Shown: positions 1 through 64,000 of the stretch, one piece after another
How positions within the stretch are numbered: position 1 is the first letter of the stretch
How the letters are laid out: every line of letters starts with the position of its first letter
Assembly: GCA_035221665.1 (NCBI GenBank)
Contig: CM069172.1
Coordinates: 744,001-808,000 of the forward strand
Length of the DNA stretch: 64,000 nucleotides
Direction of reading: 5' to 3'
Origin: Okamejei kenojei
Lineage: Eukaryota
Position numbers and translations under genes: made by a program
Notes under the pieces: generated by a model
Told to the model about the DNA's origin: nothing
Databases searched by the model: none
Seen by the model: the letters and a program-made list of their open reading frames with translations, nothing else

Positions 1-3000
1 CAATTGTGTAATTTGTTCCTCTAGCTGCCGTTGTTCATTCTTATTTTTTTTTATTCTGAAAGGCTTGGTATGAGATTATAACACCTCTAATAAAAGCTTT
101 GAAAGATTCCCATAATAATGTAGGTGGTGTCTGGCATATCATTTATTTTGAAAAAAAGATCCATTTGCTGTCTTAGATATATACTTCCTTGCGGGTCTTT
201 TAAAATTTGGGGGTTATACCTCCTGAACGATGTATTCGTAGAAATGCCTTCTATTTTTTTTTAAAGTTAGGGGTGAATGATCTGAAATCGTATTTGTGTG
301 GTATTTTGGGTTAAGTTTATAAGGAATTAATTTTGTGTCTACCAGGAAATAATCTATACGTGAATAAGTCTTGTGTACCGATGAATAAAACAAATATTCC
401 TTGCCTGTCAGATTTGCTATCCTCCAAACATCGGTTATATTTGTATTTTTTATATATGTGTTTAAATGTTCACTAGTTTTAGATTTTGTATTACCTCGTT
501 GTTTTTGACTGTATTTATCTAAATAAGGATCTAGGACACAGTTAAAGTCTCCCCCAATTATAACATTCTGGTAATTATATTCTGCAATTATATTCAAAAT
601 TTTATTTAAAAAATGCGGATTATCAAAGTTAGGCGCATATATATTTACCAATGTGATTAGGATTGCATGGATCTCCCAAGTAACTATCAAATATCTCCCA
701 TCCTTATCTGTTAAGGTATTTTTCTGTTTAAATGGTATATCTTTGCGAATCATGATGGACGTGCCTCTGGATTTTGACGAATGAAAAGTTTGACCTATCC
801 AGTTGGCCCTCATTCTAACTTGATCTTGAACTTTAAGATGCGTTTCTTGGAGTAAGATAACATCTGACTTAAATGCAAAATGAGATTCCTCCCGATTTAT
901 TTTGTTTAGTGTCTTGCATTTTGACTAGGTTTAGTACCTATGTATCTTACGGTGCATCCATACCTCTGGTCTTTAAGTAATGGGGGAACAGTCAACCTAC
1001 CAAGTTCAGTTTGTGGATTCCTTTTGCGATTATCCTTGACTAAAAAAACACACAAGTGATTAATTGTGATAGTAAAAAAAAAATAGTAAATGTGAAAATA
1101 CAGTGACCGAGCTTGTTGGCACTGCAATAAGTGGCCCACCTGTTGGTGGGAGAAAACATTGTATCGACTTCCGTTGTCGATGTTAATAATATTCCGTTCC
1201 CTCAATAAGTCATAACATATTCATACTAGAGCGGAGCCGATTCCAAATCAAATATATAATACCTAATTGCTGTTTATATATCCATTTCATATGTATTCCC
1301 AAATATATCTAACTTGTATCTACAGTGTTAAGCATCAGTTTTGACGTCGATAATAATCAGCTATTGGTTGAAGGGGCTACCTAGGGCAGGCTTCTGGATC
1401 TGAGCCAGGAGCCCGTCATCCCCCTTATCTGCTTAAATCTGCTTAAAACTTATTAAGATATTAAGTTATAGATGTTAGTTTGGAAATCACCCCTTTACTA
1501 CCGGCCTGGTTAATGTTCATTACAATTTCTATGATAGTATTCTATGTTTTAAGTGTTAAAAGTGTTATTTCTATAAAATTAGGTTATTCAGTTAAATTTT
1601 AAACCACGGTAATTGCTCTATTCAGATTATATTGTAAAGCTCTGTATTCAGTGTTTATCTTTTTCCGCTTCACTTGGAACCCAGTATGTCCTTGAATTAA
1701 TATTCCTCGATAAGCCGTCGAGTCCAAACACAGGTAGAGTTCCATCTTCTGTTGAACACATTTCATGGTGAAATAGTAAAGAGAGAAAATATCCATACAG
1801 TTCAGCTTTTCAAGTTACTTATTCTCTTCCACGATGGTTAAGGCATATTTATATGCGCTCTCTGGATTTGTAAACGATTTTTGCTGATCGTTGTAAGAAT
1901 TGCGCATTCTCGCAGGAAAGTAGACTCCATATCTGACACCCTTCACGCCTTGCAGCGCTTGCTTTACCTTGTAGAACTGATTTCTTTTTTGGACCACTTC
2001 AGAGGGGTAATCTCTAAATATTTTGAAGGTTGTCTGCTTGTATTTCAGTGGTACTCCATATTTGATATTACTCATAACCTCTTCCACGCCAGAGATGTCC
2101 TGAAATTTCACAATGATCTGACGTGTGTATTCTGAGCCTGTTTGGGATTTTTGTTTGATCTCAGAATTCGATGTGCCGCTTCAATGTTCGGATGGTTAGG
2201 AAGATTAAGAGCTTCTTTAATTAGATCCGCAGCAAACTCCCGAGGGTTATCTCCCTCAGCTTCCTCGGGTACTCCTACCAGCCTTAGATTAAAGCGTCTC
2301 GAACGAGTTTCCAAGTCTAAGCACTTATCCGAACATTTTGCCAGCTGTTTTGTAGTGAGGTTGTGCTGTATCTCCATTTTCTTCATATCCTCGGCCATTC
2401 GTCCCATCTCTTCCTCCATCTCTTTCATTGCTTTCACATATGAGGAGACAGTCTCATGCACTGCAACAAACTTCTTATTAGTGTCTTCTTCCCCCTTGTC
2501 CATTCGCTCCAATATGTCAACTCTCACATCTTCAATTCTTTTATTTACGGTGTTGATCGAATCCTGCACAGACTCAATAACTTTCAAATTGCCCGTATTT
2601 GTATTCAGCATGAGCTTATCTGTCATATCTTTCATCATTTTTTCCATGTGCGTTCCGTCCACCTTTTCACTTTCAGTTCTCTTACCGTTTGCTTTAAGTC
2701 CGCCAAGTCTTTCTCCTTATCTGCCTTAGCTCTTGTAGACATTTCGGAACGCAGTTTTCCTTCAAGAGCACCTTCAAAAGTCGATTCTTCAAGCTTTTCA
2801 GGCTCTTTCTCAGTGCTGCAGTATATTTTTGAAATGCTTGAGGACTTTGAGCAGAAATCGGATTCTGCATTTAAAGGGTTAAATCCAGAGTTTAGCACAA
2901 AACTAATTGTTGCCGTCATCAGCATTCAAGGCCTCCCATAACCTTATTTTAAAATCGGTCCCGATCTATAGACCCAGTTTACATGCGAAAAATCGCAATT

Positions 3001-3040
3001 TTTCGGCGACTGTTACCAAAACATGGTGCCACTGGAAGTC
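1..3040 (-). mobile_element. L1-clade LINE, degenerate 5' part (5'UTR, ORF1, spacer, ORF2 endonuclease); runs off the window
   Basis: ORF1 pieces at about 2742-1815 with frameshifts (coiled coil, LETRSRRFNLRLVGVPE, IFRDYP..VVQKR). APE endonuclease motifs at 813-214 (NIYAPN, GGDFN, YSRIDYF, ISDHSP). GACTTCC..CACCATG-type 5' end near 3040. Confidence 0.9.
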
Positions 3041-3137
3041 TATTAGGCCTGATTTAAATGAGCTTACAGTCTGTACACACCTCATGTGTTCAGGGAGCTT
3101 GTTCCACTGGTGTGGAGCATAAAAAACTGAACGCTGC

Positions 3138-3422
3138 TTACCTGCGATGGAGACGGTGAGGTCTCGGGGGAAGCGGTTTGGGGAGAGGGAACAGGTTCTG
3201 GAGATGAATGGAAAGGAGACGCAGTCACTTGTCACAGTATTTAGGCGGTAATATTACTGATTGACCTTTTATGTGGAATCCGTGCCTGTGAAAGTTTGCA
3301 CAACGCTGAGTCTCGGGTATATTGTCAGCAAACCGTTGGAAATTGGCGGCCGCAGAGAACCGTGGGAGGAGCTGGGGATGAGATGCCGCTCTCTGCTCTG
3401 TCTGTCATTCAAACTCTGTCTC
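3138..3422 (+). promoter_or_regulatory. Distal part of the H4 promoter, displaced by the Gypsy insertion
   Basis: Matches the reverse complement of the uninterrupted upstream region of the second H4 (about 29005-29288). Confidence 0.85.
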
Positions 3423-6400
3423 TGTAAATAATATGTGTATACACCTTTAAGTGATAGTAACGTTGTCCATGCTAACCACTCCCCCACCAGTTAGTATAAT
3501 TGTAAACCACACGCCGCTAGCTCTCTCTCTGGTGATCATGACAGACCACGTACAGCTAGCGCTATATGATGTATGATTAATAAAGTAGTGAAGACCTAAA
3601 GGTGTCTGTGTACCTTCTCTACATAGCGTCAGAAGTTCTTCTTCCTGCATCTCCTGTTTATCGCGTTTTATTTTCTTAGTCTCAGTACCCCCTCCCTGTG
3701 CCTTGATGGCTTCTGCCTGTCTTAAACCTGACATCCTAGTCTTTGATGCAGACATCACTCATCGCTGGAGTGTATTCCGACATGACTTTGAGCATTATGT
3801 TACAAACGCTCACCCTGCTGTGGCCCCCGCGGTCAAGGCTTCCCTTCTGCTGAATCTAGCTGGTCCCAAAGTGCTTGAGCAATCGGAGTCATTCATCTAT
3901 GGACAGGGCGAGAGTATCCAGGACCCGTTATGTCTGCTTGCTAAATTTACGGTGATGTGTGACATTCCCACTAACCACATCTTAGAGCGTTTCAAACTGT
4001 TCTCCCAACGCCAAAACCCTGGGGAATCTATTGACAATTTCATGGCCGCGCTGCGCCAACTGGCTCGCGGATGTGACCTGCATGTCCTGACCCCTAATAC
4101 TTTGACCTGTGACATCTTTTTCTTTGGTCTTCGGGATAATAAGCTGTGCTCTGAGCTGCTGCGTAAGCCTGATCTGACATTCAATGAGGCGTTGCATGCC
4201 TCTCGTTTAGCTGAGGCTGTCTCCTATGCTGTACCTGACCCTGTGGTCCACGCAGCCAGTCTCGCTGGTCACCAGTACAATGCTCCCCGGCGACAGTGGG
4301 CAAGACCTGCGACGTGTTTCAGACCGCCTCAACGATGTCTGAATTGTAACTTTGTTTCACACCGTTCTAATGTGTGCCCGGCGTTGGGGAAAACCTGTAA
4401 TTTCTGCAACAAGCCCAACCACTTCTCAGCAGCATGCCGTTCCCGTGGGAACCCTGCACGGCCACAGCAGAAACCGTCTCGCTACTTGACACGTGATGAT
4501 ACCGCGTCTGGTTCATATCTCCAGCATGATGAACTCCCCCTGTCTGATTCTGACTCTTCTCAGAGCGAACTGAGTGTGTTTTCCTTGCGAGGTGCAGCTG
4601 CTCTGATAACGGACCCGACCGTCCGAGTCACGGTGAATGGCATGGCCTTTTCTGCTAAGGTGGATACGGGGGTTATTGCTAATGTTATGTCAACAAGCCT
4701 GTTTAGGAAGATAAGGAATAATGAGCCCGTTTCCATGGACAGTGCTGTTTTGCGTGCCTATGGGGGTGGTGTACTTGTTCCTGTGGGGAGGGCCACTCTC
4801 CACTGCAAGGTGCTGAAGACCTCTCGGCCCCTCTCTTTCTTCCTGCTAGATGGTAATTGTGACCCCATGCTCGGCGTGGAGGCCTGCCAGGACCTCGGAT
4901 TGGTGAGCTTCCACAGCGATGTCCACCTGGTAGAGGCACCCTTGAATCCGCTGGCCGAATTCCCGGACCAGTTTGACTCGAAGCTGGGGAAGTTGCCCTG
5001 CAGCTACAGGATTGCCCTCAATCCCGACATCATGACGGTCTTCCGTCCCCCGCACCATGTGTCCTTCGCCATGAGGGGCAAGGTCGAGTCTGCTCTTCGC
5101 GAGTTGGTGGCCACGGGCATCCTGAAGCCAGTAACGGACTCCACCCGGTGGGTTTCTACTATGGTTGTCGCTGCGAAGAAAGATAAGAGCGAACTACGGA
5201 TCTGCATCAACCCTAAGGACCTGAACTTGGCTTTCAGGCGCCCGCACTATCCCATGCGGACGGTGGAGGATGTTGCTGCACAGGTCGGCCCTGCCACCGT
5301 GTTCTCGGTTCTTGATGCCAAGAGTTTGTTCTGGCAGATACCTCTAGACGAGCGATCCTCGCACCTTCAGCACGCCCTTCGGCAGGTATCGCTTCCTCCG
5401 CATGCTTGGGATCAACTCTGCCAACGAGGAGTTCCAAAGGACCATGGAACAACTGTTTGCTGGACTTCCATGTGCCATCATTGTCGACGACATCCTGGTT
5501 TATGGGAAGAATGTCGCTGAGCACGACTACCACCTTCGCCAGGTGCTGCAGCGGGCCCGGGAGGTCAACCTGGAGCTCAACCCGAAGAAGTGCCGATTCC
5601 GGGTCCCTGAGGTCACCTACGTGGGGCATGTCTTCACTGCATTGGGGCTGAAGCCCGACCCGCAGAAGACGGCCGCGATATCTGAGATGCCTGCACCTGT
5701 GGACGTGCCTGGCCTACAGCGCTTCTTGGGCATGGTCAACTACCTGGGAAAGTTCATCCCCGACCTGAGTGAACTGAGTGCCCCTCTGCGGGATATGGTG
5801 AAAATGGAGACTGCCTGGGCCTGGTTCCCGCAACACCAGAAAGCATTTGACACCCTCAAATCTAAACTGATCAGCATGCCAACGATGAAGTCCTTTGACC
5901 TCCAGCGCCCCATCGTTCTCACATGTGATGCATCTAAGTTTGGCCTCGGGGCCGCCTGCCTGCAGATCCATGACGGGGTGCAACGGCCTGTGTCCTATGC
6001 ATCCCGCACAATGACGACCGCTGAACAACGCTATGCCCAGATTGAAAAGGAGCTGCAGGCTGTTGTCTTTGCAGACTTTTTATCGCAAGGGCAAGGACAT
6101 GTTTGTTGCTGACATGCTGTCTCGGGTGTCTCTCTCATCCACATCCTGACATCTATATGAGGCATCCGATCTGATAGTCCTAAACGTCAATTTTGTGCCC
6201 TCCAGTCTGTTGAAGTCCCTGGCCAAGCACACGGTGGCTGACGGTTCGCTACAGCAGCTGGCCGCGATCATCAAGCAGGGTGGCCAGACCGCCGTTCTTC
6301 CCTGCCGGCCGCAGCGGTGCCTTACTTCTTGGTTCATGACGAGTTGGTGCTGTTTGATGGTGTAATTGTGAAGGGGCACAAGGTGATGGTGCCCAAAGCA

Positions 6401-7486
6401 CTATGAGAACAATACTTCGAAACCGCTCAACGTGGCCATCCGGGGCTGAAGCGACCCTTTCCATTGCTCAGAGCCAGTTCTTCTGGCTAGACATGCCTTG
6501 CTACTTCCGGGATAGAGTTTCCACGTGCCCTACCTGCAACAGCCTCACACCGCAGCAACAGCGGCAGCCACTCCTGCAGCAGCCAGCTGCTAACCTGCCC
6601 TGGTCTGCGCTAGCAATCGACATCTTCGAGTGGCAGGAATGCACTTCCTGGTGCTTGTTGACTCTTACTCCAGCCGGTTCCCCTCGTTCGTACCTCGTCA
6701 ACCACGATGGCAGGGTGTACCGCCGGTCCCGCCAGCATCTCCGGCTCGTGAACGAGCCTCTCCCTCCCGGCAGCTCCGTATTCCCCCCCCCCCCTGCCAC
6801 TATCGCGGCCCAGTGCTTTGCGCGTTCCTCTGGGGTCACCCCCCCTCGTCCTTCTCCTGTCCGCCGCCCGGCTGCGGTCCCGCTTTCTCTGGCTTCCCCG
6901 CCCTTCTCTTCGCCATCCCCCACCCCAATGACTTCGTTGCCCAGGGGTTCTCCTGTCCGTAGCCCCCACCATGCCCCGGCGTCGTCCCTACTTTTTGTTA
7001 GAGGAAAGATGTAGATGATATGTGTATACACCTTTAATTGATAGTAACGTTGTCCATGCTAACCACTCCCCCGCCAGTTAGTATAATTGTAACCCACACG
7101 CCCCTAGCTCCCTCTCTGGTGATCCTGACAGAGCACGTACAACTAGGGCTATATGATGTTAACGAAGAAACTGCAGATGCTGGAGAATCGAGGGTTACAC
7201 AAAATGCTGGAGAAACTCAGCGGGTGCAGCAGCATCTAAGGAGCGAAGGAGATAGGCGACGTTTCGGGTCGAGACCCTTCTTCAGTCTGAAGAAGGGTCT
7301 CGACCCGAACCGTCGCCTATCAAGTCTGAAGAAGGGTCTCGACCCGAAACGTCGCCTATCTCCTTCGCTCCTTAGATGCTGCTGCACCCGCTGAGTTTCT
7401 CCAGCATTTTGTGTAACCCTAGGGCTATATGATGTATGATTAATAAAGTAGTGAAGTCCTAAAGGTGTCTGTGAACCGTCTCTACA
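3423..7486 (+). mobile_element. Gypsy/Ty3 LTR retrotransposon (Mag-like), defective
   Basis: TG..CA LTRs at 3423-3623 and 7010-7486. 5-bp TSD GTCTC (3418-3422, 7487-7491). PBS-like TAGCGTCAGAAGT at 3624 and PPT AGAGGAAAGA at 7000-7009. gag-pol from 3706 has zinc knuckles, protease VDTG, RT IVDD, RNase H CDAS and a deleted integrase. Confidence 0.95.
7160..7418. mobile_element. Palindromic Penelope-derived insertion with hammerhead-ribozyme-like cores, inside the 3' LTR
   Basis: Absent from the 5' LTR. 17-bp TSD CTAGGGCTATATGATGT (7143-7159, 7419-7435). Inverted arms at about 7191-7285 and 7326-7420. Contains CTGAAGA-stem-GAAAC motifs. Confidence 0.8.
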
Positions 7487-7547
7487 GTCTCCTCCCCTTC
7501 TCGCCTGTCTCTCGCTCTGCGTTTCTCGAGCAGGTCGGGGCGCTGTG

Positions 7548-7554
7548 TATAAAA
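7548..7554 (+). promoter_or_regulatory. H4 TATA box
   Basis: TATAAAA about 60 nt upstream of the ATG, in the same context in all three H4 promoters. Confidence 0.8.
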
Positions 7555-7599
7555 GGAGACTGCAGCATTCGGCATTTTATTGTGCAGCGACTTGAGTGA

Positions 7600-7920
<321 letters not shown>

Positions 7921-7954
7921 ATAATTCTTCCATTTCTCCAATCGACAAAACAAA

Positions 7955-7970
7955 GGCTCTTTTAAGAGCC
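7955..7970 (+). terminator. Histone 3' stem-loop (H4)
   Basis: GGCTCT-TTTA-AGAGCC preceded by CAAA. Confidence 0.93.
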
Positions 7971-8619
7971 AACCACCATTTCACGGAGTGAGCAGTGACC
8001 GGGGGCATGAAAATATGTAATTAATGAACTTTCAGTTATTGCCCGATCGCTGCACGCACTTGATTGATTGGTGTTTACAGCGGTTGTGATCAAAGACCTG
8101 ATAGCTCGCTGTAGGTTCTTTGGTTCTGATGAGGAAAGCTCGTTAGGCAGATATTCTGAAGCCTTAAACTGAGGAGTGGCTTATAGTAGACCATTCTCCA
8201 GGCCAAAGATCATAGAGGCTATCTCCATTCTCTCCTTTGCCACTTAATGCTTTTGTAAATTCAGCAACATAAAGGTCGACTCGAAACTTCCCCCGAGGCA
8301 TCTCCAGTCTCGGGCAGAGCTGAATATCGCCAGTTTCGACATCGGGTCTGTAAATTCGCACCGCATATTCAGACTTAGTGGAGTGGTTTACGGAGGTGAT
8401 TTAATATATTTCGAAATTAAGTTGGTAGGTACAAAATAGTACTGCTTTCACAATTGCAAGGGAGTATTTACCTCGGTTCCCGCTTGCTGTTAAATTGGCG
8501 GTTAATTTGAAATTGAACCAGTAGCCAACCACACTACAGTCTGTCCTCACTGGTTGTCTGAGCTCCGCCCGCCGCTCACAAATCTCTGTATTTGGTCACA
8601 AATAATATTTCCCCCGCGG

Positions 8620-8874
8620 AGCAAATATACTAGTGCGGAGGCGGAAGCCGGTTACGGAAACATCCTCGTAAAAATCAAAGTTCTTTAGTAAAAATCTTCT
8701 CCTTTTCAGAATTATAATTTATTAACACAAACTGTTCCCCCGCAACGTTGATTACACTGCGAGAGGTATAAGCAACGTCGGGTCGGAATTACTGAAATGA
8801 CCGACGTTGCGTACTACACGTCAGCCCATTGGATTTAGCAGGAGTGAACCATCTTGCTCGCTATAAGATCTTTG
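8620..8874. mobile_element. Truncated MITE-like insertion in the H4-H3 spacer
   Basis: Absent from the homologous spacer at about 28005-28030. Internal hairpin at 8772-8810. Confidence 0.55.
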
Positions 8875-8910
8875 CCTGAAACTGCCGGCCAGTTGCTGAC
8901 TGAGCTGCTG

Positions 8911-8996
8911 CCAATCGCAGCGCGGGAACGACATGTTTGCTTCTCTGCTACAGCCAATCTCACGCTGTGGGCCGGCCCTTCACCAGGGCTTTAAAA
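8911..8996 (+). promoter_or_regulatory. H3 promoter: two CCAAT boxes and a TTTAAAA TATA-like box
   Basis: CCAAT at 8911 and 8954, TTTAAAA at 8990-8996. Conserved in the second H3 copy. Confidence 0.75.
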
Positions 8997-9060
8997 GTCG
9001 GCTCCAGAGCCGGCTCCGTCATTCCAGTGCCTCTATTTCAGGCTGTAATACAACTGTTGA

Positions 9061-9477
<417 letters not shown>

Positions 9478-9500
9478 ACTCGGAACCAAGGACAACAAAA

Positions 9501-9541
9501 GGCTCTTTTAAGAGCCACCAATCCGGCAGTGGAAAGAGCTG
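9501..9541 (+). terminator. Histone stem-loop and U7-binding HDE (H3)
   Basis: GGCTCT-TTTA-AGAGCC at 9501-9516; AAAGAGCTG at 9533-9541. Confidence 0.93.
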
Positions 9542-10495
9542 TCCCTCCTGTTCGTTTGTCCTCTAACATTATGGTCCCGGCCTTTCTCACCAGAACTGGC
9601 ACCGCAGTCACAGCTGCCGAGCGGAGTCTGACCCCACGGACTCCAGTGTCCCGGACGGACCTGGTCGCCATGTGAATCCCTTAGTGACGCGTTCTGATCT
9701 AAAGAACAGGTCTTTGTTACGCATTTTCCGCGGGTTCGGCGCTTCACAAAAACAGCGAGTGGCTTTGAAACAGCCTTTGGGTCACTGGGTTGTATTTTTC
9801 CTTCATGTGCTTTGCCCAGCTGTTTCTTATCCCTTTATAGCGGAGGCCCGGGCTATCAGCGGGACTTTGTTGAGCAGGGTTCCGCGCTCGCTGTTGCTGA
9901 ACGGAATCACACGTCGCTGATCCAACGTCTCGGGTAGATCTATTGATGTTATAAATCTCATAACGACTCAAAATGTGTGTACGCGACCCGAGCAAACCAC
10001 GCCGGCTGAGAGGTCGTCTGCCCCATTGTGGAGCACTCTGCTTTCACCGACAACAAACACCAATAAAGCGTGAAAAATAACCGTCGGCCCCGCAGATATT
10101 GCACCAACCCACTCAATTTTAAAGAATGCAACATCGAAATTCATAAACAAGGATAACACTTTTTATTCTGTGATTAATGGTAAGATTTACATAATTTACA
10201 CGTTATACAGGAATTGCAGTGTTTAGCATATCAGCTAACCAATGAAAGTGATGTAAAATTCAACATATTTCAAACAATGATAGCCCCACCCCTGCTTCCC
10301 TAAAGAACACAATGTACAACGTATATACAATTATAAATACATTGTCATTTGCAATATTTTGTGCGGCTAACAATCAGAATTTCAGACTATGTATATAAAC
10401 GGGTGTATTCCTTCAAATACATAATTTAAGAAAATTATATACATTACTAATGTGCTACTTCTTGAACTTTCTTACACTTCCTTTTAACTTCCTTC

Positions 10496-11050
10496 TATTG
10501 CGTACAGTTTTGGTCTCCAAATCTGAGGAAGGACATTATTGCCATAGAGGGAGTGCAGAGAAGGTTCACCAGACTGATTCCTGGGATGTCAGGACTGTCT
10601 TATGAAGAAAGACTGGATAGACTCGGTTTATACTCTCTGGAATTTAGGAGATTGAGAGGGGATCTTATAGAAACTTACAAAATTCTTAAGGGGTTGGACA
10701 GGCTAGATGCAGGAAGATTGTTCCCGATGTTGGGGAAGTCCAGGACAAGGGGTCACAGCTTAAGGATAAGGGGGAAATCCTTTAAGACCAAGATGAGAAA
10801 GACTTTTTTCACACAGAGAGCGGTGAGTCTCTGGAACTCTCTGCCACAGAGGGTAGTTGAGGCCAGTTCATTGGCTATATTTAAGAGTGAGTTGGATGTG
10901 GCCCTTGTGGCTAAGGGGATCAGAGGGTATGGAGAGAAGGCAGGTACGGGATACTGAGTTGGATGATCAGCCATGATCATATTGAATGGCGGTGCAGGCT
11001 CGAAGGGCTGAATGGCCTACTCCTGCACCTAATTTCTATGTTTCTATGTT
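10496..11050 (+). mobile_element. CR1-type LINE 3' fragment (young subfamily)
   Basis: [22 protein letters not shown]-terminus and (TTTCTATG)n tail. Near-identical to the copies at 12.7, 20.4 and 39.0 kb. Confidence 0.9.
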
Positions 11051-11492
11051 AACAGACATGTCCTTCATTTTTCTATTCTTAAATTTGAGTCCATAATGTA
11101 TGTGAACACTCACAAAGGTTGCTACAATTCTAGCCTTGACTGTATGGCAGCACAAGTTCATGTCCTTGTATTCCTGTGTATTGCTGTGTTTATTAGATGG
11201 GAAATGTTGTTGTGTTCCTCGTCATTTTCACATCGTTAAATTCTGTGCGAAACACATTCTCAGGCACTTCACAGAATGCTAGAAAGTATTTAGAAGGCAC
11301 CATCAAGGAGCCAAAGTAAGATGTAGATGTGTCCTATGCTTTATGATGGATGAATATGAGGGCAGGATCAACTAAAGTGGCATCAGGTCGTAGTAGAATG
11401 CTTGGCCTGTATGTTGTGTGACATTGCCAGGCCAAATAAAAATTTGAAATGGGGAAAAAATTGAGAAGTATACAAATGAAATGGATTTAGCA

Positions 11493-11760
11493 TATCATCG
11501 GCAGTCACTCGAAACGGGTATGACTCTCCTCTACATAAGGTTGTCAACTTGTGGGTCTGCAGATGTCTGTAGAGGTTGATCCGCAATCCACACACCTTGG
11601 TGCAACGTGGGCAGTGGAGACTGGCAGTGGTTGGTAGTCATCGAGCCCCCTTCTGTCTCTCTCCTTACAGTTCTGTCGCTTTATCTCTGCGACATGGCAT
11701 AGTTCCATTTCATGACGTGCAGCTCGTTCCAGCACAGGTTTCCTCCAGGAGCGTCTGTCC
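11493..11760 (-). mobile_element. RTE-like LINE 3' fragment
   Basis: C-terminal Cys/His remnant (CGLRINLYRHLQTH). Confidence 0.5.
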
Positions 11761-11884
11761 AGGGAGTGTAATGTGCTCCCTGTTGTTTGATGTCAAGTCA
11801 AGTCACATTTATTTACATAGCACATTTAAAAAACAACTGTCGTTGACCAAAGTGCTTTACATTTGTTATAAGAGTAGTATCCTC

Positions 11885-12085
11885 AACAACATGAAAGTCC
11901 TTCCTCAAATATGGAGACCAAAACTGCACACAATACTCGAGGTGTGGTCTCACTAGGTCCCTGTACAACTGCAGAAGGACCTCTTTGCTCCCATACTCAA
12001 CTACTCTTGTTATGAAGGCCAACATGTCATTTGCTTTCTTCACTGCGTGCCATTCCCGCATGCTTACTTTTAGTGACTGTTGAAG
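11885..12085 (-). mobile_element. CR1 fragment
   Basis: [20 protein letters not shown] motif. Confidence 0.8.
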
Positions 12086-12088
12086 CAT

Positions 12089-13224
12089 ACTTAAAGCATA
12101 CGGTATTAGGGGTTCAGTATTGATGTGGATAGAGAACTGGCTGGGAAACAGGAAGCAAAGAGTAGGAGTAAACGGGTCCTTTTCACAATGGCAGGCAGTA
12201 ACTAGTGGGGTACCGCAGGGCTCAGTGCTGGGACCCCAGCTATTTACAATATATATTAATGATCTGGATGAGGGAATTGAAGGCAATATCTCCAAGTTTG
12301 CGGATGACACTAAGCTGGGGGGCAGTGTTCGCTGTGAGGAGGATGTAGGAGACTGCAAGGTGACTTGGATAGGCTGGGTGAGTGGGCAAATGTTTGGCAG
12401 ATGCAGTATAATGTGGATAAATGTGAGGTTATCCACTTTGGTGGCAAAAACAGGAAAGCAGACTATTATTTAAATGGTGGCCGATTAGGAAAAGGGGAGA
12501 TGCAGCGAGACCTGGGTGTCATGGTACACCAGTCATTGAAAGTAGGCATGCAGGTGCAGCAGGCAGTGAAAAAAGTGAATGGTATGTTAGCTTTCATAGC
12601 GAAAGGATTTGAGTACAGGAGCAGGGAGGTTCTACTTCAGTTGTACAGGGTCTTGGTGAGCTGGAGTATTGCGTGCAGTTTTGGTCTCAAAATCTGAGGA
12701 AGGACATTATTGCCATAGAGGGAGTGCAGAGAAGGTTCACCAGACTGATTCCTGGGATGTCAGGACTGTCTTATGAAGAAAGACTGGATAGACTCGGTTT
12801 ATACTCTCTGGAATTTAGGAGATTAAGAGGGGATCTTATAGAAACTTACAAAATTCTTAAGGGGTTGGACAGGCTAGATGCAGGAAGATTGTTCCCGATG
12901 TTGGGGAAGTCCAGGACAAGGGTCACAGCTTAAGGATAAGGGGAAATCCTTTAAGACCGAGATGAGAAAGACTTTCTTCACACAGAGAGTGGTGAGTCTC
13001 TGGAACTCTCTGCCACAGAGGGTAGTTGAGGCCAGTTCATTGGCTATATTTAAGAGTGAGTTGGATGTGGCCCTTGTGGCTAAGGGGATCAGAGGGTATG
13101 GAGAGAAGGCAGGTACGGGATACTGAGTTGGATGATCAGCCATGATCATATTGAATGGCGGTGCAGGCTCGAAGGGCTGAATGGCCTACTCCTGCACCTA
13201 ATTTCTATGTTTCTATGTTTCTAT
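12089..13224 (+). mobile_element. CR1-type LINE, RT 3' half and tail
   Basis: [11 protein letters not shown] and KFADDTK motifs; (TTTCTATG)n tail. Confidence 0.92.
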
Positions 13225-14193
13225 GAACAAGAACCCCCCAGATCCCGTTGTACTTCTTTTCCTAATGACATCATTTAGATCAGTGGTTCTTAACCTGGGG
13301 GTCGTGACCCCCATTGGGCTCGTTTGGGGTTTTTCCGGGGGTCATGAATAATATCATCAATAAATAACATAAATTTGTTGAGCCAATTTTTAGGAACCTG
13401 ACAAAGGTACATACCACACACGGTATTTTGCTTGCGTATGTGCGTACATATACACAGGGCCTAGGAGGTGGGGGATGGGGGTGCAGGGGGTACATCGTAC
13501 CCGGGCTCGGAGTCCAAAAGGGGGCCCGGAAACCAGAGGGGGCTGGGAATGGCCTCAAATCTCAGAAAATGTTTGCATATATTTTGTGAAGACTAGCATT
13601 CACATTTTGTTTTATATATCGTAATATAGGTGGTGCCGTCCTGTATGGTATGGCTGCCCAGCCTGCAGCTGTTGTTTTTCACTCTTTTCTTTACTTTAGT
13701 GAGTTAAAGTGTTTTGTTTTGGAGTTCTATTCTTTTTTATGTGGGGGGGAGGGGGAAACTACTTGTCCTGGTCCCTACCTGGTCGGAGAGGCAGCTTTTC
13801 TCCGGGCTGCACTTTCGACCCGTCCTCCTGGCCTTACAGCAGGCCTGGAGTGGCATTTCATGAGGAGAGTGCCCAGACCCTCGGCTCCGGCAGTGGCGCA
13901 GCGCTTGAGCACCATCGCGGAGCGGGCGATGCCTTGCCTGGGTCGCCGCGCTGGAACTCCGGTGAGCTGAGACCGCCGAGAAAAACATCGCGGAGCTGCG
14001 GGCGGCAGCGCTGGCTTAACATCGGGAGCCAGTGGCGGAGCTCCATTCAACGCAGCCTTGATGGCTTCAGAAGCCACCAACTCCGGTAAGGAAGCAGCCG
14101 TTCCTGGTGTTCCAAGCCACTGAGAGGATTCTCCCGATGCCGGAGCACCATCACCCGGTGTGAACGGCCTGGAACATCGGGCCTCCGTGAAGG

Positions 14194-14817
14194 TGTGAGA
14201 TATGCGATGTGCTCACAATCACAACTCAAAGACTAAATCTTGGAAGCAAGAGATTCTTTATTATATTTATGAGTCTGCAGAGTCGGGTGCCTCTCCAAGT
14301 TGAGACACACCGAAGTCAGAAAAGTCACCCCCCTTTATACACACAATTCTACATTCAACCTCCTCTCCTTGGACCCGCTCCAATCAGACACTGAGGTGGA
14401 CAACCTGTAGGTACGTCCCCCCAGTACCTCCCACATCATACATCGCATGTTCATGGTAATGAGCAGTTTCTTGACCAGGGGTGTGTTGTAATATTCATTT
14501 ATTTTATTAAGCATGCTCAGTTGTTCATGACCTATCCTAGTTTTATTCACCTCCAAGTGAACTCTCTCAGTCCTCCTATATCAGCACTAAAGCTGAGCTA
14601 TAGTGACAAGGGTCCCATCTATCACCCCCTTCCACTGATAGGGAGCTATCTACATCACTCCCTTCTACCGCTATACAATGCTATTACTTCTTTCTCAAGG
14701 ATGGGTCTGGTAACTTTTATACACAGCTGTGTCAGAACCCTCTCTCTGGCCCCTATCGGTTTGAATCCTCTTTAAAGCACCTTACAATAGTGGGGTTTAA
14801 TCACTTTATCCCTCACA
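14194..14817 (-). mobile_element. Solo LTR
   Basis: TGTGAG..CTCACA ends and 4-bp TSD AAGG. TATA and AATAAA on the - strand. Homologous to 55630-56275 and 35635-36191. Confidence 0.88.
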
Positions 14818-15209
14818 AAGGCGACTGCGGAGGCCTCAATAGGCCTGACTATGGGTGGACATGGGATGGGGACTGGACATTGTGCCTTTCCTCATAATGG
14901 GAACCATTGTGGGGGGATGTTTTTAATGTTTAAAATCTCTTTATTATTGTTATGTCTATATTCTTTTTTATGTGCTGCATTGGCAAGAAACATTTCACTA
15001 CACCAATTGGTGTATGTGACCGGTTGAGAGGCGAGGGTCGACGGTGTGGCTGGGGGAGGCCCGTGGGGAGCTGGAGTAGAGATATGGGCAACAGCATCGG
15101 TGGCTTTCTGAGGACAGTGAAGGTCGGCGACAGTGCCTGCGGTGGCCCCGCCTGGGGAGGCAGTTGAGAGTCGGCAGCTGCGGCAGTTTCAGTGGTCCGG
15201 GCCTGGGTT

Positions 15210-15455
15210 TGAGCGTGTCAGTGGGTGTGTCAGTGGGTGTGGGTTTGTGTTAGTGGGTTTGTGTGATGTGTGGGTGTGAGTGTGTGGATGAGTGGGTGTG
15301 GGTGAGTGGCTGTGGTGAGTGTGTGTGTGTGGATGTGTGAGTGTGTTTGTGAGTGGATGTCTGTGAGTGTGTCTGCGTAAGTGGGTATGGGTATGTGTGT
15401 GTGCGAGTGGGTGTGTTTGTGGGTGTATGTGAGTGTGTGTCTAACTGTGAGGGTG
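15210..15455. repeat. GT-rich simple repeat
   Basis: Degenerate (GT)n/(GTGA)n. Confidence 0.9.
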
Positions 15456-15499
15456 AATTTTGTAAATGCAGTTAAAACCATTAGATCTGTTGAACGTTA

Positions 15500-15660
15500 A
15501 CAGAGTATAGACTTGGTGACCTGTTTCCAAATGGTTTTGTAAGCTTAGGAACATTATTAACAATTCCTGCAACAGTAGCTTCTGCAGAGGTCATTTAGCA
15601 AACTCAAGTCGATTAAGAATTATGTAAGGTCTACAGTGTCTCAGGAATGTCTTGTGGATT
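15500..15660 (+). mobile_element. hAT transposase C-terminal dimerisation remnant
   Basis: Reads FPN..LLTIPATVASAE/SFSKLKSIKNYVRSTVSQE across a frameshift. Confidence 0.65.
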
Positions 15661-15806
15661 TGGCCAGGCGAAGTATTCAAAGTCAAAGTCAATTTTATTC
15701 GTCACTTACACCCAAAGGTGCAGTGAAATGAATTTGCCAGCAGCGGTTCACTTAAAGACCACTCAATACACAATAAAATTGAACACAAACATCCACCACA
15801 GCATTC

Positions 15807-15944
15807 GTGGAAATTTGGGGGAAAGAAATGTCTAAACTGTATTGATCTATTGTACAGCCTCCGAAAATGTCGGATGGATTTTCCGCAAGGTTAATGTATT
15901 GTATATATTTATCATTCGAATAAAGTATATTTTGAAATTAAAAA
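15807..15944 (+). mobile_element. Short 3'-end copy of the Tx1 family
   Basis: Matches the 3' UTR at about 21131-21270. A-tail and 12-bp TSD ACCACAGCATTC (15795-15806, 15945-15956). Confidence 0.9.
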
Positions 15945-15952
15945 ACCACAGC

Positions 15953-15990
15953 ATTCTTACCTGGCAGGGGAGAGACTTTGATCACCAAGG
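15953..15990 (+). pseudogene. RNU1: U1 snRNA 5' fragment (nt 1-38), retro-copied
   Basis: ATTCTTACCTGGCAGGGGAG..GATCACCAAGG versus U1 ATACTTACCTGGCAGGGGAGATACCATGATCACGAAGG. Confidence 0.88.
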
Positions 15991-16040
15991 ATACTTACCT
16001 GGCAGGGAGAAACCGTGATCAAAAAGGCTGTGCTCCCAGG
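15991..16040 (+). pseudogene. RNU1: U1 snRNA 5' fragment (nt 1 to about 51), second variant
   Basis: ATACTTACCTGGCAGGGAGA..GATCA..AGG..TCCCAGG. Confidence 0.9.
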
Positions 16041-16094
16041 ATCGCTTCTCGGCCTTTTGGCTAAGATCAAGTGTAGTATCTGTTCTTATCAGTT
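16041..16094 (+). pseudogene. RNU2: U2 snRNA nt 1-54 as head of Tx1 copy A
   Basis: Exact vertebrate U2 5' end including the GTAGTA branch-point recognition sequence. The rest of U2 is absent. Confidence 0.95.
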
Positions 16095-19000
16095 CTGAGT
16101 GAAAGAGACTATCTGTTCTTATTAGAAAAGTTCTGCCGGTTCCTTGGGGACAAGGGCCGTGGATTGCGGAGCGAAATCGTCGAGGAGTCGGTCGGCTGCA
16201 GACTTAGAGGTGGATCCATGCTGGTTGGGAAACCAACCTAACACCTTATTCAGCCACAATGTCAGCAGGAGCAGGAGTGCAGGGTTTTTAGAATACCCTG
16301 CGAATAAGCGTCAAGGACCTCTGCAAGGGGACCCCCTTCTCACGAGACCTGTTCATGAAGGTCTTGCTAGAGGCCTGTAAATTTGAGGCCAAGGACATCT
16401 ACTGCCTCCAGGATTTTCCGGGTAACGGATATTTTGACGTTACCCTCAAGTATCCAACGGGATGGCAGAAGGTGATGGAAGTCTTCCTGGAGAGGGGAAA
16501 TGAAGCTCCACTGTCGCTGCTTAAAGTGCAGCTGCTCTTCACCCTCCCCACCCAGAAGGAAAGGTTCATTACGGTGCACATGTTTAACCCACATGTGCCC
16601 GTAGTGGATGTCCTCACCTTCCTTGCTCGCTACGTTGAGGGAACAGGAGACTGTGTGGACATGAAGGACATGCACGGGATTTGGACCAGCAAGCGGCAAT
16701 TTAAGGTAAAGCTGAGGGTGGACAAGGATGGAGAAATTGTCCACCCCCCCTCGGTTTTCGCGATTGGAGGAAACCAAGAATACTTGAGCTATGTAGGGCA
16801 ACCCAGGCTGTGCAGGAAATGCAACAAGCCTGGGCATGTGATGGCCCAATGCACTGCAGGTGTCTGCAAAAACTGCAAGGCGGAGGGCCATGAGACAAAG
16901 GACTGTCAGGCCAGCAAGAACTGCAACCTGTGCGGGGAGGCAGGCCACCTTTACAGGGCTTGCCCTAAAAGAGCCTGCACCTATGCACAGGCAACAAGAG
17001 GGGCTGCTGCCAGCACCCCAAAGGGGGGCGAGGCACCCCCCACCACTGCCAAGACCCCATCAGAAAGAGGGACCACGGATGAGGACAGCCCAACCACCTT
17101 GAGGCCCCAAGTGCCAGAAGGAGACGCCCAGCATCCTGCCCAGGAGGGAGAGTCGATGGAGGGGGGGGGGAACAGCAGGACAAATGGACAACGGTGAAGT
17201 ACAAGAAGAGGGATCAGCCCAAAGAGCCGAGGCCGGAAAGAGTGGTAAGTCAAGAAGTAAATCACAAAAAAGGTGTCTTTCTCTTACAGAAGGCAGCAAC
17301 CTCTCCTCCTCGTCGGAGGATGAGGCGACCGGGAAGTCCCAACGAGGGAGGCAGAGGAAGAAAATGGGGGAGGAAAAGATGATCACTTCCCAGCCTCAGG
17401 AGACCGAGAGCAGAGAAGTGGCCGAGGGGCTCCAGCCCCAGGACATCGGGAGCAGCGCAGTGGTCGAGGGGCTCCAGCCCCTGGAGACAGGAATCATCAC
17501 AGCGGCCAGTGGGCCCGAGCTCTGGGCGACCGGGAGCATTGCAGCGGCCCATGGGCCCCAGCTCCGGGCGACCGGGAGCAGCGCAGAGGCCATTGCGCTC
17601 CAGCTGCAGGAGACAGAGGAAGCGGCGTGCCCAAAAGGGGATGGAACGAGAAGGCCCCCCCCAACGACACCTTTGGTTACGCCACCTGATACTCACCTCA
17701 CCGCTGGATTCCTGAGCCCAGGAAAGCTGAGGCAATTCACCGAAGCGGTGGGAATGAGGGGACATGGAAATGGTCAGTGACTCTAAAGACAATGGAGCTC
17801 AAACTGGCATCTTTAAACGTGCGCAGTATAAAGAGCTCTGCGCGATGTGTTAATGCCTTACAGTACCTGGCCAAGGTCAAGGCAGATGTGACTTTTCTTC
17901 AGGAGTGCGGGCTGCCACACCTCCACTGCTATCTGAGGTGGTTGCGATGGTGGCCCCACGGACTGTCTGTGTGGTCGGGGGGGAATGACTGTCGTGCTTC
18001 CGGCCTGGGGATTTTGCTGCGGGGTGGGAACTTCACCATCACTGAGGTCAGGGAAGTGGTTGGAGGGCGTCTCCTCGTGGTGGATGTTATGTACCATGGC
18101 TCTCTGCTCCGGCTGATAAATGTGTATGCCTCACCCACGCAGAGCGAGCGGCTGGCCGTTCTCCAGCAGCTCCCAGTGCTGCTGGCCACGTCCCGGCAGC
18201 TCGTTCTGGCCGGTGACTTCAACTGCATCATTGATGCGGCTGGACGATCCGGCAGTGCCGACAGCAGACTGGACAGCACGTCCAAGTTCCTGATGGAGAT
18301 GGTAAAAGACGCAAAGCTGCGTGACGCCTTCAGCGACCCTGCAGGCGGGTCCCAGCCGCAGTTCACCTGGTCGAGATCGGACGGTTTAGTCCGATCTCGG
18401 ATAGACTTTGTCTTCACGACGAAGGCCGTCACGGTGAGACACACTGACCTCACGCCAGTGTTCTTCTCTGACCATTGCCTCCTTCAGGCTTCCTGTCACT
18501 TACAGGAGGACCGGAAGGCAGGCAGAGGGACACTCTGGTGGGAAGCAACCAAGGAGTACATTAAGAGGTTCTTCATAATTAAAGGGGTTCAGAGAGCAAG
18601 ACAGAGCCAGAGGGAATTGTGCCTACTCCAGACAGATTTGCAACAACTGCTCCTTCTGCAGTCGAGTGGGGTGGATGTGAGGGAGGAACTTAGAGAGTTG
18701 AAGGACCGGCAAGCTCAGCTCTTCGCCTCTGAATCCTCCAAGATCATCTTCCGATCCAGGGTCCGTCATGTGGAGCAGGATGAGAGGTGCTCACGTTTCT
18801 TCTTCCATAAAGTTCACAGGGGGAGCTCTGTGATGAACACTTAGGGAGGAGGACGGCACGGTAGCATCCTCACAGACAGACATGCTGAGGATCTGCAAAT
18901 CCTTTTACACAGATTTGTAGGACCAAAAGACCACAGACAGTATCTCCTCCCAGAACTTCCTGTCCACAATCAATGAGGTTTTGGAGGACAGCAAGCGGGA

Positions 19001-21286
19001 GAGTCTGGACCAACCACTGACCCTAGAGGAGCTGACTGCTCCATCCGTTCCTTTGACTTGAATAAACGTCCCGGAAGCGATGGCTTACGGGCCGAGTTGT
19101 ATTTGGCTCTGTGGGACTGGATGGGCCCGGACCTGCTAGAAGTGTACAACGACATGCTTCTAGCTGGTAGCATGTCAGACTCCATGAGGAAGGGCAACAT
19201 CACCCTAATCTACAAGCAGAAGGAGGAGATGAAGGACATAAAGAATTGGAGACCCATAACACTCTTGAATGTAGACTACAAGATTCTGTCTAAGGCCATC
19301 GCCAACTGGGTCAAGTCTGCTCTGGGACAGGTGATCCACCTGGACCAAACCTGTGCTGTACCTGGCAGGAAAATCTCAGACAGCCTAGCACTGCTGAGAC
19401 ATACCATCGCCTACGTGCAGGGCAGACGGGTGGATGCCTGTCTAGTCAGCTACGACCAGGAGAAGGCCTTCGACAGGATTTTGCACACGTACATGAGGGA
19501 CGTGCTCTTCAAAATGGGATTTGGGGAGGGAATCAGGAATTCGATCAAACTGTTCTACACCAACATCCGTAGTGCAGTCCAAATCAATGGATGGGAATCA
19601 GACAGTTTCCCTGTAAGGTCTGGAGTTAGGAACGGTTGCCCTCTCTCTCCTGTCTTGTTTGTCTGCTGTATTGAACCTTTTGCCGAATCCATCAGGAAGG
19701 ATGCTGGCATAAGAGGAGTGACATTGCCAGGCAGTGGGGGCATTCAAGTAAAGACCTCCCTGTACATGGACAATGTCGCTGTCTTCTGCTCGGATCCAGG
19801 GTCGGTCCGCAGACTGATTAGTATCTGCGACCAGTTTGAGTCGGCCACGGGAGCCAGGGTGAACCGCAGGAAGAGCGAGGCCATGCTCTTTGGCAACTGG
19901 ACCGACAGATCTTCCGTCCCCTTCACCATCAAGCCTGACTTCTTGAAGGTGCTGGGGATCTGGTTCGGGGGGGCTGAGGCATGTAACAAAAATTGGCTGG
20001 AGCGGATAGCCAGGGTGGGGAGGAAGCTGGAGCTGTGGAGGCAATACTCCCTCTCCATAGCGTGAAAGAATTTGGTCATCAGGTGTGAGGTGCTCTCGGG
20101 GCTGCTGTACTGGGCACAAGTGTGGCCTGTCCCTCCCTCATACGCCACAGGGATCACTCGGGCCATCTTCCAGTTCATCTGGGGGTCGAGGATGGACCGG
20201 GTGCGAAGGGCCACAATGTACAAGTCAGCAGACAACGGGGGTAAAAGCGTGCCCAAAGTCGCCCTCATTCTGATGGCCACCTTCGTGTGTGGCTGCATCA
20301 GGCAGAGTGTAGAGTCAAGGCACGTGGGCACCAAGTGTCACTACCTGCTGAGGATCTACCTGTCCCCGGTGTTGAGAAGGATGGGCCTGGCTCAGGGTCC
20401 CTGGTACGCTTTAGAAACATAGAAACATAGAAATTAGGTGCAGGAATAGGCCATTCAGCCCTTCGAGCCTGCACCGCCATTCAATATGATCATGGCTGAT
20501 CATCCAACTCAGTATCCCGTACCTGCCTTCTCTCCATACCCCCTGATCCCCTTAGCCACAAGGGCCACATCCAACTCACTCTTAAATATAGCCAATGAAC
20601 TGGCCTCAACTACCCTCTGTGGCAGAGAGTTCCAGAGACTCACCACTCTCTGTGTGAAAAAAGTATTTCTCATCTCGGTCTTAAAGGATTTCCCCCTTAT
20701 CCTTAAGCTGTGACCCCTTGTCCTGGACTTCACCAACATCGGGAACAATCTTCCTGCATCAGAGGACACGGTGATTTACGGACTGTTCCCAGGGACACAT
20801 TCAGAGGCTGACATCGAGTGCTGCTGGAGGGTCATCAACTCGGTAAAAGACGCCCTTTGGTCTGCCCGGGCATTGTTCACCACCCAGCTGAGCGAGATGT
20901 GCGTCAGGGAATGTTGCCGACTGGCCCGCTGCAGACTGCAGGAGTACGTGCTGAGGGACGCACTGATGCTCGGTACAGCCAACGCCAAGGCTCGGTGGGG
21001 GAGGGCCACAGTCTAAGGTCCTTCCGCTGCTGGAAATGGGGGGCACGGTATGGTGGAGACGTCCCTCAATATAAGGGAAGGTTTCCCACGCCATTGTGCC
21101 ACATGAGTGGCACGAGTGGGGGACTGATTTGTGGAAATTAGGGGAAAAGAAATGTCGAAACTCTATTCATCAATTTGTACAGCCTCCGAAAATGTCGGAT
21201 GGATTTTCCGCAAGGTTAATCTATTGTATATATTTATCATTTGAATAAAGTATATTTTGAAATAAAAATTAAAAAAAAAATAAAAA
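16095..21286 (+). mobile_element. Tx1/Keno-like non-LTR retrotransposon, copy A (both ends present, disrupted)
   Basis: ORF1 at about 16259-17780 with three CCHC knuckles. ORF2 from 17792 with APE endonuclease (GDFN, SRID, SDH) and RT (WRPITLLNVDYKIL, YMDN). Poly-A tail. TSD ATTCTT (15953-15958, 21287-21292). Confidence 0.93.
20412..20760 (-). mobile_element. Young CR1 3' fragment nested in Tx1 copy A
   Basis: Reverse complement of the CR1 tail; replaces part of Tx1 ORF2. Confidence 0.9.
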
Positions 21287-21879
21287 ATTCTTCACTTTGG
21301 TGGAAGGCAACAAGTTTCATCCAATCCTCCTCCTTTGTTCATCCGTAGTCGGGGCCCTGACCCCTCCGTAGTCGCCGCTATGGATGGCTGGATGTACAGG
21401 CCCTCTCCTTGCGATGATCCAAACTGCGACGTCAGGACGGACAAATGCACTCTGCGGCTTGGCACCTACCGGCGACCGAGGCTTCAGGATGTTATAGTCC
21501 GCAGGCCGGTGGTCAGACCTCATCTCTGGCGATACCCGGCAAGGGATCCCAGGCTCCAGATATTCATTTAACCCGTTCGTGGATCTCTTCCTCCATCCCA
21601 CGCCGTAACGGGGAAATGTTTACATATTCCTGTAGGATTTCTCGTGAATACCGTGTTTTGAAAATTAGAAAATTTGGTTGATTATTTCCCTGCTTTTTTA
21701 GTAAGAAACATTAAAAAAAAATAAAATCAAACTGCTGCATGAGTCACAGTACCATCTCAGAGATGTCGAATCACAATGGATCTCATTTACAAATGACATC
21801 ACAATGGGACAGGGGTGGGAGTTTGCATCCTTCACGTGGTCCCACGAATGCAATCAACCTGGTATGCACAATCAAATAA

Positions 21880-22500
21880 GATCCTCTCTCTCTCCCCTTT
21901 TCTACCCCTCTCCCTCACCCTCCCTCTTTCTCTCACTCCCTCTCCCCCTTTCCCCTCTCTCCCCCTCTCTCTCCCCCTCTCTCTCTCCCCACCCTCTCTC
22001 TCCCCCCTTTATCTCTACCTCTTTCTCTCTCCCCCTCTCACACCCCTACCCGCTCTCTTTCCTCCTCTCTCCCTCCTCACACTCTCCTTTCTCTCTCTCC
22101 AATCTCTCCCCTCTGTCCCCCCTCACTCTCTCCTCTCTTTCCCCTCTCTCTCTTCTCGCTCTCCCCATCTCTCTCTCTCTCCTCTCTCTCCCTCCCCTCC
22201 CCCTCTACCTCCCCCCTCTCTACCACCCTCCCTCTCTACCACCCTCCCTCTCTACCACCATCCCTCTCTACCATTCTCCTTCTCTACCTCCCTCCCCTCT
22301 CTATCTCCCTTCCCTCTAAACCACCTCCCTATCTACCCCCCCTTCCACCCCTTCCCTCTCTACCCCTTTCCACCCCCCCCCCTCACTATCACCTCCCTCT
22401 AACCTCTCCCTCTCGTCCCACTGCCTCTCTAGCCCATTCCCTATCGACCCCCTCCCCTATCTAACCCTTTTTCCTAGCCATCCCCTTCCCTCTCCCCCTT
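21880..22500. repeat. CT-rich low-complexity tract
   Basis: Polypyrimidine composition. Confidence 0.9.
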
Positions 22501-22505
22501 TTATA

Positions 22506-22992
22506 TAGAAAACATAGAAACATAGAAAATAGGTGCAGGAGTAGGCCATTCGGCCCTTCGAGCCTGCACCGCCATTCAATATGATCATGGCTGATCATCC
22601 AACTCAGTATCCTGTAACTGCCTTCTCTCCATACCCCCTGATCCCTTTAGCCACAAGGGCCACATCTAACTCCCTCTTAAATATAGCCAATGAACTGGCC
22701 TCAACTAACCTCTGTGGCAGATAATTCCAGAGACTCACCACTCTGTGTGTGAAAAATGTTTTCCTCATCTCGGTCCTAAAGGAATTTGCCCTTATCCTTA
22801 GACTGTGACCCCCTGTTCTGGACGTCCCCAACATCGGGAACAATCTTCCTGCATCTAGCCTATCCAACCCCTTAAGAATTTTGTAAGTTTCTATAAGATC
22901 CCCCTTCAATCTTCTAAATTCTAGTGAGTATGCCATGTCTATCCAGTCTTTCCTCATATGAAAGTTCTGATATCCCAGGAATCAGTCTGGTG
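22506..22992 (-). mobile_element. CR1 3' fragment
   Basis: Same C-terminal ORF and tail as the other CR1 copies. Confidence 0.88.
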
Positions 22993-23759
22993 CCCCCCTC
23001 TCCGTCTCTGCCTTCGGTCTGCTTTTCTGCCCCCCTCTCCCACCGCTCTACGCCTCTTTCCCCCTTCCCTCCTCCCTGCTCTCCTCCCCCTCCCCACCTC
23101 TCCCTTCCCCCTCCCCAATCTCTCCCCCCTCTCTTTTTCCCCTCCTTCCCCTCTCCAACCCCGACTCCTCCTACACCCCTCTCTACCCCCCCACCCCCCC
23201 CCCGACGCCCCGTGTGGAGTGTGGTTAGTGTGCGTTTGATGCCGCAGCACCCCCCCACCCCGCAAATGCTCATTGGGGGAACAGACCAAGCGGGTCTGCA
23301 CTTGGTGTGGTCATATACTTATTAACATTCTCGTGTTTGAATGTTCGTTCACATTCTAATTCGCGAATATTCGTTTTACCCGTTTTCCTCCTCCTCCTCC
23401 TCCAAAATTTGCCATAACAGAAATGTTTTTACATATTCCTGTAATGTTTTTCCTCCTAAAGATGGTGCTTCGAAAATTAGAAAATTTGGTTGATTATTTC
23501 CCTTCTTTTTTTTAGTAAAAATCATCATTTAAAAATCAAACTGCTGCATGAGTCACAGTACATCGCACCGATGTCCTCCCCCCACTCCTCCTTCCCCTCT
23601 CCATCTCCCGCCTCTCCTCCCCCCTTCTCTCCCTGCCTCTCCCTCCCCATCCCATCTCCCCCCTCCGTCCACTCCCCCTCTATCTTTCCTCCTTAGTGAA
23701 GACGGATCCAAAGTACCTCTTCAACTCATCTGCCATTTCGGTCGTCAAGGGTCCACCTT

Positions 23760-24205
23760 TGATTAATTATGTTTTTCCTCTTCACATACCTAAAGAAGCT
23801 TTTACTATCCTCCTTTATATTCTTGTCTAGCTTACCTTTGTACCTCATCTTTTCTCCCCGTATTGTATTTTTAGTTATCTTCTGTTNNNNNNNNNNNNNN
23901 NNNNNNNNNNNNNNNNNNNNNNNNNNNNNNNNNNNNNNNNNNNNNNNNNNNNNNNNNNNNNNNNNNNNNNNNNNNNNNNNNNNNNNNNNNNNNNNNNNNN
24001 NNNNNNNNNNNNNNNNNNNNNNNCTTCCTGCTCATGTTTGCTACATTGTACTTCTTCGCTATAATGTTTATACTGTCCCCAACGTCCCTTGTCAGCCATG
24101 GTCGCCCCTTACTCCCCTTGGAATCTTTCTTCCTCCTAGGAATGAACTGATCCTGCAATTTCTGTATTATTCCTAGAAATACATGCCATTGTTGTTCCAC
24201 TGTCA
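23760..24205 (-). mobile_element. CR1 internal fragment spanning an N gap
   Basis: QQWHVFLGII..RPWLTR-type region upstream of the RT. Confidence 0.6.
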
Positions 24206-24249
24206 TCATGTGGTTGTAAACTGCTGAATTATGTTGTTGGGGTGATATG

Positions 24250-24593
24250 GAGCTCTGAAGATGAATGGTAAGAAGACGAATCAATTCTCACTATTTAGGC
24301 TGGTTGACCTTTAATGTGGAATGCGTACCTCTGAAACTTTGCGGGACGCTGAATCTTGGGTACATTGTCAGCAAACCGTTGAAAATTGGCGGTTGCAGTA
24401 AACCGGGGGGAGGAGCTGGGGATGAGAGGCCGCTCTCTGCTCTCTCTGTCACTCTGACTGTCTCCTCCCCTTTTCGCCTCTCTTTTTCTCGAGCAGGTCG
24501 GGCGCTGTCTATAAAAGGAGATAGCAGTAATGTTTGTTAGTAATCGGCCTTTTATTCTAGCGCCTTGAGTGAAGCAGTATCATGTCTGGCAGA
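24250..24593 (+). pseudogene. H4: Orphan H4 promoter plus first four codons (MSGR), truncated by Tx1 copy B
   Basis: Homologous to the other two H4 upstream regions. TATAAAA at 24510-24516; ATGTCTGGCAGA at 24582-24593. Confidence 0.88.
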
Positions 24594-24596
24594 CAT

Positions 24597-27053
24597 TCTA
24601 AAGACAATGGAGCTCAAACTGGCATCTTTAAACATGCGCAGTATAAAGAGCACTGCGCGATATGTTAATGCCTTACAGTACCTGGCCAAGGTCAAGGCAG
24701 ATGTGACTTTTCTTCAGGAGTGCGGGCTGCCACACCTCCGCTACTATCGGAGGTGGTCGCGATGGTGGCCCCACGGACTGTCTGTGTGGTCGGGGGGAAA
24801 TGACTGTCGTGCTTCCGGCCTGGGGATTTTGCTGCGGGGAGGAAACTTCACCATCACTGAGGTCAAGGTTGGAGGGCGTCTCCTCGTGGTTGATGTTATG
24901 TACCGTGGCTCTCTGCTCCGGCTGATAAATGTGTATGCCTCACCCACGCAGAGCGAGCGGCTGGCCGTTCTCCAGCAGCTTCCAGTGCTGCTGGCCACGT
25001 TCCGGCAGCTCGTCCTGGCCGGTGACTTCAACTGCATCATTGATGCGGCTGGACGATCCGGCAGTGCCGACAGCAGACTGGACAGCACGTCCAAGTTCCT
25101 GATGGAGATGGTAAAAGATGCAAAGCTGCGCGACGCCTTCAGCGACCCTGCAGGCGGGTCCCAGCCGCAGTTCACTTGGTTGAGATCGGACGGTTTAGCC
25201 CGATCTCGGATAGACTTTGTCTTCATGACAAAGCCCGTCACGGTGAGACACACTGACCTCACGCCAGTGTTCTTCTCCGACCACTGCCTCCTTCAGGCTT
25301 CCTGTCACCTACGGGAGGACCGGAAGGCAGGCAGAGGGACGTGGAAGTTAAACACAAAACTGTTGACCCCAGAGAATGTCGAGGAGCTAAAGAGGGACTA
25401 CGCATGTTGTAGAACGGTGAGGCCCCTCTTTGATTCCCCCACACTCTGGTGGGAAGCAACCAAGGAGAACATTAAGAGGTTCTTCATAATTAAAGGGGTT
25501 CAGAGAGCAAGACAGAGCCAGAGGGAATTGTGCCAACTCCAGACAGATTTGCAGCAACTGCTCCTTCTGCAGTCGAGCGGGGTGGATGTGAGGGAGGAAC
25601 TTCGAGAGTTGAAGGACCGGCATGCTCAGCTCTTCACCTCTGAATCCTCCAAGATCATCTTCCGATCTAAGGTCCGCCATGTGGAGCAGGATGAGACGTG
25701 CTCACGTTTCTTCTTCCATAAGGTTCACAGGGGGAGCTCTGTGATGAACAGCCTTAGGGAGGAGGACGGCACGGTAGCATCCTCACAGACAGACGTGCTG
25801 AGGATCTGCAAATCCTTTTACACAAATTTGTATGACCAAAAGACCACAGACAGTACCTCCTCCCAGAACTTCCTGTCCTCAATCACGGAGGTCTTGGAGG
25901 ACAGCAAGCGGGAGAGTCTGGACCAACCATTGACCCTAGAGGAGCTGACTGGCTCCATCCGTTCCTTTGACTCGAACAAAACTCCCGGAAGCGATGGCTT
26001 ACCGGCCGAGTTGTATTTGGCTCTGTGGGACTGGATGGGCCCGGACCTGCTAGAAGTGTACAATGACATGCTTCTAGCTGGTAGCATGTCAGACTCCATG
26101 AGGAAGGGCAACATCACCCTAAGCTACAAGCAGAAGGGAGAGATGAAGGACATAAAGAATTGGAGACCCATAACACTCTTGAATGTAGACTACAAGATCC
26201 TGTCCAAGGCCATCGCCAACCGGGTCAAGTCTGCTCTGGGACAGGTGATCCACCCAGACCAAACCTGTGCTGTACCTGGCAGGAAAATCTCAGACAGCCT
26301 AGCGCTGCTGAGAGATACCATCGCCTACGTGCAGGACAGACGGGTGGATGCCTGCTTAGTCAGCTTGGACCAGGAGAAGGCCTTCGACAGGATTTTGCAC
26401 ACGTACATGAGGGACGTGCTCTCCAAAATGGGTTTTGGGGAGGGAATCAGAAATTGGATCAAACTGCTCTACACCATCATCCGAAGTGCAGTCCAAATCA
26501 ATGGGCGGGAATCAGAGTTTCCCTGTAAGGTCTGGAGTTAGGCAGGGTTGCCCTCTCTCTCCAGTATTGTTTGTCTGCTGTATTGAACCTTTTGCTGAAT
26601 CCATCAGGAAGGATGCGGGCATAAGAGGAGTGACATTGCCAGGCAGTGGGGGCATTCAAGTAAAGACCTCCCTGTACATGGACGATGTCGATGCCGACTG
26701 GCCCGCTGCAGACTGCAGGAGTACGTGCTCAGGGACGCACTGAAGCTCGGTGCAGCCAACGCCAAGGCTCGGTGGGGGAGGGCCACTGTCTAAGGCCCTT
26801 CCGCCGCTGGACATGGGGGGTTCGGTATGGTGGAGACGCCCCTCAAAAATAAGGGAAGGTATCCCAGCCACTGTGCCACATGAGTGGCACGAGTGGGGGA
26901 CTGATTTGTGGAAATTTGGGGAAAAGAAATGTCTAAATTGTATTGATCTATTTGTACAGCCTCCAAAATGTCGGATGGATTTTCCGCAAGGTTAATGTAT
27001 TGTATATATTTATCATTTGAATAAAGTATATTTTGAAATATATTAAAAAAAAA
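24597..27053 (+). mobile_element. Tx1/Keno-like copy B (ORF2 start to poly-A, with internal deletion)
   Basis: Open endonuclease-RT frame at 24607-26541, then a frameshift and a deletion after YMDD. 3' UTR and A-tail. Confidence 0.93.
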
Positions 27054-27343
27054 TATAACATAAATAGATCTACCCGAGACGTTGGGTCAGCGGCGTGTGA
27101 TTCTGTTCAGCAACAGCGAGCGCGGAACCCTGCTCAACAAAGTCCCGCTGATAGCCCGGGCCTCCGCTGTAAAGGGATAAGAAACAGCTGGGCAAAGCAC
27201 ATGAAGGATTCACATGGTAACCAGGTCCGTCCGGGACACTGGAGTCCGTGGGGTCAGACTCCGCTCGGCAGCTGTGACTGCGGCGCCAGTTCTGCTAAGA
27301 AAGGCCGGGAACATAAAGTTAGAGGACAATAAACAGAAGGGCA

Positions 27344-27384
27344 CAGCTCTTTCCACTGCCGGATTGGTGGCTCTTAAAAGAGCC
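27344..27384 (-). terminator. Histone stem-loop and HDE (H3 copy 2)
   Basis: Stem-loop at 27369-27384; AAAGAGCTG at 27352-27344. Confidence 0.92.
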
Positions 27385-27407
27385 TTTTGTTGTCCTTGGT
27401 TCCGAGT

Positions 27408-27824
<417 letters not shown>

Positions 27825-28528
27825 TCAACAGTTGTATTACAGCCTGAAATAGAGGCACTGGAATGACGGAGCCGGCTCTGGAGCCGACTTTTAAAGCCCT
27901 GGTGAAGGGCCGGCCCACAGCGTGAGATTGGCTGTAGCAGAGAAGCAAACATGTCGTTCCCGCGCTGCGATTGGCAGCAGCTCAGTCAGCAACTGGTCGG
28001 CAGTTTCAGGTCTGAGGCCGGCGGAGGAAATATTATTTGTGACCAAATACAGACAACCAGTGAGGACAGACTGTAGTGTGGTTGGCTACTGGTTCAATTT
28101 CAAATTGCCCGCCAATTTAAATGCAAACTGTAATCGCCGTGGGACATATTCCTTTGTAATTTTGCAGTCATTAAATCGGAATATGCCATGTGGATTTACA
28201 GACGCGAGACTAGAGATACGCGGCTGTTTCCCGGAGAGGTTTCGAGTCGACTTCAGTGTTGCTTGATTAAGTAATGTGGTTAAGATGGGAACGGATCGCC
28301 TGGTGAATGAACTACTACAGGTCTCCGCTAACAGTTTGAACCAAAGATTATAGAGTATCTTTGGTTTGAACCTGCACAGTATCGGCCTAATCTCACCTTT
28401 CTTTATCTGACAACGGCTGAACCCTGGAATCAATCAGCGAACTCTGCATGCAGCGGTCGAAAAATAGTAATTAATTCATGATAAATTCTCATACTTCAGA
28501 TCAGTAGTCCCCCTGTGAAATGGTGGGC

Positions 28529-28544
28529 GGCTCTGAGAAGAGCC
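28529..28544 (-). terminator. Histone stem-loop (H4 copy 2)
   Basis: GGCTCT-TCTC-AGAGCC. Confidence 0.88.
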
Positions 28545-28571
28545 TTTGTTTAATCGTTTGGAGAAATTATT

Positions 28572-29096
<525 letters not shown>

Positions 29097-29288
29097 TTAC
29101 TGACAATACACCCGAGACTCAGCATTGAACAAACTTTCACAGGCACGGATTCCACATTAAAGGTCAATATGTAATATTACTGCCTAAATACTCCGACGTT
29201 ACTTTGTTTCCTTCCCTTTCATCTACAGAACCTGTTCCCTCTCCCCAAACCGCTTCTCCCTAGACCTCACCATCTCCATCGCAGGTAA

Positions 29289-29515
29289 CAGACTACTGAC
29301 CGCCATCTACTACACACCCACTGACTCCCATGGCTATCTGGATTACACTTCTCTTCCCAACCTGCTTCCTGTAAGGACTCTATTCCCTACTCCCAATTCC
29401 TCCATCTGCACCCAGGATGAGGAGTTCCAAACCAGGGGGTCAGATGTCCTCATTCATTCGGGAAAGGGGGATCCCCTCTTCTAATATAGTTGAGGCTCTC
29501 ACCAGGGTGAGAGCC
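29289..29515 (+). mobile_element. Penelope-like fragment
   Basis: Homologous to 35205-35330 (YY.PTDSH.YLDYTS). Confidence 0.7.
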
Positions 29516-32500
29516 TCAACTATAGAACCTCAATAGATAGTGACACTTGGTGCCCACGTGCCTTGGCTCTACACTCCACCTGATGCAGCCACACACGAAG
29601 GTTGCCATCAGAATGAGGGCGACGTTGGGCACGCTTATACCCCCGTTGTCTGCCGACTTGTACATTGTGGCCCGTCGCACCCGGTCCATCCTTGACCCCC
29701 AGATGAACTGGAAGATGGCCCGGGTGATCCCTGTGGCGTAGGAGGGAGGAACAGGCCACATTTGTGCCAAGTACAGCAGCCCCGAGAGCACCTCACACCT
29801 GATGACCAAATTCTTTCCCGTTATGGAGAGGGAGCATTGCCTCCACAGCTCCAGCTTCCTCCCCACCCTGGCTATCCGCTCCAGCCAATTTTTGTTACAT
29901 GCCTCAGCCCCCCCGAACCAGATCCCCAGCACCTTCAAGAAGTCAGGCTTGATGGTGAAGGGGATGGAAGATCTGTCGGGCCAGTTTCCAAAGAGCATGG
30001 CCTCGCCCTTCCTGCGGTTCACCCTGGCTCCCGTGGCCAACTCAAACTGGCCACAGATACTAATCAGTCTGCGGACCGACCCTGGATCCGAGCAGAAGAC
30101 AGCGACGTCATCCATGAACAGGGAGGTCTTTACGTGAATGACCCCACTGCCTGGCAATGTCACTCCTCTTGTGCTCGCATCCTTCCTGATGGATTCGACA
30201 AAGGGTTCAATACAGCAGAAAAACAAGACAGGAGAGAGAGGGCAACCCTGCCTAACTCCAGACCTTACAGGGAAGTCCGATTCCCACCGATTGATTTGGA
30301 CTGCACCTGTCCCAGAGCAGACTTGACCCGGTTGGCGATGGCCTTGGACAGGATCTTGTAGTCTACATTCAAGAGTGTTATGGGTCTCCAATTCTTTATG
30401 TCCTTCATCTCCCCCTTCTGCTTGTAGATTAGGGTGATGTTGCCCTTCCTCATGGAGTCTGACATGCTACCAGCCAGAAGCATGTCGTTGTACACTTCTA
30501 GCAGGTCCAGGCCCATCCAGTCCCACAGAGCCAAATACAACTCGGCCGGTAAGCCATCGCTTCCGGGAGTTTTGTTCGAGTCAAAGGAATGGATGGAGCC
30601 AGTAAGCTCCTCTAAGGTCAGTGGTTGTTCCAGACTCTCCCGCTTGCTGCCCTCCAAGACCTCTGTGATTGAGGTCAGGAAGTTCTGGGAGGAGGTACTG
30701 TCTGTGGTCTTTTGGTTATACAAATCTGTGTAAAAGGATTTGCAGATCCTCAGCACGTCTGTCTGTGAGGATGCTACCGTGCCGTCCTCCTCCCTAAGGC
30801 TGTACATCACAGAGCTTCCCCTGTGAACCTTATGGAAGAAGAAACGTGAGCACGTCTCATCCTGCTCCACATGGCGGACCCCGGATCGGAAGATGATCTT
30901 GGAGGATTCAGAGGTGAAGAGCTGAGCTTGCCGGTCCTTCAACTCTCCAGGTTCCTCCCTCACATCCTCCCCGCTCGACTGCAGAAGGAGCAGTTGTTGC
31001 ACATCTGTCTGGAGTTGGCACAATTCCCTCTGGCTCTGTCTTGCTCTCAGAACCCCTTTAATTATGAAGAACCTCTTAATGTTCTCCTTGGTTGCTTCCC
31101 ACCAGCGTGTGGGGGAGTCAAAGAGGGGCCTCACCGTTCTCCAACATGCGTAGTCCCTCTTTAGCTCCTCGACATTCTCTGGGGTCAACAGTTTCATGTT
31201 TAACTTCCACGTCCCTCTGCCTGCCTTCCGGTCCTCCTGTAGGTGACAGGAAGCCTGAAGGAGGCAGTGGTCGGACACGAACACTGGCGTGAGGTCAGTG
31301 TGTCTCACCGTGATGGCCTTCGTCGTGAAGACAAAGTCTATCCGAGATCGGGCTAAACCGTCCGATGTCGACCAGGTGAACCGCGGCTGGGACCTGCCTG
31401 CAGGGTCTCTGAAGGCGTTGCGTTGCTTTGCATCTTTTACCATCTCCATCAGGAACTTGGACGTGCTGTCCAGTCTGCTGTCTGCACTGCCGGATCGTCC
31501 AGCTGCATCAATGATGCAGTTGGTCACCGGCCAGAACGAACTGCCGGGACGTGGCCAGCAGCACTGGGAGCTGCTGGAGAACGGCCAGCCGCTCGCTCTG
31601 CATGGGTGAGGCAGCAAAATCCCCAGGCCGGAAGCACGACAGTCATTTCCCCCCGACCACACAGACAGTCCGTGGAGCCACCATCGCGACCACCTCCGAT
31701 AGCAGCGGAGGTGTGGCAGCCCGCACTCCTGAAGAAAAGTCACATCTGCCTTGACCTTGGCCAGGTACTGTAAGGCATTAACACACCACGCAGTGCTCTT
31801 TATACTGCGCATGTTTAAAGGTGCCAGTTTGAGCTCCATTGTCTTTAGAGTCACTGACCATTTCCATGTCCCCTCATTCCCACCGCTTCGGTGAATTGCC
31901 TCAGATTTCCTGGGCTCAGGAATCCAACGGTGAGGTGAGTTTCAGGTGGCGTAACCAAAGGTGTCGTTGTGGGGGGGCCTTCTCGTTCCACCCCCTTTTG
32001 GGCATGCCGCTTCCTTTGTCTCCTGTAGCTGGGACCGAATGGCCTCTGCGCTGCTCCCGGTCGCCCGGAGCTGGGGTCCACTGGCCGCTGTGATGATCCC
32101 TGTCTCCAGGGGCTGGAACCCCTCGACCACTGCGCTGCTCCCGATGTCCTGGGGTTGGAGCCCCTCGACCGCTGCACTTCTCCCGATGTCCTGGGGCTGG
32201 AACCCCTCGGCCACTTCTCTGCTCTCGGTCTCCTGAGGCTGGGAGGTGATCGTTGTGGCCTCTCTCTTTTCATCCCCCGTTTTCTTCCTCTGCCTCCCTC
32301 GTTGGGACTTCCCGGTCACCTCATCCTCCGACGAGGAGGAGAGGTTGCTGCCTTCTGTAAGAGAAATATACCTTTTTTGTGATTTACTTTTTGACTTACC
32401 CCTCCTTTCCAGCCCTGGCTCTTTGGGCTGACCCCTCTTCCTGTACTTCACCGTTGTCCATTTCTCCTGCTGTTCCCCCTCCTCCATCGACTCTCCCTCC

Positions 32501-33554
32501 TGGGCAGGATGCTGGTCGTCTCCTTCTGGCACTTGGGGCCTCAAGGTGGTTGGGCTGTCCTCATCTGTGTTCCCTCTTTCTGCTGGGGTCTTAGCAGTGG
32601 TGGGGGGTGCCTCGCCCCCCCCCTTTGGGGTGCTGGCAGCAGCTCCTCTTGTTGCCTGTGCGTAGGTGCAGGCTCTTTTAGGGCAAGCCCTGTAAAGGTG
32701 GCCTGCCTCCCCGCACAGGTTGCAGTTCTTGCTGGCCTGACAGTCCTTTGTCTCATGGCCCTCCATCTTGCAGTTTTTGCAGACACCTGCAGTGCATTGG
32801 GCCATCACATGCCCAGGCTTGTTGCATTTCCTGCACAGCCTGGGTTGCCCTACATAGCTCAAGTATCCTTGGTTTCCTCCAATCGCGAAAACCAAGGGGG
32901 GGTGGACGATTTCTCCATCCTTGTCCACCCTCAGCTTTACCTTGACTTGCCGCTTGCTGGTCCAAATCCCGTGCACGTCCTTCACATCCACACAGTCTCC
33001 TGTTCCCTCAACGTAGCGAGCAAGGAAGGTGAGGACATCTACTACGGGCACATGTGGGTTAAACATGTGCACCGTAATGAACCTTTCCTTCTGGGTGGGG
33101 AGGGTGAAGAGCGGCTGCACTTTCAGCAGAGACAGCGGAGCTTCATTTCCCCTCTCCCGGAAGGCTTCCATCACCTTCAGCCATCCCGTTGGATACTTGA
33201 AGGTAACGTCAAAATATCCGTTACCCGGAAAATCCTGGAGGCAGTAGATGTCCTTGGCCTCAAATTTGCAGGCCTCTAGCAAGACCTTCTTCACGAACAG
33301 GTCTCGTGAGAAGGGGGTCCCCTTGCTGAGGTCCTTGACGCTTATTCGCAGGGTATTCCGAATACCCTGCACTCCTGCTCCTGCTAACATTGTGGTTGAA
33401 TAAGGTGTTAGGTTGGTTTCCCAACCAGCATGGATCCACCGCTAAGCCTGCAGCCGACCGACTCCTCTACGATTTCGCTCCGCAATCCACGGCCCTTGTC
33501 GCCAAGGGACAGCCAGAACTGTTCTAATAAGAACAGATAGTCTCTTTCACTCAG
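29516..33554 (-). mobile_element. Tx1/Keno-like copy C (5' end present, 3' truncated)
   Basis: ORF1 from 33390 with three CCHC knuckles. ORF2 endonuclease/RT pieces down to about 29520. Highly similar to copies A and B. Confidence 0.93.
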
Positions 33555-33608
33555 AACTGATAAGAACAGATACTACACTTGATCTTAGCCAAAAGGCCGA
33601 GAAGCGAT
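33555..33608 (-). pseudogene. RNU2: U2 snRNA nt 1-54 as head of Tx1 copy C
   Basis: Exact reverse complement of U2 nt 1-54. The flank is histone spacer, not a U2 promoter. Confidence 0.95.
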
Positions 33609-34103
33609 GTTATAAATCTCATAACGACTCAAAATGTGTGTACACGACCCGAGCAAACCATGCCGGCTGATTGCACTTCGGCCCCATTGTGGAGCACTCT
33701 GCTTTCAGCGACAACAAACACCAATAAAGCGTGAAAAAGAACCGTCGGCCCCGCAGATATTGCATCAACCCACTCAATTTTAAAGAATGCAACATCGAAA
33801 TTCAAAACACTTTATATTTCTGTCATTAATGATAAGATTTACATAATTTACGTTATACAGGGATTGCAGTGTTTCACATATCAGCTAACCATTGAAAGTG
33901 AAGTAAAATTCAATGCATTTCAAACAATGATAGCCCCACCCCTGCTTAACTTAAAGGAGAAAATGTCCAACGTATATACAATAATAAATCAATTGTCATT
34001 TGCAATATTTTAAGCACGGGGAGCGGTTCTGAACTGGCACCGCAGTCACAGTTGCCGAGCGGAGTCTGACCCCACGGGCTCCAGTGTCCCTGACGGACTT
34101 GGT
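33609..34103 (+). repeat. Duplicated histone-unit spacer fragments
   Basis: 33609-34010 matches about 9948-10360; 34031-34103 matches about 9593-9664. Confidence 0.85.
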
Positions 34104-35620
34104 TACCCCACCTCAACTAGTTCTGGGTCCACCAGGAGGTAGAGCTTTTATTCCGTCGCCTCGCCTCCGTGCTTTTTTCTATGGGAAGGAGTCTTCGCCA
34201 CCGAGTGATGACCCTTTTTCCCGTCTCCACCGGTCCCCCTCCTCTTGGACTCCGCAGAACTGCCTCTACCCTCTCTTTATTTCTAACTGCTGGAATGACA
34301 TCAACCATCTCAACTTTTCCACTCCCCTCACCTATTCCAACCTCACCCCCTCTGAACATACAGCCCTCCGCTCACTCTGCAGCAACCCTGTCATTATTAT
34401 CAAACCTGCCGACAAGGGAGGTGCCGTGGTAGTCTGGCTCGCTGACCCCTACCGGGCTGAGGCCAGGTGACAACTCTCAGACCCCTGTCAGCCTTCCACA
34501 GCCTCCAAACTTATCGTTTCCCAGCCCTGCACAGCCCGTTTTTACCTTCTCCCTAATATCAATAAACACATTGCCCCAGCAGACTCTTAGTTTCTGCTTG
34601 CCCCTGTCACACGAACATGATTTCCACATACCTCAACTCCATCCTATCCCCCCTGGTGCAATCTCTACCAACCTATGTCCAAGATATCTCACATGTCCTT
34701 CTCTCTTTAATAACTTCCGCTTTCTGAACCCCCACTCCCTCATCTTTACAATGGACGTTCAGTCACTCTACACATCCATCCCCCACTTGGAAGGCCTTAA
34801 AGCCTTCAGTTTCTTCCTCGACCGCAGAACCATCCAATTTCCCGCTACTAACATTCTACTCCGCCTGGCAGAGCTGGTCGTCACCCTTAACAAATTCTCC
34901 TTTGACTCCTCCCACGTCCACCATGGCATGGGTATGGACACCCGCATGGGCCGCAGCTATGCCTGCGTCTTTGCAGGGTATGTTGAACGATCCCTGTTCC
35001 AGGCATACACTGGCCCTATCCCCAAACGCTATCTCCGTTACATTGATGACTGCATCGGTGCTACCACCTGCACCCATGCAGAACTCATGGACTTCATCAA
35101 CTTCACCACCAATTTTCATCCTGCACTCAAATTTACTTGGACCATCTCCAACATTTCCTTCCCCGTTCTTGATCTCACACTCTCCATCACAAGAAATTTT
35201 GACCAACATCTACTATAAAGCTACTGACTCCCACAGTTATCTTGACTACACTTCTTCCCACCCTTCTTCTTTTAATGACTCGATCCCCTCCTCCCAATTC
35301 CTCCATCTATGCCGCATCTGTGCCCAGCACGATATTTTCCACAACTCCACTCTCTCCTCTCGTAACAAGGACAGAGTCCTCCTTGTCCTCCCCATCCACT
35401 CCATCAGCCGTCACGTGCAACTTTTAACCCTCCAACATTTTCGCCACCTCCATAGGGATTCCACTACTGGCCATATTTTCCCATCTCCACCCCTTTCTGC
35501 TTGCTGCAGAGAATGTTCCCGTAATTCCGTCCAAATTCCTTGGTCGAACTCCAGTCAGGTGAGGCAGCAGTTCCTGCACCTCCTCCAATCTACTGCATCC
35601 GCCCTCCCGAGGTAGATCGT
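34104..35620 (+). mobile_element. Penelope-like element RT remnant
   Basis: IKPADKGGAVV, MDVQSLYTSIPH and YLRYIDD motifs. Confidence 0.88.
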
Positions 35621-35634
35621 ACTTGTCTGTCTAA

Positions 35635-36191
35635 TTGAGATATTCCTGCTAAACGTGGAAGCAGAGATTTTTTTTATACGAGTCTGCAACAAGTTGAGCC
35701 TCAGAAGGGTCCCTTTATTTACCTCTTCCCTTCTCCAATCAGAGTCTGAGGTGCACAATCTGTAGTTACATCCCCCCAGTACCTCCCACATCATACATCG
35801 CATGTCCAGACATGTGCATGGTAATGAGCAGTTTCTTGACCAGGGGTGTGTTGTAATATTAATTTATTTTATTAAGCATGCTCAGTTGCTCATGACCTAC
35901 CCTAGTTTTACTCACCTCCAAGTGAACTCTCTCAGTCATCCTATATCAGCACTAAAGCTAAGCTATAGTGACAAGGGTCCCATCTATCACTCCCTTCTAC
36001 TGATAGGGGTCTATCTACATCACTCCCTTTTACCGCTATACAATGCGATCACTTCTTACTCAAGCATGGGTCTGGTAACTTTTGATACACAGCTGTGTCA
36101 GAACCCTCTCCCTGGCCCCTATCAGTTTGAATCCTCTTTAAAGCCCCTTACAAACCTCACATAGAGGGGTTTAATCACTTTATCCCTCACA
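35635..36191 (-). mobile_element. Solo LTR, partially deleted
   Basis: Homologous to 14194-14817; ends in CCCTCACA. Confidence 0.8.
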
Positions 36192-36725
36192 TTAACCAAG
36201 CTGATCTCCCGGTGGACCAGCACTTCAACTCCCCCTCCCATTCCCAACCTGACCTTTCTGTCCTGGGCCTCCTCCATTGTCAGAGTGAGGCCGTGAGAAA
36301 TTGGAGGAACAGCACCTCATATTTTGCTTGGGTAGTTTATACCCCAGCGATATGAATGTTGACTTCTCTAACTTCAGGTAGCCCTTGCTCGCTCTCTCCT
36401 TTCCCTCCAACTGCCCAGTCCTCCCACTAGTCCCACTGTCCCCACCCACCTTATCATCAGTCTGAAGAAGGATCTCGACCCGAAACATCGCCAATTCCTT
36501 CTCTCCATAGATGCTGCCTCACCTGCTGAGGTACTTTCCCCTGCAACAGCAGAAGATGCAACACATGTCGCTATACCTCCTCCCTCGTCTCTGATCAGGG
36601 ACCCTATCAGTCCTTTCAGGTTAGGCAGAGGTTCATTTGTACATCTTCCAACCTCATCTACTGTATCCATTGTTCAAGATTTTGGACTATTATATATCGG
36701 TGAGACCAAACACAGACTGGACAAT
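36192..36725 (+). mobile_element. Penelope-like 3' fragments with a hammerhead-like core
   Basis: LEEQHLIF..G GIY-YIG tail; CTGAAGAAGGATCTCGACCCGAAAC at about 36462. Confidence 0.7.
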
Positions 36726-37100
36726 TGGCTCTCAAGACTGAATTTTCATGACTTTAACAATTACATTGATATTCAGACTCACTGTTTCATATTTTAATTA
36801 TCTTTGCGTCTGTCAAAAGCTTTTCTTGATAAGCAATGGCCGGCGGTGGTTACAGAAAGGGGGAGAGAAGGTGGGGCGTTAGGACCAGAGGGAAGGGAGT
36901 TACAGAGACAGGGAATTGGCCTCTAGGGGCTGTAGGGGAGAAGGTTATGGGCGGGGCCAGAGGGGAGAGGGGGTTACAGAGGGAGGTGTAGGGGCCCAGC
37001 GTGTGAGGGTGTGTGTGAGAACGGTGCACAGGGAACATCATGAAGTGTGTTTGTGTCGGTCCCCAGGTATGTGTGTAATTAATATATATATATATATATA

Positions 37101-38708
37101 CAGTGGCTTGCAAAAGTATCCATACCCCTTGAGCTTTTCCACATTTTGTCATGTTACAACCACAAACGTAAATGTATTTTATTGGGATTTTATGTGATAG
37201 ACCAATACAAAGTGCCACATAATTGTGAAGTGGAAGGAAAATGATACATGGTTTTCAAATTTTTTTACAAATAAATAACTGAAAAGTGTGGCGTGCAAAA
37301 GTATTCAATTCCCTTTACGCTGATACTCCTAAATAAAATCCAGTGCAACCAATTGCCTTCAGAAGTCACCTAATCAGTAAATTAGGTGACTTCTGTGTGT
37401 AATCTAATCTCAGTATAAATACAGCTGTTCTGTGAAGGCCTCAGAGGTTTGTTAGAGAACATTAGTGAACAAACAGCATCATGAAGCCCAAGGAACACAC
37501 CAGACACGTCAGGGATAAAGTTGTGGAGAAGTTTAAAGCAGGGTTAGGTTATAAAAAAATATCCCAAGCTTTGAACATTTTACGGAGCACTGTTCAATCC
37601 ATCATCTGAAAATGGAAAGAGTATGGCACAACTGCAAACCTACCAGGACATGGCCATCCACCTAAACTGACAGGCTGGGCAAGTAGAGCATTGATCAGAA
37701 CCGCAGCCAAGAGGCCCATGGTAACTCTGGAGGAGCTGCAGAGATCCACAGCTCAGGTGGGAGAATCTGTCCACATGACAACTATTAGTTGTGCACTCCA
37801 CAAGTCGGGCCTTTATGGAAGAGTGGCAAGAAGAAAGCCATTGTTGAAACAAAGCCTTAAGAAGTCCAGTTTGCAGTTTGCCACAAGCCATGTGGGGGAC
37901 ACAGCAGACATGTGGAGGAAGGTGCTCTGGTCTGATGAGACCAAAATTGACTTTTTGGCCTAAATGCAAAACGCTATGTGTGGCGGAAAACTAACACTGC
38001 ACATCACCCTGAACACACCATCCCCACTGTGAAACATGGTGGTGGCAACATCATGCTGTGGGGATGCTTTTCTTCAGCAGGGGCAGGGAAGCTGGTCAGA
38101 GTTGATGGGAAGATGGATGGAGCCAAATACAGGGCAATCTTGGAACAAGTCCTGTTAGTCTGCAAAAGACTTGAGAATGGGGCGGAGGTTTACCTTCCAG
38201 CAGGACAACGACCATAAACATATAGCCAATGCTACAATGGAATGGTTTAGATCAAAGCATATTCATGTTAAAATGGCCCAGTCAAAGTCCAGACCTAAAT
38301 CCAATTGAGAATCTCTGGCAAGACTTGAAAATTGTTGTTCACCAACGCTCTCCATCGAATCTGACTGAGCTTGAGCTATTTTTCAAAGAAGAATGGGCAA
38401 AAATTTCAATCTCTAGATGTGCGAAGCTGGTAGAGACATACCCCAAAAGACTTGCAGCTGTGATTGCAGTGAAAGGTGCTTGTACAAAGTATTGACTCAG
38501 GGGGGTATGAATACTTTTGCACGCCACACTTTTCAGTTTTTTTATTTGTAATAAAATTTGGAAACCTTGTATCATTTTCTTTCCACTTCACAATAATGCA
38601 CCACTTTGTGCTGGTCTATCACATAAAATCCCAATAAAATACATTTACGTTTGTGGTTGTAACATGACAAAATGTGGAAAAGTTCATGGGGTGTTTTGCA
38701 AGCCACTC
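37101..38708 (+). mobile_element. Tc1 transposon, Passport-like, full length, inactive
   Basis: TA flanks and about 200-bp TIRs starting CAGTGGCTTGCAAAA. Transposase at 37481-38495 ([19 protein letters not shown]) with stops and frameshifts. Confidence 0.93.
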
Positions 38709-38719
38709 TATATACATTT

Positions 38720-39545
38720 GTTTAGATCCAAACCTGGAACCCACTCCCAGGGATCTGATATTCTATATATAAACCCGTCCCGAATGCTTGGATTAGATCC
38801 CAGCCGATCACCAACTCCTGGGAATCTGTTATTCTGTTGATAAACTCCCTCAAACCCCTAGATTACAGCTCAGCCTGTAAGCCACTCCCGGGAATCTATT
38901 ATTGTATATATAAGCCGCCCTTAGCCGCGATAATAGATCAGAGCCTGTAGTGCAAGGATCTGTTATTCTATATATAGAATTCTGGATAGACTCGGTTTAT
39001 ACTCTCTGGAATTTAGGAGATTAAGAGGGGATCTTATAGAAACTTACAAAATTCTTAAGGGGTTGGACAGGCTAGATGCAGGAAGATTGTTCCCGATGTT
39101 GGGGAAGTCCAGGACAAGGGGTCACAGCTTAAGGATAAGGGGGAAATCCTTTAAGACCGAGATGAGAAAGACTTTCTTCACACAGAGAGTGGTGAGTCTC
39201 TGGAACTCTCTGCCACAGAGGGTAGTTGAGGCCAGTTCATTGGCTATATTTAAGAGTGAGTTGGATGTGGCCCTTGTGGCTAAGGGGATCAGAGGGTATG
39301 GAGAGAAGGCAGGTACGGGATACTGAGTTGGATGATCAGCCATGATCATATTGAATGGCGGTGCAGGCTCGAAGGGCTGAATGGCCTACTCCTGCACCTA
39401 ATTTCTATGTTTCTATGTTTTTATATAAATACCACAAACCCAGGATTAGATCCAAGATTATAACCCACTGCCAGATCTGTTATTCTGTATATAACCTCCC
39501 CCCCCCCCCCCCCCCCCCTCAAGCCACTGGATTAGATCAGAGCAT
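38720..39545. repeat. Degenerate satellite (GGATCTGTTATTCTATATATAA..GGATTAGATC) interrupted by CR1
   Basis: The motif recurs on both sides of the CR1. Confidence 0.65.
38982..39420 (+). mobile_element. Young CR1 3' fragment
   Basis: Near-identical to 12784-13224. Confidence 0.92.
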
Positions 39546-39839
39546 CAAAGGAAAATAGACATTGTTATCATCTTCATTTTATTTTTTGCAATGAATATTA
39601 CACAAGAATTGGTAACACGTAATCTTTCATCTGTAATGCTAATTATTTCAAGTCCTGGGTTAGGGAGGGATGGAAGGGCTAATGAGGTAGAGACATGGCA
39701 TGATTTTCACTACCTGTGACGTCACAGGCAAATATGGAGGGTTGGCGAGCAGAGCGATCTAGAAGTACAGGTACATGGTTCCCGTCACAGGTAGGCAGGG
39801 TGTGTTCTAGAGCAGCGGGATCTAGGAATGCAGGTACCT

Positions 39840-40510
39840 GTTTGTAGTTCCCTGAAAGTGGTGTCACAGGTAGATAGGGTCGTCAAGAAGGCTTTTGGCA
39901 CATTGGCCTTCATCAGTCAGGGCACTGAATGCAAAAGTTGGGACATCACGTAACATTTGTGCAACATGTTTGGTGATGCCGCACTAGGTGTATTGTGTAC
40001 AGCTTTACTAATCTTATTATAGAAATTATGTAGTGAAGCTGGAAAGGACGCAGAGATTTACGAAGACTCGAGGGACCTGAATTACAGGGAGAGGTTGGGC
40101 AGGCTAGGACTTTATTCCATGGAGCGCTGGAGGATCTCAGGTAATCTTATAGAGGTGTACAAGATCATGAGGGGAATAGATAGGGTGAATACACAGAATA
40201 TTTTACCCCCTGAGGAGGGAAATCGAGAAGCAGAGGACAGGTTTAAGACGAAGGCGGAGAGATTTAATAGGAGCGGCAACATTTTTCACAGAGGATGATG
40301 GGTATATGAAACCAGCTGCCGGAGGAGGTAGTTCAGGCAGGTACTATCACAAAGTTTAAGAAACTTTTGGACTTGTGCATGGATAGGAAATTCTGAGAGC
40401 GATATGGGCCAAACGCAGGCAGGTGGGTCTAATGTCGTTTTGGCATGTTGGTCCGCGTGGGCAAATTGGGCCGAAGGCCTGTTTGCGTGCTGTGTGACTC
40501 TCTAACTGTA
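39840..40510 (+). mobile_element. Older CR1 3' fragment
   Basis: RLGLYSMERWRISGNLIEVYKIM motif. Confidence 0.75.
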
Positions 40511-40736
40511 TGACTCGAGGTCAAAGATAAGGACCTCTTTTTTTCTCGGAGCAGGATAAAATTGAAGAGTTTACCCATCAAAGGCATGGCAAACAAAAAA
40601 TAAATAAATTAATCCCCAGAGAGAGTATTTGGTATCATTTTTATCCACGATTGGCAACATAGGCCTTGGTGACGTGCCACAGGCCAGGGAGTGAAGGTAG
40701 TGTGGGTGGAAGAGGAGAGAGGGAACGGGAGGAGAG

Positions 40737-40768
<32 letters not shown>

Positions 40769-40779
40769 AAGGAGAGGGG

Positions 40780-41640
40780 AGCAGAAACAGAGTCCCCTCA
40801 GTCCTTACATTTCACCCCATCTGCTGTCACATACCACACATAATCCTCCGACATTTTCGCCACCTCCAACGGGACCCCACATCTTCCCAATTCCACCCTT
40901 TTCGCAGAGACCATTCCCTCCGCAGCTCCCGGGTTAACTCATTCCTTCCCATCCAAACTACCCCCTCCTCATGTACCTTCCCCTGCAACCACAGGAGATG
41001 CAACATTCCTCCACCCTCGACTCTGTCCAGGGACCCTCACAGTCCTCTCAGGTTAGGCAGAGGTTCACTTGCACCTCCTTCAACCTCATCTACTGTATCT
41101 GCTGTACAAGACATGGACTCACACCGGCAAGACCAAACCTAGACTGGGCGATCGTTTCGTTGAACACCTAAACTCATTCCGCCTGGACCTACCTGATCTT
41201 CCTATAGCCAAACACTTTGAATCCCCTTCACATTCCCATACAGACCTTTCTGTCCTAGGCCTCCTCCATTGTCAGAGAGAGGCTAAATGTAAATTGGAGA
41301 AACAGCATCTCATATTTAGCTTGGGCAGCTTACAACCCAGTGGCATGAAAATTAATTCCATTTCAAGTTATAAGTGCATTCCCTCTCTCGCCATCCCTTC
41401 CCCACCCAAGTTGAACCTGCTTCTCGTACTCATCTAGCAAACAGCTGACAATGGCCTGTTTATTTTACTATTTTCCATATATTTCATTAAATTGTTCTAT
41501 ATCTCCACATCAACTATATATCTCTTCCCTTTCCCATGACTCTCAGTCTGAAGAAGGGTCTCGAGCCGCAACATCACCCATTCCTTCTCTCCAGAGATGC
41601 TGCCTGCTCCGTTGAGTTACTCCAGCACTTTGTGTCTATC
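40780..41640 (+). mobile_element. Penelope-like 3' part (GIY-YIG remnant, degenerate hammerhead-like core)
   Basis: NLIYCIC..G.T..RLGDRF.EH motif; CTGAAGAAGGGTCTCG at about 41548. Confidence 0.8.
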
Positions 41641-41649
41641 TTTGGTCTG

Positions 41650-42815
41650 TGCGATGGTCTGGACTGCGTCAACAAATCTCTGCAATGTTTTGTGATTTTG
41701 AATGAACCTCTTCCCAAACCAAGTTGTGATGAATCCCGATCAAATGCTTTCTATGGTGTATCTGTAGAAGTTGGTGATAGTTGGAGGGGACATGCCAAAC
41801 TTTCTTTGCCTTCTAAGGAAGTAGAGGCATTGGAGTGCTCTCTGCAAATTGGTCAATATGGGTGGTCCAGGAGAAGTTGTTGGTGATATTGACTCCTAGG
41901 AATTTGATGTTTTCAACCATCTCTACTTTTGGCACCGTTAATACAAACTGGAGTATGTGCATTGCTTTGCGTCCTGAAGTCGAACACTATCTCCTTTATC
42001 TTGCTGACATTGAAAGAATGGTTGTTGTCTTAACAACAGGACACAAGGTTCTCAATCTCCTTCCAGTACTCTGTCACATCATTATTTGATATCTGACCCA
42101 CAATGGTGGCTTCTTCTGCGAATTTGAATATTGAATTTGATTTGTACATGGCTGCACAGTCGTGGGTGTACAAGGAGTAAAGAAGGGGGCTGTGAACGCA
42201 TCCTTGCGGAGCCCCCGTGTTGAGGATTATTGTGGAGGATGATTTGTTACCTATCCTCGTTGATTGGGATCTGTTGGTCAGGAAGTCAAGGGTCCAGTTG
42301 CAGGGATGAAGGCTGACACTAAGCCCCATGAGTTTGATGATGAGCTTGGATAGTATAATGGTATTTATGGCAGAGTTGAAGTTGATGAATAGAGTCTGAT
42401 GCAGGTTTCACTCTGATCCAGATGTTGCAGGTATGAGTGTAAGGCCAGGGTGATGGCATCGTCCGTGGACCTGTTGTGGCAGTCGGTGAGCTGCAGTGGG
42501 TCAAGGCAGCTGGGTCGGCCGGACTTAATGCATTCCATTGCTAACCTCAAAACATTTCATGATGATGGATGCCACAGGATGACAGTCCATTAGGCATGAG
42601 GTATTGCTTTTCTTTGTCACTAGGATGATGGTGGTCCACTTGAAGCTGCTGGATACCTCAGAATGGAGTAGGGACAGATCAAAGATGTCCACGAATACTC
42701 CCGCTAACTGGCCCACGCAGCTACTGGGGACACGACCCCGAACTCCATCTGGACCAGTTACCTTTTGTGGGTTTACTGTCAAGAAGGCCAATCTAACCTC
42801 TGCTACAATCACCCT
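41650..42815 (-). mobile_element. Rex1/Babar-like LINE fragment
   Basis: [26 protein letters not shown] motif. Confidence 0.8.
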
Positions 42816-42952
42816 GGGGATGTAAGGGGAGGGTACGAGAGGGGCAGGGGTAGGAGGAAAGAGGAGGGGAGGGCAGAGGAAGGGAAGAAAGAGGAGAGGG
42901 AGGGAGAATGAAGGGGAGAGGATGGGAGGGAAGGAGAGATCAATGTCGAAGG

Positions 42953-43006
42953 TCAAAGACCGAGCATTAGGAAGGCCTCGCTGAAGTCTTCAAATTCATC
43001 CAATGG
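42953..43006 (-). CDS. AICDA: AID last coding exon (PLDEFEDFSEAFLMLGL*, nuclear export signal)
   Basis: 54 nt after a pyrimidine tract and CAG acceptor. Aligns to human PLYEVDDLRDAFRTLGL*. Confidence 0.92.
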   Translation of the reverse strand, partial: PLDEFEDFSEAFLMLGL

Positions 43007-43771
43007 CTGCGATTGGGGAGGGGGGGAGAGAGAGAGTGAGATAATGTTAGACTTGGAGCAGGTGGAGAGGGAAGGTGGGAGAGAGGGAAAGGGGGGAGAG
43101 ATGGGGTTAAGGGAGGAGGTCATATGGGGAGGGTGAGAGAGAGAAGGAGAAGGTGTGGGTGGAGAGAAAAGTGAGAGGGCGATAATGTTAGAAATGGAGG
43201 TGAAGGGGGAGAGAAGGAGGAGAGAGTGGAAGGAGGGAGGGAGAGCGGAGGGGGTGATAGGAAAAACAGAGAGGGGGGAAAGGAGAATGGTGAAATGTGG
43301 TTTTGAGGGAGATGGTGGGAGGAGAGAGGGAGGGATGGTGTGTTGGAAAGCACGATGGAGAGGGTGAGGAATGAGAGAGATAACTTTAAATAATGAGGTG
43401 ATGAAGGGAGGGGAGGGGGGTCGTGGGAGGGAGGAGGAAGCGATAGGGAATAGGAGGGGAGATGAGCGAGGGGAGAAAAAGGGAGAGAATCCATATTACT
43501 GATCTGCTGTGGCTGCAAGTGAGCCATATCCCTCCAGTCCTGCATTTCCATTTGCTGATCTAAAAGTCTCCTGAACACCACTAGCATAGTGCCTTCCAGG
43601 TCCCAAACCTTAGTGTAATTAAACTTGCGCCGCACACCTCCTTTAAACTTTACCCCTCTCACCTGAAAACTATGCCCTCTAGTCTTTGATGTTTCCACCC
43701 TGCAAGGAATACGTTCTGATTGTTTATTCTATCTCTGCCTCTAATTCCTGTGATACCAGTTCATGGATCTA

Positions 43772-45357
43772 AGTGGCTTGCAAGTTTTCATACCCCTTGA
43801 ATGTTCCACATTTTGTCACGTTACAATCACAAACATAAATGTATTTTATTGGGATTTTATGTGATAGACCAACACAAAGTTGTGCAAAATTGTGAAGTGG
43901 AAGGAAAATGATACATGGTATCCAAATTTTATTACAAATAAAAAACTGAAAAGTGTGGCGTGCAAAAGTATTCAGCCCCCCTGAGTCAATACATTGACTC
44001 TCCCTGTAGAACCACCTTTCGCTGCAATTACAGCTGCAAGTCTTTTGGGGTATGTCTCTACCAGATTTGCACATCTAGAGACTGATATCTTTGCCCATTG
44101 TTCTTTGCAAAATAGCTCAAGCTCAGTCAGATGGAGAGCGTCTGTGAACAGCAATTTTCAAGTCTTGCCAGAGATTCTCAATTGGATTTAGGTCGGGACA
44201 TTGACTGGGCCATTCTAACACATGAATATGCTTTGATCTAAACCATTCCATTGTAGCTCTGGCTGTATGTTTAGGGTTGTTGTCCTGCTGGAAGGTGAAC
44301 GTCCACCCCAGTCTCAAGTCTTTTGCAGACTCTAACAGGTTTTCTTCCAAGATTGCCCTGTATTTGGCTCCACCCATCTTTCCATCAACTCTGCCCCTGC
44401 TGAAGAAAAGCATCCCCACAGCAAGATGCTGCCACCACCATGTTTCACAGTGGGGATGGTGTGTTCAGGGTGATGTGCAGTGTTAGTTTTCCACCACACA
44501 TAGCGTTTTGCATTTAGGCCAAAAACATCAATTTTGGTCTCATCAGACCAGAGCACCTTCCGCCACATGTTTGCTGTGTCCCCCACATGGCTTGTGGCAA
44601 ACTGCAAACGGGACTTCTTATGGCTTTGTTTCAACAATGGCTTTCTTCTTGCCACTCTTCCATAAAGGCCCGACTTGTGGAGTGCACAACTAATAGTTGT
44701 CCTGTGGACAGATTCTCCCACCTGAGCTGTGGATCTCTGCAGCTCCTCCAGAGTTACCATGGGCCTCTTGGCTGCTTCTCTGATCAATGCTCTCCTTGCC
44801 CGGCCTGTCAGTTTAGGTGGACGGCCATGTCTTGGTAGGTTTGCAGTTGTGCCATACTCTTTCCATTTTCGGATGATGGATTCAACAGTGCTCCGTGAGA
44901 TGTTCAAAGCTTGGGATATTTTTTTATAACCTATCGCTGTTTTAAACTTCTCCACAACTCTATCCCTGACCTGTCTGGTTTGTTCCTTGGGCTTCATGAT
45001 GCTGTTTGTTCACTAATGTTCCCTAACAAACCTCTGAGGCCTTCACAGAACAGTTGAATTTATACTAGTCACTTAATTTACTAATTAGGTGACTTCTGAA
45101 GGCAATTGGTTGCACTGGATTTTACTTACGGGTATCAGAGTAAAGGGGGCTGAATACCTTTGCACGCCACACTTTTCAGTTTTTTATTTGTAAAAAAATT
45201 TGAAAACCATGTATCATTTTCCTTCTACTTCACAATTATGCGGCACTTTGTGTTGGTCTATCACATAAAATCCCAATAAAATACATTTACGTTTGTGGTT
45301 GTAACGTGACAAAATGTGGAACAGTTCAAGGGGTGTGAAAACATTTGCAAGTCACTG
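43772..45357 (-). mobile_element. Tc1 transposon, Passport-like, in the last AID intron
   Basis: TA flanks and long TIRs. Transposase from 44997 (MKPKEQTRQVRD..GRPPK..WSDETK), frameshifted. Confidence 0.93.
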
Positions 45358-45401
45358 TATGTAACATCTTTGTAAATTTTCTCTGCACTCGTTCCAGCTT
45401 A

Positions 45402-47320
<1,919 letters not shown>

Positions 47321-47323
47321 TAC

Positions 47324-47742
47324 CTGTGTACCCCATGACCCCCAGACTGACCCCCGCCCCTCTCAGCTTCCGGAGACCCCCGGGGTGGGGTCCGGAGCCC
47401 TCGCAGTAGTAGAGTCTGGCCACGAATAGGCGGAGAGTGAGATTGGGCCATCGCTGGAGGAAGGAGGCGAGGCGGAGGGAGCACTGGGCGCAGGGACTCC
47501 AGGAGGCGTAGAGGGTGAGGCACAGGGGCCTGAAGGGGTCGAGGGGCCAGCCGGACAGTATCCGGAGGAGCAGCACCTCGGCGTGGTAGCCCGGAATATT
47601 CCGCAGGTAGCCGAAGTCCAGCGAGCGGGATACTGGGCTGTCCCGGCGCTCCAACACGTAACACAGATATGTTTCATGCCTCCCCTTTGCCCAGCGGGCA
47701 TTGGTGAAGTGGTACAGGAACTTCTTCTTGCTCATCAGGCAG
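47324..47742 (-). CDS. AICDA: AID catalytic exon (equivalent to human exons 2+3)
   Basis: 419 nt, CAG acceptor and GT donor. WAKGR.ETYLCY, RRDS, HAE, SWSPCxxC and ARLY motifs. In-frame ATG at 47735. Confidence 0.96.
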
Positions 47743-47749
47743 CTGTGGG

Positions 47750-47792
<43 letters not shown>

Positions 47793-48149
47793 AAAGAAGG
47801 AGAAAAAAGAGTGAAACTTCCTCCACGGAGCTGCATCACCGACTCCTCCCGTATGTTGTAAGCGCGCACCAACATACATTGGAGTGAAGCTCCATCCGCA
47901 CCGTCCTGTCCTCCCCCAAGTGGCCACACACACACAGACTGAAGCTCCCTCCGCACCGGCCAGACTTTACCCCCCAAACCCCCACCGATCTACTCTATCT
48001 CTCTCCCTACCTCTCTCTTTCGTTCTCGCTCTTCCCCCCCCCCCCTCTCTCTCTCTCACACACACACATAGAGTGAAGCTGCGCTGTGCCGTCTCTCTTT
48101 TCTCTCTCCCTCTCACACACATGCATGCAGACACAAACAATGAAGCTCT

Positions 48150-48211
48150 CTTCCGTCCCTCTCCCCTTGGCCCAGTGGTAATGGTACAGGGATGGCTTCT
48201 TGCTCTTCTCT
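48150..48211 (-). pseudogene. Degenerate copy of the AID exon-2 start
   Basis: CAG acceptor then EKSKKPSLYHYHWAKGR. Confidence 0.7.
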
Positions 48212-48214
48212 GAT

Positions 48215-49315
48215 AGAGGGAAGGGCAAGGCAGGCAAACGTAAGCAAGCCTGGATGACGAGGGACATTGAGGCTTTGGTCAAGAGTAGGAGGCTTGGGAC
48301 GGGTATAGGCAGCAGGGATTGTGTATTAATCAGAAGATCAAAAAGGGAACACCAAATATGTGTGGCACATAGCAATAAGGATAATCCCAGGATATTTTAT
48401 AAGGACATTAAGGGAACAAGGGTAACCAGGGAGAGAATGGGACCCCTCAGGCATCAAAGTCGTCAAATCTGTGTGGAGCCATAGGAGATGGGAAAGGTCC
48501 CCAATGAGTATTTCTCCGCTATCTTTACCGTGGATGAAGACAGGAGGATGGGGAATACTGAGGTGTCGTGACAGCAGTCGGTGTTACGGTTGGAGAGGCG
48601 CTGAAGATCCTGATGAGTATGGAGATAGACAAATCTCCTGGGCCAGATCAGATATATGTGAGGATGCTGTGGGAAGCTAGAAAGGAGAGTGCAGGGGCCT
48701 ACACGTAGATTTCTGCGTGGCAATTAATTAGAGGCTGGAAGACTGGAGGGTGGCAAATGTTGCCTGTATTCAAGAGGGGCTGCAGGGAAAAGATTGGGAA
48801 CTACAGGGCTGCGAGCTTAACATCTGTGGTTGGAAAGTTACTCGAGAGTATTCTGAGGGATACGATGTACAACTTTGATGGACAAGGGTTGATTAGCAAT
48901 AGTCAACAAGGTTTTGTGTGTGGGAGGCTGTGTCTCAAATCTGATTGTTTTCTTTTGAGGATGTGACCAAAAAAAGATTTTAGTGGGGCTTTTGACAAGG
49001 TAGGCTGCTCACGAAGATTACATCCCAATCAAGAAGAGACAGCTGAATGGATGGAAATTGGCTTCATTCAAGGAAGGAGATGGTAATGGGGGAAGATGTA
49101 TTTTCGGACTGGAGGCCTGTGTGCAACACAATGTACATGGCAGAGTTTGCAAGTTTGCAGATGTCACAAAAGTGGGTGGTATTGTAGATAGTGAAAATGT
49201 TTTTCAAAAATTGCAGCAAGATCTTGATCGGTTGAACAGATGGGGTGAGGATTTTTTATCGGAATTTAATACAGAGAAATGTGAAGTGTTGCAGTTTGCG
49301 AGCAATAACATGGAC
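48215..49315 (+). mobile_element. Old CR1 internal fragment
   Basis: NYRAASLTSVVGKLLE and KFADVTK motifs. Confidence 0.8.
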
Positions 49316-50509
49316 NNNNNNNNNNNNNNNNNNNNNNNNNNNNNNNNNNNNNNNNNNNNNNNNNNNNNNNNNNNNNNNNNNNNNNNNNNNNNNNNNNNNN
49401 NNNNNNNNNNNNNNNNNNNNNNNNNNNNNNNNNNNNNNNNNNNNNNNNNNNNNNNNNNNNCCCTCTCTCTCTCTCTCCCACTCCCTCCTCCATCTCCCAC
49501 TCTTCATCTCCCTCTCCCTCCCAGTCACACACACAGGGAAGCTCCCACTGGAGAAGAGCTGCTCCGATTGCTGGGATTTGAAGCAACATTTCGGAAGGCC
49601 ACGTTGAGGAGGGGGAGCAAAGGTAGTGAGACTTCTGAGTTCAGATCATCACCGGACTCCAGAGGCTTTCTTTTAAAAAATAATTCGTGAGTCGTGGGAG
49701 CGACGGTGGCTGGTGATTTGCCGAGTGCATTTGGAAATATGGGAGACAAGTTCTGGATCGATGTTATGGTTATTTATATCGAAAACCCCCCTCCAATAGG
49801 AATTTACTTAGCTCAGGTTGGCTTTGTAAAAAGGGGACAGTGTTTCATGGAAAGGCAGTGAAGTTGAAGTGCTTCCAACTGACTGGGAACGAAGCCTTTG
49901 AACCTGCAACTTTGACTGGGAAGATCGATACGGATATTTCTTGTTTATCTGGAGAACACTGGGGTTGTTGCGTTTTCTGGATACGTATTCAAACATTTCG
50001 CTAAATGTTGGAATGTGCTGTTTACAGCAGCAATAGCAGCCAATAACTTTCGACGAGCCACTCCACGGAGATGGCTGCCACTCAGAACTACGCAGCTCAA
50101 CCATTGTTTGAGTTGATGACATTGGGGTTAAAACTAATTTACAATATAATCTGATTTTTAACGCAATCTTAGCATTGAAGGACAGTGGGAAGTTTGTTCT
50201 CATAGTAAAATCTGAACAGCCGGTGGCTTTAGGGACACTGCTCCTCAGGTTTAGGCTGCATTTCAGCCCGACACATCTGAATGTTTGCAAATTGCTCATC
50301 AGCAGTTTTGATATTTCCAGTGCTTCTAACAGTAATTGTTTTAGCTGCGAATTACAGTAACAGCATTAAGATTTTGATTTGTATTGGAAACTTTTGTCGA
50401 GTCACTCGTGATATTTGGTCACAGTCGCTAGGGGAGGATATTGAGGATATTCCCTGTTGTTTTGTTCCTGGGCCATTCACTGGGTCCAGGCAGCAGGCTG
50501 TGGACCAAG

Positions 50510-50584
50510 TGAAGCTCCTCCCTCTCGCATTGGCCCAGTGGTCGGTCGTGAATTGGGACGGGAACTTCCTCTTTTTGTTCCTCT
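50510..50584 (-). pseudogene. Degenerate copy of the AID exon-2 start
   Basis: CAG acceptor then RNKKRKFPSQFTTDHWANAR. Confidence 0.6.
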
Positions 50585-50703
50585 GGGGGAGGGAAAGAAA
50601 GAGGGAGACAAAATGTGGAAGTCCCTCCACAGTGCCGACTCCTCCTGACGTAAGCCCCGACTCTCTCACACTCACGGGGAGAGTGAATTAAAAGGAGAGA
50701 AGC

Positions 50704-50930
50704 CCTCCCCTTGGCCCTGCGGGTGTTAGTGTGCAGAAGCTCCTTCTTGCTCATCAGGCAGCGAAAGAGAGAGGAGAGAGAGGGAGTGATGGGACAGAGA
50801 GAAATAAAGAGTGAAACTCTCCGCAGTGCCGTGTTGCCGTCTCCTCCCGGCGTTGTAATCAAAGATCCTTGGTAGCAACGTACCTTAGCGTGAAGCTCCC
50901 TGCGCACCGTCCTGTCTCACCCCAAGTCCC
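50704..50930 (-). pseudogene. Degenerate copy of the AID intron/exon-2 junction
   Basis: CLMSKKELLHTNTRRAKGR. Flank 50762-50930 is homologous to 47743-47925. Acceptor reads CG instead of AG. Confidence 0.8.
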
Positions 50931-50934
50931 CTCT

Positions 50935-52380
50935 ACCCCCACCGACGCATCTCTCTCCTTCCCTGCCCTTCCATCGTTGCACCCTCTCTCTCTTCCCTCT
51001 CCCTCATTCCAACCACCCTCCACCCCACCGTCTCTCCCCGGCTCCCTCTCTCTCACTCTCTATCTCTCCCTACCCTCTCTCTCCCTCTCTCCCCTCCCCG
51101 CTCTCTCCCTACCTCTCTTTCGCCCCCTCCCATCTCCCTTCCCCCACCCCCACTCTCCCTCCCCCTCTCTCTCNNNNNNNNNNNNNNNNNNNNNNNNNNN
51201 NNNNNNNNNNNNNNNNNNNNNNNNNNNNNNNNNNNNNNNNNNNNNNNNNNNNNNNNNNNNNNNNNNNNNNNNNNNNNNNNNNNNNNNNNNNNNNNNNNNN
51301 NNNNNNNNNNNNNNNNNCCTCTCTCTCCTCTCCCCTCTCCGCCTCCCTCCCCACCCTCTCTCTCCCCCTCGCTCCCCTCTACCCCCCTCTCTCTCCCCCC
51401 TCCCTCCCCCCGTCTCTCCTCCCCTCATCCGCCCCCCTCTGCCCCCCTCTCTCCACCCTCTCTCTCTCTCCCCCTCTCTCTTTCCTTCCCCCCTCTCCCC
51501 CTCTCTCTCTTCCCTCCCTCTCTCCCCCTCACTCTCCCCTCTCTCTCTCCCTCTCTCTTCCCCCCTCCCTCCCTCTTTCTATCTCTTTCTACTCTCTCTC
51601 CCTCTCTCTCCCCCCACTCTCTCTCCCCATTCTCTCTCCCCCACACTCTCCCCCCTCTATCCCCCTCCCACCCCTCCCCTCGCCCCTCCCCCCTCTCCTC
51701 CCCCCCTCTCCCCCCCCTCTCCCCCCTTCTCTCCCCTTCTCTCCCCCCCTCTCCCCCTACCCCCCTCTCCATCCCCCCTCTCCCCCTCTCNNNNNNNNNN
51801 NNNNNNNNNNNNNNNNNNNNNNNNNNNNNNNNNNNNNNNNNNNNNNNNNNNNNNNNNNNNNNNNNNNNNNNNNNNNNNNNNNNNNNNNNNNNNNNNNNNN
51901 NNNNNNNNNNNNNNNNNNNNNNNNNNNNNNNNNNNNNNNNNNNACCCCCGCCCCCCTTCTCTCTCTACCTCCCTCTCCCCCCTGTCTCCCTCCCCTCTCC
52001 CCGCTCTCTCCCCCCCTCCCCCCTCTCATCCCCTCTTTCTCCCCCGCCACGCATCTCTCTCTTTCTCCTCCCCTCTCTCTCTTTCTCCTCCCCCTCCCCC
52101 CCTCTTTCTTTCTCCTCCCCTCTCCCCCCCTCATCTCTCCCCCCTATCTTCTCAATCACCACTTCTCCCCATCCTTCCCCTTCTCCCCCTCATCTCCCTC
52201 CCCCCCTCCCTCTCCCCCCTCCCTCTCCCCCCTTTCTCTCCTACCTTCTTACTGCAGTTAGTGCAGTCCCTCGTCCTCATTTTCCCTCACACTTTCTCCC
52301 CTCTCTCTTTTCCTCATTCTTTGCTTGTTTCTCTCGTCCCCTCTTTCGCTCTCTCTCGCAGACCCACATTCTGTGTGTGT

Positions 52381-52457
<77 letters not shown>

Positions 52458-53044
52458 CCCTCTCTGTTTCACACAGAAGGGCAGCGGAGATGTATAAACA
52501 GTGCAGTGATAATCTCATCTGATAATCTCCCCTCTCACTGCAGTTAGTGCGAAATCCCTCGCCCTATCTCTCCCTATCTCCTCCATTCTCTGCTTCCCCC
52601 CCACTCTCTCTCCCTCTCCCTATCTCCTTCCTTCCCTCTCTCTCCCCGTCTCCCTCGCCTTCCTTCAGTTTTTCCTTCTCTGATTCTCACTCTCCCTTCC
52701 TTCCTCTCTCGTTCACTCTCTCCTTTTCATCTCTCTCTCTCTCCCTCTCTCCATTCTCTGCGTCCCTCTCACACCCCCCACTTCCCTGTGTTGCTCCTCT
52801 CCTCTCCCTCATGTCTCCCACTCTATCACCCTCTATCTCTCCCCATACATACATACATGCATTCTGTCTCCCCCTCTCTTCCCACCTTTCTCTGCTCCAT
52901 TCTCAGCATCCCTCTCACTCCCCCCCCTTCTTCCCACTCTTGTCCCCTTTCTCGCGTACCAACTCTCCCCCCTCACTCTCTTTCTTTCTCTCCCTTTCCC
53001 TCTTTCACTTCCATCCTCTCTCTGTCTCTCTCTCCCTCTCTGTC

Positions 53045-53093
<49 letters not shown>

Positions 53094-53160
53094 GTTCTTC
53101 CTCTTTCCTCTCTCTTTTTCTATCCCTCGTCCCCTTTCTGCCCTCCCACCTCTCCATCGC
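50935..53160. repeat. CT-rich low-complexity region with (CT)n microsatellites and two N gaps
   Basis: Base composition. Confidence 0.9.
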
Positions 53161-53409
53161 TTGAGGAAGGGCGATGACTGCCTCTGTCGATGTAGATTCA
53201 GTCGTCTGGTCTCGATCAGTGAAAGTCTTTGCAGGAGTAACATCAAACAGGTACAGAGCTAAATTCTTCATCGTGAACGCCCACACACCCCTCATTGTAT
53301 CGCCCAGTGGGGTAAGGGGGCGTTTACACTGCTCACCGTCGCGTCACCCACAGCTTCCTCCTTCTGCACCATCCCGTCACACACTCGCACTGTCCCATCA
53401 CATATTCCA

Positions 53410-53885
53410 CCCTCCGTACTATGCTGTCACACATTCCCCTCTCCGTACCGTCCTGTCACACACTCCCCTCTCCGTACCATCCTGTCACACATTCCCCTCT
53501 CCGTACCATCCTGTCACATTCCCCTCTCCGTACCATCCTGTCACACTCCCCTCTCCGTACCATCCTGTCACACACTCCCCTCTCCGTACCGTCCTGTCAC
53601 ACACTCCCCTCTCCGTACTATGCTGTCACACATTCCCCTCTCCGTACCATCCTGTCACATTCCCCTCTCCGTACCGTCCTGTCACACACTCCCCTCTCCG
53701 TACTATGCTGTCACACATTCCCCTCTCCGTACCATCCTGTCACATTCCCCTCTCCGTACCATCCTGTCACATTCCCCTCTCCGTACCATCCTGTCACATT
53801 CCCCTCTCCGTACCATCCTGTCACACACTCCCCTCTCCACACCATCGCGCCACACATTCCACTCTCCGCACCGTCCCATCGCACA
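53410..53885. repeat. Minisatellite, 27/29-bp unit TTCCCCTCTCCGTACCATCCTGTCACA(CA)
   Basis: Head-to-tail units with no spacers. Confidence 0.93.
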
Positions 53886-53904
53886 TTCTATCCCTCCACA
53901 CCGG

Positions 53905-54568
53905 TTATTTTTTGAACCAAAAATAAATGTAATCAATTATTTACAACATTACAATGACTATTTCCCCATCCTTATTAAGAATGTATTCCACAACCCGTGG
54001 TGCCCAGCAGTACCGGAAATCCACCAGGGAACCCGTGGACAGCATACATTCCCTCTCAAGTACCACCCAGGAAAAAGGGCAAGCAGCCAGCTCGGGCAGA
54101 CGCCTCTTCCACCTGGCGCCGTGACTCGAAGATAGTCAGCTTGGCCAGGCCCAGGAGCAACCCAACCAGGACATCTTCAGCTTTACCCTATCTCCTACGC
54201 ACGGGGTGTCGAAGGATAAGGATGGTGGGTGTGAAGTGCAGCCAGAAGGCAAGGAGCAGCCCCTTTAGATATTGGAATAGAGGCAAAACCTCACACACTC
54301 CATACGTATGTGGAACACTGACTCATCCAGCCCGCAAAAGTTGCAACATGCTTCTGATCTTTGGTCACCCGGCATGGAGGGGGAGGGTCGATCGGTGCAG
54401 TGTGGAATCTCCCTGTCGGTTTATTCCTGGGCCTGACCAAGATGGCCATTTGTGGGTCCAGGCACCGGGCACTGGAGGGTTCTGCCACAGTCGAATGCCT
54501 GTCCCTCTCCTTCTGGGCCTACATCTGTGCCCGTGTGTCCATGGAGAGGGAACACACAATGTCTGTAG
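53905..54568 (-). mobile_element. 3' fragment of a different Tx1/L1-clade family
   Basis: LLLGLAKL.I..SR C-terminal motif; A-rich end near 53907. Confidence 0.6.
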
Positions 54569-54569
54569 G

Positions 54570-55430
54570 GACTTAAAGCATACAGCATTGGGGGTTCAGT
54601 ATTAATGTGGATAGAGAACTGGCTGGCAAACAGGAAGCAAAGAGTAGGAGTAAATGGGTCCTTTTCACAATGGCAGGCAGTGACTAGTGGGGTACCGCAG
54701 GGCTCAGTGCTGGGACCCCAGCTATTTACAATATATATTAATGATCTGGATGAGGGAATTGAAGGCAATATCTCCAAGTTTGCGGATGACACTAAGCTGC
54801 GGGGCAGTGTTAGCTGTGAGGAGGATGCTAGGAGACTGCAAGGTGACTTGGATAGGCTGGGTGAGTGGGCAAATGTTTGGCAGATGCAGTATAATGTGGA
54901 TAAATGTGAGGTTATCCATTTTGGTGGCAAAAGCAGGAAAGCAGACTATTATCTAAATGGTGGCCGATTAGGAAAAGGGGAGATGCAGCGCGACCTGGGT
55001 GTCATGGTACACCAGTCATTGAAAGTAGGCATGCAGGTGCAGCAGGCAGTGAAGAAAGCAAATGGTATGTTAGCTTGCATAGCAAAAGATTTGAGTATAG
55101 GAGCAGGGAGGTTCTACTTCAGTTGTATAGGGTCTTTGTCAGACCACACCTGGAGTATTGTGTACAGTTCTGGTCTCCAAATCTGAGGAAGGACATTATT
55201 GCCATAGAGGGAGTGCAGAGAAGATTCACCAGACTGATTCCTGGGATGTCAGGACTGTCTTATGAAGAAAGATTGGATAGACTCGGTTTATACTCTCTAG
55301 AATTTAGGAGCTTGAGAGGGGATCTTATAGAAACTTACTCCAGGACAAGGGGTCACAGCTTAAGGATAAAAATCCTTTAGGACCATCTTAGTTGGACAGG
55401 CTAGATGCAGGATACTGGATTGTTCCCATA
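54570..55430 (+). mobile_element. CR1 RT fragment
   Basis: [11 protein letters not shown] and KFADDTK motifs. Confidence 0.9.
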
Positions 55431-55629
55431 TTGATGTTGGGGAGGTCCAGGACAACGCTGGGCTGCGGGGGGGGGGGGGGGGGAGGAGTGTTGTCGCTGA
55501 GGTTGACAACATTTTAATTTGATAACTTTGACGGGACTGCCAGTCTTGATTTTGTTTAGTACTCTGTATTTGTGTTTTATTGAATAAAAGCTCCTTGTTA
55601 GGGGGAAAAAAATAAAGCTCCCTTCACAC

Positions 55630-56275
55630 TGTGAGATACCCTTTATGCTCACAATTAATACTCAAAGACTAAATCCTGGAAGCAAGAGATTTCTTTATTT
55701 TACGAGTCTGCAGACCGGGTGCCTCTCCAACTCGAGACACACTGAAGCCAGGGAGATCATCCCCCTTTATACACAAAATCTTACATTCAATTTCTCCTCC
55801 GGACCTCTCTCCAATCAGGGTTGGAGGTGCACAATCTGTAGGTACAACCCACCGTACATCCCCTCGCACCTCCCACATCATACATTGCATGTTCAAACAT
55901 GTTCATGGTAATGAGCAATTTCTTGACCAGGGGTGTGTTGTAATATTCATTTATTCTATTAAGCATGCTCAGTTGCTCATGACTTGGCCCAGTTTCGCTC
56001 AACTCCTAGTGAACCCTCTCAGTTTTCCTATATCAGCACTAAAGCTAAGCTATAGTGACTAGGGTCCCATCCATCACTCCTTTCCACTGATAGGGATTTC
56101 TCTACATCACCCTCTTCTCTAGCGAGACAAAGCTATCTCTTCTTACTCAAGGCCTCAAGGATGGGTCTGGCAATTTTCAGACACTGCTGTCAGAATCTCC
56201 TCTCCAGCCCCTCTCTGTTTAAATTCTCTTTAAAACTCCTTTCTTTAATAGGGTTTAATCACTTTATCCCTCACA
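55630..56275 (-). mobile_element. Solo LTR
   Basis: TGTGAG..CTCACA ends and 4-bp TSD ACAC. Confidence 0.88.
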
Positions 56276-56599
56276 ACACTGTCCCATTACACACACACGC
56301 AAACATTTTTTAACCAAAAATAAATGTATTATTTACAAATTATATGTACAATGCAAAACAATACCAACACACCCACCACCATAATAAATAGTAAAACAAA
56401 CATTCTTAAATGCCAAATATATTTATCATTAAATAACTGTGAAGATCCCACTGCACTGTCTGTCACACACCTCCCAAATCATCGTCCTGTCACACACTCC
56501 CTTCCTCCGTCACCACTCCTCCAAATACGGGCAGGTGGGCCTAGTGTAGATGGGGCTTTTTCCATCTACTTCGACCGATAAAATAGGTCGAAGTCAGTA

Positions 56600-57800
56600 T
56601 AGATTTGTGAAGGGGAGGTCTTACTTCACAAATCCGCTGGAATTCTTCGAAGAAGTAGATAGCAGGATAGACGAAGGAGAATCAGTAGATGTTGTTTAGA
56701 TTTTCAGAAAGCCTTTGATAAAGGTGCCACGTGAGGCTGCTAATGAAGATGAGAGCCACGGTACCAAAGCAGATAGCATGGATCGCAGATGTCGAAGAGT
56801 GGCAATTTTTCTGGTTGGCTGCCAGTGACTAGCGGAGTTCCACAGGGATCAATACTGGGGCCGCTACCCTTCACGTTGTATATTAATGATTTGGACGAGG
56901 GGATTGAAGGCTTTGTGGTCAAGTTTGCGGATTATATGAAAATAGGTGAAAGGGCACGTAGTGTAGAGAAAGCAGGGACTCTGTAGAAAGACTTGGACAG
57001 GTTGGTAGATTGGGCAGAAAAATGGCAGGATAATGTAGCAAATTGTGGAGTCATGCATTTTGGTAATAGGAGTAAAAGCATAGACTATTTTCTAAACAGG
57101 GAGAGAATCCAGAAATTGGAGGCGCAAAGGGACTTGTGCGTACTGGTGCAGGATTCCCAAAAAATTGATCTGCAAGTCGAATTGGTAGCAAAGAAAGCAA
57201 ACTCAATACTAGCATTTATTTCAAGATGGCTTGTATAAAAACAGGGATGAAATGCGGAGGCTCTAACAGGCACAGGTAAGATCATGTTTGGAAAATTGTG
57301 AGCAATTTTGGGCACCATATCTGAGGAAGGATGTGCTGGCTCTGGAGAGGGTCCAGAGGAGGTTTACAAGAATGATCCCCGGAATGAGTAGGTTAACCTA
57401 TGATGAGTGTTTGTCATCACTGGGCTTGTACTCACTGGCGTTTAGAAAAACGAGGGGAGACCTCATAGAATCAAACTGAATAGTGAAAGGTTTGGATAGA
57501 GTGGGTGTGAAGAGGAATTTTCCACTAGTGGGATAATCTAGGACTAGATAGAGATCATAGCCTCAGAATTAAATAACATTCTTTTAGGAAGGAGATGAGG
57601 TTAAAATTATTTAGTCAGAGGGTGGAAACTCTGTCACAAAAGGCTGTGGAGGCCAAGCCAGTGGATATTTTTAAGGCAAAGATAGATAGATTCTTGATTA
57701 GTACAATTATCAGAGGTAATGGCAGGAGAATGGGATTAGGAAGGAGAGCCATGATTGAATGGCGATTTTGATGGGCCGAATGGTCTAATTCTATTCCTAT
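56600..57800 (+). mobile_element. Old CR1 RT and 3' fragment
   Basis: SGVPQGSILGP and ERVQRRFTRMIPG motifs. Confidence 0.82.
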
Positions 57801-57944
57801 CACGTGTCTCTCACCTACACTTTCTGTCTCCCTCTCACTCTCCTCTCTCTCCCTCCCCCTCCCCTCTCTCTCTCTCTCTCCCCCCTCTTCCCTCTTTCTC
57901 TGTCTCCCCCCTCCCTTCCCTCTTTCTCTCTCCACCACTCTCTC

Positions 57945-58150
57945 TCACACAGCTGTCGATGTGGTCGGTGAAAGTGAACGTAGAGGAAATGCTTCTTCGC
58001 CTCTATTTATACCTCGCGGAGAGAGAACGAGAGCGAGAGTGGGAGGGGGCGGGCAGCAGATGCTTCTTTGGCCAGCTGCCCGTGGGTTTGACGGCTCCAG
58101 GTGTCCAACACCGTGACGCGACGCAGCGCAACGCCCAAATTAAATCATGC
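57945..58150 (-). promoter_or_regulatory. Candidate AID promoter and first exon
   Basis: TATAAATA at 58011-58004, GC box at 58046-58053, E-boxes at 58057, 58073 and 58098. ATCGACAG at 57960-57953 followed by a possible GTGAG donor. Confidence 0.4.
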
Positions 58151-58254
58151 CGTCAACCCTGAGTGGTCAGAGCATGACACCGCACATCCTGTTTACCAGA
58201 GACTCTCTCTTCATCTCTCTCTGTATCTTTCTCTCCCTCCCTCCCACTCTTGCG

Positions 58255-60379
58255 ATACAATACATTAGGATTGTATTGATCCCAGGAGGGAAATTAATCT
58301 GCCAACAGCCATAAACAACACAAAATACATGAAACATGAAGTTAAATGGACAAGTGGAAAGGCTTTGGGGATGTGCAAAGATGGAGGAGGTGGGGGACGG
58401 GGGGACGTGGGGGGGAGTCAGTCTACCCCATGACAGAAGGGGGAGGAGTTGTAATGTTTGATGGCCACAGGGAAGAAGGATCTCCTGTGGTGCTCTGTCC
58501 TCCATCTTGTAAGAACCAGTCTGCTTCTGAGGGTACTCCTCAGGTTGACCAGTGTGTCATGGAGGGGGTGAGCTGTATTGTCCAGGATGCTCTGCAGTTT
58601 GAGGAGCATTCTCCCTTCCAAGACCAACTCCAATGATTCCATGTCCGTTCCCAGGATGGAGCCAACCTTCTTGACGAGTTTGTTGATCCTATTGGCGTCC
58701 GCAGACTTCGCCCTGCTGCCCCCAGCACATGGCTGCAAAGAAGGTGGCACTGACTCCCATCGATTAGCAGACGTTGAAGGAGCAGAGACTTCCAAAAAAG
58801 TACAGGTGGCTCTGTCCCTTCTTGTGCAGGGCCTCAGCATTCCTGGACCTGTCCAGTTTACTGTCCAGGCACTCTACCAGATATTTGTACTCCCTGGTAA
58901 ACTGCACCTTCACACCATTGATGGAAACAGGGGACAGGGGTGGTCCTAATTGCAGAGTCAGCTGAAAACCTCTGCAGGTGGCAGGAGACGAGGTTATATC
59001 TGAAGTCCGATGTGCAGATGGTACACTGGAAGGGAGAGAGGACCGTCCCCTGTGGGGCCCCTGTGTTGCTCACCACCATGTCTGAGACACAGTTCTGTAA
59101 CCTGACATATTAGGGTCGTCCAGTCAGGTACTTGGTGATCCAGGACATCAATGGAGCATCAACCTGCATCTTGGTCAGTTTGCTCCCAAGCAGTGCAGGC
59201 CTGATCGTGTTAAAAGCACTGGAGAAGTAAAAAACCATAACTCACACAATGCTTCTCCGCTTATCCAGGTGAGCATAGGAATGATTGACCATGAGGACGA
59301 TGGTGTCCTTAACGCCCATCTTTGTTTAGCAAACAGTGGGGGGTCCAGGTAGGGCTTAACCAGGGGTCGCAGGTGAGTGAGCACCAGCCTCTCCAGGGAC
59401 TTCATGATGTGTGAAGTCAGAGCCAATGGTCTGTAATCTGGAAGAGCTGGGGCATGTCCTCTCTGGTCAGGAACCAGGTGAGATGTCTTCCATATCACAG
59501 GAACCCTCAGTCTCAGGTTGAAGATATGCTGTAGTACTCCACACAACTGGCGGGTACATGCCTTGAGTGGTGACCCGTAGATTTGCCTGGGTGGAATCTG
59601 CTCTGCTCCTTCCTCACCAGCTCAGCCTTAATCGTCTGGTGCGGCAAAGAAAGGGCAGAGGAAGTGGATCAGGGGGATTGAGGGGGAGAGACTGTTGGGG
59701 AGCAGGGGGGAGGTTGGGCAGAGCCGCCACCATAAAAAGTTTATCTCGTTGACCTGGTCTTGAATGCTTTCCCTCCCCAGGCCACTGGTATCCTTGTAGT
59801 CTTCAATGTTCTTCATCCCGCTCCACACATCCCTCATATTGTTCTGCTGAAGTTTCCCCTCCAACTTCCTCCTGCAGTTGTCCTTGCCCTGTCTCATTCT
59901 GGCCTTCAGGTCTTTCTGCGCCTGTTCCACCTCCTGCCTGTCACCATACCTGAAGGCCCTCTTCTTCTGGTTGAGAAGGGTATTTATGTCACTGGTCATC
60001 CTGGACTTGTTGTTGGGGCAACAGTGTACAGTCTCCTCTGAGACGTTATCCACACAGAACTTTATGGAGCTGGTAACACAGTCCGTAAGTCCATCAATGT
60101 CCTCTCCATGGGGAGTACAAGGGCATCCCAATCTGTGTCCTCAAAACAGCCCAGTGAAGCATCATATGCCTCCTGTGACCATCTCCGTACTGACCTTGTG
60201 GACACAGGCAGCCGCTGGATGATCGTCTTAGAATAGGATAGGAGGTGAACCAGGTTGTGCTCGGATATTCCCCATGGCAGATAGGCTAAGGAGCTGTTTG
60301 CCTCATTATCATTGGCATACAGCAGGTCCAATATTTTCATATCCATGGTGGGACAGTCAACAAACTGAGTGAAAGTGGG

Positions 60380-60382
<3 letters not shown>
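58255..60382 (-). mobile_element. Rex1/Babar-like LINE, degenerate
   Basis: DYRPLALTSHIMK.LERLVL and NTGAPQGTVLSP motifs. Confidence 0.85.
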
Positions 60383-60414
<32 letters not shown>

Positions 60415-62261
60415 CCCTCCTAGTCTCCATCCCTCTCTCCTCTCTTCCTCCCTTTCTCTCTCCTTCTCTGTGTCTCCCTGTCTGCCCCGTCTCTCTCCCC
60501 TCTCCCTCCCTCTCTTTCTTGTTTTCTGTATCCTCTCCTCTCTGTCTCACCCCCCTCCACTTTCTTTTTCTCTCTCTCTCTCTTCCTTTTGGACACCCTT
60601 ATATTAAGGTTCTTGCCATTAACTTTCCTTGTCCCTTTCATTCGACTTCCCGAAGTGCAACACCTCACACACTTGTTCGGATTATACTCCATCTGCCATA
60701 ACAGAAAATTAAATGTATTAAATAAATAGACAACATAGTGCAAACACAAGGCTCAAAATCATAGTCATACAGCGTGAAAACAGGCCTTTAGGCCCGACTT
60801 GTCCATGCTGACCAACATGTCCCATCTCTATGTGGATAAAGGAACTGCAGAGATGCTGGTTTAAACTGAAGAGAGAACATGTATCATTTTTACTAGTCCC
60901 ACCTGTCTGTGATTGGCCATATCCCTCTAAACCTATCCTATCCATGTACCTGTCTAAGTGTCATTTGAACGTTGTGATAGTACGCGCCTCAGCTACCTAC
61001 TCTGGCAGCTTGTTCCTTACACCCACCAGCCTCTGTGTGAAAATGTTGTCCCTCAGGTTCCTATGCAATCTTTCCACTCTCATCTTAAACCTATGTTATC
61101 TGGTTCTTGATTCCCCTACCCTGGAGGGTAGAAAACTGTGCTTTCACCCTATTTCCCTCATGATCTTATACACGTATATACAGATGAGATCAGTTTAACT
61201 TGGCAACATGATTGGCACAGACATCGTGGGCTGAAAGGCTTGTTCCCGTGATGTACTATGTTATAACTCCTTTCTAAAGATACGTCCTTTTATTCTGAGG
61301 CTTTGCTCACTGGTCCTAGCCTCTCACCAACCAGTGGAAACATCCTCACCACATCTGCTCTATCTAGGTCATTCACTATTCAGTACGATTCAATAAGGTT
61401 CCCCGTCAACCTTCTAATCTCCTGCGACTACAAACGCAGTGCCGACAAACGCTCACTATACATTAACCCAGTCATTCCTGGGATAATTCTTATAAATTTT
61501 TTAAACATTCATGTAAATCTTTTATGCACTTTATGGATACCCCTGTAAATAAACGGAAACATGTGCATAAATGTAAGGCTATCCATTTTTGGTGGCAGAG
61601 TGGGCGGAGTGACCCACGTCGCAGCGGCCTCTGCAGTCTGTCTGTCTTTTTTTTTTCTTGTCTCGTTTGAGTTTTTTTTAACTGGGTATGTGTGGGGTGG
61701 GGAAACTTTTAAAATCTTTTCCCTGTACGGAGGACCCAACCTTTTCTCTGTCGGGTCCCCGTTGTCGTTGGGGCCGAGCACCGTGGAGCGGCCTCCAACC
61801 AGAACCATCTGGGGCTCCAGTCGCGGAGCCTGCGGACTCACCATCGTGGGGCTGGCCGAGTTCAGAATGGGAGGAGCTGTGGTGGCGCGCTGCTGTGGTC
61901 CGACCCCGGAGATTCGGAGGCTCCAGCTGCAGGCCCAGTGGACAGTAACACCGGGAGCTCACGGGTCCCTGGTGGGAGACCGCTTTTCGGAGCTTCCGCA
62001 ACGGCAACTTCTCTCGCCCGAGTTGCGGGGTTGTAAATGACCTGGAGCGGGGCCTTACATCGACCGGCGCGGCTTTAATGGACGCGGGACCTGCTAGCGC
62101 CCGCCGGGGGCTCTAACATCAAGACCCAGAGTGCGGCCTTGCATCGCCCGGCAAGGCCTTAATGGCCGCGTGACTTATTTACCATCGCCTTCCGGGGGCT
62201 TTGACTTTGACATCGGAGGTGAATGGGAAGTGCAGGAGAGAGATAAGACTTTGCCTTCCAC

Positions 62262-64000
62262 CCATCTAGGATATTAGTTTGTCCAGAGTGAGCCCCGATA
62301 TTGGTGTCCATCCTCGTAACATGGTGTACTACCTATGTCCCATATATGGGTGTATCTGGGCCTGGGGGGAATAGAGTACAAATACCCCTCATTCGTTTAG
62401 GTACTAGTGGGTGTGATCCTATAGCCAGGTGATCACTCCCTCTGCCCAGATATTAGCTAGGGCACTCCTTGCACAATAATGGCACTGTAACTCAATCCTT
62501 CATCGAAATGAAGGGTGGCCAGAACTCCAGCACTTCAGTGTTGGTGGCTGAGTCATATGTAGTGTTCGTCCTGGTGCTGAACACTTCCCATTTCCTGACA
62601 TATGTCAGGTACTGTCTTCTCGTGGACTCCCTGTACGACGCTGAGATGGCATTGATCGTCCTGTCGGAGAGTCCGTATCCCAGAAATGGCCTGTTCAGAA
62701 ACTGCAAATCAACAAGTTCATACAGTCATGGCACGGATACATTCCCGCACGGGGTGTGCCAACCTCCTTGGCCGTTGTTGATCCAGATGCAGGGTTCTGA
62801 GACCATCTTTGTACTGTTGGAAACCATGGTACCCGTTGCGGCGTCTTGTTTAATTATTGTAAGACTCGCCTGATGAGGCAGAAGGGGAAAATGCATAGCA
62901 AAACAAACCCCCCCCCCCCCAATGCAGCGAGAAATCGTCCATCGCTGCTGCCCCTGGGTCTGGTTCCCAAGCAACATATGTTGGTAGTTGGTGAATTAGT
63001 CCGGATGGAAAAAAGGTCGATATCTGGTGTCCCATACCGGTCTATAATATCTGTAAACACTTTCCGATCCAACATCCATTTAATGTTGTCGTTGAATTTA
63101 CGTGACCTGATGTCTGCCACTGTATTTAGCTTGCCTGGAAGGTAAGTGGTTGAGATCCAAATCTCTCTCCCAGACACCAGTGCCAGATATTATTAGGCAA
63201 TTCATCACATGATATCGACTTTATTTCACCCATATGATTATATATAGGCCCCCAGTGTGGTATCAATCTGTACCGTACATGCAACTGGTGCTCATCTGAG
63301 CAGTAGGCCCCGAGTCCATGAAACGCTCCCAGCATTTCTAGATAATTAATTCCTAGTGCTTTAAACAGAATAATTTTTGTGCACTCATCTGCCACCACAA
63401 CTTGCGTTGGTATTAGTTGCTCCCCAACCTTTAGCACTGGCATCAGTCTGTAATGTACCCTAGGGATATAGAATGGGGTGATTGGGTTAGGATAATATGG
63501 AACATTTCTATCCACCAGTTTAATTCTAATTACTTTCCCTGGTAGTTGCATAGGCCTATTGAAATGGCCTGTATGATTTTTGAGAGCTAAAATTTCCCTC
63601 TTCCAGGTTTTAATAATGGAGTGGTCCAATTGTGCTGCTGGGAACGCAGCCACCAATTCCCAATCACTCTTGCTCCTTGCCGAATGGATGGTTCCCTGAT
63701 GCCAGTGAGGCTTTTGCATACTCCCATCAAGTCTGTCACTTTGTTTGGTGGCAAGGTGATAGACATATGAACAGAGTCAATAGTGAACCCCAAATAATCC
63801 ATGGTAGTGGAGGGTTCCAATTTTGATTTATCTGGATGTACGTTAAACCTCTCTGTTGTGGCTGATACCACCAATGTAGCCAGCTCCAATTTTCACCTAC
63901 AATGAGAATATCATCAAGGTAAGCCATGACGATATGGTTATGTTTCTTTAAGTATGCTAAAGCTGGTTTTAATAAATTTGTAATAGCCTGGGTGCTGATG
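62262..64000 (-). mobile_element. DIRS-type (tyrosine recombinase) retrotransposon remnant; runs off the window
   Basis: RT YLDD, RNase H (YLPGKLNTVAD..SR), DIDLF..N methyltransferase-like remnant, and STRRQY..W recombinase N-terminus. Confidence 0.8.

What the first reader, a model, noticed from the sequence alone, without database searches (positions are those of the whole stretch)
15953..16094. U1-U1-U2-LINE chimera: three snRNA 5' ends stacked on a Tx1 retrotransposon inside one TSD
Seen: U1 nt 1-38, a different U1 variant nt 1 to about 51, and U2 nt 1-54 are joined head to tail. They run directly into Tx1 copy A, and the whole unit is bracketed by TSD ATTCTT (15953-15958 and 21287-21292). 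Each snRNA starts exactly at +1, both internal junctions read AGG|AT, and the target ATTCTT mimics the U1 start ATACTT. Known: U6-L1 chimeras, U2-targeting Keno (Tx1 clade) and U1/U2-headed SINEU elements exist. Inference: the RT reached the capped 5' end, added C residues, and jumped twice onto GG in other snRNAs. That suggests the retrotransposon RNP assembles among snRNPs through its U2 head. It would be a serial snRNA-capture route and a possible precursor of snRNA-headed SINEs.
Basis: partly seen in the sequence, partly recalled or inferred. Interest (0 to 1): 0.85.

Follow-up and report, generated by a model that had tools for sequence, protein, structure and literature searches.

The report
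U1 and U2 heads on LINE
A jumping gene (a Tx1-type LINE) in this cartilaginous-fish-like genome carries the first 54 letters of U2 spliceosomal RNA, and this copy also picked up two different U1-like RNA starts, a kind of 5' capture already described in crocodilians.

Summary
Window 15953-16094 reads U1-like nt 1-38, a different U1-like nt 1-51 and U2 nt 1-54, head to tail, running into a 5.2-kb Tx1-type LINE (copy A). The hexamer ATTCTT brackets the unit.

Support from inside the window: a second insertion of the family starts exactly at U2 +1 and has a 6-bp TSD, confirmed by a paralogous empty site.

- A 139-nt Tx1 3' fragment lies directly upstream. Its own 11-nt TSD overlaps ATTCTT, so two insertions landed 7 bp apart.
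- The two U1 pieces differ from each other more than the copy's age allows, so they came from two templates. They also look non-canonical.
- The phenomenon is published. Kojima 2015 describes U1- or U2-headed Tx1 LINEs, recurrent 5' addition of 3'-truncated U1/U2 pieces on Tx1-mobilised SINEU elements, and template switching as the cause.

Best reading: the reverse transcriptase switched templates at the RNA 5' end, in one event or in successive ones.

The cap-added-C / GG-landing idea fits both junctions, but n=2. The "RNP among snRNPs" idea has no support.

The scan noted similar leaders on other DNA of this genome (unchecked).

The parts
15796..15806 (+). upstream copy of the 11-nt TSD CCACAGCATTC of the small Tx1 fragment
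   Evidence: exact 11-nt direct repeat at both borders of the fragment
15807..15945 (+). independent 5'-truncated insertion: last 139 nt of the same Tx1 family with an A6 tail
   Evidence: 92% identical to 21127-21268 of copy A and 96% to 26904-27039 of copy B
15946..15956 (+). downstream copy of the 11-nt TSD; overlaps the first 4 nt of ATTCTT
15953..15958 (+). 5' copy of the 6-bp TSD ATTCTT of copy A; also aligns with U1 nt 1-6 at 5 of 6 letters (microhomology)
   Evidence: chance p about 0.004
15953..15990 (+). U1-like piece 1, nt 1(7)-38, ends in AAGG
   Evidence: Rfam U1 21.3 bits, model positions 1-43
15991..16040 (+). U1-like piece 2, a different variant, nt 1-51 with one G missing; ends in CCCAGG; stem-loop I still pairs
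   Evidence: Rfam U1 33 bits; exact 16-mer of the U1 start; RNAfold hairpin -9.8 kcal/mol
16041..16094 (+). U2 nt 1-54, the regular 5' end of this LINE family
   Evidence: Rfam U2 66.1 bits; the same head on copy C
16095..21286 (+). body of Tx1-type LINE copy A: 5' UTR; ORF1 (16355-17197: two ZCCHC3-type RNA-binding domains and CCHC knuckles); ORF2 in pieces (APE 17777-18844, RT 19058-20065); a nested 350-bp repeat at 20412-20760; A-rich tail
   Evidence: Pfam; self-BLAST; ORFs broken
21287..21292 (+). 3' copy of the TSD ATTCTT
29523..33608 (-). copy C of the same family, 3'-truncated; begins exactly at U2 +1, next to the TSD TATAAC (33609-33614 on the + strand)
24597..27059 (+). copy B, holding the 3' part of the family (ORF2 start to tail), followed by the TSD TATAAC (27054-27059)
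9948..9953 (+). paralogous empty site: GTTATA once, with the flanks of B and C contiguous around it

Best explanation
Copy A is one retrotransposed unit of a Tx1-type (Keno-related) LINE whose RNA normally begins at U2 +1. That 54-nt U2 head is the stretch of a U2 gene lying upstream of the Keno target site. It was most likely acquired when an ancestral element sitting in a U2 gene was transcribed from the U2 promoter (inferred). In copy A, the element's reverse transcriptase copied the RNA to its very first base. It then continued on a U1-like RNA from about nt 51 to +1, and then on a second, different U1-like RNA from nt 38 towards its 5' end. This is 5'-end template switching. The two switches happened either in this one insertion or in successive rounds, with the inner U1 piece inherited from the source element. 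The cDNA end, complementary to AUACUU, annealed to the top-strand overhang ATTCTT (5 of 6 letters), giving a 6-bp TSD. A second, 5'-truncated insertion of the same family landed 7 bp upstream; which came first is unresolved. The U1 templates were probably variant U1-like RNAs or U1-derived heads of other retroposons rather than the canonical U1 snRNA.
For: Shown: the three pieces lie head to tail, and the inner two start at +1. The only direct repeat bracketing copy A lies outside all three pieces and is 6 bp (p about 0.004). The family's other full-length junction (copy C) starts at U2 +1 with no extra bases. Together with copy B's tail it shows a 6-bp TSD, verified by an in-window paralogous empty site. 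No other U1-like sequence exists in the 64 kb. U1 pieces 1 and 2 differ at 5 substitutions plus 1 indel in 32 nt, against about 1.5 expected from the A-private divergence of 2.4%, so there were two templates and slippage is excluded. The small fragment's 5' junction also shows microhomology (ATT) between TSD and element. From papers: the Keno 3' target flank begins at U2 nt about 38-40 (PMC6136364, PMC4640811). Crocodilian Tx1 families carry U1 or U2 heads, and 26 SINEU-2 copies carry independently added 3'-truncated U1-like 5' extensions attributed to template switching (PMC4494074).
Against: Only one locus could be studied. No reads, no orthologous empty site and no other genomic copies could be fetched. 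The TSD is only 6 bp, and its 5' copy overlaps both a U1-like start and the TSD of the neighbouring fragment. The U1 pieces look older or more divergent than the U2 head (0 changes in 54 nt). A rival can also explain this: U1 pseudogene fragments already present at the target. Whether there was one event or two cannot be decided.
Confidence: 0.68

Rival explanations
1. Inherited composite head: a source element (subfamily master) already carried U1 piece 2 plus U2, or all three pieces. Copy A is then a plain full-length copy, and there was no switching, or only one switch, at this insertion.
For: In crocodilians, composite snRNA heads were amplified as subfamilies (SINEU-1A to J; PMC4494074). 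Two switches in one event should be rarer than one. Unchecked notes of this scan report another Tx1/Keno copy with a U1+U2 leader in the same genome. The U1 pieces are more diverged than the U2 head.
Against: The other full-length copy in the window has the plain U2 head. No second copy with the same junctions could be examined. This rival changes only the timing, since the pieces would still have been added by 5' switching earlier.
Confidence: 0.35
2. Pre-existing DNA: two 3'-truncated U1 retropseudogene fragments already lay at the target, and a U2-headed LINE inserted just downstream of them. ATTCTT is then a chance match.
For: The U1 pieces differ from the vertebrate U1 known to me (from memory, not tool-checked) by 12-18%, more than the 2.4% private divergence of copy A. 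The U2 head is unchanged.
Against: No direct repeat sits at the U1/U2 border, while a 6-mer repeat sits exactly outside the U1 pieces (p about 0.004). It would take three coincidences: two U1 fragments each starting at +1, head to tail, and abutting U2 +1 to the base. No other U1-like fragments occur in 64 kb.
Confidence: 0.07
3. Assembly artefact: the stack is a mis-join of repeats in a repetitive histone cluster.
For: The window is rich in repeats and has four N runs. No sequencing run held even half of the sampled words of 15650-16350.
Against: All junctions lie within 150 nt and join at exact RNA +1 positions, a biological signature that mis-assembly would not produce. The nearest N run is 7.8 kb away.
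Confidence: 0.03

Closest known systems
SINEU elements and U1- or U2-headed Tx1-Mar LINEs of crocodilians (Kojima 2015, PMC4494074)
   Same: Tx1-group machinery related to Keno. 5' ends are made of U1 or U2 5' parts. 3'-truncated U1/U2 pieces were added repeatedly and independently, head to tail, onto existing snRNA-type heads. Added pieces often match other retroposon heads rather than the snRNA gene. Template switching is proposed. A U1 head ending near CAGG (about nt 51-56) is also seen in SINEU-2.
   Different: Here the carrier is an autonomous 5.2-kb LINE copy with three stacked pieces, whereas crocodilian Tx1 families are reported with a single U1 or U2 head. The host looks like a cartilaginous fish (best protein relatives in Mobula and Heterodontus), and the paper found no SINEU outside crocodilians. 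No Mariner target preference is seen, and no SINE derivative was found here.
Keno, the U2-gene-specific Tx1 LINE (Kojima and Fujiwara 2004, as cited in PMC4494074, PMC4640811, PMC6136364)
   Same: APE-type LINE of the Tx1 group. The 54-nt U2 head equals the part of U2 upstream of the Keno target site, whose 3' flank starts at nt about 38-40.
   Different: None of the three 3' junctions in the window is followed by U2 sequence, so the copies sit away from U2 genes. The defining target specificity is not met.
U6/L1 and other snRNA/L1 chimeric retrocopies of mammals (Buzdin 2002 and Garcia-Perez 2007, as cited in PMC4494074)
   Same: A LINE reverse transcriptase switches from its template to a small nuclear RNA, and the chimera sits inside one TSD with the snRNA at the 5' side.
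   Different: There the LINE part is usually 5'-truncated and the snRNA is copied from its 3' end. Here the LINE is full length, the switch occurs at its first base, and the acceptor is entered internally or at a truncated 3' end (nt 51 and nt 38), twice.
[quoted passage not shown]
   Same: It continues from the 5' end of one RNA onto another, helped by a few non-templated bases. This would explain GG at both junctions.
   Different: It is a biochemical property of another LINE clade and has not been shown for any Tx1 enzyme.

Membership tests
Tx1-clade non-LTR retrotransposon | ORF2 with an N-terminal APE endonuclease and an RT, grouping with Tx1 rather than L1 in RT phylogeny | tested here: inconclusive
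   APE and RT domains are present. A 658-aa ORF2 piece scores 417 bits (36% identity over 645 aa) to a Danio protein named 'transposon TX1 uncharacterized 149 kDa protein', against 159 bits to human L1 ORF2p. No labelled reference set was available for a clade tree.
Tx1-clade non-LTR retrotransposon | ORF1 with RNA-binding domains and CCHC zinc knuckles | tested here: met
   PF23057, PF23058, PF00098 and PF13696 in ORF1 of copies A and C
Keno (U2-targeting Tx1) | specific insertion into U2 snRNA genes, with the 3' flank being U2 from nt about 38-40 | tested here: not met
   The 3' flanks of copy A, copy B and the small fragment are unrelated to U2. The B/C empty site lies in a histone-cluster spacer.
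Keno (U2-targeting Tx1) | 5' flank or head equal to the U2 part upstream of the target site | tested here: met
   The head is U2 nt 1-54 in copies A and C. It is carried inside the element, not as a flank.
snRNA-headed retroposons with recurrent 5' addition (SINEU / Tx1-Mar type, Kojima 2015) | 5' end made of U1- or U2-derived sequence on an element mobilised by Tx1 machinery | tested here: met
   polyA-type tail and TSD
snRNA-headed retroposons with recurrent 5' addition (SINEU / Tx1-Mar type, Kojima 2015) | additional 3'-truncated U1/U2 pieces stacked head to tail, from different templates | tested here: met
   Two U1-like pieces differ at 6 of 32 positions, p 0.005 for a single template.
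snRNA-headed retroposons with recurrent 5' addition (SINEU / Tx1-Mar type, Kojima 2015) | recurrence at independent loci with different junctions | not testable with these tools
The metagenome scan gave only irrelevant zinc-knuckle hits. Only unchecked notes of other windows hint at recurrence.
Template-switch chimeric retrocopy (U6/L1 type) | the whole chimera inside one TSD with a single polyA tail at the 3' end | tested here: met
   ATTCTT at both ends, an A-rich tail only at 21260-21286, and no repeat at internal junctions. The TSD is short (6 bp).

The most novel reading that the evidence does not exclude
Keno-group Tx1 reverse transcriptases have an ancient, intrinsic habit, shared from cartilaginous fishes to crocodilians. 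On reaching a capped RNA 5' end they add one or two C and re-prime on GG inside U1/U2-like RNAs, often serially. This would continuously create snRNA-headed leaders and be the birth route of SINEU-type SINEs. This locus would be a freshly caught double event on an autonomous element.
Probability: 0.2. Interest if true: 0.6.

Novelty: new member of a known kind. Interest (0 to 1): 0.36.

Why it matters
It places snRNA-headed Tx1 elements with stacked U1/U2 5' pieces in a second, very distant vertebrate lineage; the 2015 description found them only in crocodilians. That would argue that 5'-end template switching onto U1/U2-like RNAs belongs to this LINE group and is not a crocodilian oddity. Because the junctions here are base-exact and TSD-bounded, the locus offers a clean example for testing how the enzyme leaves a finished template (cap-derived bases, GG landing sites). 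It also bears on how snRNA-derived SINE heads arise. It does not by itself reveal a new mechanism.

Tried and rejected
So there is no read confirmation, copy-number profile or census of what precedes U2 +1.
2. The look-up of sequencing runs: 20 runs hold parts of the stretch, the best share of words is 0.37, and none reaches half. No conclusion was drawn.
4. The search for related loci in metagenome contigs with ORF1 returned only three bacterial-type contigs matching a 30-residue zinc-knuckle stretch. These are irrelevant.
6. Rejected: one continuous chimera of small Tx1 fragment, U1, U1, U2 and LINE. The fragment has its own exact 11-nt TSD.
7. Rejected: slippage or duplication of one U1 head. 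The two pieces differ too much.
8. Rejected: filing the family as Keno proper. Its target specificity is not met.
9. Kojima and Fujiwara 2004 is not held in the library, and no supplementary files of Kojima 2015 are held. The exact crocodilian head sequences could therefore not be aligned.

Full report
WHAT IS THERE. Reading window 15700-16500 and splitting it by script gives, on the + strand:
- 15953-15990: 38 nt aligning to U1 snRNA from position 1. Rfam U1 scores 21.3 bits, E 4.8e-4, when 15900-15995 is searched alone.
- 15991-16040: 50 nt aligning to U1 positions 1-51 with one G missing. Rfam U1 scores 33 bits, E 4e-5. The start is an exact U1 16-mer.
- 16041-16094: U2 positions 1-54. Rfam U2 scores 66 bits, above the gathering score.

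Both internal junctions read AGG|AT. These are the only U1-like stretches in the 64-kb window, and U2-like stretches occur only at two LINE heads.

THE LINE.
- From 16095 to 21286 runs a decayed 5.2-kb non-LTR retrotransposon, copy A.
- ORF1 has two ZCCHC3-type RNA-binding domains and CCHC knuckles. ORF2 has an APE endonuclease and an RT, broken into pieces.
- A 658-aa ORF2 piece of a sister copy is 36% identical over 645 residues (417 bits) to a zebrafish protein named after Xenopus Tx1. It scores only 159 bits against human L1 ORF2p.
- The closest relatives are in Mobula (72%) and, for ORF1, in Heterodontus and Mobula. The genome is therefore probably that of a cartilaginous fish.
- I could not build a clade tree with labelled references, so 'Tx1-type' rests on these similarities.

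THE FAMILY'S NORMAL 5' END AND TSD.
- Self-BLAST finds copy C (29523-33608, minus strand), which begins exactly at U2 +1. It also finds copy B (24597-27053), which holds the 3' part.
- The flank after B's tail and the flank before C's head are contiguous in a paralogous histone-cluster unit at 9925-9975. They overlap by the six letters GTTATA at 9948-9953.
- B and C therefore carry the two junctions of one insertion with a 6-bp TSD (TATAAC in element orientation) and no extra bases before U2 +1.
- This in-window empty site shows that the family's full-length RNA starts at U2 +1, that it inserts away from U2 genes, and that 6-bp TSDs are normal for it.
- It agrees with an unchecked note on the same window (s1-880351).

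- ATTCTT stands at 15953-15958 and, directly after the A-rich tail, at 21287-21292. A simulation with 2x8 allowed registers gives p about 0.004.
- The 5' copy coincides with U1 positions 1-6 at five of six letters (ATTCTT versus ATACTT). The simplest reading is microhomology: the top-strand overhang ending in ATTCTT annealed to the cDNA end complementary to AUACUU.
- It follows that 'starts exactly at +1' is shown for U1 piece 2 and for U2, and is only compatible for piece 1.
- Directly upstream, 15807-15945 is a separate 139-nt 5'-truncated 3' end of the same family (92-96% identical to the 3' ends of A and B). It has an A6 tail and an exact 11-nt TSD, CCACAGCATTC (15796-15806 and 15946-15956).
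- This TSD overlaps the first four letters of ATTCTT. Two insertions of the family therefore landed 7 bp apart. Either order gives the present sequence.
- The 11-nt repeat rules out the idea that the fragment is a further member of the same chimera.

AGE AND SOURCE OF THE U1 PIECES.
- In 1642 aligned columns shared by A, B and C, copy A has 2.4% private changes.
- Pieces 1 and 2 differ from each other at 5 substitutions plus 1 indel within nt 7-38. About 1.5 differences would be expected if both had been copied from one sequence at insertion (p 0.005). Two different templates were used, and slippage or duplication is excluded.
- I know the vertebrate U1 only from memory, so this count is not tool-checked. 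Against it, piece 1 differs at 4 of 32 positions and piece 2 at 9 of 51, while the U2 head shows no change in 54 nt in either copy.
- With 2.4% divergence, about 2 changes are expected in 82 nt, so 13 is far too many.
- Caveat: the species' own U1 genes were not available. At most one of the two pieces can be canonical.
- Piece 2 keeps a stem-loop I hairpin.
- The likely templates are variant U1-like RNAs or U1-derived heads of other retroposons. The 54-nt U2 head also lacks the Sm site (established knowledge).

ORIGIN OF THE U2 HEAD.
- Keno, the U2-gene-specific Tx1 element, has a 3' target flank starting at U2 nt about 38-40 (PMC6136364; PMC4640811: U2 downstream of Utopia starts at nt 39, identical to Keno).
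- A head of U2 nt 1-54 is what lies upstream of such an insertion if the TSD spans about nt 39-54.
- I infer that the head was acquired by co-transcription from a U2 promoter, not by switching.
- A second, imperfect copy of U2 nt 38-53 lies 15 nt further in, at 16110-16125. It may be a relic of that history (unexplained).
- The family fails Keno's defining feature, since none of the three 3' junctions is followed by U2.

MECHANISM.
- Shown: a full-length copy to the first base of U2; two further RNA-start pieces head to tail; a TSD outside all of them; two different U1 templates.
- Inferred: the reverse transcriptase, after finishing its template, continued on a U1-like RNA entered at nt 51. 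It (or an earlier round) then continued on another entered at nt 38.
- Both entry points follow AGG. By my own count in the remembered U1 sequence, GG ends about 10% of positions and AGG about 2.5%. Two of two is suggestive but post hoc.
- Non-templated C opposite the cap pairing with GG is plausible by analogy with R2 template jumping, but it has not been shown for any Tx1 enzyme.
- Whether both switches happened in this one insertion cannot be decided from one locus.

COMPARISON WITH WHAT IS KNOWN. Kojima 2015 (PMC4494074) reports the following in crocodilians:
- Keno-related Tx1 families have a U1 head (Tx1-2_Crp, Tx1-4_AMi) or a U2 head (Tx1-11_Crp).
- SINEU-1 subfamilies were built by at least two U1 and three U2 5' additions.
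- 26 SINEU-2 copies carry independently added, 3'-truncated U1-like 5' extensions that often match another subfamily's head.
- Template switching is proposed as the cause.
- The paper found no SINEU outside crocodilians. A whole-word search for SINEU from 2016 on found no later extension to other vertebrates in the held library.

This locus is therefore a new member of a known kind. It shows the same process on an autonomous LINE copy, with three stacked pieces, in a distant vertebrate lineage.

LIMITS.
- The metagenome scan was uninformative.
- Notes from other windows of this genome mention a U1+U2 leader on another Tx1/Keno copy and a Tx1 copy starting with a U1 15-mer (s1-880513, s1-880011). 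They are unchecked leads and I could not see their sequences.

Noticed in passing
window 24597-33614, with paralogue 7487-10360: Copies B and C carry the 3' and 5' junctions of one Tx1 insertion (TSD TATAAC), but they lie in opposite orientation and overlap by about 2.6 kb of element sequence. About 2.4 kb of inverted histone-unit DNA, including an H3 gene, lies between them. This looks like an inverted duplication or rearrangement of a histone repeat that already carried the LINE.
   Followed up: partly
window 24583-24630: The 5' breakpoint of copy B joins a histone H2A-like start (ATGTCTGGCAGA) to the element 10 nt before the ORF2 start codon. This creates a 658-aa open frame (24565-26541).
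   Followed up: no
window 20412-20760; also 10706-11050, 12877-13223, 22506-22855, 39075-39420: A repeat of about 350 bp occurs in five copies (92-99% alike). One is nested in the 3' part of copy A in inverted orientation. It is probably a young SINE-like element and shows no tRNA or snRNA match.
   Followed up: no
window 16110-16125: A second, imperfect copy of U2 nt 38-53 lies 15 nt after the U2 head in the 5' UTR, and is also present in copy C. It starts at about the position where Keno's 3' target flank begins. It may be a relic of an ancestral insertion in a U2 gene.
   Followed up: partly
window 15796-15958: Two independent insertions of the same LINE family lie 7 bp apart, with an 11-nt and a 6-nt TSD that overlap. 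This may be a local hot spot for the element's endonuclease. No shared target motif is evident among the three sites in the window.
   Followed up: partly
window 29485-29524: A 40-nt near-perfect palindrome sits exactly at the truncated 3' end of copy C.
   Followed up: no
window 16041-16094 and the head of copy C: The U2 head has no change in 54 nt in two copies that differ by about 6% elsewhere. This hints that the head is conserved in the active lineage.
   Followed up: no

Follow-up and report, generated by a model that had tools for sequence, protein, structure and literature searches.

The window, by which we mean the whole stretch of 64,000 nucleotides analyzed here from Okamejei kenojei (contig CM069172.1, positions 744,001 to 808,000), contains copies A to D of a LINE, together with histone H3 copies, a deaminase exon and other mobile elements. 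The features are as follows.

33555..33608, minus strand: head of copy C, U2 snRNA nt 1-54 (exact 54-nt match to host U2; Rfam U2)
33391..33554, minus strand: 5′ UTR of copy C, with the 4-nt linker of the window head type and the element start at about 33550 (sequence reading)
31942..33390, minus strand: ORF1 of copy C, with two ZCCHC3-like RNA-binding domains and CCHC zinc knuckles (PF23057, PF23058, PF00098; start codon position)
29523..31941, minus strand: remains of ORF2 of copy C, AP endonuclease and reverse transcriptase (RT) (PF03372, PF00078; map on a full-length copy)
33609..34011, minus strand: 5′ flank of copy C, spacer downstream of a histone H3 gene (89% to 9945-10360; no U2 promoter match)
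33607-33614, minus strand: partner of the 8-bp duplication of copy D, at the 5′ junction of copy C (comparison with the empty site)
24597..27053, plus strand: copy D, from the ORF2 start to poly(A), internally deleted
27054..27061, plus strand: 8-bp target duplication behind the poly(A) of copy D (comparison with the empty site)
9946..9953, minus strand: empty C/D target site in the H3 downstream spacer (sequence comparison)
15803..15944, plus strand: copy B, a 140-bp 3′ end with poly(A) (sequence; map on a full-length copy)
15956..15991, plus strand: outermost head piece of copy A, U1 snRNA nt 4-39 (100% over 36 nt to host U1 variant L098)
15991..16041, plus strand: second head piece of copy A, U1 snRNA nt 1-52 (98% to host L277, 96% to L102)
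16041..16094, plus strand: third head piece of copy A, U2 snRNA nt 1-54 (exact match; Rfam)
16095..21285, plus strand: body of copy A, with ORF1 from 16259 (early stop), ORF2 from 17792 (frameshifted) and poly(A) at 21285
5348-7014, plus strand: LTR retroelement remains, RT-RNase H and integrase zinc finger (Pfam)
9061-9542 (plus strand) and 27343-27824 (minus strand): two histone H3 copies, each with a 3′ stem-loop, lying in units that are duplicated and inverted (Rfam/Pfam and self-comparison)
37092-38717 and 43763-45363: Tc1/mariner-like element, two copies, having inverted ends of about 210 bp (transposase HTH at 44332-45009)
47193-47966, minus strand: AID/APOBEC-like deaminase exon (best Pfam NAD1, E 4e-37)

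Every element copy in the window is broken. The body of copy A is interrupted by a foreign repeat at about 20397-20759, and ORF2 of copy C has internal deletions and has lost its 3′ end. A preliminary description of this DNA had stated that copies A and C both begin with U2 nt 1-54. The U2 heads of the two copies are indeed exact over 54 nt when compared with the host U2 gene and diverge after that point, and Rfam placed its U2 matches in the window at 16041 (plus strand) and 33608 (minus strand); however, copy A does not begin there, as two U1 5′ pieces precede its U2 piece. The description was right about the flanks. The 300 bp upstream of the host U2 gene found no match in the window, so that neither copy A nor copy C has a U2 promoter ahead of it, and U2 nt 55-191 found none either; the 5′ flank of copy C matches DNA downstream of the H3 gene, placing this copy against histone spacer; and the poly(A) tails ending at 15944, 21285, and 27053 are each followed by non-U2 DNA in place of the rest of U2.

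Copies C and D overlap in about 2 kb of the element and are 96-97% identical over two long blocks of D. Because the 5′ flank of copy C and the 3′ flank of copy D are the halves of one empty site (9946-9953), C and D mark one insertion site; we infer that this site was likely duplicated and inverted after a single insertion. A target specificity for histone spacer was considered and rejected, since the six homologues of the site lie on one contig and comprise the C half, the D half, the empty site, and three others that are unsplit. Copy B is flanked by 12-bp direct repeats (15795-15806 and 15945-15956), and a candidate target duplication for copy A was rejected, its overlap being only 6 bp. 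The layout of the 5′ UTR of copy C was repeated in all 30 best-hit loci. Within this UTR a short inverted repeat lies at 33519-33539 (minus strand), one arm of which is a second copy of U2 nt 37-48 (33528-33539), possibly an old target duplication.

The element is about 5.5 kb long and, according to Pfam, encodes ORF1 with two ZCCHC3-like RNA-binding domains and CCHC knuckles and ORF2 with an AP endonuclease and an RT. The endonuclease is of the AP type (PF03372, PF14529), and poly(A) tails and target duplications are present. In pairwise comparison the RT was 52-53% identical to amphibian RT proteins and 42% identical to a Danio protein annotated as "transposon TX1 uncharacterized 149 kDa", and no protein named Keno was found among the RT database hits or cluster members. 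By its ORF domains, poly(A) tail and target duplications the element is probably a Tx1-clade LINE, which we file as Keno-like: it behaves like Keno and matches the Keno site but lacks the U2 specificity of Keno.

We scanned the genome (2.76 Gb) and counted 3′ ends by a 16-nt anchor at the element 3′ end, which occurred 2,132 times against 5 for the control. Exact patterns for U2 head junctions were found 240 times genome-wide and not once in a reversed control, and the heads are thus not due to chance. Counting by eye the 100 junctions listed of the 240, we found 36 window-type heads (U2 to nt 50 or 54 plus a linker), 34 heads of U2 1-47 plus TT, 22 heads of U2 1-49, and eight of other kinds. 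Four exact patterns assigned a target to 143 of the 2,132 3′ ends, and most insertions are without an assigned target. The window copies are dead, off-target copies of a mobile element.

The host U2 genes cluster on contig C37. U2 follows directly behind 22 of the 2,132 element 3′ ends, starting at nt 38/39 (n = 5), nt 37 (n = 4), nt 35/36 (n = 11), or nt 33 (n = 2); all starts thus lie within U2 nt 33-39. Four of the 22 copies share one 5′ junction and are likely later array duplicates. Among 16 promoter-plus-U2 starts, 10 were uninterrupted genes, five led into a full-length element, and one led into a truncated element; L139 is a sixth full-length copy behind a U2 promoter. The target duplication in the promoter-linked copies is U2 35-47 or 35-49. 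These results bear out two proposals of the preliminary description, namely relaxed specificity (strongly so, at an on-target ratio of 22/2,132) and master copies embedded in U2 genes (six full-length copies behind an intact U2 promoter, with a transduction in L253, described below, that shows an embedded source). It had further expected copies preceded by a promoter and followed by U2 nt 55 onward; promoter-linked copies exist, but U2 resumes behind them at nt 33-39. U2 promoter DNA was present in none of 30 heads sampled by coordinate, and U2 followed the 3′ end in none of 30 best hits and none of 30 copies sampled by coordinate.

All six promoter-linked U2 copies carry the two young head types, and none has the window head type. 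Off-target copies with the two young head types are 0.3-2.7% from a promoter-linked copy, while window-type copies are 2.2-7.4% from one and the window types are 3.6-5.0% apart from each other. The window head type is older than the two promoter-linked head types, and no U2-promoter-linked copy of it is left. The tree and distances were based on 60 of 70 rows, 10 having been dropped for aligning over fewer than 1,000 bases; resolution of the tree is poor, with support for 7 of 57 inner branches, and indel errors are visible in the assembly. A shared head gives no direction, as a headed copy could itself have landed on the target. In the more diverged relatives L121, L122, and L260, U2 resumes behind the element at nt 46 or nt 28; these are possibly older subfamilies with shifted sites.

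U2 is one of several insertion sites. U1 from nt 33-42 stands directly behind 16 of the 2,132 3′ ends. One full-length copy, L324, reads in order U1 promoter, U1 1-55, U1 1-49, U2 head, body, and U1 41-164; U1 41-55 is duplicated, and a stacked head thus lies in place behind a U1 promoter. A direct lead-in from U1 to the element was found at one of 20 U1 starts examined. In U3, poly(A) was followed by U3 nt 37 in 2 of 11 Rfam hits, and in U4, element junctions lay at nt 33 and nt 37 among 18 hits. At two of six U5 loci, internal element pieces were followed by U5 from nt 37, and no element 3′ end was seen in U5 among the six; U5 as a target is suggestive only. At the U5 genes L346 and L348 (contig C8), an intact U5 precedes internal pieces of the element together with repeated remainders of U5 that begin at nt 37-41. 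Outside the snRNA genes, eight element 3′ ends lie a few bases ahead of a motif located 70 bases past the start of the TATA box of an LTR. If transcription starts 28-30 bases past TATA, the LTR insertion site would be at about +34 to +42; at 4 of 30 LTR loci an element occupies this site and the TATA box is intact. No 3′ end was found in U6, a weak control in that about 4 of the 30 fetched U6 loci look like genes, and none at the H3 start codon, likewise a weak control with one exact H3 pattern.

Several U1 genes (L330, L331, L325-L327, and L328 on contigs C582, C309, C30, and C33, respectively) show long duplications reaching from U1 nt 35-41 to the 5′ junction, with lengths of 348 bp, about 340 bp, about 210 bp, and at least 808 bp, respectively. 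Such long duplications leave an intact U1 gene in front of the element, and four copies are stacked in this way on C30. The host U1 variants L091-L103 and L276-L295 differ in stem-loop I, some with paired changes, and each has its own flanks.

With 97 element 3′ ends, the commonest site is one position in a likely Penelope-like ORF, within its antisense 3′ part. This site accounted for 10 of 60 junctions sampled by coordinate against a background of about 0.25%, and all 18 of 18 hits shared one orientation. At one hot-spot locus (L108:2539-3158), support for a GIY-YIG domain was weak (Pfam E 0.13), and L182 holds only 48 bp of hot-spot DNA, perhaps a 5′ transduction. Insertions also recur at a site inside the RT of another LINE (L005, L065, L069, L213, and L358).

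The descent of dispersed copies from embedded ones can be followed in several cases. In L253, on another chromosome, the poly(A) at the element 3′ end is followed by U2 38-153 and then by another poly(A), and a target duplication encloses all of it. L334, located in the Penelope-like site, continues with the U1 remainder and about 45 bases from downstream of it before a second poly(A). L335, which sits in Tc1-like DNA as judged by eye, has a window-type head, the U1 remainder with its flank, and an exact target duplication of 11 bp. Since in these three dispersed copies the poly(A) is followed by the remaining part of U2 or U1, embedded copies were their sources. Transduction signs were present in L334 and L335 and absent in six of the eight U1-remainder copies tested. 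In L335 the 5′ U1 piece and the 3′ remainder belong to different variants, which proves the source but not the origin of the 5′ piece. At the other end of the element, L274 begins about 27 bases past an LTR TATA and has both U1/U2 head junctions in common with the LTR-embedded L273, its sister in the tree (95/84). U2 genes, U1 genes, and one LTR have each launched daughters.

These daughters bear on the idea that every dispersed copy, the window's included, came from masters inside U2 genes and depends on the U2 promoter. The full-length copies embedded in U2 with their close off-target relatives are in accordance with it, as is the U2 3′ transduction, and U2 units may be missing or collapsed in the assembly. 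However, the U1-derived and LTR-derived daughters (L334, L335, and L274, if read as transductions) contradict it, the window head is absent from the promoter-linked copies among the 16 starts, and copy A has U1 pieces outside its U2 head, making such an exclusive origin very improbable. The preliminary description had likewise proposed continued dependence on the U2 promoter, which did not hold for that promoter alone: the window head occurs in none of the six promoter-linked copies, sources lie in U1 (L335) and in an LTR (L273/L274), and insertions are found in U1, U3, and U4. Judging from sequence, the family likely depends on borrowed promoters and not on that of U2 alone; the 5′ ends suggest that the U2 promoter would be among those driving element RNA.

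Building on the observed insertion sites, target duplications, promoter-linked full-length copies, and 3′ and 5′ transductions, we consider it probable that this Keno-like Tx1 LINE inserts 33-42 bases inside U1, U2, U3, and U4, is likely promoterless and read from the promoter behind which it lands, and likely gains the first 34-55 bases of the host gene as its head. The endonuclease would nick at about +33 to +42, and the other strand would usually be cut 10-15 bases further; the host promoter would then yield a capped RNA composed of the gene front and the element. A U2-headed cDNA would rejoin the U2 gene seamlessly by homology, which would result in few fixed U2 head forms, and landing in U1, U3, or an LTR would stack a new piece ahead of the old head. 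Copy A would be the record of three passages, through U2, then one U1 variant, and then another. About 99% of the 3′ ends lie outside U2, and such copies are likely mostly dead ends. Two points count against this explanation: the Penelope-like hot spot with its 97 ends has no known transcription start, and for the window's own sites a start in front is conjectural.

The pieces carried on the heads were compared with the host genes. U1 or U3 pieces were found on 9 of 30 heads sampled by coordinate and on 9 of 28 best hits, the U3 identity of the head piece being confirmed by Rfam. The U1 pieces match particular host U1 variants at 94-100%, and their ends fall at nt 34-54 in 17 of 18 cases, with none beyond, in an RNA of 164 nt; this range corresponds to the insertion window plus a 10-15 bp duplication. 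In L350, L351, and L355, the U1 pieces are enclosed by target duplications.

Such pieces could also arise if the U2 head is fixed, the element has an internal promoter, and U1 or U3 pieces are added during reverse transcription, with short or cut snRNAs joined on by template switching or by RNA ligation. The junctions of the U1 and U3 pieces are mostly unique, which for U1 favors this alternative; mostly unique junctions in 9 of 30 heads, with one of 20 U1 starts alone linked directly to the element, mean that borrowing at the landing site would need many short-lived sources, which counts against the explanation that we prefer. Short microhomologies occur at several joints, and window-type heads make up 36 of the 100 listed, yet no U2-linked copy of them exists. 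Chimeras of full-length U6 and a 5′-truncated element at 3 of 30 U6 loci (L394, L395, and L399) indicate that this family is open to template switching or ligation as well, and human L1 chimeras with truncated U3 are known (PMC11838501). Identical end positions could also result from short capped snRNA fragments, a further point against our main mechanism. On the other hand, the 3′ transductions prove snRNA-embedded sources, the ends of the U1 pieces coincide with the insertion window, L324 is a stacked head in situ behind a U1 promoter, the L273/L274 pair indicates that an outside promoter was used, and the U6 chimeras show a different pattern, with full-length U6 on truncated elements. We therefore consider a fixed head with an internal promoter unlikely, while template switching is possible for the U1 pieces.

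How the element finds its sites is a separate question from how it is transcribed. The 3′ junctions in the snRNA genes span +33 to +42 although the target sequences are unlike, and 20-nt target windows of these sites, the LTR included, have a mutual identity of 10-40%. That unlike sequences are hit at an equal distance is suggestive of cutting close to promoter-proximal Pol II, and the LTR insertions argue against a purely snRNA-specific tether; we infer from these positions that targeting may be by position, for example near promoter-proximal Pol II. In its broadest form the proposal, which we regard as evenly poised, is that one LINE family targets by distance from a Pol II start (+33 to +42) and not by sequence, taking in U1-U4, probably U5, and a TATA-type LTR, that it lives on those promoters, and that each passage writes the host front onto its head.

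Concerning the targeting step only, promoter borrowing may hold while a relaxed endonuclease reads several unrelated sequences or shapes, the common distance being partly a coincidence or a survival bias in that multiplication is restricted to copies close behind a promoter. Such an enzyme is supported by the sharp Penelope-like hot spot, for which no start is known, by the second recurring flank within the RT of another LINE, by the lack of hits at the H3 start, and by the preference of crocodilian Tx1-Mar families for two unlike Mariner sites (PMC4494074). However, 5′-truncated copies, which are unable to multiply, are found at this very distance (+33 to +42) in U1, U2, U3, and U4, and the identity among targets is no higher than chance level, which renders this account somewhat unlikely.

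If true, distance-based targeting would explain both the making and the transcription of snRNA-headed LINEs and SINEU, and it would represent a natural promoter-proximal integration system. One AP-endonuclease LINE at five unlike sequences and one distance would point to tethering to, or opening by, the transcription machinery. The genome holds the intermediates, namely full-length copies linked to the promoters of U2 and U1 genes, and daughters with the downstream part of the host gene, and insertion plus read-out is a testable alternative to template switching. In the literature searched, represented mostly by titles and abstract openings, we found no report of Tx1 tethering to transcription machinery, of a single Tx1 family that inserts in U1-U4 equally far from the start, or of snRNA genes giving rise to transductions; the supplementary Tx1 flanks of PMC4494074 may bear on this novelty. 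According to the parts of the literature consulted, the U2 site of Keno, U1/U2-headed Tx1 families, and relaxed U2 specificity in Utopia are already known.

Keno belongs to the Tx1 clade, is U2-specific, and has a 3′ flank from U2 nt 38/39 (PMC4640811, PMC6136364, PMC4494074). Our element is likewise an APE-type Tx1 LINE with tandem copies inside U2 genes, and 5 of its 22 on-target junctions are at the nt 38/39 printed for Keno. Unlike Keno, it has 17 of the 22 junctions 1-6 nt further upstream, about 99% of its 3′ ends outside U2 with insertions in U1, U3, U4, and an LTR as well, and dispersed full-length copies that retain the U2 head.

The crocodilian U1/U2-headed Tx1-Mar families (Tx1-2_Crp, Tx1-2B_Crp, Tx1-4_AMi, and Tx1-11_Crp), to which Keno is the sister group, are another point of comparison, and the same paper lists a U5-targeting Tx1 family in the legend of its Fig. 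3 (PMC4494074). Like Tx1-Mar and SINEU, our element has U1- or U2-derived 5′ ends, a preference for a site in another transposon, and repeated addition of U1 pieces, the ends of theirs varying over about 22 nt (PMC4494074). That paper notes that snRNA genes are without an internal promoter and leaves the transcription of snRNA-headed retroposons open, proposing flanking promoters. It ascribes the additions, including the SINEU-2 extensions, to template switching and its text names no snRNA-embedded source, whereas embedded promoter-linked copies and transductions are present here. The element has no preference like that for Mariner-N4 in Tx1-Mar, its recurring flanks being a likely Penelope-like element, an LTR, and another LINE, and unlike the short, non-coding SINEU it is about 5.5 kb long with two ORFs.

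Utopia is a U2-targeting LINE of the RLE type, with intact U2 genes upstream of its insertions in Phytophthora (PMC4640811). It shares the U2 site with our element, some Utopia families have relaxed specificity, and intact U1 genes lie upstream here. In contrast to the restriction-like endonuclease and single ORF of Utopia, our element has an AP endonuclease and two ORFs, and the off-target sites described for Utopia resemble the U2 sequence, while those found here do not. The U1-targeting elements in the consulted part of PMC8869645 are DNA transposons only. In U6/LINE-1 and U3/LINE-1 chimeras, sense small-RNA pieces stand at the 5′ end, with full-length U6 on truncated L1 (PMC11838501). The three full-length U6 chimeras of our family are of this kind; in contrast, its U1, U2, and U3 fronts of 34-55 nt are found on full-length elements and match the insertion window. 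R2 elements have a Pol I host, one strict target, and ribozyme release. They are co-transcribed with 28S rRNA (PMC4494074), and by analogy the element described here would be, as R2 is, a promoterless element read from its host gene.
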